Below, piece after piece: positions 1 to 64,000 of a stretch of DNA of 64,000 nucleotides. The position numbers and the translations under genes are program-made. The DNA is taken from the NCBI GenBank assembly GCA_030248215.1, contig JASANG010003005.1, positions 248,001 through 312,000 on the forward strand, written 5' to 3'. Each line of letters begins with the position of its first letter. Position 1 is the first letter of the stretch. Origin of the DNA: Enoplolaimus lenunculus. Its lineage: Eukaryota. Below the pieces are notes generated by a model. The model was not told where the DNA came from. It saw only the letters and a list, made by a program, of their open reading frames with translations, and ran no database searches.

Positions 1-189
1 AAATTTATTGGAAACCCAGCATTGCCTTACTGGTCTATTGACTATAAGTATTACAGATCCAGTTTTTATGGGAACAAAGTAAACATTAAGTGGCCAATGT
101 ATAGCACAGGGGCTTCCAGTTTTCCACGGTGGAAAACTTACAACCAGGAGTGCAGCGCAGCCACTCCTGTATGACGGCTAAATTTTCCA

Positions 190-2447
190 CTGATTTGGTA
201 GGAAAATTAAAAAAATTTAATGCCTAGATTTTACCTTGGGTTGGTAGGGAAATCTGAAGCAAAGGTTTTGGTTGGAAAACGGGAAAAGTGGAAAATTCTA
301 ATGCCTAGATTTTCCCCTGGGTTGGTAGGGAAAATCCGAAGCATAGGTGTTGGTTGGAAAACGGGAAAAGTGTAAAATTCTAATGCCTACATTTTTCCCC
401 TGGGTTGGTAGGAAACTCAGAAGCGTAGGTTTTGGTTGGAAAACGGGAAAAGTGGAAAATTGAAATGCCTAGATATTTTCTTGGTTAGTAAGAAATATCT
501 GAAGCAAAGGTTTTGGTTGAAAAGCGGGAAAAGTGGAAAATTCAATCGTAAGGCATATGTTTTGGTTGGAAAACGGGAAAAGTGTAAAATTTTAATGCCT
601 AGATTTTTACGCTGGGTTGGTAGGGAAATCTGAAGCATTAGGTTTTGGTTGGAAAACGGGGAAAGTGGAAAATTCTAATGCCTAGTATTTAATTCTGGAT
701 TGGTAGGGAAAATCTGAAGCACAGGTTTTGGTTGGAAAACAGGAAAAGTGGAATATTCTAATGCCTAGATTTTTACCCTGGGTTGGTAGGGAAAATTTGA
801 AGCATAGGTTTTGGTTGGAAAACAGGAAAAGTGGAAAATTGAAATGCCTAGATACTTTTTTGGTTAGTAAGAGAAATCTAAAGCGATGGTTGGAAAACGG
901 GAAAAGTGGAAAAGTGGAAAATTCAAGCGTAGGGCATAGGTTTTGGTTGGAAAACGGGAAAAGTGGAAAATTCTAATGCCTAGAGTTTTCCCCTGGTTGG
1001 TAAGGAAAATCTGAAGCATAGGTTTTGGTTGGAAAACGGGAAAAGTGGAAAATTCTAATGCCTGGATTTTTTCGCTGGGTTGGTAGGGAAAATCTGAAGC
1101 ATACGTTTTGATTGGAAAACGGGAAAAGTGGAAAATTCCAATGCCTAGATTTTTATCCTGGGTTGGTAGGGAAAACCTGAAGCAAAGGTTTCAGTTGGAA
1201 AACGGGAAAAGTGGAAAATTCTAATGCCTAGATTTTTTCGCTGGGTTGGTAGGGAAAACCTGAAGCAAAGGTTTCGGTTGGAAAACGGGAAAACTGGAAA
1301 ATTCAAGCGTAAGGCATAGGTTTTGATTGGAAAACAGGAAAAGTGGAAAATTTTAATGCTTAGATTTACCCTGGCTTGGTAGGGAAAATCTGAAGTATAG
1401 ATTTTGGTTGGAAAACGGGAAAAGTGGAAAATTTAAAGGCCTAGATTTACCTTAGGTTGGTAGGGAAAATATGAAGCATAGGTTTTGGTTGGAAAATGGG
1501 AAAAGTGGAAAATTCAAAGGTCTAGATTTACCTTAGGTTGGTAGGGAAAGTCTGAAGCATAAGTTTTGGTTGGAAAACGGGAAAGTGGAAAATTTAAAGG
1601 CCTAGATTTACCTTCGGTTGGTAGGGAAAATCTGAAGCATAGGTTTTGGTTGGAAAATGGGAAAAGTGGAAAATTTAAAGACCTAGATTTACCTTAGGTT
1701 GGTAGGGAATATATGAAGCATAGGTTTTGGTTGGAAAATGGAAAAGTGGAAAATTTAAAGGCCTAGATTTACCTTAGGTTGGTAGGGAAAATCTGAAGCA
1801 TAGGTTTTGGTTGGAAAACGGGAAAAGTGGAAAATTTAAAGGCCTAGATTTACCTTCGGTTGGTAGGGAAAATCTGAAGCATAGGTAGGTTTTGGTTGGA
1901 AAATGGGAAAAGTAGAAAATTTAAAGACCTAGATTTACCTTAGGTTGGAAGGGAATATATGAAGCATAGGTTTTGGTTGGAAAATGGGAAAAGTGGAAAA
2001 TTTAAAGGCCTAGATTTACCTTAGGTTGGTACGGAAAATCTGAAGTATAGATTTTGGTTGGAAAACGGGAAAAGTGGAAAATTTAAAGGCCTAGATTTAC
2101 CTTAGGTTGGTAGGGAATATATGAAGCATAGGTTTTGGTTGGAAAATGGGAAAAGTGGAAAATTTAAAGGCCTAGATTTACCTTAGGTTGGTAGGGAAAA
2201 TCTGAAGCATAGGTTTTGGTTGGAAAACGGGAAAAGTGGAAAACTTAAAGGCCTAAATTTACCTTGAGGCACGCAAATTACCCACTCCCGGCACGGGGAG
2301 GTAGTGACGAAAAATAACGAGACGGTTCTCTTAGAAATAGGTTGGTAGGGAAAATCTGAAGCATAGGTTTTGGTTGAATAACGGGAAAAGTGGAAATTTA
2401 AAGGCCTAGATTTACCTTAGGTTGGTAGGGAAAATCTGAAGCATAGG
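190..2447 (+). repeat. ~81-84 bp tandem satellite, left arm of the foldback element (~27 units)
   Basis: Unit GGGAAAAGTGGAAAATTTAAAGGCCTAGATTTACCTTAGGTTGGTAGGGAAAATCTGAAGCATAGGTTTTGGTTGGAAAAC; period 81 measured at 1417/1498. Confidence 0.95.
2267..2335 (+). pseudogene. Short 18S rRNA fragment inserted in a satellite unit
   Basis: AGGCACGCAAATTACCCACTCCCGGCACGGGGAGGTAGTGACGAAAAATAACGAGACGGTTCTC matches the conserved metazoan SSU rRNA segment following GGCAGCAGG (recognised from memory). It interrupts the unit between TTTACCTT and AGGTTGG. Confidence 0.9.
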
Positions 2448-2514
2448 TCGTTGAAATGATATTTAACTTGTTAATTTTAGCAAATATCTGCTATGTGTTG
2501 TTAAATCGTTCCAT

Positions 2515-3300
2515 TGGAATTTGCTACTTTTCCCATTTTACAAACAAAACCTATGCTTTAGATTTTTCCTTCCAACCAAGGGGAAATCTAGACGTAGAAA
2601 TTTTCCACTTTTCCCGTTTTAAAAACAAAACCAATGCTTCAGAATTTTCCTACCAACCCAGGGTAAATTTAGGCGTTTAAATTTTCCAATTTTCCCGTTT
2701 TCCAAACAAAACCTATGCTGCAGATTTTCCCTACCAACCAAGGGAAAATCTAGGCGTTTAAATTTTCCACTTTTTCCGTTTTCCAACCAAAACCTTTGCT
2801 TCAAATTTTCCCTACCAACCCAGGAATAATGTAAGCTTTTAAAATTTCCACTTTTCCCGTTTTCCAAACAAACTTTTACACTACAGATTTTCGCTACCAA
2901 CCAAGGGAAAATCAAGGCGTTCAAATTTTCCACTTTTCCCGTTTTCCAACCGAAACCTATGCTTCAAATTTTCCCTACCAACCCAGGAATAATGTAAGCT
3001 TTAAAATTTTCCACTTTTCCCGTTTTCCAAACAAACTTTACACTACAGATTTTCCCTACCAACCAAGGAAAAATCAAGGCGTTCAAATTTTCCACTTTTC
3101 CCGTTTTCCAACCAAAACCTATGCTTCAAATTTTCCATACCAACCCAGGAATAATGTAAGCTTTAAAATTTTCCACTTTTCCCGTTTTCCAAACAAACTT
3201 TATACTACAGATTTTCCCTACCGAACCATAGAATATGCAGGCTTATGAATTTTCCACTTTTCCACAGCAAAACCTATGCCCGCGATTTTTCCTACCAACC
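2515..3300 (-). repeat. Same satellite in inverted orientation, right arm (~9 units, partly dimeric higher-order repeat)
   Basis: Reverse complement of the left-arm unit (TTTTCCACTTTTCCCGTTTTCCAACC...). CAGGAATAATGTAAGC and CAAGGGAAAATCAAGGCG variants alternate. Confidence 0.9.
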
Positions 3301-4186
3301 AGTGAAAAATCAGGTCGTCATACAGGAGTGGCTGCGATGCACTCCTGGTCATAACTTTTCCACCCTGGAAAAGTGGAAGCCCCTGATCTATACATGGGCC
3401 CATTAAGTGAAATTTCTTGCAAAACACATTTAAGTGCTAGATATAAAAATTTGCCATTAAACTCAGGCTATTTGTACGCATTCTGTAAGACACTCCGCCA
3501 ATCCGATTCGAAACAGGTTGTTCAACATATCACTACTATTCAACATCTACGTCCACGAATTCTGGTTTATTCTAACAACACTTTGAAACTAACCTTTACC
3601 CGTACATTCCTAAGCTATTCCTTCATTAACCATGTTTAGTGTTTTTGTTTACTTTCCTATGTATTGTAGAGACGCCTTTATTTACATTTTAAGAAACTCT
3701 GTTTTGATAATATATTGCGATACCACATTGGTGCATTATAACCAACATAAAATTTACGTGCATAATGCATATGCAAATCAAAAATTGAGCGAACAACCAT
3801 CTAAACACGACCTCGCTGAGGCCAGGTCGCGAAAAATCCGCTGCTTATGTCCAGAAAAATTTGTAAAGCGTCGAAAAAACCATAAAATAACCAGAAAAAT
3901 TGTCTAAATTTTAAGCATGCACTCTTGCAGTTTATAGGAAAACGGAATGGCTCTAAAAATAGAATGGGTCCAAAATTTGCTAAAAAAATCAGACAAAAAG
4001 TTTGAAGAAACCTGAAGCAGATTTCCTTTTGGATCCAAGGGGGGATGAGAAGGGGTGGTGATGAAACTTATTTCCTGCCTAATTTGCTAGTTTCGGCCGG
4101 TTTTCTAAAAAATATTAAAAAATCGCATAACTGATCATCCTTGATGCTGACAATCTCAGCGTGTAACTAATTGACTTTCAATAATA

Positions 4187-4387
4187 CACTGCAAAAAATG
4201 GTGAGTCAAATTGACTCTCTCCGAAATAGGCTTTTCCCGACTACACAAACTGAGTCAAAATTCGACTCTGCCTGAGTCAAATTCGACTCAATTTGACTCG
4301 GGCGGAGTCGAATTTTGACTCAGTTTGTGTAGTCAGAAAAAGCATATTTTGGAAAGAGTCAATTTGACTAACCATTTTTTTGCACTG
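4187..4387. mobile_element. CACTG-ended palindromic MITE family A (CMC/EnSpm-like, 2-bp TSD)
   Basis: CACTGCAAAAAATGGTGAGTCAAATTGACTC... with inverted end. Other copies: 7342-7534 (TG/TG), 9757-9976, 12431-12653 (TA/TA), 13316-13362, 24918-25117, 25278-25429, 27978-28106, 46737-47075, 53188-53419 (TA/TA). Confidence 0.8.
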
Positions 4388-4419
4388 TGCCCCTTTGAAA
4401 AAAACTACGCAAACTGCAG

Positions 4420-5055
4420 GATCTTTTCGGTTATCCCCCAGCCGGCGTTTGCCCAATGGTGGCGGGATTTTGAAAATTGTTACATATTTGAGCTTCTCTC
4501 TCATAATCTCTCCTGATTATTTCACGACCACAGTTGAATTTTTGAGCATTTTTTTATTGTCCAGCGTACCCCCTTGGGACCCGAATTTATTTTGTTATAA
4601 TTTTGTGATAAAATTTGACAAATTATACACCATTCGATGCAGCCTGTCGAACTGAGTCCAATTGCGTTGAACTTTCCACGGGCAAACGTCTGGTTATTAA
4701 ACGAGTTATGATCAAATACATTATTTGGAACCGCTCCAAATCGTTGGCAGCGCGTCAAGTAAAGTATTTGACCATAAATATCGTTAGTCAGGCGTTTGGA
4801 TATAGAAAATTTAACACAGCTGACTCAGCTCCACAAGCTGCATCGAATGGTATAAAATTTGTCTAAGTTTTTAACAAAAAATAGGTGCCACGAGGGAACC
4901 TTGGGACCTTAAAAAATCAAATTTTTCAAAAATTCAAATTTGGACGTGGAATGACCAGGGTACGTTAATATGCTAAGTTCAAATATGCAAAAAGTTTCAA
5001 AATCAAACCATCTTTGGGCAAACACTGGTGAAGGGGATACCCGAACAGAACCAAA
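4420..5055. mobile_element. Long palindromic MITE family C (degenerate, superfamily unassigned)
   Basis: Inverted arms GTTATCCCCCAG...TTTGCCCAA / TTTGGGCAAACACTGG...GGGGATAC. Related copies at ~49145-49650 and ~7075-7615, the latter interrupted by a family A MITE. Confidence 0.6.
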
Positions 5056-5280
5056 AAATTGACCCCCATTATGTTCCTCATATCACCGCCCCTGCTTGGA
5101 TCCGAATGCGGTTGAAGTTTTCATGCAAGTAGCAAATGAACGGCCGGCGAGATGGTTGAATTCCAGCTTACGAATTTAGTGAAATTTTAAACTTTAGTGA
5201 AATTTTAAAATTTTAAAATTATATAACAAGTGTTGTTATTTTAGCTAAGCGTTCGTAATATATAAATCTTCATCCAAAAA

Positions 5281-8200
5281 ATGGTTATTATTGTTAATAC
5301 TCAATCCTCAGGTAGTGTACAAAAGACTGAAGAATCAATGCTTGTTTCTATCTGTGTTGGCGGGCGGGCGTTTACGTTTTTACGCTCAACATTTGAAAAC
5401 TGCCAACGAATATCTGGAACCAAATTTGCTACCATTTTTGCGTTAAACAATGAGTGTAAGTGTTAAATATCTTGAATTGCGGTGTATAGTGTCTACTAAT
5501 CTGCTCCGCAGTAAAACAAGGCTTATGTAAAATCAGAGGCGGAACGTTTTTCTGAATAGATTAAGCTTAAGCTTTAGACTAATTTTTTTGCTTGGCTTAG
5601 GCTTAGGCTTAGGAATATGCTCATTCTGACGCTTAGGCTTATTCTTAGGAATATGCTTATAATACTTGCACGTTTTCTTTACATTGGCCCACAGCAAAGG
5701 TTTCCATGTGCCAGCAAGATTATATACTTGCATTCGAAATCTATGCCGCTTTTACAGCAAAGATATAAGATTTCCAAACTCAACCGTCTATTCCATTGTC
5801 ACGTCAAAAAATAGACATCAAATTGGATCAGTTGTATCGCTGTCCAATCTAGCAACAATTGGCTTCAAGCCTGTGATACTTTTGAAAAATGTTCCATCTC
5901 TGGTATCACAACAATTCGTCGCCCGACAACTGGTCGCATGACAACTTGTAATGCGAAATTATATCGACTCGCTCAATTTGTCGCCTACCATTATGCTTAG
6001 GATCCCGGCTTAGGCTCACGATTACGCATAGGATTATGATTAGATTTATCCAGAGGCTTTTAGACGCTATAGAGCGACCAGTTGTCGGCCGACAAATTGT
6101 CGTAGATTCGCCATCTCTACATAGAGTTTATGCTATGAGAAACTTTAGCGCAAACTGTGTACGCAAAATTGTGCACAATGCGCAGTGTGTCCTACTAAAC
6201 AATTATTACGCGTTTCCGTAATCTAAATAACGTCAAAGACCCCTCGAGCTCGAGCGCCAAGCTTCTATTGCAGAGCGGTAATCGTAAACGCCACCCACGC
6301 GAGAGTCGCGAGTACGAATCCTCGTATAAACAAATTTGTTAATGTTTCATTATTTTACAATCACCGTGCGCAAAAATTTAATCAGAGCAACACAATTTAC
6401 TTTTATTTCGTAACTTGTGTTTATCCAAAAAATGGCCAATGTTACTTATAGAGCCGTAACAGTAGATTAAGCGTATTCCTAAGCCTAAGCCTAAGCCTAA
6501 GCTTAAGCTTAAGCAAAAAATGTAGTCTAGAATGTAAGCCTACTCTTTAACAGATCTTCCAGAAACCGGGACGGCCCTAAAAATAACATGGGTCCAAAAA
6601 ATTATGCTGTAAAAATTGCAAAACTTCTGCTTTCGTAAATAATATTTGAAGCGCTCTTTATATTGAACTTTAGTAATTCATTTCAGCTCGGAGCGCAAAG
6701 CGGATCAACCGTGACAGCGCCAACCAAAATTCGTTCCCAAGTCAAATTCAGTATTCTTTTAATCGTGATCCTGTCGTATTTGAATGCATCTATCAGTACG
6801 TTGTATGTGGGATGTTGCACAAACCACCATATGTTTGTGACGATGCAATGAAGGTATGAAAGTTAGTTCTGGCGATGTAGAATGTCTGCTTAGAGAGAAA
6901 ATAATTTAAATATTTGAATATTTTTTCGATTTCAAACTCTAGTGCTAAAATGTAAGTTTTGCGGTCACGTTTCTGGTTTTTACAACTGTCATTTGCTCGT
7001 ATAACAACTATGAGTTGTAGCCCAACAGCCGAAATTTTACAGAATATAAAGCAAAAGTTTTCACCGTCAAAGCAAATTTTGACTGGTTATCGAGTTTGGC
7101 CAGATAACTGCTTCAGCGCGCTACTAGTGGTTTGATTATAACTGGTTAAACCAGAGTTCTGATTTCAAAAATTTTAACACCATTCGACCTCAGTTCCCCA
7201 AACTATGTCAAATGGTATTATCTAATTTATATTACATTGTGGTAAAAAATGGTTTGGTTTCTGTAAGGGAACCTCAGGACGTTAAAAATGAAATTTTTTG
7301 AAAGTTCAAATTTGCGTGTGAAATGATCACGAGAGGTCATGCACTACAAAAAATGATAAGTCAAACGGACTTTCTCCGAAATACGCTTTTCGGGACTACA
7401 CAAACTGAGTCAAATTCGACTCCGTCAGAGTCAAATGCGACTAACTGAGCGACTGTGGTGAATCGAATTTGACTCCGCAAGCGGGAAAAGCCTATTTCAG
7501 AGAAAGTCAATTTGACTCACCATTTTTTGCAGTGTGAGAAGTTGAAATATGCAAAAAAATTTCAAATCCGACAATGGTTGCGCAAACTCCGGTTTTGAGG
7601 ATAACGTAGACCCGAATTTTTTCGTAACATTGTTTGCCAACTCCTGTATTAAATAGACGCCGTGACGGTACTGATTTTGTGCAGTTTTAAATGTGTCAGG
7701 ACGAACTTACGTTTTGGAATATTAAAGTGTCGGAGTTACAAGAGTCGGCAACGGCCATGGTCCAGCAATGCTCCTGTGTCAGTAACGTATTCCCAAAGCG
7801 TCGCTATTCTCGAGTCGCATTTGGATCTGGTGCGACTGTCCCAGTTGTAACCTGGAAAGACGAACCTGTTCGGATCACTGATGTTAACGTTCCGTTATCG
7901 GTCAAATGCCGATACTTAAAACAACGATTGTGGCATATTTTTGATGGACAAGATACCACCTGGTTGGGATACGTTAGTTGGTTTTTCCGAAATATATTTT
8001 ACAATATATTGTTATAAAACTTTTTAGGCCCATGTATAGAACAGGGCCGGATCGTTTACCGAAGATGCTATAATAGAGTCAGTTTAAGCTTTTGACTGAT
8101 TTTTTTGGCTTAGGCTTAGGATTAGGCTTAGACTACGGAATAGGCTCATCTGTATGCTTCGGCTTAGGCTTAGGCTTAGGACTATGCTTATACTACTGTT

Positions 8201-11200
8201 CCGGCCCTGTTCTATATATGGGCCAAAACTTTATATAACAAGTTATTTTGACTGAAAACCAAATATATAGTCACCGCAGGCTAAACTCGAAGATAATAAT
8301 TTTCAAAAATGCTTTACGATTAATTTTAATTAATTTAAACTCAACGTAAGTCTGCCACGCTTACAAGCAGGCGTCTAGCAAGAATTTGTAATTGAAAGTG
8401 TGTTAGATGTTGGATTAGAGGGATAGAACCCCAAACAATCCTTTGACTAGAACAAGAGTCGCTGTCCACGGGCGGTGACAAAAAGTTATCGCTGACGATT
8501 TGAGAAATGTGCTTTCAAAAATACATTATAATGTTGGCACTGCTATCCTATACGGTATTCTGCACTAAAGCTGCTAACGAATGTCCACAAGTTTGTTCTT
8601 ATACGTAGGCTATGCTGAAAATGGTCAATGTTACTGTTAGGACTGTAGCAGTAGATTACGCATATTCCTATTCCTCAGCCTAAAGACTAAGCGTTGAGAA
8701 AGTGGACTCCTAAGCCTAGGCCTAACCTACGCAAAAAATGTAGCCTACAATCTAAGCCTACTCTTTTACATACCCACCAGAAACCGAGACGGCCCTGCAA
8801 GTATTAACGTGGACCCTGAAAATAGTACTGCTGAATTTTAGGTACACCACTGTGTCAAAAATTCTAGTTCAGAATTTTCAATAAAAATCGTTCTTATATA
8901 TCTAAAACACATAACCTTTTTGAAGACTGCCGCTAGCGAAAATCAAAGTCACCGCCTGAGGGCGGCGACAAAAATATAGACCAGCGGTAAAGCCGTGATG
9001 CTTGATTTTTACTCAAATTTTGAATCCGTGCTCTGGTATACCTACTTCCCCTACGTTTCTAAAGCTTAAGCTTAGGGAAGTTTTTTCTGAACCTAAACCT
9101 AAGCCTAAGTCTTGATGCTAAGACTAGTTTGTGTGGGGAAAATTGGTAGGTTAAGATGCGTTAATGTTGTTTTGTAATTTTTTTTCTACTTCTTTCTATT
9201 TTCAGTCAATACTTTTGCTTTCAATTGCGTTTGTAATCTTAAATATTGCGATTATTATTTGGGATTCACTGCCTGGGCACCAATGGTCGAGTGTTTTGGA
9301 TGGACTCGGCAGACCAATTAACACGTCGTACCAAGGACACCTAATGAACCTAAGTTCGCTCAGACGAGATGAAAATAGTCAATTCAACAGAACAAGTACA
9401 GATGATGGTAAGACGACTTCGTTTTTGGTGAACAGCAACTTGGCCAGGATATGTCGTTGTTAAGGAATGACCTCAAAAACCTTTTATGATCTCAAAAAGA
9501 ATAAGAAATTAATAATTGCAGATGATGCAAAAAGTAATTTTTTTGTCCAAAAATTTCACAAGGATATATCTGCGCTTTTAAGTCTGCTCCTTAATATATG
9601 GGCCTTTCTCCGGGTATACCGGATATCCTTGTTCGTTGTTTCCGGTAAAAATCTTTAAACCCTCTTATGGGTACTAAAACATTTTCGGAAGGGTAATAAA
9701 ATTGTTTGACTGATAAGGATAATAAAAAGAAATTAATTTAGGCGTCTCGGTCCTTGCACTGTAAAAATGGTGAGTCAAATTGACTCTCTCGGAAATAGGC
9801 TTTTCCTGACTACACAAACTGAGTCGAAATTCGACTCCGCCATAGTCAAATTCGACTCACTGAACGATTCAGCGAATCGAATTTGACTCTGGCGGAGTCG
9901 AATTTTGACTCAGTTTGTGTCGTCAGGAAAAGCCTATTTCCGAGGGAGTCAATTTGATTCGCCATTTTTTGCAGTGTATGGGATTCAAGCGTTCCTCTTA
10001 TACTACTATCAGTTATTTTGCCTTTATGATAATGAAATTTTTTGTAGCATTTTGCTTGTTTTACTTCGTTTACAAACTTGAACTAAAATTGTACCTATGT
10101 AACATTTGAAAAATTATTATAACTAAATATTTTTGCGTTGACCCTATCTTTACACGTGTCACAAATTGCTCGTTAAAACATAATGTAGACGCAAATTCGA
10201 CGTAATTTTTTTCGTTGAAGCCCGATCATCGAAAAATTTTCGTTGAGGAAGGGTTAACAGCTTGCTGTTACTGGTCATCTCTGACAATTTTTGTGGCAAT
10301 GACAAATATGATATTGTGAACGGCGTCTCGAACCAAGCAGGTAAATCGTAAATGAGATGACAGTAATGTTTAGTGCGGTTTGAACTGGGACATCAGACCT
10401 TTCTACTAAGCAGCTTAAAAAGCGGGCCTCCAGAGTATCGAACTCTCAGCTTACGGATCCTTAAGCGAACACTCTACCACTGCGCCATACAGCCCGCGTG
10501 TCCAACTGCATTTTTCGTCGACTATACAGTGTCGATCGTATGCTGCCAGCCAAGCATACATACACTGCACTGCACTATATTTCAAGTGCACATATAACGG
10601 ACAAGTACGTCTCACATGCTTACAACGAGCAAGCCGTATATTTGACATTTAGGCTCAATTCGATTTTTGTTCTTTTTAATTCCAACCAAACAGATATCAG
10701 AACATATTTGATTGGACAATATTCGAATTTTTAGACCAGAAACTGGCAACAGCTCAAGCGTTCTGGATAACTGATTGGGTGTGCAACGCGTGGTTTACAT
10801 TAGAACTTTTGGTCAAATGTTTGACTGCGCCAAGCTTACGGTATCTGGCAACCGATGTTTTGTTCGTTATTGATGTACTTGCCGTGCTTCCATCTTACAT
10901 TACTCTGCTTACAACGTTGATTTTAGCAAAATTAGATTCAACTCATTTTCAGGTTACGGTAATTTAAATAACTTTTTAAAGTCATTATCCTACTTATGTT
11001 CAAACGGACGTTTGGATCCATTTACTCAGTATCTTAATATCGACCTGCTCCGGTTTCTATATTATTTTTGGACCATGTAAAGATCAGGCGACGGAGACTT
11101 TTGTCTGTGACACTAGAATAGAGTAAACTTAAGGTTTAGACTATTTTTTGCTTGGCTTATGCATAGGCTTAGGCTTAGGCTTAGAAATATGCTCATTTTT

Positions 11201-13192
11201 ACACTTAGGTTTAGGCTTAGGCTTAGGCTTAGGCTTAGAAATATGCTCATTTTTACACTTAGGTTTAGGCTTAGGCTTAGGCTTAGAAATATGCTCATTT
11301 TTACACTTAGGCTTAGGCTTAGGCTTAGAAATATGCTCATTTTTACACTTAGACTTAGGCTTAGGCTTAGAAATATGCTCATTTTTACACTTAGGTTTAG
11401 GCTTAGGCTTAGGCTTAGAAATATGCTCATTTTTACACTTAGGCTTAGACTTAGGCTTAGGCTTAGGCTTAGAAATATGCTCATTTTTACACTTAGGCTT
11501 AGACTTAGGCTTAGGCTTAGAAATATGCTCATTTTTACACTTAGGCTTAGGCTTACGCTTTAGGCTTAGGCTTAGCACGATGCTTACATTGGCCTTATTT
11601 TTTGATGCAATTTTCGGAGTTTTGGTACCGAAATTGTATTTTTTTTGTTTAATTTTTGAACGTTGCGTTCAATAATTTAGTTTATCGTTCGGTAATTTAT
11701 AACTTTTCGAAAGAATACTTTCTTATTAAACAGCGTGTAAAAATATTGACGAATTTTTAACGTCCGTTGTAAAAAGTTACAATTTGAGCATCAGTTGAAC
11801 TCGTGGTCTGCCCAGCGTTCAGCTTTGGCAATTCTTGCAAAGGTTCACTTTCCACTCAGCTGTTTTTTAATCATCTGTTGCAGCGGATAGTTACTATTAA
11901 GTATCAGGTGCGTAGCCAGGGGGATCAGACGTAGCTCAGTAGTTAGAGCAGCGGACCAGTAATCCGTACGTCGTGGGTTCGAGCCCCACCGTATCCGCAG
12001 TAAAATTTTCGCACACGGCTCTATATCGTACTGCTTAACTTAGAATTTACATACACTAATATTGCTTTGATAGAATGAAAACGCGTTTCATACACTACTG
12101 CTTATTATTGTTCTCTTATTCCCTAACCTTATTCTGAGGGTTATTAAGCTTATGCTAACCTTAACCTTAAACCTAAACCTATTTATCCAATCGGCAAATG
12201 TTACTTTTAGGGCCATAACAGTAAAATAAAGATATTCTTAAGCCTAAGCCTAAGCGTTGGAAAAACTGTATTTCCAAAGTTAAGCTTAAGTTTAAGCAAA
12301 AAATGCAGTCTAGAATGTAAACGTACTCTTTTACAGACACACCGGAAACCGCGTCTGCCCTAACATGGACCATCCAATCATTGCCTGTTTCATTAGTCCA
12401 ATCATTATGGATGGGAAATCTTTTTGCCTACACTGCAAAAAATGGTGAGTCAAATTACCTCTCCGAAATAAGCTTTTCGGGATTACACCAGCTGAGTCAA
12501 ATTCGTCTCCGCCAGAGTCAAATTTGACTCACTGAGCGATTCTCATTGAGTCGAATTTGACTTCGGCGGAGTCGCATTTTGACTCAGTTTGTGTACTCAG
12601 ACAAAAGCCTATTTCGGAGACAGTCAATTTGACTCACCATTTCTTTTGCAGTGTATAGGAAAATAAACAAATGCCCAATTTGCAGCAAAAATCAACATCG
12701 CAATAGGAGTTAGGAAATTAGCTCGAAAACGTTTTACCATTTTTAGCTCTTAAAAATGCTTCGGGTTGTGCGTGCAGTTCGTATTGTGCGTATACTGAAG
12801 CTTGCAAAACTTGATGACAGTTTTCGAATCATGACACTTGTTGGGCGTCGGATTGCACCTGATATTGCACTGTTTGTGGTGTATCTTGCAGTTGCAACTT
12901 TGTTTTTTGGAACAATACTTTACTACATCGAGGGACACAATCCGGACTCTCGCTATCAAACTATTATGTCAGGAGTGTTCTGGGCAGTCGGTTAGTCAGG
13001 ATGCCGCTATACTTTTTGATCATTATGATGCCTTTCAATGTCGTTGGCCGTCGTACGCCACCGTACGCCAACGCATATGCATTGCCTCAAGGTATTGCGT
13101 AGCAGTGTGTAAGCAAAAATTATTTAACTTGCGGTGACGGTCGGCGCTTGTGGCAATTGTGGGCCCATTGATATAGAACAGGACCGGAACGC

Positions 13193-13287
<95 letters not shown>

Positions 13288-13842
13288 CATATTCCTAAGG
13301 CAACGCGTAAGCCTACATTGTAAAAAATGGAGAGTCAAGTTGACTCACCATTCTTTGCAGTGTAAGCGTAGCAATGAGCTTATACCTAACGCTAAGCCTA
13401 AGCCTAAGCCTAAGCAAAAAATTAGTGTAAAGCATAAGCTTACTCTATTACAGCCCCGCAGAAAAAACGTTCGGGCCATGTTCTATACATGGGCCCAATT
13501 GTCGTAGCCTAGAACAGTATTTCAAACTTAAAACTTAGAATAATTATCTCATGTTTAATAGATGTATAATTTTAAAAAAATATAAGAAACTTTACGTTGT
13601 AAATATACAAATATATATTTTTTCTTGAGACGGCGTTTTATTTAATTTCGTATATTTTTTAAATTTCAGCATCTCACTTTTCGTTCTCGGATGGTCCACC
13701 GATAAGCACATTAGGTCGTATGGTATCGGGAGTCGGTGCTGTAACAGGCGTTGTGATTATGGCACTACCGATAACATTTCTTGTACAAGGATTTAGCGAA
13801 GCGTTCAGAGAATTTAAGAGTGAAAAACAAGATGGCAAATGA
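5281..13842 (+). CDS. Voltage-gated potassium channel-like subunit (Shaker superfamily, T1 + 6TM) with degenerate selectivity filter; ~485 aa, 7 exons
   Basis: Exons with GT-AG ends and matching phases: 5281(start uncertain; alternative acceptor at 5311)-5455, 6687-6853, 7700-7972, 9206-9407, 10735-10958 (alternative donor 10952), 12747-12990, 13670-13842 (TGA). T1: VSICVGGRAF...YSFNRDPVVFECIYQY...LHKPPYVC...DELTFW. S2 CNAWFTLELLVK; S3 IDVLAVLP; S4 LRVVRAVRIVRILKLAK; S5 ...FFGTILYYIE; S6 GRMVSGVGAVTGVVIMALPITFLVQGF. Confidence 0.9.
6434..6594 (+). mobile_element. Telomeric-repeat (TTAGGC)-bearing MITE, Merlin-like, subfamily 1
   Basis: GGCCAATGTTAC...(GCCTAA)n...TAACATGGGTC with TSD CAAAAAAT. 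Similar copies: 8623-8815 (TSD CTGAAAAT), 12192-12372, 19922-20105, 21210-21459, 23003-23193, 32314-32497, 39707-39956, 46045-46470, 52666-52805, 62437-62620, plus partial copies. Confidence 0.85.
8027..8224 (-). mobile_element. TTAGGC-bearing MITE, Merlin-like, subfamily 2
   Basis: GGCCCATGTATAGAACAGGGCCGG...CCGGCCCTGTTCTATA ends. Similar copies: 13162-13495, 23928-24052 (TSD GACGTAAG), 29869-30216, 32725-32911, 41948-42177. Confidence 0.85.
10422..10497 (-). pseudogene. tRNA-derived sequence (tRNA pseudogene or SINE head)
   Basis: Minus strand GCGGGCTGTATGGCGCAGTGGTAGAG...GAGAGTTCGATACTCTGGAGGCCCGC then TTTTT. A box, B box, a terminal stem and an oligo-T terminator are present; D and anticodon arms pair poorly. 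Confidence 0.65.
11070..11594 (-). mobile_element. TTAGGC-bearing MITE (subfamily 3) with an expanded internal minisatellite
   Basis: Perfect TSD TTATTTTT. Internal unit is (TTAGGC)n+TTAGAAATATGCTCATTTTTACAC, about 8 copies. Similar copies: 5520-5689, 40460-40863, 48611-48757, 53721-54053, 62114-62301. Confidence 0.85.
11925..11997 (+). pseudogene. tRNA-Thr(AGT)-like pseudogene or SINE head
   Basis: D arm GCTC/GAGC; anticodon arm GCGGA-CCAGTAA-TCCGT; T arm GTGGG-TTCGAGC-CCCAC. The 5' acceptor strand is mismatched and abuts a CAGGTGCGTAGCCAG hAT-type end. Confidence 0.7.
13193..13287. repeat. (AGT)n microsatellite inside a TTAGGC MITE
   Basis: Pure AGT run of about 31 units, expanded from the element's CAGTAGTA motif. 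Confidence 0.95.
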
Positions 13843-14200
13843 GAGTATTTAGCTTAAATATATATGCATTACAGCTCTTTCACGCTTCGTCTATAAGCTG
13901 AGTTTCCAGGCTTTGGCTTAGATTTTTAGCTTAGAAAAAGGCTTACGAACGCCTATGTTTTTGTTGTCTAAAACTTTTTCTAAGAATTTACCCTCAATTT
14001 TAAATGCAGAAGGAAAATAGGAGCCAAGAATGCAAAATTGGATTATATAAAAACTAAGAAAAGACGAATTCTATAAAGTTACACTCCACTGCAAGGTCTC
14101 GCGAAGATTTGTGGAACCAGGTGTGAGCTTATGGGGCTTGCTATTGAGGGCTTTGTGACCGATATGCTACAGATTTTCTGCCATCAAATTTTTAACCTTA

Positions 14201-14499
14201 AAGCCCTATTCACACGTGCAAGTTTTTGCAGCACAAACTTTCACGTGCAACTTGCATGTGCAAGTTTGGCCATAAAGCAACTTTGAAGTTCTTGCAGCTG
14301 CAAATTATTCACTTCAATTCATGCTACTGAATATAATTCGCACCTGTGAATGCGATTGTAAGTCGCTTGAATTTCTTGCACCTGCAGTTTGATTAGTCAA
14401 TCGGAATGTGCCTTTGAAAATACTTACAGCTGCAAGTATTTGTTGTAAATTGCAGCTGCGAGTTCTCGCTGCAAAAACTTGCACGTGTGAATGGGGCTT
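14201..14499. mobile_element. PIF/Harbinger-like MITE
   Basis: TIR AGCCCTATTCACACGTGCAAGTTTTTGCAGC / GCTGCAAAAACTTGCACGTGTGAATGGGGCT flanked by TAA/TTA. A second copy at 22408-22705 has a TAA TSD. Confidence 0.75.
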
Positions 14500-16523
14500 A
14501 ATTAATACTACACTATTCAAATTGGAAAGTTAAATATATTAACTTTTTTCGCTATGTTTTCTAACAAAATAAACTCATTTCTTGTTATATATTTTATGGC
14601 CTATTTTATGATAAGCATCATGCGCAAAATGGTAATTTTTTCTCTTAACATTTTACGCCAGACTTCATAGTTCACTCAATGTGGCTAACTATTACACAAA
14701 AATGTATGTGCTTTACTTGAAAATTTATACATTCAAACAAAAAAAAATTCGTGCAAAATTAAATTACTGACTGTTGTCAGTTTTAATTTGCATCAATCTC
14801 TGTACTTTTAAGTGTATACCATGTTTTGGAAAAACAAATTTTAAATTTTTGCCTAAAAACAAGCTTTTTCCGACAACCTCCCTAGCTTTATTGTTTTCAA
14901 TTTCGCTTTGTACCAATTTCAAATTCTATTTTGATCAAAAATCAATTCGAAAGCACAAATTTTTTAAATTCGATTAGAAATTACGGTGTTTGTCGTCGAA
15001 AAAGATACTTATTTTGGTCCGAAACATTTTCTAAAATTGTTTTTATGCGTGGGATTTTTGGATTTGGCTAAACGCCGTCCTCGAATTATACGTAAGTGGG
15101 CGGGCGTCCTTATAGCGGTGAATATCAACTGGGAACATCCTGACACAGCCTTTGGCTCTATTTACAAATTAGCATCCGGTTTCAGTTAAGGTTTTGCTGG
15201 AGGGATTGTCGGTGTTACTAATTCCTTGTATTTATATAAGAAATCTACCTTTCATGAATTTGTGTGTGTAACTTTGGGAGACTTGGAAGTTTAATTAAAA
15301 TTTCGCAACGAAAATACACATTTTTGACATTCGTTGCAGATTATAATATTCAAATTAGTAGATCGTATATCATTTGTATTTCTTAAATTTTGAGCTAAAC
15401 GAGCGTTATCCTGATGAACGTTGTACGTTTTTTCGCAACTTATTGAACATAGAAACTTAGCTTGGGCTTGCCGGGCCGGTAGCCAGCGGGGGCCAAGGGG
15501 GCTCAGCCCCCTGGAAAAATTTCGGCCCGTCTAGAAAATTTTCAACCTTGCTTATAACTCATTAAAAATCCTTGAATGCCCCTTCTGAAAATTTTTCAGC
15601 CTCCTAACAAGGTGAGCTGGCTACGGGCATGGGGCTTTACGCTACTGATAAAACTTGCATTGTAAAAACAATCATATTTATGTATAGAAACAGATCAGAT
15701 CTTATTCACTTGTCCTGAGCAAAGTCCCTTAACAGCAACAACATACTAACTATTGTTCCCATTGCAAAGGCAAACTAAATAAATCGATCTTGCCCTTTAA
15801 TACTACAACAAGCCCATGTTACTTTAAAAGGCGTCCAGGTTTCTTTTGGGTTTATAGAAGAGTAAGTTTAGATTCTAGATTACATTTTTTGCTTAGGCTT
15901 AGGCTTAGGAACACATTTTTGCAACGCTTAGGATAGGTTAGTTTAAAAAATTATGCGTATCCAGCGCAAACTTGATCAATCTTGAAATAACCAAAAATTT
16001 GCCTAAAGGGCGCCTCAAAGCTGCAAAATTTCTTAACACAAAAAGCATAAGAGCATAGTACCCACCGAAAAATAAACAATGGATCCGCCACTGTAAACAA
16101 TCAGGATTGTCTCAGGATTGCCTACCAGACAAACCATTTGTACAGCCGTTAGGTCCGTTGCGCCGGGAGTCTTTATTTTGTCTATACACACCAAAAACAC
16201 GTAAATTTCATTTTACCGTCTTCTACCCGTCCGGTCGCAGAAAGCCCTTCTGTGGGACTGTAATAGGTAACTTTAAGCTTTAGACTATTTCTCCAAACAA
16301 CTAAACAACCCAACAAAAACGTCTCTGCCACACTTAACCTATTTCAAACTAAATACTAAACATAACTAAATCCTAAATCAAAACCACACCTTAAGGGAGT
16401 CCCTGGCTCCACCAGTCCCAAACACAAAAAAATCCCCCCCTCCCAAAAACCCCCCCCCCCCCCCCAGGATAACGACATAGCTAGGCTATGTCAGCACCAA
16501 AATGGTGCTCTATGATTGGACGG

Positions 16524-16555
<32 letters not shown>

Positions 16556-16628
16556 GTTGTTGTTGTTGTTGTTGTTGTTGTTTGTTGTTGTTGTTGTTGT
16601 TGTTGTTGTTTGTTGTTGTTGTTGTTGT

Positions 16629-16659
<31 letters not shown>
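16524..16659. repeat. (GTT)n microsatellite
   Basis: Near-pure GTT run with single-T insertions. Confidence 0.95.
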
Positions 16660-17071
16660 GTAGGAGATTGTACAGGATGGGTGGCTCTGGACATAAGTAA
16701 GCATCGGCGGCACCCTATTGTGGGTGTCGGTCTGTATGCAGATTAGGTCGAAACTCACAGGGGTAGCGGGGACCGGAATCATTATTGTAATCCGAACTAG
16801 TGCGATCGTTGTTGGAATTTTTGTACCTAAGTTTGTGTGTGTTGCTATAGGCTTTTCGGTTTAAATTCATTAGTCGGCTTGGAAGCGAAAGCGTTGGTAA
16901 GTAGGATTGGAGTTGATTATAGTTTAAGGTTGTCACGGTGGCTTAAGATGTGAAGGAAACCACGGTGCACAGGTCTAATCGGAGTAGCGCAGGGCGCTCG
17001 TATTACCCAGTAGAGAATACTGGTGTCATGTGTTGAGGGAAAACTTGGGATTTTAAGGAGAACCTGGGAAA

Positions 17072-17229
17072 TTGTAGTCTAATAACTCTAACGGGGTTAG
17101 GTTTATTCTTCTACAACGGAGTGGCCAAATCTAACGGGGTTAGATTGGTCGGAAAATTTGGGTGCATCTCTAACGGGGTTAGAGTGCATGGTAAAATTGT
17201 GTGTAATTCTAACGGGGTTAGAATTGCAT
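17072..17229 (+). other. Array of four hairpins sharing the CTAAC-GGG-GTTAG apex
   Basis: TAACGGGG cores at 17089, 17132, 17171 and 17210; each has a different but paired lower stem. Confidence 0.8.
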
Positions 17230-18380
17230 TGACTTTTCGGGAATTGTAAAAGTTTTGGTAATTTAGAGCCAGTGGCTGGACTAAAAAGATTCATGCATCG
17301 GTTCTAAGGATTTCGGATCACGTTGCCAGGTGAATTGCATAACCTGTAATTTACTGGTGTATTTTGGTGTTGTCAAAGGCTTTGCGTGGGTTAATAAATA
17401 TTTACCGGCCGCGTTTACTAAATCAGAGCGATAAGCTTACATAGAGAAAAGAACTGAATAAAGGCGTGATACAGGATACCTGGTTTAGTAAAATCACGAA
17501 CTTCTCACATCCCTAATAAGAGTCCGTAAGCGGATAGAGTCCTTCAACCTTTCCAGGTCCAAATAATTTGACTTCGAAACTTTAAAGCGTACTTAAGTTT
17601 TGAAAGTACATTCCAACGAATAAACTTGCATTATCGCTCAAGCTATTGACACAACACAAACAAACATTTAATTCAACGGATAGTTGCAGTACCGGATATA
17701 TGTATATCAGTAACGAAGGGTGGCGGAGCATGGGTTAAAAATAAATAACAGTCCGTAGCCGAATAACAAGGGGGGTACCCTCTCTGTTTTAATGGCACTG
17801 TTCTATACATTGGCCATATTGTGTATTTAAAACATAAAACTTCCGCCAGCAAATAACAGCTAAAACATATATATCGTTTGCTTTTTCGACTTTATGTTCT
17901 ATTTTATTTGCAATTTTTATGTTTACAGTGTCGAGCATAAATATTTCTGCTTTCGAAAACGCAGAAACTGCACTTGAACAAAATTTTGCTATCTGGTGGA
18001 AGCGGGGTTTGGACCCTCAACAAAAGTGTACAGCAAAACGTGGATTGTTCACATTGCAAATGTCGTTCATTGAAAAGATTTTTTATTGTTTTTTATATGC
18101 AGTGGTGAATATCGCACCAATTTTTTTTTGTTTCTGATGATGTTTTTAAACTTTTTTAAGGCTTCGCTCTGCGCCAACTAAAATATATTAAGATCGCTGC
18201 AGGATGTGATTGTTTTATTTGCGTATACAAGGATATTTTGCAATTTTGTGTTGCATATGTCAAACTATTTTTGACGAGGGTCTTAGCATTGAATTGCTTT
18301 AGCTGGCAACTTTAAAATTATTTGACGCACAGGACGAAACATATTCGTATTGCCGTTGTGTTGGTCACTGTATTCATTCA

Positions 18381-18994
18381 TGCGGGGTTCACGTTATAAC
18401 TGCGGCATCCTGGAACACGTTTTGTCCCATGTTGATTCCACGCAATATAAAATTTTGTGATCTGAATAGCGGTTTGTAGACAAAATGCGAATGTCACATG
18501 ATATTGGCTTGCAAATTCCGCATCCATAGAAATCATCGTATACAAACAGCCATATGTCACATGATACCGCGGGACATTTATCGGAATATATGATATTCCG
18601 AAATTTTACCGAAAAACGCGATATTATGCAGGACAATGTAATTTATGCCCACGAATAATTTGACAAAAAGCCAGATAATGTAGCTGTTAGCGATTTCGAA
18701 TACTAAATTTTGTTTCTATTTTTCTGTTTCTGGTGAAAGTTCTGCCTAAATATATCCCTATGTACAAATAATTCAAACTTTAAAATATTAGTATCATATG
18801 ATATTCTACAGGACATTCAGGCTAGTTTACCGCGACCTTGCTGTCATTTTCAAACATGTCATATCATACTGACGGGCAATATTTCGAATATCATATATTT
18901 GATAGCGGATTTATGTGTAGACAAAATGTTACCCGCTATTGTAATAGGAACCAAACGTGTTCCAGGCTGCCCCAGTTTTAACGTGAACCCCGCA
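18381..18994. mobile_element. PIF/Harbinger-like MITE with ~45-bp TIRs
   Basis: TIR TGCGGGGTTCACGTTATAACTG...CAGTTTTAACGTGAACCCCGCA. A second copy at 59814-60492 has a TAA TSD and internal ATCATATGAT palindromes. Confidence 0.8.
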
Positions 18995-20658
18995 AGGGGA
19001 TATGGTAAATCAATTGCACAATACATAGACAACTCTTAAGCCTTTTTCGCCATGAGAAATTATGAATTTAATCAATATCAGGATAATTACATAATTTTTT
19101 GTTGTGATTTTGTTAAAGAGAACCCAAATAAGAACCGGGGTTATTATTTATACCCTTAATAAATACGAGTCTATATCTCTGATACAGTTCGTAAACTGGT
19201 AAAATATAGGCTTAGGCTTAGGAATATGGTTATAATAATGCGGCGCCCCTCTTTTTTACATCGGCCGCTAGATTTAAGGCCCCAACTCACAACTCCGTAT
19301 CTGTTCAATCCCGATGTCTGCTATCCAGCCTGAATTAACGAGCAACGCGGCCGGTAAACAAGTTTTACGTCTTAAAGCAACGCCTAAAAACCCTAACCTG
19401 CACTTTTTTGGTGTTAAAACCTTTAGAACTTTGCGCAAAATTGTTTCAAACTATTCAAGCTTACTCGCCGGAACTCTATCTACCAAGTAGATAAGCAACA
19501 TGAACTAAATTTAAATATCTAATAAATTTTTGTTTAATTAGCATTCCGTACAAAATATTCAACTCTGTATACGGTATTTTGAAGTGTTTTAAAACGTGCG
19601 AAATGCACTAGATTGTTCGAACGATTTTGCAGAAAAAAAACCAGCACCAACAACTATATATTTGAACTGCAGTAGCAATTTTTAAACTGCAATTCGCAAT
19701 ATAAGCTGACGCAATTGAATTAAAAAATGAACAGGTTTTTAAACAGTTTTTGACCGTTTGAGAGCTCTTGAAGTTCAGTTAAAAATACAGTTTCGAGAAA
19801 TTTTTTAGGCACCCGAAACGTTTTTTAGTCTTTCAAATAAGCTTAAAACTACATTCTAATTTGTTTACGGTGAATTTATTGAAATAGTTTTACAGTTTTG
19901 TGATTGATATATACATAAGTTGGCCATTGTTACTTTAAGGGGCGTAACAGTAGATTATACGCATTCCTAAGCTTAAGTCTAAGGCTAAGCGTTGCAAAAA
20001 TGTGTTCCTAAGCCTAAGCCTTAGTAAACAATTGTATCTAGGATCTAAACCCATTATTTTATAGATCCATCAGAAACCTGGACGCCCCTTAAAGTAAAAT
20101 GGGCCATTTGTTTTATCAGCTGAGAGTCTGCGATTCTCTTAGAAAAATCAGCGATCGTTGCTTTCACAAAAACACTAAATCGTTTAGCAATTGTGATTCT
20201 TTTTACTTAATATCACATAGCTAATGACCAGACTTAATATTGACAGCGGTTAATATTTTGGCTCTCTCAAAATCTAAAACCGGCTGTCTGATATTTGTTG
20301 TTTAAACCCTGTCTCAAGTATAGTAGACCGTGAAAAACTCAGTGCAATGTGTATTCGAATCCTAGCTTGAAATTAAATATTAAGGAAACATTTGTTTGAG
20401 AAATAGTTTAAACTAGTCAATGTGGTTGCAAATTTGCAATCCTAAAATATTCCTCACAAAACTTTTCACGAATGTGTTCTAATTTGCATATATATCCTAT
20501 GTCTTGTTTATATATCAAACAAATAAAATAATTACAGCTGGAACGTTGCCCAAAATACGTATGTGGGTCATTTCTGCTTTAATTACATGGTTAAACACAC
20601 ACATTTGAAATTTGGTAACGTGCTTGTGGATAGAACTAACGAATAAAATAGGGTCAAT

Positions 20659-21033
20659 TGTCCCATCTGTCCCAAGTCTCCCATCTGTCCCAATGTCCCG
20701 CTGTCCCATCTGTATATCTGTCCCAACTGTCCCATCTGTCCCTAGTGTTCCAACTGTCCCATTTGTCCCAACTGTCCCATCTGTCCCAACTATACTATCT
20801 GTCCCAAGTGTCCCAACTGTCCCGTCTGTTCCACTGTCCCATCTGTCCCGCTGTCCCATCTGTCCCAGCTGTCCCAACTGTCCCACTGTCTCATCTGTCC
20901 CAACTGTCCCGCTGTCCCAATTATATTTTTGGAATGTACTCCTGGTACATTGCTGTCACGGGAAAATGGGACGGGTACTCCTGGTATATTTCTATCCCGG
21001 GAAAATGGGACTGCCTTTAAAGTAACATTGGCC
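20659..21033. repeat. 9-bp CTGTCCCA(A/T) minisatellite ending in a Merlin-like TIR
   Basis: About 28 degenerate units (20659-20920) followed by CCTTTAAAGTAACATTGGCC ending at ~21033. Confidence 0.8.
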
Positions 21034-24000
21034 AGCCTAAGTATAGTCTAAGCCTTAGTCTAAGGATAAGCTTATAAGTAAACCTCAGATTAAGCAAAAA
21101 ATAGACTTAAAATCACTTTATGTCGACTGATTCTTATGTGCCAACCTAATTTTTATAGCTGGCTTCCGCTTGGTTCATGTTCGCCTACTGGTTGTTTTTT
21201 TATGATTTTAAGGCCGTCGTCCCGGTTTCTGATGGGTCTGTAAAACAGTAGGCTTACATTCTAGACTACATTTTTTGCTTAGGCTTAGGTTTAGGCTTAC
21301 ACTTAGGCTTAGGCTTAGGCTTAGACTTTGGCTTAGACTTAGGCTTAGGCTTAGACTTAGGCTTAGGCTTAGACTTTGGCTTAGGCTTAGACTTAGACTT
21401 AGGCTTAGGCTTAGAAATACGCTTAATCTACTGTTACGGCCCTAAAAGTAACATTGGCCAGCTTTTGCATACATTTTCTACATCCTTGTAAACAATGATC
21501 CATTATGTTTATCCGTTTCATTTGTGCTGTAAAATGCAGTAACTTTTTATCCGATCGAAAAAAATGTTTTGTAAAAAATCTTGTATTTGAAAACTTGAAC
21601 ATCTGCAAAATACAACTTGTGCCACCAAACATCATCGTTCTTAATCTTACAAAAAACACTCTAAAACAACAAGTTTGTGGCCATTTTGGAAGCCAGCGAA
21701 TGTTTCGAAGCTTTTTTTTTAAATGTTTCAAATGTTAAGTTTTAATATTTTTATTTTAGACTTTTAATTGTAGCGCTGAAGTAACGCAACGTTTCAGTTT
21801 CATTATTTGGAATTGTTTGTTATTTGATGCAATAAAAGTAAACGTTGCACCAATACTTGGCGCAACGACACCCACTAAAAATATACTTAAAATTAAGTAA
21901 AAACTGTTGACGAATTATAAGTGTCGGTTTTTACTTTACAATGGTGCTTGGCAAAGTTTTATTTAATTTTAAGCAAACACAAGATTCTTAGCTTTACATT
22001 TACTTAATTAATCAGGAAATGACAGCAGTACCGGCATTACAACTATCCGTTTAGTTAAACGTTTTTTGCCTTGCATCAAAACCTTGAGCGATAATGCAAG
22101 GTAATCCTTTGGAATGTTACTTTCAAAACTTAAGTTCGGTTTCGAACTCAGGTTTGTTTGGTCGTATAGTTATTTATGCGCTACAATTAAGAGTAATTGA
22201 CATTTATTGACTCTAATTAGGGTTTAGGGACTCTATCCGCTTACGGATTCTTATTAGGGATACGGATTCCTATTGATTGGGACTCAAAATGGGGACCTCC
22301 TCTTATTATCCCCTTCTTATTTGGGTCACTACAATATCCACATAATTTTAGCAAAGATTTAGATTTGGAACACTTATACTTAAAAAAGTAGTCAAATATA
22401 ACCATAAAACCCCATTCACACGTGCAAGTTTTTGCACCGACAACTCGCAGTTGCAACTTGCACTAAATACTTGAAGCTGCAACTGTTTTCAAAAGAACAT
22501 TTCGACTGACCAATCAAACTGCAGGTGCAATAAATTCAAGCGACTTGCAACTGCGTTCAAAGGTGCGAATTAAATTCAATACAATAAATTCCAGTGAATA
22601 ATTAGCAGCTGCAACAAATTCAAAGTTGCTTTGTGATCAAACTTGCGCGTGCAAGTTGCACGTGCAAGTTTTTGCAGCAAAAACTTGCACGTGAAAATAC
22701 GGCTTTAACGTGGAGTGTTTTTTATAGAGTACTAGAGAAATCGCACGTCGGACGCTTTTCTTACGCTTAAAATTCATTTTTCGCGGTGAAATCTAATCAA
22801 ATTAAAGACAGCTGTCTGATTTACTACTATACTGCCTAAAATAGTGAAAAACTTAAAACAGACAGCGTAATGCGATCGTTCACTGAATGAATTTCACTAT
22901 GACAACTTCGTACAAGCAATCATGATTCTTTTTAAGCAACAGTATCAAGAGACAAGGGATGAATTTTGTAACGCATGCAAGCAGACAATCTATCCACACC
23001 GCGGTCAATGTTACTTTAAGGGGCGTAACAGTAGATTAAGCGTATTCCTAAACCTAAGCCTAATGGTAAGCGTTGCAAAAAACGGGTTCCTAAGCCTAAG
23101 CCTAAGCCTAAGCAAAAAACGTAAACTAGAATCTAAACTTACTATTTTATAGACCCACCACAAACCTGGACGCCCCTTAAAGTAACATGGGCCAGGGACT
23201 CTATCCGCTTACGGACCCTTATTAGGGATACGGACTCCTGTTGATTGGGACTCAAAATGGGGATTCCCCTCTTATTGTCCCTTCCTCCTCTTATTCGGGG
23301 CACTACAGTTACTTAAACTAGCTATGTAGCCAGATTGTAGTTTCTTCACAAGTTGCACTATAAATAAGCCGGAAAAAACGGCATTCCAGAATGAACTATG
23401 TTTATTTTCGGAATGGTTTTTGTTCTGGAAACTACTACGGTTGGTTCGATATGTGAACTAATGCAAGTCTGCAACTGTTGTTATATTTCTACAATGACGC
23501 GAGTGTTCTGGCATTTTCTACGTATGATGCCAGCTACTATGCTGCGTACTACAGCGCTTAAAGACTGGTTGAAATGTGATAAATGGCTTGCGGTGTTTAA
23601 TTATATGTATTTTGCGTTATAACGGTGTATTGACAGGGACGGCTTTGGGATAGTCGTGACCTACTCTCAAACAGGCCTGAGGGGATCCCAATAATATATT
23701 TACAGCTCAATAACTTTGTGGTCCGCAAAAAAATTTTAAGCTTGCCAGGATGGGACCAAAAAGAGTCAGGGGTTCCTCAATCGGGGCTGCTTGGCAGGCG
23801 CTTCCGCCGGCACTGTTTATTGAGTTGAGTTTCCCTTGAGTTCTGATTCCGAGTTGGCAGATACGGTTTAAACTGTGGTTTGCAGTGCGAACTGTTTTAA
23901 GTAGTATTAAATCTGGACGGACGTAAGGGTCCATGTATATAACAGGACCGGATCGTTTTCCGGAGGGGCTACAATAGTTAGGCTTAGTGCTTAGACTTAG

Positions 24001-25566
24001 GCTTAGGAATATGCTTTATACTACTGTTCCGGCCCTGTTCTATACATTGGCCGACGTAAGTACAATTTATGCCGTTTGTTGTTCTATTCTTATATTTAGT
24101 TTAAATTACATTTTAACAATCCCGTTGTGTTTATTATGTAAAATATGCTCCCGAAGTTAAACTTTCCATGACTAAAACGTTTCGGGGTATCTTGACAAAA
24201 ATGATTTCTCTTGTATTGTCAAATCGCGAACCCTGAACCTGATATGGGGCCAAACATCGTGTCTGTTCGACCTTTGTGTTTGTTATTTCGTCGCAAAAAG
24301 CGTTGGGTTAAAATCAAAAACAACAGTCGAAAATTTGGCTACATTCTCGACATGGCCGTTTTTGTACTCCACGTCTGACTTAACCCCGAAAGTTTGACAT
24401 TTTGTATTTATTTCAGCAAAACATTTTGCAAGAAATGTGTTAATACGACAATCAAGATATTCTGGTCAAAAATTCTGTGCTGATTGGAAAAAATTGCCAG
24501 TTTTACAGGTTTGTAATTAATCCGCCTGGTTCATAAGCTACAAAACCAATTTTCTCGATTGATCTCGGCCAAACGCGGAAAAACGGATATCCCTTCCCGA
24601 GACGAGTTCCTGTGTACGCTGCTGTCACACTTGTGAGAGTTTTAGTTGGCACAAAAGGTACCCGTTCGAAATCAAATCTGTCAAAGACAATTGTATCGGA
24701 ATATGCTATGATTTACTCAAAAACATTCAGGTTTTTGAGGCCGTCTAGTGCTTTTTTTCGACTTTCTGAGAGAATATCGTTGAGCTTTTAAAACCGCAGC
24801 TGTTGCTTGACACATCGACCATCGATCTTGTAAAATATCAAACGTAAATGACGGATCGAGGTAACAGTTGTTTTTGACTTTCTCAACCTCGGTCGTCATA
24901 AACAGATCAGGAGCGTACACTACAAAAAATGGTGAGTCAAATTGACTCGCTTCGAAATAGGCTTTTCCTGACAACACAAACTGAGTCAAAATTTGACTCC
25001 GCCTGAGTTAAATTCAACTCAATTTGACTCTGGCGGAATCGAATTTTGACTCAGTTAGTGTAGTCAGGAAAAACCTATTTCGGAGAAAGTCAATTTGACT
25101 CACCATTTTTTGCAGTCCATAACAGTAAAAATTTATTTGAACCTGTTGTTTAAAAATAAATTTAAGGAAAAGATTTATTGTGTACAACGTTGCGCGGGCA
25201 AAACTAACGACCAATCATACTTTAGAAATACAATAAGGAACTTTATCAAAAACCAGAAAGTTCAACAAATTATTATGCACTGTAAAAGATGGGGAGTCAA
25301 ATTGACTCTCTTCGAAATAGGCTTTCCCTGACTATTCAAACTGAGTCAAAATTCGACTCCGCCTATGGTGGAGTCGAATTTGACTCAGTTTGAGCCGCCC
25401 TGTAGAGCCACTTACTATTTTTTGCAGTGGAGCCAACATTTCTGTACACCAAAGCGAAACAAAATTAAGAGAAACTATGCAGTAAATCTGATCATCAGAA
25501 TACAAAGCTCTTGATTTGCATACTGAAACCAAAAACGTGTGCTTTTAAAATCATTTTGGTTTTGTG

Positions 25567-25733
25567 CAGGCTCGTAGCCATCTCACCTTGCTAGGAAGGG
25601 CTAAAAAATTTTCAGGATGGGCATTCAAGGGTTTTCAATGAGTAATACAAGCAGGGTTGAAAACTTTCTATTTGGGGCCGAAATATTTCAGGGGGGGCTG
25701 AGCCCCCCTGGCCCTCCCTTGGCTGCGGGCGCA
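25567..25733. mobile_element. hAT-like MITE (CAGGCCCGTAGCC ends, 8-bp TSD)
   Basis: TSD GTTTTGTG. Other copies: 28510-28675 (TAGGTATT), 29481-29647 (ACCATCGA), 33862-34031, ~15474-15631, ~28987-29136, ~31300-31461, ~50620-50780, ~52440-52550. Confidence 0.8.
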
Positions 25734-26444
25734 GTTTTGTGACCTTTCATTTTTCAATATATGAAAATATTTTGATTCTTCGTAATGTTATTCTATAAAG
25801 CCGGTTAAAATTGCTTATTTCTTTGATCAGAAACTTCGCGATGGGATAAACATCCATCCACTATTTATATCGCTGCATACGCCGCTGAAATCCGTACCGG
25901 ATGGAAACGCGCACGCCTGTAGCCAGATAATTAACATATTTGGGGGGTGTAAAAATTTCGGGGATTTCAAAGATTTCAGATGGTATATAATAATAGTGGT
26001 TAAATGGTTTTACAAGGTATAGGCATTTTGGCAGGAGACCTGATAGTTATCTGGGCCCCCTCTGGCTATGGGCCTGTAAGGGCATAGATTCCTTTACTCG
26101 TTCAAGGAAGTCTTATTTTGCGATGCACCAATTACTACAGAACAATCATTGGTCAGCAGAGGTTTTTAAAGTCGCTAAAGCATTTGAAATATTTCAAATT
26201 TGTATATTTTTGTTTTTATGGTCGTGGAACTTACACGACCGGAAGATCTACTGTATAAATTTTAAAGAATTCAACACAAATCACATGGTTTTTGATGACA
26301 ATTTTACGATTTATTGTTTGTTCTTGGCGTTTTCAAATGATGTCTGATTTTAAATGTCAATTGTGTTGCTAGTCTTTGGCAGCTGCTTTCGTGTATTTTC
26401 TGTCGTAATCACAGATTAAGCTGACGGAAGTGTCGGGGTTCACT

Positions 26445-26942
26445 TGACAGCCTATTTCTAAGCTTAAGCGAAAGCTTAAGCAAGCCTACGCGTAAGGATG
26501 AGCCTATTTCTAAGCTTAACCCTAAGCCTAAGCTTAAGCAAGCCTACGCGTAAGGATGAGCCTATTTCTAAGCTTAACCCTAAGCCTAAGCTTAATCAAG
26601 CCTACGCGTAAGGATGAGCCTATTTCTAAGCCTAAGCCTAAGCCTAAGCCTAAGCCTAAGCCTAAGCCTACGCGTAAGGATGAGCCTATTTCTAAGCTTA
26701 ACCCTAAGCCTAAGCTTAAGCAAGCCTACGCGTAAGGATAAGCCTATTTCTAAGCTTAACCATAAGCCTAAGCTTAATCAAGCCTACGCGTAAGGATGAG
26801 CCTATTTCTAAGCCTAAGCCTAAGCCTAAGCCTATTCCTAAACCTAAGCCTAAACCTAAAGCAAAAATGTAAGTCTAAAGTTTAAACTAACTCTATTACA
26901 GCATCGCAGACAAACGATTCGGATCTGTTCTATACATGGGTT
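26445..26942 (+). repeat. ~51-bp telomere-derived minisatellite within a TTAGGC MITE
   Basis: Units of AGCCTATTTCTAAGCTTAACCCTAAGCCTAAGCTTAAGCAAGCCTACGCGTAAGGATG type; ends in the family right end GATCTGTTCTATACATGGG. Confidence 0.85.
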
Positions 26943-27349
26943 CATTTGAGAATATGGCCACATATTCAACAGGCTCCCATTACATCACAATGGTGCCTTA
27001 CGGTATAACCGTTGTCAGCGTCGAGAGAGTGATTAATTTCTCGTTACCGGAGAAATTTTGCTTTTTGATTTGCGCGTGCAGTTTTCACTAATAATCGTTT
27101 ATGGCTCGTAATGGTGTTGTTACTAAATAATATTGCGTATTAAGTTTTGACGTTTTGGCGCACATTTTCCATCTTCTTGTTTGTTTTGATTTCAAAATGA
27201 ATGGCGTCGTTTTGAAACCGGGAAACTGTATTTTTGTTCGGCAACGGTAAATGACCGAACGAGGCCGTTCGTTTGAACATTTTTGAGATTAGCAAGTTGA
27301 ACCTGCTGAAACGTTTGGTTTTGTAAAACTTTGAAAAATTGTACCACTG

Positions 27350-27601
27350 CACTGTAAAATTCCAATGAGTTGATTGTACCAATCAGCTAGCGAGTGAGTT
27401 ATTCTGAATTAAAATCAGTATCCATTAACTCACTCAGAGTTGAGTTGATTCTCTTTCTGAGTTGAATTGACTCTGGGTGAGTTGATTAAATTACTCAGGA
27501 CGAATTGAATCAACTCAAAATTTTGAGTTCTGATAGTCCTAACTCAGTCAGAGTGATTCAACTCATTCTGAGTTAAAATCAACTCATTGAAATTTAAAGT
27601 G
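27350..27601. mobile_element. CACTG-ended MITE family B (CMC/EnSpm-like, GAGTTGA subterminal repeats, 2-bp TSD)
   Basis: CACTGTAAA...TTTACAGTG consensus ends; TSD TG here. Other copies: 43432-43683 (TA), 51018-51267 (TG), 51530-52119 (TA), 56490-56737 (AT), 61117-61365, 61614-61864 (TG), partial ~45146-45260. Confidence 0.8.
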
Positions 27602-30600
27602 TGCCCAAAATGACGTATCCATGAGCTGGGGGATGTATCTCCCTGGCCCCGTTAAGCCGAAAGTTTTGTGATGCAAATATTCTGTGTATATATTCACGGT
27701 GTGTTTTCTAGCCTAAATTGGTGGAAAATACGAAGGATTAATAAAGAGAAAAAATTGGTGCCGTCGACGAAATTGGCATATGTTCCAAAATTTTGATGAA
27801 CCGCACTTAAAAGGTATTTACATTTTGAGAAGACACAAGAGTCCTCAGACCCACTCTGAAGATCTCTCATTCTGCAGAGAATACCGATGCCAAATCGGCT
27901 CCACACCTGGTATATCGGTACCTCCTACCCAATACAGAAAGTGCGTCCGTCAGGCAAAACGGCAACACGATCTCATACACTGTAAAAAAGGGGAGTCAAA
28001 TTGACTCCATCGGAAACAGGCGGCTTTTCCTGACTACACAAACTGAGTCAAATTTGACTCCGCCAGAGTCAAATTCAATTCAATTTGACTCCGCATTTTT
28101 TACAGTGCACAGTTTGTATTTTTGTTTAGTTATAAGCGATTTTTGGCAAAAGTAACTTACCAAATTTTGCTACGAGATAACTCAACCAAATTTTACCATT
28201 AAAATCATTTGAAAATTAGGAAGTTTTTTGACCATAGAATGAGGCTAGCCGTTACTGTGGTATACAGAAATTCACAAGGGCGTGTAACCCATGTTATCTC
28301 TATATATTGGTGTCGTGTACGTTGCACCACAGGTAAAATTTTTCATTTCTATTATCAGTCAAATTCATCAAATTTCATGAATTCGTGGGAAGAACACAAA
28401 ATTTAACGTTGTAAAATTACTGGTGAAGTAAAATGAGCACCGGTTGCCGTAGGTCTTTAAGCTGAGGCATAGATAGCTGGCACAAAACTTAGCCAAATGC
28501 TTAGGTATTTGTGCCCGTAACCAAGAGGGTGCCAGGGGGCGCTCAGTCCTCCTGGAACCAATTTGCCTTCCCCTAGAAAATTTTCATCATTTGCCTGTAA
28601 GTCATTGAAAATCCTTGTACACCCCTCCTGAAAATTTTTTAGCCCCCCTAGCAAGGTGAGATGGCTACAAGCCTGTAGGTATTTAGGTGTATGACTTTTC
28701 CTAAGAATTAATTTTAGTTCACAGTGTACATCTACGCAACCGCTGTACAAAAGCTCGACGTTGTTATCAATTCATTATTTGTAATAGCAACATCGGCTTC
28801 GATATTAAGCGGTGACAGTATTAGTGTTTCATAAAATATACAAAATATATTCGTTATCTGGCAATTTGATAGCGGCGATAAAGCTTAAGACTATACAAAT
28901 ATTTTGGTTGTCTCAAATGTAAAATTAGCAACTAAAGCGTGGTGTATCTCGAATCCGTTGTATTTGAATAAATGTTGCCGCCTAATCAGGCCCGTAGCCA
29001 GCTCACCTTGGTAGGAGATGGAGGTTGCAAATTTTTACAAGTGGGGCAAACAACTTACAAGCAAGGTTGAAAATTTTGAGGCTAAAATTTTTCCATGGGG
29101 CTGAGACAACCCTGGCTCTCCGTTGGCTACGGGTCCACAATTAATAATTTAAATATAAACACATTTTAATCGAACAAAGCCAGACCATGTTTTTTGATGT
29201 AGCGAAAATAATATGCTAATATCATTTTTTGCCATTATCAGCTTACGGTTTAAAGTTATCAAGTTAATTAAGAAGGTATTACATAGTTATCGGTGCTTAA
29301 GCCTATATTATTATCAAAGGTGTTATATAAATTTCAATTTATTAAAATTTTCGCTTTGACATTTTTGTCCTAATGTGATTTTATATAGAGGATGTGCAAC
29401 TGCTACAGGTCAACAAACCGGTGCTGTAGCCCGGTGTAATGCCCATACTCTCGATGGAGGTGTCATTTTTTAACCATCGACGGGCCCGCAGACAGGGGGA
29501 ACCAGGATGGATCTGCCCCCTTTGGAAAAATTTTCGCCCTCAATAGAAAAATTTCAAACCTTGCTTGTAAAGTCAACGAAAACCCTTGTATGCGCTTCCT
29601 GAAAAAGTCTTAGCCTCCCCTAACCAGATGAGCTGGCTACGGGCCTGACCATCGAACGGCAACGTTTGCTGATTGGCCACAATGTCGATATTGGTTTTGT
29701 CCTTCTTTTAATGTAGAGTCTGAGTACCGGAGCTACAGGTCGCTTGGTTGAAACGCTCGAAAGGGGCCTGAGCTGAAATCAACACGGCGTTTGAAGATAA
29801 ATATCAATTTTGAAACCCCACTGAACCCAAGACTACAGTTTTACAAGATGCGCGAGTACAAATAAATGGGCCCATGTATAGAAAAGGGGCCGGAACAGTA
29901 GTTTAAGCATATTCCTCAGCATAAGTCTAAGCCTAAGCCTATGAATGAGCCTAAGCAAAAAATTAGTCTAAAGCTTAAACTGACTGTTATATCTCCTCCG
30001 GACAACGATCCGACCCTGTTCTATAGATGGGCCGATTATTTCAAGGTTTAAGTGGTACTATTCCTAAGCATAAGTCTAAGCTTAAGCCTAAGCGTATGAA
30101 TGAGCCTATTCCTAAGCGTAAGCCTAAGCCTAAGCTAAAAAAATTAGTCTAAACCTTAAACGGACTCTATTATAAGCGCTCCGGAAAACGATCCGACCCT
30201 GTTCGATACATGGACCAACAAATGTGTCTCGCTTACTCGCGGTATTTGTTCAACTGGTGCCCTCGAAGTTCATTCTTAGAACCAATAATCACCACTCTGG
30301 TGCAAAATGAACCTTTTTGTAATTTAAAGGGACCGAAGTATAACTTTAGAAGCAGGCTGGGGCAGCCATCTATTTGACGCCAACAATTCACTATGAAACG
30401 CCCAAAATACATAAATGTCGGCAATTAATCATTGATCGACAGTTTACGCAGTGTAATTATTGCTTTTTAGGCAAAATTTCATTACAATTATTAATGTATA
30501 ATTTCTTTCTTTGATGCCATAATTGCATTTTTTATGCATGCTTTATGTCTATCAGTTGCGGATTATTCAGAGGCGCCGAGGGTGGCGTACGGACCTCTGT

Positions 30601-31826
30601 CAGAAATTTTTTTGTGATAAAATCGTAAGGTCCCTCTAGCTTACAATTATTCCACTGAGAAAATGTTTTTGTGTTTTTGTGATAAAACCTTACAATTTTT
30701 CGCCGTGGACAATTTTGGGCGATAAAATGATAAGGTCGCTTCTATACAAGTTTTCCTCTAAGAAACATTTTTTGGTGATAAAATGATAAGGTCCCTACCT
30801 TACAATTTTTGCGTTTCAGAACATTTGCCATCCCGCCCGCCCCGTTAGAAATTTTTGCATCCGCCTCTGACGTCTACGTCACTAAACGTCATTGTGCTGT
30901 GCGTTATGCAATGTGTCTCCCATATGTGAATTGCCGATGTATTGCAGTTCACTGCACGAATGCTTGCCGATAGCATGTAGTCGATATATGGTCGACGATA
31001 GAAGCAGTTCGGCGTAGCGTAGAGCAATTGCATCACAAAGCATGCAATGCAGATACATTGTCAATCGAATTCGAAACTAGCCGTAACCCGCTTTTCCGGA
31101 TACTTAGCTAGCTCGATCAAAGTACCGGTTCCTAACTGGACAGGAAAATATATCAGTTTGTATTGTATGCCTGTCACTATGCTGTAAAGTCACGTGAACC
31201 CCCAAAAACACCCAGCTTACATTTGTTTAACGTACAGACAGACGGCAAAAAATAAATGCATCGAGAAACATCTAATGGCTCATATTACGTCTCGATTCTC
31301 GTAGCCAAGGAGGGGCCAGGGGGGGCTCAGTCCTCTTATGGAAAATTTTGGGGCCCCCTAGGAAGTTTTGAACCTTGCTTGTAATTCATTGACAACCCTT
31401 GAATGCCCCTCCTGGAAAATTTTTTAGCCCCTCCTAGCAAAGTGAGCTGGCTACGGGCTTGGGGAGCTAGTGTTGCTAGCTTAATTTAAAAAGCATGCCA
31501 AAGGGTGTTTAGTCTCCTAAAATTGCTAGTTCGATGATATACCGATCAATTTTGCTTGTACACAGACACACATGCCTGACGTAACAGTAAAATACATGAG
31601 AGTGTAGCAATTACGAAAAATTCGAAACATTTCTTCTTGCCATCCAATATAATTTGTATATCTGAACTTTAGAGCCGAAACAAGGGATGCTTATAAATGG
31701 TGTTTTTGAGAAGGAAACCTGAAATTCTGGCATTGCAGAATTTATAATAAAAATGTATTCAGATTCAAAACATATCGACAATTATGATTTTTATCTCATC
31801 GCATTAATTTATAGCAAATGCAAACA

Positions 31827-31908
31827 ATATATATATATATATTTATATATATTTATATATATATTTATATATATGTATATACGTATATATGTATATATAA
31901 ATATATAT
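31827..31908. repeat. Degenerate (AT)n microsatellite
   Basis: Interrupted ATATAT run. Confidence 0.85.
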
Positions 31909-34900
31909 CGATTATAGAAATTTCTCGACTACTTAGCATTAGATTGTGTTGTGTTTTTGTATAAAAAATATACATGAAAACTCAAACAATGCGTACTGTT
32001 GTTCTTAAAAAACCATTAAAAGTGTTAAAATTAACATTTAAGAAAAAAGTTATTTTTACAGAAATCGGCGATAAATTTTCTAATTTTTGATTAATTATTT
32101 CAAATTAAAGTACTTCTGTAATCGAGAAACATTTGTTGCAAAAAACGAGCAGTTTATAGCGACCGCGGTAGGCAGTACTAATCAACGAGTACCACTGTCG
32201 CAGCATAAATTAGATGCAAATGTGACGCGCAACAAATGTACTGTTTGTTTCGCAGTCTGTATATGGTCATGCATTTAGCATGTGATAATCATGTGAATTG
32301 TTGGAATTTTTGAGGCCCATGTTTCTTTAAGGGGCGTCCAGGTTTGTGGTGGGTCTATAAAAGAGTAGGTTTAGATTCTAGAGTACATTTTTTGCTTAGG
32401 CTTAGGCTTAGGCTAAGGAACACATTTTTGCAACGCTTAGGCTTAGACTTAGGAATATGCTCAGTGTACTGTTATGCCCCTAAAATTAACATTGGACGAA
32501 ATTTTTATGAATTTTTGTTGGAATTTCGGCTTCCGTACACTTTCCTCCTTCGATTTACGCTTAGGCTGAGGTTTGATGGGGGAAATATTCAGGATCTGTG
32601 ACAATATTCACCGACCGACAAGTTGTCGCCCAACAGTGTCCTGAAGCCTACAAATAAACCTAAGCATAACCCTAAGCGTAATCCTAAGCCTAAGACAATC
32701 ATAATGATGGGCGACGATTTGTCGGGCCCATGTATAGAACAGGGCCGGATCGTTTGCGGAGGGGCTATAATAGTCAGTTTAAGCTTTAGACTAATTTTTT
32801 TGCTTAGGCTTAGGCTTAGGCTTAGGCTCATGCATACGCTTAGGCTTAAGCTTAGGCTTAGGCCTAGGAATATGCTTATACTACTGTTCCGGCCCTTTCT
32901 TTTCATATGCCATTTGGCAAATCGATGAAATTTCGGATTACACATTGTCGGGTAACGAGTTGTCGGGCAACGAATTGTCGTGTTTACCAAGTGTAGAAGA
33001 GTTGAAATTTTTTCTAGCATGGGACGTACCGCACGCTCTTTAGTCCAATTTAGTATTGTCACGGTAGACACACTGCTTTTGCAACAAAACTTTAGCAATC
33101 GACCATTTCTATTTTATGAGCCTATTTGCATTTCCGTTGTTTCCGATGCCGGCCCTAACTAATCCGGACTTCTCGGGTGGGGCAAGTGTATAAGCTTCGC
33201 CAGTGCAATATTACGTAGCTAGCTTTTCTCCGTTGCAATTCAAAAATAACATTATTAAAGCTGGAACACGCTTCATACGTATTTTGGGCATCGTTCCAGC
33301 GCAAGTAAGCATTGTTTTTAACAATATATTACAGACTGTTCTATAAATGAATTAATACAATTAAATTAGATAGTCTAATTCTGTAGAATAATGCCTTCTT
33401 TCATATAGTATATATACACTTTGTGAAAACGTGTGAAACCTCAGTGCTTTTAGGAAAATTGCACACGGCTGCAACCTCGGCTACTAAAGTGCAAGTTATA
33501 ACTGCAAACTGTAAAACAATAACAACTTTTTGGTTCCGCATAAATACAAGTAGTGGTAACAGTAAATAAAATCATAGCTTTCGCATTGACGGACGTTTTA
33601 TTGGACACCCATCGCTATATTGGCCAGTGTATTTAAAGTTTTTTCTTAATTATATCAATTCTACTGAATTTTTTTTAGACTATTTTAGTTAAAATCATGA
33701 AAAATATTATTGCCGAGCACAACCATATTCCGTTTTTAAGCCGTTGTTGGTTAAACTGGTTAAACATGCTTTGGGTTCGATGACGTTTGATAGAACCATA
33801 AACCAGCTGACTATTTTCCTGCACAGTTTCACGTTCAGTTTACCAGTACAAGTATTGGATACAGGCCCGTAGCCAGCTCACCTCTTGCTATGGGAGGGGG
33901 GCTAAAAATTTTTTCAGGAGAACCACTCAAGGGTTTTGACTTGCAAGCAAGGTTGAATATTTTATGGGGGGAATTTTTCTAAGGGGTCTGAGCCTCCCCC
34001 CCCCCCGGCCCCCATCTACGCTACGGTGCCTATTGTATATATTTATGTTTGCGCATTAATTATATATGCTGATTCTACATTTATATTCATTTTTGGGCTG
34101 GATTCCATGTGCCTAATATAGTCATAATCCATCGGTAGACAGTGTATGATCAGTCCAAGGCGAATATATATTCCAAAGAACCACTGTGTCGGATCCAAGC
34201 GGAACACGTCTTCCTAGACACACAAAAGGGATCAAAAACCAAGATTTTTGTATTAAAGTTTGACCACTCTAATGGCGTTTGGCTTGTTCGCTTCGCTGGC
34301 GAGTTTGTTTTCCGCCATTATATTTCGCACGGGTGCCCCCCATTCTGAAATTTCTGCATCTGCCAATGGTTCCAAAATTGAACAGGACGAGAAATAAAAG
34401 CGTAGCTATGTGTTTTCCGGTTACTGTTTGGTTCAAAAATGATTGGCATTTTTATACTTGACACAACTTTGCTATGCCGTGTATCTGAAGTACGTAAATT
34501 TTCATTGCGATGAGGGACGTTTATGCTTTAGTATGGTTAACGTATCGAAACCATGGGATACAACCAATGGCGGATCCATGGGGGGCCACCCCGGCCGTGC
34601 CCCCCAATAGCATCTCGACAAAAATTATATAGTGTCAATTGCTGTTCTACACTGTTTATTTCTCTGTGTTATACACAATAGTATAAGTACGCTTTAAAGT
34701 TTCGAACTCACCTTTATTTGGCCCTTTAGTCATTTATGCGCTATAATTAGGGATAATAGACATTTATGGACTCTAACAAGGGTTTAAGGACTCTATCCGC
34801 TTACGGACTCTTATTAGGGATACGGACTCCTATTATTTGGGACTCAAAATGAGGACCTTCCTCTTATTTGGCTCACTACAGTATGGGTCAAAAATAAGTT

Positions 34901-35220
34901 TATTACCTGTGAAATTTTGGCCACCCCCCATTTTGAGATCCTGGATGCGTCACTGAATACAACAGTATATGGTTTGTGTTAGTTTCGAGAAGATTTTGTC
35001 TGGTATATGTTATTAGGGGTGGCACTGGCAACAACACCCATAATATAATAGCGACTTTATCAAATTGTGAAATTTGTAAAAGGTCAAGACTACCCACGTG
35101 ATACAGAAATTGACCCGTGTGTTAACCCCACGTCCCGAACCGTAGCCAGCTGACACCTTGCTAGGGAATGCTAAACAGTTTTCAGGAGAGGTCCAGGGCT
35201 GGATTACCTAAGGTGGTGTG

Positions 35221-35392
35221 CAGTGGCGGATCAAGGATCTCAAAATGGGGGGCCAAAATTTCACAGGCAATAAACTTACTTTTGACCTATACACAAACCA
35301 CAAACTATTGTCACAAAATTGCTATAGCATTTTTGTCGAGATGCTGTTGGGGGGGGGCATGGCCGGGGTGGCCCCCCATGAATCCGCCATTG
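35221..35392. mobile_element. hAT-like MITE (CAGTGGCGGAT ends)
   Basis: TSD GTGGTGTG/GTGATGTG. Other copies: 34565-34955 (GATACAAC/AATACAAC, interrupted by another repeat) and ~59460-59629. Confidence 0.75.
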
Positions 35393-35825
35393 GTGATGTG
35401 AAGTCCGAGGTCCATATGCCAAAACTAATACACCATCAATATTAAAATTAGCAGACAACAGTTCAATTCAAAATAATACTAATGTAGTCTTGTACAGTTT
35501 AATATTTATCGAGATATATAACCTGACCCGGAGCATACAATCCGTACTTCCCAAAATTCCCATCGTGGTTTTGATGGCGTGTTATCCATTGAAACATGGT
35601 GTCGGTTTTCGGTTTTTGGGATGGCACCTTTTTGTAGAAGGCTCGGATCCTGGGACCTTACCCTTCAATCTGGCGCAGACAGCGGTATAGAAGGGTTTTC
35701 GATAAACTTTACAAGCAAGGTTGAAAACTGTGTTTAGGGGGGCAAAATCCTAGCAGAAGGGTTGACCACCTTGGCCCAGTTTTGGCCACGGGCCCGCTAT
35801 AGTCTAATATTCTTTACCCGACCCG

Positions 35826-36204
35826 CAGGGTGCAACTGGAGGTGCATAGTATCAGAGCCGGAGCCGGAGGTCAAAGAAACTTGCCGGAGCCGGAGGTGAG
35901 GCGAAATTAGGTAGTAAAAATAATGGTTAATTAGTTAATTTTAGCCAATTTCTGTAATATGTTGTTAAGTTGTTTGATTTTGCGCTAATTTTCTGCGAAA
36001 TTTTACAAATTCTTTCCTGAAAATTGTAACAAAAATGAAACATATTAACGCGCTAAACAGATAAATTTTGCAAAATTATGCAAAATTTCGCAACCGAAAT
36101 TCGCGGAACCTCCAGCAAAAATTCTACCGGAGCCGCGGAGTCGGAGCCGGAGGCCGATTTTCTTCCGCAGCCGGAGCCGGAGGCAGACCTCCGGTTGTAC
36201 CCTA
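35826..36204. mobile_element. hAT-like element with GGAGCC subterminal repeats
   Basis: TIR CAGGGTGCAACTGGAGGT / ACCTCCGGTTGTACCCTA; perfect 8-bp TSD CCGACCCG. Confidence 0.85.
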
Positions 36205-36771
36205 CCGACCCGCATTGAACGAGCGAATGCCTGCGGGTTGCTACAAATAAAACTTTGGTTGTACTCACTACTCCGTCCAACTCGGGACAGCGTTGGCTGA
36301 TAAGTGTTGCGTCAAAATGTCGTTGTTGTCTAAGTAGGCGTGTAAATTTTAGTTTTAGATGACAAATTATATATTTACAAATATTTACATCGATATGATA
36401 AGAATTATCGCGAAAACTGAACACAAGACACACCGAAATCGAAGTTTCTCCCCTATAATAAAAAAAACACCACCAGTTCCGCATAGAAATTAATGATTGT
36501 CTTTGCCGTAATTGTAACTTACGCTTTTTCACTGACTACTCTACTTTTGCTCTGTGAATTTACTTCTATTAATGGCTATGGGTCGTTATTTGTATCAGTT
36601 ATCTTGAATTTTTTGCTTCGCCACCCATTTTTAGCTACAGAACAGGGTTTATTATTAGCTGTACGAAAATCAAAATAAAACGCCTATGGTTACGTATATT
36701 TGGACATTGTTCCAGCTAATGTTTAGCGTTTATGTTTTAATGTCATGTAATGCTGTTCTGGACTTTAATGC

Positions 36772-37030
36772 AACTTCTACAATATCATGCGTACACAAGG
36801 TACCTTTTGAGGGGATAGTGATAGACACTGAAGCCAAAAAAACTTCAGTGTCCAACAGACTGTAAAGCCAAAAAGCAGTCAGTGTTCAGTGTACTAACGC
36901 TTGACACTAAGGCCAAAAAAGCTTCAATATTGTGGTTTCAGTATTCAGGATACTGAATCTAAAAAACCATCAGTGTCAATTACACTACTCCGTCAAAAGT
37001 TACCTGGCGTACGCATGATTTTGTGGAAGT
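36772..37030. mobile_element. Palindromic MITE (unassigned)
   Basis: Imperfect TIR AACTTCTACAATATCATGCGTAC / GTACGCATGATTTTGTGGAAGTT; internal ACACTGAA repeats. Confidence 0.6.
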
Positions 37031-37109
37031 TTTCAATGAATTTTGGTCTCCATATGTCAAATTAACGAGACGTGCAGTTTTCCGCGGGACAGCAACAAGC
37101 TCGGAATGC

Positions 37110-37835
37110 AACGGCAAACTTGTCCTGTATGCTTTTTGGGAGAGACAGTTCTAAGCCTATGTTTTTGCTGGGTCGAACGGGACAGCCGGTACAACTTCGG
37201 GCCTTTGTTTTCGTTGAGTCGGCCAGGACATTTGGCCAAATTCGAGTCTGTTTATTGGGTATGTCGGAATAGCCAGAAGCAGCTTCGACGATATCCTTAT
37301 ATACGTAAAACATATATAAATGTACACATATATACATTATATACATACAAGGTATCCAAAATGTTCCAGCGTTCCCGTTGAAAAATGTAAGCTTCTAAGC
37401 AAGGAATACCGGAACCAAAAAGTGAATATCATACCGGATGATTTACCGGAATAGTGTAAATATATCGGAACAGCTCTAGAGCATATATTTTGCTGACACA
37501 GCAGTTTTGATCCCATATCTTTGATGGGACAGTTTTGTCCCAGCAAACAAACATACCTCAAAGCTGTCTCGACCGACTCAGAGAAACATGGGCTCGCAGC
37601 CTGCTATTCCGACCGACCTAGGAAAAACACAGGCTTGAAGTTGTACCAACCAACCCAGCACAAAATATAGGCTCAAAGCTGTCTTGACCAACCCAGGATA
37701 AAACATAGCCATAAAACCTTACGACCGACCGAACAAAACTTATGCTTGCGATTTTTCCTACTAAATCAGCGCAAAATCTGGCCGTCATACAGGAGTGGCT
37801 GCGCTGCAATCCTGGTCGCAAATTTTCTACCCGGT
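37110..37835. mobile_element. Old diverged relative of the 92-3400 foldback element
   Basis: 37735-37830 matches 3270-3365 (GCGATTTTTCCTAC...CGTCATACAGGAGTGGCTGCG...CCTGGTC); degenerate inverted arms lie upstream. Confidence 0.6.
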
Positions 37836-38645
37836 TTTTTAATGGGCAAAGTTCATTGAATTGTTTAAGCACATCAGCAGCCTTATCTGTCTTTATGATT
37901 GCATAAAAACATCTGGAAATTTATATAATAATATTGTAATGTTGTCCCAATGCCCCGTTTGCTGTTGACATTGCGCCTCTCACGTTTGGTGTCGGCATGC
38001 ACATCGGTTAACCGGACTATAAATTTTGTTCAAGTCCTCTTGAGGGCTGACACGACCCCGGAGATATTACTTAAAATCTGCTCGCCTACTTGATTAAACT
38101 GTATATAATAATGGCACAAAGTTTATTTTAAAACTTTTTGCGCAAAATTTAAAAATCAATTTTCAAACAACTAAAGCAGTGCCGGAGTACGCAGGGGTGT
38201 GAGTTCACCCCAAATTCCTGGGTGGGGGCTGTCCAACTCGCCGAACGAGAAGTCAGACACATTTTAAAACTTAAGCAGTTTTTGTTTCAACCGGTTAGGA
38301 TGCGGGGTCTTTTAGGGGTGGCCCCCCCAAATGGGGGTATGGGGGGTCGCTGCTCCGGTCCTGACGCTAAGCCAATATTAAGAAAATGAACAGCTCGTTT
38401 ATGAGGAAGTTATTGAAAAAAATATGTGTAACAATTTTGTTATTAATGGAGTTTAAACCTTTTGTCGCCGACAATTTGTACGGGCGGCGGCCACAGATGT
38501 ACATTTTTCAAATGGTTCTTTTATCGTGCGCCTTGTTTTGTGAATGCATAACAGATAACGCAAAGAAAAAACGTTTGTAACGCAAATACGCAATTTGTGC
38601 AGTTTAACGCTCTATGACTGCAAAGAGCAAGGTCAGCATATTTTT

Positions 38646-39330
38646 TGGTGTTGTTGTTGTTGTTGGTGTTGTTGTTGTTGTTGTGGTTGTTGTTGTTGTT
38701 GTTTTTGGTGTTGTTGGTGTTGGTGTTGGTGTTGGTGTTGTTGTTGGTGTTGGTGTTGTTGTTGTTGTTGTTGTTGTTGTTTTTGGTGTTGTTGTTGTTG
38801 TTGTTGTTGTTTTTGGTGTTGTTGTTGTTGTTTTTGGTGTTGTTGTTGGTGTTGTTGTTGTTGTTGTTTTTGGTGTTGTTTTTGGTGTTGTTGTTGTTGT
38901 TTTTGGTGTTGTTGTTGTTGTTGATTTTGGTGTTGTTGTTGTTGTTGTTGTTTTTGGTGTTGTTGTTGTTGTTGTTTTTGGTGCTGTTGTTTTTGGTGTT
39001 GTTGTTGGTGTTGTTGTTTTTGGTGTTGTTGTTGTTTTTGGTGTTGTTGTTGTTGTTGTTTTTGGTGTTGTTGTTGTTGTTTTTGGTGTTGTTGTTGTTG
39101 TTGTTTTTGGTGTTGTTGTTGTTGTTGTTTTTGGTGTTGTTGTTGTTGTTGTTTTTGGTGTTGTTGTTGTTGTTTTTGGTGTTGTTGTTTTTGGTGTTGT
39201 TGTTGTTGTTGTTTTTGGTGTTGTTGTTGTTGGTGGCTGTGGCGGTGTTGTTGTTGTTGTTGTTGTTGTTTTTGGTGTTGTTATTGTTTGTTGTTGATGT
39301 TGTTGTTGTTTGTTGTTGTTGTTGTTGTTG
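38646..39330. repeat. Compound (GTT)n/TTTGGT microsatellite (~690 bp)
   Basis: GTT runs punctuated by TTTGGT; source of spurious poly-V/L/C ORFs. Confidence 0.95.
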
Positions 39331-42300
39331 TCACTGCTATTGCTTCATTCTGTTTTAAAAACAACTTTTTTGGTCGTTTCATTAATGTATTTAATGACTA
39401 AAATTAGTCAAAGATAAGAATCAAAAATTTAAATTCTCAAACTACGAGTATTTTGTTAACCTGATAGCTATGCCGCGCATACAAGAGGAATAGGTAGATA
39501 ATCCAGCTAAAGTTTCCAGAGACGAGAACAGTAATGCGTTTGCAAGATTCAGAATATTCTGTGGTGTTCTAGAGCGTCAATAAAATTTCGGGAACACCGC
39601 ACATACGTATTTTGGCCACGTTGCCAGAATATTTGTTTACAATAGTTTCATAGCACATACGTTTGACGCGATTGTTCTATAATTAGGAAATTTGTATACA
39701 TCGTTTAGCCCATGTTACTTTAAGGGGCGTCCAGGTTTCTGATGGGTCTATAAAATAGCAGGTTAAGATTCTAGATTACATTTTTTACTTAGGCTTAGGC
39801 TTTAACTTAGGCTTAGGCTTAGGAATTCATTTTTGCAACGCTTAGGCTTACACTTTGGCTTAGGCTTAGGAACTCATTTTTGTAACACTTAGGCGTAGGC
39901 TTAGGCTTAGGAATGCGCTTAATCTACTGGTTACGCCCCTTAAAGTAACATTGGCCAGATGCTTTATGTATTATTCGCTAACGCTTTTGCACATTGCGTA
40001 AAGTTGGACGAGCAGCAATATTCATTCGTAATGAAATGTTGACTACGCCCCTGCGTATTAATGAGCTCGTCTGGCGAGTAGATTCTCAGTACTGTTCAAC
40101 TTGAATGTTTTTCTATCGTTCATCATTTTGTTTGTATTGTTTTGAATACAAAGTTGTATAATGTGTTTTGATTATTCAACATTTCACGGTATTGAACCGA
40201 ACGAGTAGGTGCAGTTTACACCTGATTCATTGTAATACTTTTTGGCTTGTTTCTTGTCCAAATTTACTCAATTTCAACGACTGTTGAGTAGGTTGACGTT
40301 CAATTAAACACAAGTGTGAGCGAATTTTTGATAAATTCACGTCGAGCGATTAAGCTTTGAAACCAAGGGGGTGGGAGAGACAAATGCGTGGGCGGTAAGC
40401 AATTGGCAGTGCAATGTTTTTGTTATGGCGCATACAGCGGATTGAGTGTTCAAAATTTGGGCCAATGTAAACAATAGGGGCGGAACAGTATTGTAAGCAT
40501 ATTCCTAAGCCTAAGCACTAAGCCAAAACGTAAGAATGAGCATATTCCTAAGCCTAAGCCTAAGCCAAAACGTAAGAATGAGCATATTCCTAATCCTAAG
40601 CCTAAGCCTAAGCCAAAACGTGAAAATGAGCATATTCCTAAGCTTAAGCCTCAGCCTAAGCCAAAACGTAAGAATGAGCATATTCCTAAGCCTAAGCCTA
40701 AGCCAAAACGTAAGAATGAGCATATTCCTAAGTCTAAACCTAAGCCTAAGCCAAAACGTAAGACTGAGCATATTGCTAAACCTAAGCCTCAGCCTAAGCC
40801 AAGCACAAAAAATAGTCTAAAGCATAAGCTTACTCTATTGCAGTCCCACAGAAAAACGTTCCGCAAATCCGCGTTGTTTTTTCGTATAAATTATGAAAAA
40901 TGTAAATTTATTTCACTAAATAGTGCAATGTTTTTGAAAATTTTAACATTGGACTCGGTGTTTTTTTAAACGACGGGACATCAAAACATAATTAATTATA
41001 CCGAAATATGGTCTGTAGAGTTTAAAATATTGCGCACTGATAGAACGGCTGAACGTATGACCGCTGTGATTTTGCTAATGATTATTCATTCATCATTAAC
41101 TGTCTGTATGCATATTTTTACTCAACTACACTCAATATGGGGAATACAAGAGCAAGCGAAGTCCAATCAAAAATGTTACGAAGCCGAAAAAACCACTTTT
41201 AAGCTTTTAGCTTTGTGGATGGCAGAGGCACAAAAACAACAGTCTCGATTGATACGCTCGTTTATAAACAAATTTTCCGTCAAATTTAGGCCCTCCTGAA
41301 CTGAAACTTTGTCTACGTGTCCTTGTTTACAACAGCCGTGTTTTGGTGGTTGACAGCGTCCTGATGCTATGATACCATCTTGTCCGTTATGAAATAAGTA
41401 ATTTGCATTTTTGTACTACGGTTGAAAAGGTAATTATTTAGCGGGGAATGCCAGGATACGAGAACCCAAACGCCAAATGCTAGCAATATTAAATTTTGGT
41501 TTTGTGCCGGTGTGGTTGAAAGTGTGATCTCTGGGTTCCCTTACCCCCATTGGTTTAGCGGTTTACAACCTGACCGTTTAACCCTTTCTCACATGAATAT
41601 TTTCAGTTTCATATGAGATGTATTTTCAAGGTAAGATTCGAACCCCAGTCTCACGAGTGGGAGGTGAATAGGAGCGTGACGCTCGAGAGCGAACCGAGCG
41701 AGAACCATACTGGTTTTTTTATAAAACATATAAAATACTAAAATGAAATTATACCTTGGGTCGGTTTAGATTGAGAATATGCAAAACCATATTTACCAGT
41801 AACCAGGAATGAGTCAAAATAGAGGGGATACTGTGATGGCACTCACCTTTTTCGTGTTTAACTTTATTACAAAAAATTAACTTTGCTGATTTTATTGGCG
41901 CAAATTCATCCTTAGATATACTAGATTCACCGCTTTCATGTCTGGTACAGGGCCGGATCGTTTTCCGGTTGAGCTGTAATAGAGACAGTAAGCTTTAGAC
42001 TAACTTTTTTGTTTAGGCTTTGCCTTAGGCTTAGGAATAGGTTCATTCTTACGCTTAGGCTTAAGCTTAGGCTTAGGCTTAGGCTTAGGAATATGCTTAT
42101 ACTACTGTTCCGGGGCGCTGTTCTAGACTTAGGAATATGCTTATACTACTGTTCCAGCCCTGCTCTATACATGGGCCGATTAACAGCAGACACTGAAGCT
42201 CTTATAAAAATTGCGTGAAGGGCACAAAAGTAAAAAATTGTAAGGTACCTTACCGATTTTACACAAAAAATTTCGGTTGGGGGTTACCGCGCTCCCCTTC

Positions 42301-44793
42301 TAAATTCGCCCCTACGTTCACCAAACAGCCGTAACAATTGCACGACTACATATCATTAGGCTTCCACAAGACCATTAATCAAGCTAATAATATCGCAGTT
42401 GCGCTTTGAGTGAGTGATTTTACTGCAACGTAAACGACGTGGTTGTCTTGGCGGGCGGCACACTAGCTTTCACTAAGACTGAAGATTAATGTTTTTGCTC
42501 ATTTTCAGCTCACTGCATGTAAAAAGTTAATATTTTTTGCTTTCTAATATTCAATTTTTCGTAAATTCCAATCATTACTGCAGCTATTTTTAGTTTACTT
42601 TAGGAAGTAATTGAAACTACGACTCATATATAACTGTAATATCTGAAAGACTGTGAGTATTGTACAGTTGGTTTATAATCCAATATATATTTTAGGTTGT
42701 TTCTCGCAAAGTTTTTGACATTTGGTTATCATTGGTATATGGTTTCGACGTAATTCACCAAAATAGACTCTTGAAAATTTATTTTATGTTACAATGGCTG
42801 AGTTTGTGAAACCCTACCTAAGCATCACTTGGCACTAAAAGTATGTGCTAAACAATTACTTATCCATTTTGTCGTTTTAAAAACGTACTTAAGTGAAGTA
42901 AATACTTAAGCTGCTGATTAAATCTGATAGATTACAAATTAACCGTTCATGTATACAAACCTTGGTGCAACTGAAATTGCAGACTCGAGGCTGGTCCTAA
43001 ATATAAATCAAAACTATTACTTTTTTGTTATGACAATGGCTCACATTTGGCGTTTACCTGGTTTATTCGAAAAGTTAAACATTTACTTAAGTCAGCGGAC
43101 TTAAGTAACTATTTAAGCATAGCTTAAATTTGTACTAAAATAAAATTTCAGAAACTCAGCCAATGTTTAATAAAACTACGTCTGGCTTGTTGCTCGCTTT
43201 GCTTACAAGATTTATTTAAATTTTTTCATAGTGATAATCCCTCGGTTAGAAATGTCTTTGGACTCGCGTCTGTGGCCGTGTTTTAAGTACGATTTCGACT
43301 GTAATGCTGTTTGTTTTGTATTTTTTTACAATAATATTATGGCCAAATTTGATTTTTTTTAAATTTACAACGGATTATTTTCAGTTGTTACTATTAATAA
43401 TAAATAAAAGTTCAACGGACAACGCTTTATACACTGTAAATTCCGATGAGTTGATTAATCAACTCAGATGGCGAATTAGTCATTTCTGGTTATTTCTGAG
43501 TTAAAAACAGTAAACGTTAACTCGCTCTGAGTTGGTTTAATTGCCGGGCAAGGGAATTAACTAACTCAAAATGAGTTAATTCAAATCAGAATTCTGAGTT
43601 CTGAAAGACCTTATGCAGAGCTCACATTTCTGAATGGATTCAACTCATTCTAAGTTAAAATCAACTCACTGGATTTTACAGTGTAGATCAGAACACAGAG
43701 ACAAATAGATGTTGTTACACTGTTGTTTCTTGCTTTTAGAAGCAAACATAAAGTTCGTAAAACGAGTAGGATAATTATGTTATTAGTTTGCATACTGTAG
43801 TGACCTGAATAAGAGGGGGTAATAAAAAGGAGAGTCCATATTTTGATTCCCGATCAATAGGAGTCCGTATCCCTAATAAGAGTCCGTACGCGGATAGAGT
43901 CACTAAACCCTAATTAGCGTCCATAAATGTCAATTATTCCTGATTGTAGTGCATAAAATGACTACAGGACCAAATGGGGTGTTTAGCGATGGGGGTGGCG
44001 CTAAACACGGCCATAATTGTCGCTTACACAAGTAATATTTTTTGTAATTTTAGTGTATAACTTAAAGCTACATTTCACCCTAAACCTGTATTCAATAAGC
44101 TATATAACATACCTGTGTGTGTCTTTGCATATTGAACCAGTATCAGTTTCATTCAACATCAGTCGTATAATTGACGTTCGTAACAACACATTTCATCACG
44201 GAGCCGATTAAGCATCGAGTATTGTACCGTTCGAACCCATTGAAACCAAGATCGTTCCTGAAAAAAGCACAAAAGTTATATTTTCACAAATATTTTGGCA
44301 GTTGGCCAGTTTGAATTTTAAATCTCGTTCAACAAAACATCAAATATTATTTTATGAGCTTGAAATCGATATCTCGTGTGACTTTATTCAACACAGTTAA
44401 AACCAATTTTCAAACAAATACTCTAATCAAACAATTGGTGTGTGCGCTTCGCGTTTCAATTCGCAACATTATGCGATAAAACTCTGTGTGAGTGTGGGAA
44501 AATTTACAATATTTTGCATTTAATTACCTCTGGTGCATCTTTATCCCCATCGCTGACTTCCGATATCCTTCGCGTTATTGAATCAGATTTCACCTGAAAC
44601 AAACCAAACAAAAACGCTGCAATTGAATTATTTCATCGATATAAAATATACACGTTTCAATACCCGTTTTGCTACAAACTCGTCATAAAACCAAGCAAAA
44701 ACAACGCTTATACGAACCCTGCTGTAAAATCTCTGTACTCAGCTGGGTTATTCAAACAACTGTGAAATATTACACAATTGACACTTTCACATT

Positions 44794-47700
44794 ATGGTAT
44801 CATCAACAGAAAACGGCGGATTTTTCGCCAAACTGATGGGTAAAACTGGATCCGCGGACGTGACCACGCCGACAACACCGACGCTGAGCAATTTGCCGCC
44901 GGATATAGATCCATTGCGGAAAAAGAGCGTTTTTGACATTGATCCACCGACAGATCTTGACGCGGAACTTGATCAAATAGATGAATCTGATACGAAACCT
45001 GAACGTGGCAACTGGAGCGGTCGGTTTGATTGTTTGATGTCGTTGATCGCGTACGCCGTTGGACTGGGCAACGTATGGCGGTTTCCGTATTTGTGTTTCA
45101 AGAATGGTGGAGGTAAACGTCCGTCAGATTTGCAGATGTCAGCACACTGTAAATTGTGATGAGTTGATTAGTCAACTGTTGAGAGAGAGATTTAGTTATT
45201 TCTGGTTATTTCTGAGTTAATACCAGGCAACGTGAACTCGCTCTGAGCTGATTTAATTGTGTGCTAATTGATTATTTAATTGCATTTACCTTATTTTCAA
45301 ATTGCTATCGACCGTGCGAGTAATTATCCACATATATAAGGTATATATACAAATATATACATATCAGGGTTCCAACAGGAACTAAATTTTGCCGAAACAG
45401 GAACAAGAACAGGAATTTGAATAATTTTCATCACCGAATTAATATCGGGCTTTTTAGAAAACTTGCCAAAAGTGGTTTAAGTGAATTTTCAGCTATTTCA
45501 TCACTAAGTTTTGCGAAAACACATCAGGAACAATTCAGTTTGAACGGGTACCAAAACATTAATTTTGACATAAAAAATTTCTCAAAGACAAAGTTTCCAA
45601 TATTTAAATGATAGTGAATAATTTGTCACAAATTTATGGTTTAGGTGCATTTTTGGTGCCGTATCTGATTTGTTGGGCTCTTGCAGCCGTACCAATATTT
45701 ATGCTCGAGGTTACAGCGGGTCAATTTCTGCAACGTGGTGGCGTTGGCATTTGGAAAGTGTGTCCACTGTTCAGAGGTAAAATTACGCATCGAATACCGA
45801 GTAGAGTTAAGTGTTCTACGACTGCAGTTGCTTGTAAAATCATGGAAACAATTATTTAGTTAATTTAGCAAGCGAGAAAAGTTTCATTCGGACACTACGA
45901 AGTTGCATGCGATTTGAACTCGTGTAAAAAGTGTCGTTTATTGTTGCTTCTACAACAGGTTCGAGGCAATAATGTTCATATATTTTGTATCATTTGAATG
46001 TGAAACTGTCAAACTGAACGAAAAAATGTTTTAACTGGGATCGCGGCCAATGTTACTTTAATGGGCGTAACAGAAGATTAAGCGTATTCATAAGCCTAAG
46101 CATAAGCCTAAGCGCTGCAAAAAATGAATTCCTAAGCCTAAGCCTAATCTTAAGCCTAAGCCTAAGCCTAAGCGTTGCAAAAATAAATTCCTAAGCCTAA
46201 GCCTAATCTTAAGCCTAAGCCTAAGCCTAATCTTAAGCCTAAGCCTAAGCCTAATCTTAATCCTAAGCCTAAGCGTTGCAAAAATAAATTCCTAAGCCTA
46301 AGCCTAATCTTAAGCCTAAGCCTAAGCCTTATCTTAAGCCTAAGCCTAAGCCTAATCTTAAGCCTAAGCCTAAGCGTTGCAAAAATGAATTCCTAATGTA
46401 ATCTAGAATCTAAACCTACTCTTTTATGGACCCACCACAAACGTGGACGCTCCTTAAAGTAACATGGTCCGTAACCCCGATGAAATCAAATCCAATTTTG
46501 ATTAAATCATTGAATCGGCGGGGAGATTAACATTGTTTTTAGGTGTTGGTATTGCGAATATTGTGATTTCGTTCATGTGTGCTATTTACTACTGTGTTAT
46601 TGTCGCGTGGTCGTTGTTTTATATTTTTTCATCGTTTGTCAAAGTCCTTCCGTGGGTTCATTGTGAAAACTCTTTCAATGACATCAGGTGAGTGTAATAA
46701 AATATGTCAGATTAAAAAGCTTTTGGCACTATTGCACACTGCAAAAACTGGTGAGTCAAATTGATTCTCTCTGAAATTGGCTCTACGGGACTACGCAAAT
46801 TGAGTCAATTTGGATTCCGCCAGAGTGAAACGTGCGACTCTAGTGAGTCAAATTTGACTCCGGCGGAGTCGAATTAATAAAATATGACAGATAAAAGCTT
46901 TTGGCACTAGCGCACTGCAAAAAATGGTGAGTCAAATTGACTCTCTCTGAAATAGGCTTTACGGGACTACACAAACTGAATCAATTTGGACTCCGCCACA
47001 GTGAAACGTGCGACTCACTGAAACTTGCGACTCAGTGAGTCAAATTTGACTCTGACGGAGTCGAATTTGACTCAGAAGCCTAAGCCTAAGCCTAAGCGTT
47101 GCAAATGCGTATACCTAAGCCTATGCCTAAGCCTAAGCCTAAGCTTAAGCAAAAAAATATAGTCTAGAATATAAGCCTACTCTTTTACAGACCCACCACA
47201 AACCGGGACAGCCCTAAAAGTGACATGGGTCAAGATGGCAAACATTGTGTAGCTGGAAATCCTGCGAAAATACATCTGTGCTCGTGTTTCAAAAATGACA
47301 AACGGGTTACATCTTCTCTACCCCCCATTGTAAATATAAACTTCTTCTCGATATTAATCGAACGTTTTGTATTGAATTTTATCATTTCGATATATTTGAT
47401 ATAAATTTCAGATGCGTCGCGGGCCACAATTCAACTGAAAACAAAACGGAATGGCTCGTTCAAATGATTGAGCAAGGCTTTGGTCCAAACGATACACAGA
47501 CTCCTGTTGAACAGTTTTGGGAGTAAGTTGGATTTGAAATTTTGGTCCGTTAGCATCTTTTCACCCGTTCATCAGTCAGTAACGCGGTTAAGAGTAACAC
47601 AGCTTCAAAAGTTGGTTGTGCAAAAATCTTGGCAATTCAAATTTCAGACCAAGAATTTGTATAACGTTTCAAAACCACATAATTAATGACTTCGTTTCTG

Positions 47701-50700
47701 GCTGAAATTTATCAAGCAACAAAAAAGCTATTTTTGTAGTCTAATCAAAATTAATATTTACAAGAGTAAAGAAAACATATGTCGTAGCCCAAATCGTAAT
47801 TCTGGCCTATTCCGAATTATGCTAGTCCAAAGCGGAATTACGACTCGGGCTAGCCCAAGGCGGAATCATGTCAGATAAATTTGTGAGTCTTCCAATTGGT
47901 TACTTGATAGTCGTAATCGTACTTGATTCCGCTGTGCTCAGTAAAACAAACTGTTAGGTAGCCAGTAGGTGTTGATTACTTAGCCAATCAGAAAATGTAT
48001 TCGCATCACCCAATCGTATTTGAGTATGGCATTAAGGTAATAACCAATGACAAGGCGTACACTTGTCGCATAAGAAGAATTACGCCGTAGGATAGCCCAA
48101 GTCGTAATGACGCCCTGGGCTAACGCAATTCGGAACTGTCCTAAATTACGACTTGGGCTACGACATATATTCAACGCATATTGCGTTGTTTCTAGATGAT
48201 AAGTGGTCTCAATTCAGTATTGAGTGCACTTGCATTTCAGTTTATGAGCCGTATTCTCAAATGCAAATAGCATTTATCATGATAAATCAAATGCGAAGTA
48301 TGTGCAGAATTTTCCGAGCGACTCTCAGAAGCTATTCAAAGTGCAAGAAATCGGATATAATGGCAAATTTTAGTATCAGCTATATTTTGCATGAAATTTT
48401 ACTTGTTCAACAAACTTAACCTTATGTCTTCTGGTGTATTTTAGGAAGAAAGCATTGCAAACAACCGATTCCATTGATGATACTGGCGTTATTCATTGGC
48501 AATTACTTCTTCTATTCATACTCTCTTGGATTGCTGTATATGCGGCGTTACGTAAAGGCATCACAAATGCACGCAAGGTAAATTGGCTGCAAACTTGTTC
48601 AGTTACCCTTGGCCCATGTAAAGATCAGGGACGGAAGGTTTTTCTGTGCGACTGCAATAGAGTAAGCTTAATCTTTAGACTAATTTTTTGCTTGGCTTAG
48701 GCTTAGGCTTAGAAATATGCTTATAATACTGTTCCGACCCATTTCTTTATATAGGCCGTTACCTTTGTGCAGGGTAAACAGGAAGTCTGTCTGCCATTGA
48801 TTCTGGCACAAAATCGTCTTCCGGTTCTGGCTTTGGGTCCTGCAAAATTTGTTGACTTCCGGTTTCAGTATTTTTAAGCTAAGTTGGATCTCTGATTTTG
48901 CGGGGAGTTTGAGGGGGGCAGGAAATCAACGCGAGAAATAGTTGAGGATTGTGCGCAACACTCACGCCAGTTAATAATAAGTTTTCAAACATGCGAACAT
49001 CTAAAGTTGCGGATCTTAAAATTGACACTGAAGTTGAGCAAAGTTAATGCAAAATTTGCTAAATTTGTTTACATCAACAGTCACTGGTTTGAAAGTTACA
49101 AGACTTCTCACCAACAAGTGACAGGTGCTATACACATTTGCGTCTTTTCTGTTGTTATCCCCCAGCATACATTTGCCCAAAAAATGGTTAGATTTTAGAA
49201 AAATTTCGCATATTTGAGCTTTTCATGACCTAAATTGCACGTCCAAATTTGAATTTTTGAAAAAATTGGCTTTTTAATGTCCCAAACGAAAGATTTCCGC
49301 CACCAGACGACTGGCTAACGAGTTATGGTCAAATAACTGGTTTGGCGCTGTTCCAAATCATTGGCAACGCGCCAAATCAGTCATTTGACCATAACGCGTT
49401 AGCGAGGCGTCTGATGTCAAAATCTTAACACCACTGCGCTCAGCTCAACAAGCTGCGTCGAATGGTACATAATTTGTCTTAAAAAATTTCCGCCCCAAGA
49501 GGTTGACCGTAAGATCTTAGAACGAATTTTTCAAAAATTCAAATTTGGGCGTCGAATGATCAGGGGCGGGTCATGAGAAGCTCAAATACGTCAAATTTTC
49601 AAAATCCAACCATTTTTGGACAAACACGGACTGGGGGGGATACCAGAAAATACCCCCAATTTGAGAATATGGTCAGAAACATTTGCATACGGCAATCAAA
49701 TTGATTTGCCATGGTAATGAATTTATATTTGATTTCGTGTTGTATTTTATGTTTGTAACCGCTGAAATTATAATTAAGATATTATTGTATTTTTAGCTGG
49801 TATATTTCTGCGCAATTTCACCGTACGTGCTATTATTCATTTTACTGGGTCGTGGTGCATCGTTACCAGGTGCTGCAAAAGGCATTGCGTACTATATCAA
49901 ACCGAATTTAACAAAGCTTGCAAGTACAACGGTAAGTCAACACTAAATATACGAAATTTAACGTTTTGACTATTTTCAGTTTTTTTATTAGTGAAGGCTG
50001 CTTTTTGTTTAATTTTAACAGAAAACGTGTGTGTTACCTTTTAACCCTTTCACTCACAGAGTATACTATGAGCAACTAAATACAATAATGTACGAGCAAT
50101 ACACACACACTGTGTGCAGTGTTTAACATTTATAAGATATATGCGCAGCGTAAAAATCTCCACAAGACGTGAGAGCCTACTCGAGCTCGAGCGTCAAGCT
50201 CCTATAGCTTAGTGGTCATCGTAAACGCCTCCAACCCGTGTGACTGGGGATTGAATCTTACCTTGAAATTACATCTCATATGAAATTGGAAATATTCATG
50301 TGAGAAAGAGTTAATTGTGTATCGGTTAAATCAAAAGAAAATCTTTAGATTTAACTATGAAGCATCATTTGTTATTAAAATCAGTAGAATTTTGCATGTT
50401 AAACTGTCGCGTAGCGAATGGTTGAGCCGCCGGCTCTCTAAAACATTTTGACACCCTAGAAATCTTTTCGCCCAGTTGTAATACAGCTTGTGAAATCAGC
50501 GGACGGCCCCTCGGAAGTTATTTTGGCGTTCCCAGGATGATGAGCTGGCTACGGAATTAACGGACTTGTTTTCTATTTGTTCCAAATTTGACAAAAAACC
50601 CGATTTTTTTATGAACCATGCCCGTAGCCCGGTCACCTTGATTAAAATTTTTTCAGGACGGACATACAAGGGTTTTCGATGACTTATAAGCAACCAGCAA

Positions 50701-53700
50701 GGATGATTAGTTTCTAAAATAGGGCGGGGGGGGCAAAAATCTTCCAGGGGAACCGAGTCCCCTTGTCCCCTCTGGCTGCTTCTCCGTAATGACCACAATT
50801 CGTGAACCTGCCGATTATGACCAAATTATTTTCCGACCTAAATTGTAAACGTTTTTGATTTGGTTTTAGGTTTGGCGAGAAGCAGGCACTCAAGTGTTCT
50901 ATTCTTATGGAATTGGCTTTGGTGCCATTATGGCTCTTGGAAGTTATAATACTTATCATCATAATTGCTATTTGTAAGTTGATTTTTAGACAATTTATCA
51001 TATAATGATAATGGTTGCACTGTAAATTGCAGTGAGTTGATTTTAACTCAGAATGAGTTGAATCATTCAGTCTGAGTTAGGACTATAAGAACTAAGCATT
51101 TTGAGTTGATTAAATTAATTCTGAGTTAATTATCAACTCATCCACAGTCATCTCAACTCAGAGTGAGAATCAACTCAACTGAGAATGCGTTAATGTTTAC
51201 TATAATAATTCAGAAATATCCAACTCGCTAGCTGAATTGATTAATCAGCTAAGTGGAATTGGCAGTGTGGGTTCGAATAATAAGAACTGTTTGTTTTATA
51301 TACCTGCTATTTAAGCTATCAACACAGTTTGTGCAAAAATATCAAACTGTCAGCTGTAAACAAGCTTTCTTCAAAAGCTGAAACCGATTCCGGAAACCAT
51401 CCACAATGAATGTTTTCCCGTAGACTCCATAATGTTGAGAAATGATACTTAGAATAATTTGTTATAATCCCAACAGCGCCTGTAAGTTTACACCATCCAT
51501 ACATACTTGCAGCAAAACTGAAGTACCTACACTGTAAATTGTTATGAGTTGATTAATCAACTCAACCAGTGAGTTAGTTATTTTTGAATTAATATTATCA
51601 AAAGTGGATGATCACTCTTTATAACAAGAGTGTGCAACTGGGTATATTCTGTGTATTAAAAAATGTACCCGACACGCGTTGCGTTTTTGGCCTACGCCCC
51701 TTGTTTAGGGGGAAGGGTCTGAATGCACATACAAACAACTTTAGTGTGATTAAACAACATAGTTGACCCCCCTTAAATGAGGGGTGTAGGTGTACTAAAG
51801 CATACTTTATTGTTAATCTCTTGCTTAAACCCCCCCCCCTGACTGAGGGGGGGGGGTCGAACAAAAATGCAACGCGTTCTGGTACATTCTTTAATGCACA
51901 GAATGTACCCAGTTGCACACTCTTGTTATAACGAGTGATCATACACTCTTGATATTATTAAACATTAACTCAATATGAGTTTAGTTGATTTTGGTGGAGT
52001 TGCTTAATTAACTCAAAATGAGTTGAATTGACTCAGAACGTTGAGTTCTGATAGCCCTAACTCAGATTGAGTGATATAAATCATTCTGAGTTAAAATCAA
52101 GTCACTGAAATTTACAGTGTAAGCATTCTTTACAATTTCGAATGCTGGTGACGGTTCGTCTTAACGCACCATATTACCCAAGTAATTTTTGGTCGATTAG
52201 CTTGGAAAAGTTTCATAAATCCATAAATTGGACTAAATTACTCGAAAGTTGTAACCTTAGTTCGTATTTGCTTATAGGGACACGGTGAGTCTGGTATTTA
52301 TCAACCTGGGTACGAGTTTAACTGCTGGTTTTGTCATATTCAGCGTACTTGGGCATTTAGCTCACACAGCGCAAAAAACGGTCGCTGAAGTCGTAAAGTC
52401 TGGTAAGTCAAAGGAAAAAGTCACCAAGCATGTATTTTGGGCCCGCCGCCTTAGAAAGTTTTCAGCGTTGCTTGTAACTCATTGAAAACGCTTGAATGCC
52501 CCACCTGAAAATTTTTAGCCACCTAGCAAGGTTATCTGACTACGGGTATGCCAGCGTTGTTATGAAATTAAAAAAGTTTCAGAATTAATTACAGCTGAAA
52601 TTCACGCTGATATATCCTAAAGGTTTGAATGTTTAAATCGAAAGAGTTGCTCAGATAACATTTCGGGCCAATGTTTAAGGGGCGTAACAATAGATTAAGC
52701 TTATTCCTAAGCCTAAGCCTAAGCCAAAAAATGTAATCTAGAATCTAAACTTACTCTTTTATGGACCCACCAGAAACCTGGACGCCCCTTAAAGTAACAT
52801 GGGCCATATTTCGAATGGGTATAAACATTAAGTGTGCTGGAATACAACAAATCAAACACATATCTGTATAAACCTTAAAGCTTTACATCTATTAACCTTT
52901 AGCTTTAATCCCAAGCATAATTTGATCCAGTGACAATGTCAAACACTGTGGGTTGAACGTGTATCAGAGTCGAATTTTTGTACGCAATAGTTTTTTATGA
53001 ATTTGCATATGTCGGCGATATAATTTTAGGAGTCGGCCTGGCGTTTTTGGTGTATCCAGAAGTTGTTGCCGTCCTTCCAATTTCGCAACTGTGGTCGGTT
53101 CTGTTCTTCACAATGATTACTATTCTTGGCTTGGATTCACAGGTTTGTTTAAGTGTATTGAGTTACACCTCAGACAAGCGTGTTGTACACTGCAAAAAAT
53201 GGTGAGTCAAATTAACTGTCACCGAAATAGGCTTTACGGGACTGCACAGACTGAGTCACAATTCGACTCGTACAGAGTCAAAATGTGCGACTCAGTGAGT
53301 CGAATTTGACTTTGACGGAGTTGAATTTGGCTCTGACGGAGTTGAATTTGACTCAGTTTGTGTAGTCACGTAGAGCCTATTTCGGAAAGAGTCAATTTGA
53401 CTCACCATTTCTTGCAGTGTACAGTAAGACCGCTTATTTTATAAAAAAATAAAGCAAACAAGATATGACCATACCTGTTCCGTTTAAGCTTTAATTAGAG
53501 ACTGAAAGTCAACTGAAATAATGAAGTCAAATGAATTTTACAAATCAAATATAAAATCGTAAATGGCCACAAATCCGTGGAGTGTCGGGTAATTTTTAAC
53601 TCCATGATCAATATTATCAACTTTGTTACGCCTGTGACAAACTATCAGTAGTGCAAATATGACAAAAATAAGTAAATCGTGCACATATTTTCATTTGCAA

Positions 53701-56700
53701 TTAGGTTTGTGCTTAACTTTGGCTCATGTAAAGATCAGGGGCGGAACGTTTTTCTGTGGGACTAGAAAAGAGTAAGCTTAAAAGCTTTAGACTAATTTTT
53801 TTGATTGGTTTAGGCTTAGGCTTAGAAATATGCCCATTATTACGCTTATGCTTTTAGACTTAGGCTTGGGTTTAGGAATATAATGAATATACTCATTATT
53901 ACGCCTGTGCTTAGGCTTAGGCATGCTTACGCTTAGGCTTAAGCTTAGGCTTACGCTTAGAAACATGCTCATTATTGCGCTTATGTTTAGGCTTAGAGTT
54001 AGGCTTAAGAATATGCTTATAATACTGTTCCGTCCCTGTACTTTACATTGGCCCTAAAACTTTCACATGTTGTTTTCTGAATCTGTCAGATTGCAAAGCT
54101 GTACTTTTCAAAAGCATCAAAGCGGCTTTGGTTGTATCGGCTTACAACTTTGCTAATTGAAAAGTGCGTTAGTGGAACTGGAACGATAGTCTAGCGATCC
54201 TTATGATCCTATGAGTCCCGTTTACTTCTTGCGATGCTTATGATCCTATAAGTCCCGTTTACTTCTTGTGATGCTTATGATCCTATAAGTCCCGTTTACT
54301 TCTTGTGATGCTTATGATCCTATAAGTCCCGTTTACTTCTTGTGATGCTTATGATCCTATAAGTCCCGTTTACTGTTGTGATGTTCAATTTATTATCAGG
54401 TTTGCATGGTCGAAAGTGTAATGACATCGTTGTATGACGCTTTTCCGCGGGTTCTTCGTAAAAACAAACAAATCAGCGTACTGGTATTCTGTATTGTCAC
54501 ATGTTTGCTTGGTTTAACAATGCTCACCCAGGTTAGTAGGTGGTTGCCTTAATTGAGTATGTAACGTAACCGGTACCGTGGGACGTGCCCACGAATCCCC
54601 GGTCGCAGGAGCACCGGTGACAACGGGGTGGGTCAATCTTGTCGTGAATGACGTGGGCCGTGCCCACGAATCGTCGATCGGAATAATGTGAAAAACGGTT
54701 TATAATTTTGAAGCCCCAATGCGAGGTTTTTGAAACCCTAATGTCCGGTGATAAGGGCGGCAATTTTGTTCTGAACAAAAGTGTTTTTTGTATTTTCAAC
54801 ATGGTAAATAGCAAAATGTCAGGCGCTTCGTATGAGACAAGACGTATTTTTCTCGTTGTATGGACGCTAATGATGTCAAGGGATGTTAGATTTTTGGCAG
54901 TGTACGGGCTTCTGTATGGTAATTTCAAAGATATGTCGTTTCAAAACTTTTATGACAAAATGTAAAAAAAATTTCGCAGCTCGCGCGGAGCAGAAATATT
55001 TGAAGTATAATTCTAAGCCAAAACCTATTCATAATGATGAGCGACACATTGTCAAGTCGACGACACGAGTACTCTTTAAATGCTAACAATAGCTTGATTT
55101 AAGCTTAAGCGAATCCAACAGTATTAAATTACGTTTTTAGATTAACTAAACTAACAGGATTAGTTTACGCTAAACTCGTAGTTTAAACTGAAAAATATGT
55201 TAGTCTGTGTTAAGCTTATAATTATAGTTTAGTTAGTCCGTCAAGTTTTACTTAAACTAATATTCAAATTAGTTAATCTATGAGTTAAGCTTAAGTTTTT
55301 AGAGATTAGTACAGTCCTGAATTGTGATCTGTGCCTTTCTGGCTATTTAGAAACGAATATAAATGAATTTTATTTGAATTCTGAAGCATAATTAGCTGGA
55401 ATAATTTTTATTTATATATTAAAGCTAGAATGCGCCACATACGTATTTTTTGGCAACTTTCCAGCATTACTTTGTTTTTACAACATTATCTGGGAACAGA
55501 AACGTGATTGTTAGGTTATAACAAAATTTGCATGCAGATTGTTGTTCGCTAATTTTTGTGCATTGCGCAAAGTCAGCTGACTGGTATCTTGTTAAACAGC
55601 GGCAGCATTATTCGTTTTGTAGGCTGGTCAGTATTGGTTGACTCTAATTGACGGTTATGGTGCAAGCGGGATAACACTGTTGGTTGTTGTATTCTTTGAA
55701 GTGGTCGGTCTTTCGTGGGGATTTGGTGAGTTTGAAACAACTGAAACTGTAAAACTACTCAGGTGATCCTGTCCAGCAACAAAAATTACGTTTTAAAAAA
55801 TATTAATTACTCTCAAGCGTAAACTAACTTGATTTAAGATAAACTAATCCTGCAGTATTAAACTAAGTTTCTATGTTAACTGAACTAGCAGGTTTTTTAC
55901 TCTTAAATTAATTTAAAGTGTTACGTATTTTCAGTTTGAGCTAAGCTTAGTGAACGCTCAGATAAACACAATTTGTAAGCTGGATTTGTTACTTAAATCA
56001 AAAATAAGTTTACTTTAAACTCGTGTTAAACTAAAAATATGTTAGTTTAAATAAAGCTTAAAATTCTAGTTTAGTTAGTCTGTCCAGCCGTTTGAGTTTT
56101 AACAAATATTCAAGCTTAGTTAAGCTATAATTTAAGTTTAAGTTTTTAGAAAGTAAATACTACTAATCAACACGTCTTTGTATTACAAGCAATACATCGC
56201 AGTTTGAGTACAGTTTGTGATTTTCAGTCTGCTCAATTTTTTCATTTTTAAAAATTTATCGTAAGTTACCGGTGGCGGTGGCAATAGCCACAGTACATCT
56301 GCAAAAAGTTATCACCCGCACTCGTAGATTGTTGCTAAAATTATTTAAAAATACAGTCTCGGCAAGGAGTCCAAAACAGTTATCAGGCTTTTGAGTATTA
56401 CCTGCTATAGCGCGGAGTTTACAGTTATCTTGATATGAAATGTTTACTACGGCGCGGTCAAGGAGTCGGACAATGAACGTAAGCTATATCACTATAAATT
56501 CCAATGAATTGATTAATCAATTCAGCTAGCGAGTTGGTTATTTCTGAATCAGTACACATTAACTCATTCTCAGTTGAGTTGATTCACATTCTGAGTTGAG
56601 TTAACTCTGGGTGAGTTGATTAACTGACTCAGAATGAATTGAATCAACTCAAAATTTTGAGTTCTGAAATAGTCCTAACTCAGACTGAGTGATTAAACTT

Positions 56701-59700
56701 ATTCTAAGTTAAAATCAACTCACTGAAATTTACAGTGATACCGTCATGTCGTCCAGCTTTCAATAGGATATCCTGTCCAGTTTTTATAGGCGCTGAACGA
56801 TTGTTCAAGGCTCTTCAAGATATGGTTGGTTATAAATTGACTCGCCTTTGGATCTATTGCTGGAAATACACCGCGCCGGCAGTTTGCGTGGTAAGTGTAA
56901 TTTGATACATTTGATTAAATGTTAGCATAACCTGTAAGGGGTCCAAAACAATTTGAGGAAGGTAATGCGGTTGAGATAACAAGCTTTTATTTGATTTCTA
57001 CAGAAGGTCCTCCACCCTGTTATTCGGTTGCGAACTGTTATTTATTTCGAACCCGCCTCCGAAACCCTTCGTTACTGATATATATCCGGTATTGCGATTA
57101 TCCGTTGAATTAAACGTTTATTTGTCTTGTGTCAATAGCTTGAGCGATCATGCAAGGTTAATGTACTTTCAAAACTTAAGTATACTTTAAAGTTTCGAAC
57201 ACAACTTTATTTGGACTGCATTTATTTATGCACTACAATTAGGGATAATTGACATTTATGGACGCTTCTAATCAGGGTTTATGGACTCTATCTGCTTACG
57301 GTACCCTTATCAGAGATACGGACTCCAATTAATTGGGACTCAAAATGGGGACCATCTTATTGCCTCCTGTTATTCGGGTCACTACAGTAATACATTTAAT
57401 TTGTATATGTTTAAAAGCAGTTGGAACTGTGTTCAAACTCAAAATATGTATGTGAGGCGTGCCAGCTTTAAATTATACAGATTGGCTTAATGTGAGATTT
57501 ATCACAGTATGATTTTCATAGCACATTGAATACTCTCACTACATTTACTGTATCTAATGGACAGCCGTATATAATACAGGTTCATTTAATAAACTAATTG
57601 CCATTCCTTGCCAAGCAACCGCAGTCAGCTTAAGGTGAATTTTTCGAATTTAACCCCTTCTCACATTGAGTCGCCTATAGGCAACTCAGCGCAGTGTATA
57701 TACGGTAAATAATATACATCGCACCGTGTTTAACAATTGCAACACATATACATAGTACTACACACCACAAGACGTGACAGCCCCCTCGGGCTCGAGCGTC
57801 AAGCTCCTATAGTTGAGTGGTGTTGGTATACGCTTCCCACTCCAGTGACTGGAGTTTGAATATAGCCTAAAAGTAGGTCTCAGGGGAAATAGAAAATATT
57901 CATGTGAGAAAGGGTTAAATTTTTCAAACGAAAGTTTCTTGATTTCAGGTAATTTTCTTACTGACCGTGATTAAATTTGAACCGTTAGAAATGACAACTG
58001 GGAGGCCGTTCCCTGCTTGGGCGACTACGCTTGGTTTCTTGATGACGTTTTTCTCAATATCGATGATATTCATTTTCGCCATTATTTCGTTGGTTCGTGC
58101 TAAAGGCACACTGCGACAGGTAAAATTGAATACCGTAATTTATAGTTTCAAACTCATTACACTATTTTAGTAAACAATGGTAATACTTAAAATGAAAACA
58201 TTTGCAAAATTAATATTATTATTATTTTACAATTTTTTCAAAAACAATTTTTTCGAAAATCAATAATTTCATTAGATATTAAAATAACATCCAAAATTTG
58301 TTATTATTTTACTATTTTTTAATTTTTTTTCGAAAATCAATAATTTCATTAGATATTAAAATAACATCCAAAATTTATTATTATTTTACTATTTTTTAAT
58401 TTTTTTTCGAAAATCAATAATTTCATTAGATATTAAAATAACATCCAAAATTTGTTATTATTTTACTATTTTTTAAATTTTTTTTTCGAAAATCAATAAT
58501 TTCATTAGATATTAAAATAACATCCAAAATTTATTATTATTTTACTATTTTTTAAATTTTTTTTCGAAAATCAATAATTTCATTAGATATTAAAATAACA
58601 TCCAAAATTTATTATTATTTTACTATTTTTTAAATTTTTTTTCGAAAATCAATAATTTCATTAGATATTAAAATAACATCAAAAATTTATTATTATTTTA
58701 CTATTTTTTCAAAAAATATTTTTTTCGAAAATCAATAATTTCATTAGATATTAAAATAACAACTAAAATTTATTATTATTTTACTATTTTTAAATTTTTT
58801 TCGAAAATCAATAATTTCATTAGATATTAAAATAACATCCAAAATTTATTATTATTTTACTATTTTTTAAATTTTTTCTCGAAAATCAATAATTTCATTA
58901 GATATTAAAATAACATCCAAAATTTATTATTATTTTACTATTTTTTAAATTTTTTTTTCGAAAATCAATAATTTCATTAGATATTAAAATAACATCTAAA
59001 ATTTATTATTATTTTACTATTTTTTCAAAAAATATTTTTTTCGAAAATCAATAATTTCATTAGATCTTAAAATAACATCTAAAATTTATTATTATTTTAC
59101 TTTTTTTCTAGTTTTTTTTCAAAAATAGTTTCATTAGATATTTATAACTCAAAAAACATCCATTTTTATACCTTATAACGTCGTATTATATTTTTAAACC
59201 TATATCCGATGCTAAGTCGATATCTTTTTGAATGTCGGTATCGTAAATGCAAAGTATGCTATGTTTTTGTAATTAATATTTGCAAAATTAGTTTTGTGTC
59301 CTCTAAATTGGCCCCTATACACTGTCTCATTAACAGGGTGTAACTGGCATATTCGTAACTGTAACTTATAAACTTGTTTTGAGCGTAAAAATAACTGAAT
59401 TTCCGTTATTTCTGTAACAGAAACAGGTACCGATTTTTACCGGAAACGGATATCCGGTTACGTGGCGGATCCACGATCTCAAAATGGGGGGGGCAAAATT
59501 TCACATGTAATAAAGTTACTTCTGACCCACACTCAAACCACGAACTATTGTCACAAAATTGTTGTATAATTTTTGTCGAGATGCTGTTGGGGGGGCACGG
59601 CCGGGGTGCCCCCCATGGATCCGCCATTGACACCGTGGTTGTCAGAGAAACGTATAACATTTTGGAAATTTTCATACTTCAATATCTGTTTTCCATTTCC

Positions 59701-60925
59701 GTTATTTTGATTACTATCCGTTTCCGTTTGCGTTATTCTTACTATCCGTTTATTCCTTGAACCATAGGTTTTAAACCTACTCTCAGAACAAATCTTACCT
59801 ACGCTAGACATAATGCGGCGTTCATATTATAACTGGGGCAGCTTGGAACACGTTTTGTCCAAGTTGATTCGACGTCAACATAAAGTTTTGTGATCCAATA
59901 GCGGTTATGTAGACAAAATGTGAATGTCATATGACATTGGCTTACAAATCACTGATGTCAAGCGATCATCGTATACAAATAACCATTTGTCATATGATAC
60001 TGCGGGACATTTATGCGAATATCATATGATATTCCAAAATTCTACTAAATATCATATGATATATATACAGGACAATGGAATTTGTGCACGCTAAATAAAA
60101 CAGTAAAGAGTCGGATAATGCAGCATCAAATGATTTCGCAAGTTGAATTAGCTTCTACGTTTCTGTTTCTCGCTAAGTTTTTCCCAAAATGTATTCCTAA
60201 GTACAAATAATTCAAATTTGAAATTTTAGTATCATATGACATTCTACAGGACAATCAAGCTAGTTTACCACAACTTTGCAGACATTTTCAAACATATCAT
60301 ATGATACTCGCAGACAATATTTGGAATATCATATGATATTGCAGTACAAACAGTAGATGTCACATCAGGATAGCAGACAATTCAAATTTTTTGAATCTTA
60401 TAGCGGATAAACGGTTAGACAAAATGTTACCAGCTATAGTCATAGGGACAAAACGTGTTCCAGGCTGCCCCAGTTATAACGTGACCCCCGCATAAGCTTA
60501 GCTAAGTCTTCACCTAAACTTTTTATAAACCGTGGATTAAGTCTAAGCCTGAAGTCTTAACCTTAAATGTGGGCAAACTATTACAGGAAGCCTTACATTT
60601 TAAAGCAGGGTCATTGTTACTTTTAGGGCCGCAAAAAGCGTATTCCTAAACCTAAACGTAGACGCTGGAACAAGTGTATTCCTAAGCCGAAGCCTACGCA
60701 AAAACGTGTCTAGAATTTAAGCTTACTCTTTTACAGACCCTCGCAAACAACGTGAGTCAAACTTTGTGTGTTTATCCGTCGCAATAAAGTTTGATAATAG
60801 TTTCATTCTTTTAGCGATTGCAAAAAGTGCTAAAACCATCAATACCGTTACCGTACAATGAAGGTTCAGACGTCAGCGATGGGTACCTGGATGACCCGAA
60901 ATCTGAAGAGCTTCAAAAAATGTAG
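44794..60925 (+). CDS. snf-3: SLC6 / neurotransmitter:sodium symporter, SNF-3-like (putative betaine transporter); ~644 aa, 14 exons
   Basis: Phase-consistent exons: 44794-45112, 45645-45776, 46543-46687, 47412-47522, 48445-48577, 49797-49931, 50870-50973, 52278-52402, 53030-53142, 54400-54531, 55623-55725, 56790-56890, 57949-58119, 60815-60925 (TAG); 1935 nt in total. Motifs: [79 protein letters not shown]. Similarity to C. elegans SNF-3 is recalled, not computed. Candidate poly(A) signal AATAAA at 61034. Confidence 0.93.
47779..48166. mobile_element. MITE with ~25-bp TIRs in an SLC6 intron
   Basis: ATGTCGTAGCCCAAATCGTAATT / AATTACGACTTGGGCTACGACAT in a TA context. Confidence 0.7.
50045..50310 (+). 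mobile_element. piggyBac-like MITE carrying a tRNA-like cassette
   Basis: TTAA at both flanks; ends CCCTTTC...CACA / TGTGAGAAAG(A/G)G. Second full copy 57654-57914 (TTAA/TTAA); partial copies ~41582-41700 (-) and ~6230-6330. Confidence 0.75.
51598..51952. mobile_element. MITE with ~95-bp TIRs nested in a CACTG family B copy
   Basis: TCAAAAGTGGATGATCACTC...TGCGTTTTTG / CAAAAATGCA...GAGTGATCATACACTCTTGA, flanked by TATTA on both sides. Confidence 0.8.
54198..54383. repeat. 37-bp minisatellite x5
   Basis: Unit CTTATGATCCTATAAGTCCCGTTTACTTCTTGTGATG; TTATGATCCT starts at 54201, 54238, 54275, 54312, 54349. Confidence 0.95.
57001..57387. mobile_element. Dispersed repeat family ending GGGTCACTACAG(TA), unassigned
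   Basis: Shared core GGACTCTATCCGCTTACGGACTCTTATTAGGGATACGGACTCC also at ~17510-17790 (-), 22030-22335, 23195-23308, 34680-34881 and 43795-43975 (-). Confidence 0.65.
58245..59130. repeat. AT-rich ~78-bp tandem satellite (~11 units) in the last SLC6 intron
   Basis: Unit CGAAAATCAATAATTTCATTAGATATTAAAATAACATCCAAAATTTATTATTATTTTACTATTTTTT...; starts at 58254, 58331, 58408, 58487 and onward. Confidence 0.95.
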
Positions 60926-63592
60926 AAAATTTTTAGTATCGCTCTGGTTCCCACATATTTTATAATATGATTTAAATGTTTCACACATGGCTGTTAAGTA
61001 TGAGGCATTTTTAACTTTGGCAGTTATCTGTACAATAAACTCATGGTTAACGTATTAGGTAACATTTTGTTCGCTTATCAACCTCAGTATCGTTAAAACC
61101 TTGTGATGCGTTAATACACTGTAAATTTCAGTGAGTTGATTTTAACTCAGATTGAGTTGAATCACTCAGTCTGGGTTAGGACTATCAGAACTCAAAATTT
61201 TGAGTTGATTCAATTGATTCTGAGTGTATTAATCAACTCACCAAGAGTCAGCTCGCCTTACAGTGAAAATCAACACAACTCAGAAATTAATGTTTACAGA
61301 TATTAATTCATAAATAACCAACTGACAAGCTGAATTGATTAATCAACTCGTTGGAATTTACTCTGTAGGTCACGTTTGATTTTGATAATGTTTGATATTA
61401 GATTTATCTTGAAAGTTGAACAAACGTTCGTCTTGAGTTTTAGTTTTTAAAAATGAATTTCAGTTGTAGAAATCTTCATGTTATGCTCAAAATAAGGTTA
61501 ATGTAACAACAAATCGTATTGGACAGTGAACATGGTAGTGACCCGAGTAAGAGGGATCAGGGTAATAAGATAATGTCCCATTCTGAAACCCAAGCAATAG
61601 GAGTATGCATCTGCACTGTAAATTCCAATGAGTTGATTAATCAATTCAGCTAGTGACTTGGTTATTTCTGAATTAATATCAGTAAACGTAAACTCACTCC
61701 GAGTTGAGTTGATTCTTACTCTGAGTTAAGTTAACTTTGGGTGAGTTGATTAATTAACTCTGAATCAATTGAATCAACTAAAATTCTGAGTTCTGATAGT
61801 TCTAACTCAGACCGAGTGATTCAACTCATTCTGAGTTAAAATCAACTCACTGAAGTTTACAGTGTGTGATTGATTACTGGTTAGGGACTGTTAGTAGATT
61901 GAGTATATATAAGCCTTAATTAGAGTCCATGAAAAAGGCTGAAGCAAAAAATAGATTAGGCTGTTCAAATATGTAACAGCTATTCAGATAACCAGCGCTT
62001 AACTTTATGGAATCCAGAAAAAGTTAACCGAACATGGCAGTCAGCTATAATGCTTCGGAGTAAGCCAGTTCTGCCCAAAAGTAAGAATATAAAAGAATGC
62101 TGTTTGGTGCAATGGCCAATGTAAACAACAGGGGCGGAGCAGTAGTATAACCATATTTCTAAGACTAAGCCTAAGCGTAAAAATGAGCATGTTCTTAAGC
62201 CTAAGCCCAAGCCTAAGCCAGGCAAAAATTTAGTCTAAAGCTTAAGCTTACTCTATTGCAGTCCCACAGAAAACGTTCCGCCCCTGATCTTTACATGGGC
62301 CGGTCAAACTAATATAGATTGAATTATAATAAATAAAAGTCCTTAACCGAATAAGCGCATGGTTACTTCTGGGGGGGGGGGCAAATTAATATCGGTCCCC
62401 GCTTTTATTCGGGTCACTACAGTAGTGACAAATTTTGGCCAACGTTACTTTTAGGGGCGTAACAGTAGATTAAGCGTGTCCCTAAGCTAAAGCCTAAACA
62501 ATGCAAACATGTGTTCCTAAGCTTAACCCTAAGCCTAAGTAAAAAATCTAATGTAGAATTTAAACCTACTCTTCTATAGACCGACCAGAAACCTGAACGC
62601 CCCTTAAAGTAACATGGGCCCACATTTTTGTTGCGTCAACGTGTAAATTAAGCGTTTATGTTATATAAATAATGAATGTAGTTCATTAAAATTTGCAAAA
62701 ATACATATGAAGCCGTCTTCACAAGAATAATCGGATTCTTGCTCAGCAATCGCTGATAAATAATCATTTGGCTTCGGTGTCGGGGTTGCTGTGTAATTTC
62801 TCCCCAAGCGCAAATTAACGCCCACCCAAGAAAGATAGCGGTAGCAATATTTTTCACACGGAAACATCGCGTTAAAATAGCTTACAAGTTTACCCTACTT
62901 AGCTCAGGTTATATCTCCATGTTAGTATCTTTATCGCACCGATCAACAATACGCCGACGCGGTCAATATAAAGAACAGAGGTGGAACAGTATAAGTATAT
63001 TCGTAAGCCTAAGCCTAAACCTAAGCGTAAGAATGAGCGTATTCCTAAGCCTAAGCCTAAGCGTTGCAAAAGCGTCAACCTAAGCCTAAGCCTAAGCAAA
63101 AAATGTAGTATAGAATGTAAGCCTACTTTTTCACAGACTGCACCAGAAACCAGAACGGCCCTAAAAGTAACATTGCCCGCAAAAAGTTTATATTTTGACG
63201 AAAATCGAGATATTTTCATTATGGTTCAAACAAATCGAAAACGCAAGTTTCATTATCAAGTGTTGTCGTGGCTATAATCTCTATTTAAGGTTTAGACTAA
63301 TTTTTGCTTGGCTTAGGAATATGTTTAATCTACTGTTACGGCCTTAAATGTAACATTGGCCGTGATTCCTACGCAAATTCATTCGATAATTTGATTGAGC
63401 GGAGACACGCAATCTGACTGCCATTTCTTGCAAGCTTTAACACTGGCCTTTCTTATTGACGACAAGAAAAAACAACATGAATGATACCCCACATTTAAGG
63501 TTAAGGCTTAAGCCTAAACGTAGACTTTAATAAGCATAGGCATAGGCAAAACCGTAAGGATACGCTTACGCCTAGGCCCACATTCTAAGACG

Positions 63593-63770
63593 TAGCACCT
63601 ATCACCAGTTAGTAATAGGTCTTCAAACTAACAGACTGCTGCAATTGCAAATTTCAAAATTTACGCCAGACGTAGAGTATTAAATCGAATGCAATAAATT
63701 TGTCGAATTTCAAACTTCACCATTCCCGGTTCGAAGGTTACAAGACCTATCACCAACTGGTAATAGGTGC
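63593..63770. mobile_element. Small MITE with ~30-bp TIRs
   Basis: TAGCACCTATCACCAGTTAGTAATAGGTCTT / AAGACCTATCACCAACTGGTAATAGGTGCTA; a related end lies at ~49085-49135. Confidence 0.6.
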
Positions 63771-64000
63771 TATACACATTTGAGAATACGGGCTCTAGGC
63801 ATAGATAAGCCTTGACTCATGGTTAGACCCAAACGTAAATATATTTGGAAAGTGTAAAATTGGTAAAATTAGTACTAGTAGTCTTTAATCTATGCACAGT
63901 TTAAACTCCACGTTTCCATAGCAAACATCCACAGTTTGTAAATCCCGACCCCTTTTTATGTATCGATTACTTGACCCATGTATAGAGCCCATGTATAGAA

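Follow-up and report, generated by a model that had tools for sequence, protein, structure and literature searches.

A Shaker-family channel gene of Enoplolaimus lenunculus appears to encode a maintained voltage-sensing Kv paralogue that lacks the K+ selectivity filter, a reading supported by an intact frame, by retained sensor residues, and by the conservative nature of its other changes. The gene lies on the forward strand at 5281-13842 of the window, the stretch of 64,000 nucleotides analyzed here (GCA_030248215.1, contig JASANG010003005.1, positions 248,001 to 312,000). At the level of the assembled DNA, the altered sequence predicted at the junction of exons 6 and 7 was confirmed as real.

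The gene consists of seven exons whose intron boundaries are all GT-AG. Joined, they give 1452 nt and 483 codons, with a frame that stays open to a single terminal stop, bearing out the first-pass annotation of seven open exons with good splice sites; the acceptors end in a T-rich (C/T)AG. The predicted product has the Shaker-family layout of T1 plus S1-S6. Exon 1 (5281..5455) holds the start codon and the first part of the T1 domain; a TTTTAG acceptor-like site 37 nt 5' of it may represent a trans-splice site or point to an upstream exon. Exon 2 (6687..6853) encodes the T1 core, with Kv4 as its best match (Kv4.3 T1, E 8e-5; Pfam BTB_2, E 0.004, under the cut-off). Exon 3 (7700..7972) carries the end of T1 and the T1-S1 linker, and exon 4 (9206..9407), the least conserved part, carries S1 and the S1-S2 loop with a hydropathy peak at 206-224. 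Searched singly, exons 1, 3, and 4 gave zero Pfam matches, and exon 3 alone was also without a match in Kv PDB searches; all three fall in place when aligned to full-length relatives. Exon 5 (10735..10952) spans S2-S3 (Pfam Ion_trans, E 9e-9; Kv1.2/Shaker alignment) and contains D286, F293, E296, K300, and D319 of the charge-transfer center. Exon 6 (12747..12990) encodes S4, S5, the turret, and the pore helix, while exon 7 (13670..13842; Kv2.1, E 1e-5) supplies the filter, the D-G-P-P sequence, S6 with its hinge G453 and gate PITFLV (13768-13785), a short tail, and the stop.

The surroundings of the gene are rich in repeats. A tRNA-like sequence at 11929-11992 (+; Rfam, 45.9 bits), either a tRNA gene or the head of a SINE, sits in intron 5 of the channel gene. 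An inverted-repeat (MITE-like) element of about 200 nt occurs in many copies across the window (e.g., 4190-4390, 9760-9975, and 12435-12655), as do elements with internal TTAGGC runs, and several repeats lie inside the channel gene introns. Across the window, TTAGGC was counted 202 times versus 39 for TTAGGG; excerpts of telomere papers give TTAGGC as the canonical nematode telomeric repeat. Upstream, a satellite of about 81 nt forms head-to-head arrays at 212-3263, with an inversion around 2450-2520, and a eukaryotic 18S rRNA fragment (2244-2335; Rfam E 4e-4, under the cut-off) lies inside an array of 81-83-nt units. Downstream, a multi-exon SLC6 sodium:neurotransmitter symporter gene (44782-58167, +), three exon stretches of which match Pfam SNF, offers a synteny marker.

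The unusual feature of the gene is its pore. The join proposed earlier at 12990/13670 was upheld: the phase-1 donor of exon 6 is G|GTTAGT, position 13669 is the last base of the acceptor TTTCAG, and the predicted join reads SGVFWAV-A-SHFSFSD-GPPISTLGRMV. Junction translation and alignment place the rewritten filter segment, (A)SHFSFSD, at 13670..13692 (+). The D-x-x-P-x-T/S-x-x-G register that follows is kept, as had been claimed, with YGDIYPKTLLG of Kv2.1 aligned to FSDGPPISTLG. Likewise, the segment is two residues short: the loop running from the second Trp of the pore helix to the Asp has 11 residues, versus 13 in 54/56 relatives, the other two being one with an insert and one (P0085) with 11 residues yet a normal filter. 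Any coding of TTVGYGD differs from the segment at 9 or more of its 21 bases, which excludes a single read error. That Ser replaces both glycines is true in a single register only, since four placements of the 2-residue gap tie at a BLOSUM62 score of 7; MAFFT places the gap at V-G and thereby drops that pair, giving T439>S, T442>S, Y>F, and G446>S. No register retains any glycine in the filter. Of 59 aligned relatives that reach S6, 57 carry G[YF]G[DEN], which the window protein does not, and the two exceptions look like gene models that stop short or read on into an intron.

One further change lies just upstream, in the pore helix, where the first Trp in 61/64 relatives is replaced by F423 (12978-12980). 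This is the Shaker W434 position, and the earlier identification of Phe there agrees with the alignment; the top PDB match of exon 6 (8vch) likewise reads FFWAV.

The intron between exons 6 and 7 contains no hidden conventional filter. Its three forward frames lack G[YF]G, in line with the first-pass annotation, and a search for T.G[YF]G or G[YF]GD in all six frames of the window returned a sole, unrelated match on the minus strand at 57072. Within the window, tblastn found no second copy of any exon, exon 7 included, and reading through the exon 6 donor meets an immediate stop, leaving no read-through product. The same annotation had also excluded an alternative in-frame splice site in intron 6; this part must be withdrawn, because an in-frame cassette candidate exists at 13103..13108 (+), an unproven 6-nt microexon of the form AG|CAGTGT|GTAAG with a strong donor and a weak acceptor. 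It is one among 46 stop-free AG..GT candidates and is located in unique sequence; the 6-nt microexon pattern occurs once in the intron and is expected 0.04 times (218/5000 shuffles). Its inclusion would yield AVSSHFSFSD, which restores the length of the loop but not GYG, and whichever cassette is used, SHFSFSD still precedes D-x-x-P. A regulated microexon is described for nematode kvs-5 in excerpts of two reports (10.64898/2026.05.26.727998, 10.64898/2026.09.14.751627). P0085, an annotated Mesorhabditis KVS with a normal filter, is missing its two residues directly after the pore-helix WW, and several other nematode models end at WW, which suggests an intron at this place with splice slips or a missed microexon.

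Relatives were sought with phmmer, using exon 6 (81 residues) as the query against 1.84 billion representatives at E <= 0.001; this gave 190 matches, of which the best 150 were listed and compared with the spliced protein. Among these 150 of 190 matches, the best identity over full exon 6 was 40% (P0012), and there was neither an orthologue nor a relative with a loop similar to SHFSFSD. When exons 6, 5, and 7 served as queries in word-based protein searches, 0/154, 0/101, and 0/12 candidates held up, although such searches are weak evidence. The one match from a metagenome scan, 23 residues long and located in non-Kv DNA, is due to chance, and the ESM Atlas returned generic ion-channel clusters only. 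RNA support was found in none of 24 listed sequencing runs (word share at most 0.04, a measure in which repeats in the query may mask genuinely matching runs), and the 4 of these runs that were aligned to 13290-13900, which takes in the second half of intron 6 together with exon 7, covered the TTAGGC repeat only.

The gene is likely derived from nematode Kv2-type KVS channels, judging from phylogeny. For the tree set, 64 of the 150 matches were taken (S2-to-pore-helix cover, at least 85 bits, under 1200 aa; no named Kv3 or Kv4 among them), and two careful trees were built on 41 and 34 rows hand-picked from these, leaving out other long branches and dropping the filter columns. In the resulting 42-row tree (LG+G), the window protein grouped with twelve KVS-clade proteins and with P0009, P0012, P0038, and P0108 at a support of 100/98. 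The 35-row tree (C20 mixture) gave the same grouping with ten KVS-clade proteins (99/98), and a quick tree of 65 rows recovered it weakly (62). The four P-numbered sequences are Logan Kv proteins that adjoin the named KVS clade as the nearest rows; P0012 and P0038 keep the filter. Placement of the window protein with Kv1 was rejected (p-AU 0.0009), as was placement with another four-row group, perhaps Kv3 (p-AU 0.0009), while placement beside canonical Kv2 was not (p-AU 0.165). The end branch of the window protein, 2.3-4.0 changes per site, was the longest in each careful tree, and nematode Kv2s are described in part of one study as highly divergent and prone to attract long branches (10.1101/2025.09.21.677649). 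For a protein so far diverged, the KVS placement may reflect long-branch pull.

Outside the filter, the charges of the voltage sensor are retained. S4 carries an unbroken series of R351, R354, R357, R360, K363, and K366 (12759-12809), i.e., Arg or Lys at every third place, and the counter-charges in S2/S3 are present; F293, E296, D319, the hinge G453, and P460 are retained. Sites near-invariant among the 64 relatives (at least 90%) were kept at 17/23 positions outside the filter and at 1/5 within it (one-sided Fisher p 0.04). The 31 changes at conserved non-filter columns had a mean BLOSUM of +0.65, versus a neutral value of -0.61 +/- 0.27 that reached this mean in 0/5000 draws. In a simulation of neutral decay, for which the indel rate was assumed, 4% of copies stayed open at 2% divergence and 0/2000 at 5%. 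Because the sensor charges and the hinge are kept and the other changes are conservative, plain decay does not describe this gene; conservative changes in an open frame suggest instead that the fold was long under selection, which may predate the filter change. Overall divergence is strong: conserved columns were kept at 14/25 in the sensor (near the minimum among relatives), 7/14 in S5 and the pore helix, and 7/12 in S6, and the pore has changed beyond the segment itself (W434F, helix Pro>Met, D-G-P-P).

The T1 domain, identified by its match to Kv4.3 T1 and its alignment with named Kv proteins, has half of its zinc motif. The H-x5-C (6818-6838) is kept, and the CC of HX5CX20CC reads SA (7745-7750); CC is retained in 12/14 relatives having H-x5-C but not in the window protein. 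According to part of a preprint, disruption of the Zn site in KvS subunits need not prevent them from donating the cysteine needed by a neighbor (10.1101/2021.11.09.467962).

The explanation we favor, while giving it somewhat less than an even chance, is that the protein is a non-K+-conducting, voltage-sensing partner subunit that assembles into KVS tetramers and reduces or retunes the current they carry. The predicted splice form would be made and its voltage sensor would move; T1, which keeps the cysteine given to a neighbor's zinc and is without its own CC, would favor mixed over own tetramers. A loop without at least one filter glycine and without the W434 brace would probably not pass K+ as a homomer, and in heteromers it would spoil conduction or selectivity. 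Shaker W434F abolishes K+ current. In the available part of one study, Gly-to-Ser changes at the first filter glycine leave Kv and HCN4 channels non-conducting or dominant negative, and HCNL1 is presented as a pore-dead channel kept by nature (PMC7306766). The PIT gate was also considered as a mark of a silent subunit, as P3T is for vertebrate silent subunits in an excerpt of PMC6279357, and was rejected: PIT/PIS is also the gate sequence of named nematode KVS proteins whose filters are normal, so the motif indicates ancestry rather than silence. Two further considerations weigh on the favored explanation: (i) known silent subunits form conducting heteromers, which counts against a non-conducting partner, and (ii) Kv2.1 filter mutants, G379R included, conduct non-selectively (PMC4621747, in part), so that a non-conducting pore is not a given. 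Thus, from the initial description of a non-conducting or differently selective voltage-sensing paralogue, the voltage-sensing paralogue stands on its frame, sensor, and conservative changes, whereas "non-conducting" is weakened by these non-selective mutants.

Non-selective conduction of this kind underlies a possible but doubtful alternative, in which the gene encodes a voltage-gated non-selective cation channel with a CNG-like loop that would pass Na+ or Ca2+ and depolarize, alone or in heteromers. Aligned ungapped after W-A-V, the loop loses its two residues at YG and becomes S-F-S-D-G-P-P, which has CNG length and an acidic-x-P-P sequence; SFSDGPP is identical to the CNG mimic TVGDTPP at 3/7 positions (BLOSUM 18, versus 9 for FSDGPP/YGDIYP; motif from part of PMC3082925), a resemblance of seven residues that was found after looking. 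The score of this register against the K+ motif is 3, versus a best of 7, and the T(V/I)G glycine kept by CNG and NaK is Ser in the window protein. Loss of selectivity has precedents in Kv2.1 V378A, G379R, T374I, and S347R (PMC4621747, in part) and in nematode K2P channels with atypical filters, among which UNC-58 passes Na+ (excerpt of PMC11513965). The Ser, His, and Asp of the loop are polar and the S6 hinge is retained, but Phe at the W434 position counts against a conducting non-selective channel. The more specific proposal of a Shaker-family pore rebuilt along CNG lines within a nematode lineage, giving a voltage-gated non-selective or Ca2+-permeable channel with, possibly, a length switch by the 6-nt microexon, we consider unlikely; use of the microexon would abolish the CNG loop length.

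Somewhat less credible again is a recent break of a fast-evolving ordinary K+ channel, by one deletion or splice shift that took away the original beginning of exon 7 and turned former intron into the apparent filter; the gene would then be a young pseudogene or null allele with a frame still to decay. Exon 7 opens with 20 nt of which 16 are pyrimidines, and 4/5 of the most pyrimidine-rich coding 20-mers sit at the start of exon 7 (seen after the fact), although Ser, Phe, and His codons are pyrimidine-rich in any case. TCG, which lies two steps away from any Gly codon, encodes both serines, and a single event would account for the 9 changes plus the gap. The altered loop is shared by no orthologue among the 150 of 190 matches listed, and a young break would leave the same signals of selection outside the filter. 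However, the acceptor TTTCAG is full, T-rich, in frame, and equal to the other five, and the pore changes beyond the first 20 nt point to an older relaxation.

Improbable is a wrong gene model or assembly, with a true transcript that has a normal filter through a missing exon, a collapsed region, or other splicing. The sequencing runs (24 listed, 4 aligned) give no read check of the assembly or the junction, and P0085 suggests that models slip at this place. Nevertheless, the altered residues, D-x-x-P, and S6 are continuous in one exon, with no AG from the acceptor to the Asp codon, the window contains neither a GYG exon nor a second exon 7, and the base differences from a normal filter number at least 9. 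A purely structural role, a gating-pore function, or some other role is very improbable.

The favored non-conducting partner is best seen against systems already described. The nematode KVS channels (Kv2/Shab-derived; here KVS-1 of Aphelenchoides and Aphelenchus and BTB-Kv proteins of Plectus, Meloidogyne, and Parastrongyloides) share with it T1 plus 6TM, the H-K-P-x-x-x-C...E-L-x-F-W stretch of T1, the PIT/PIS gate, and the tree neighborhood. In contrast to the window protein, to which they are 20-30% identical, those with a complete pore all keep TxG[YF]GD, both pore-helix Trp, and the T1 CC. The silent subunits Kv5, 6, 8, 9, Kv3.5, and the cnidarian regulatory subunits resemble it in the P3-to-T gate, the damaged T1 zinc motif, and a likely role as heteromer partner; however, they form conducting K+ heteromers, and its own P3T is inherited from KVS instead. 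As far as is known, silent Kv subunits keep the filter (a figure legend gives this for Kv6.4). KVS-1 itself is an A-type K+ channel (PMC4809605, in part).

Other likenesses cross family borders. As in the window protein, the fish sperm proton channel HCNL1 has lost the filter motif and kept the voltage sensor, but it belongs to the HCN family and conducts protons by way of a Met that interrupts the S4 arginine series, whereas S4 is unbroken here (PMC7306766, in part); HCNL-like proton conduction was rejected for lack of such a gap. UNC-58 of C. elegans and other atypical K2P channels are nematode K+-channel relatives with a changed filter (PMC11513965, excerpt), yet they are two-pore channels with no voltage sensor and a one-residue change, compared with a rewritten, shorter loop. 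CNG channels and NaK2CNG-D have the short loop and the acidic-x-P-P after the filter (PMC3082925, in part) but keep T(V/I)G and belong to another, ligand-gated family; the window protein has the D-x-P-P and not the Gly. Word searches of open-licence literature found no filterless Shaker-family member, and the available portion of PMC3519636 contains nothing on filters. The gene had been put forward as the best candidate in the window for an undescribed system; on the evidence of this one genome, it would better be called a variant inside the known Shaker family.

No motif of that family is known to be more fixed than the K+ filter, and even the silent members assemble into heteromers that conduct K+. 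If the reading given here is true, the E. lenunculus protein would be a natural dominant damper, a voltage sensor that does not conduct, or else a Kv channel turned into a depolarizing one, with HCNL1 and UNC-58 as parallel changes in other channel families. It may then serve as a natural test of how much filter loss a Kv tetramer tolerates.
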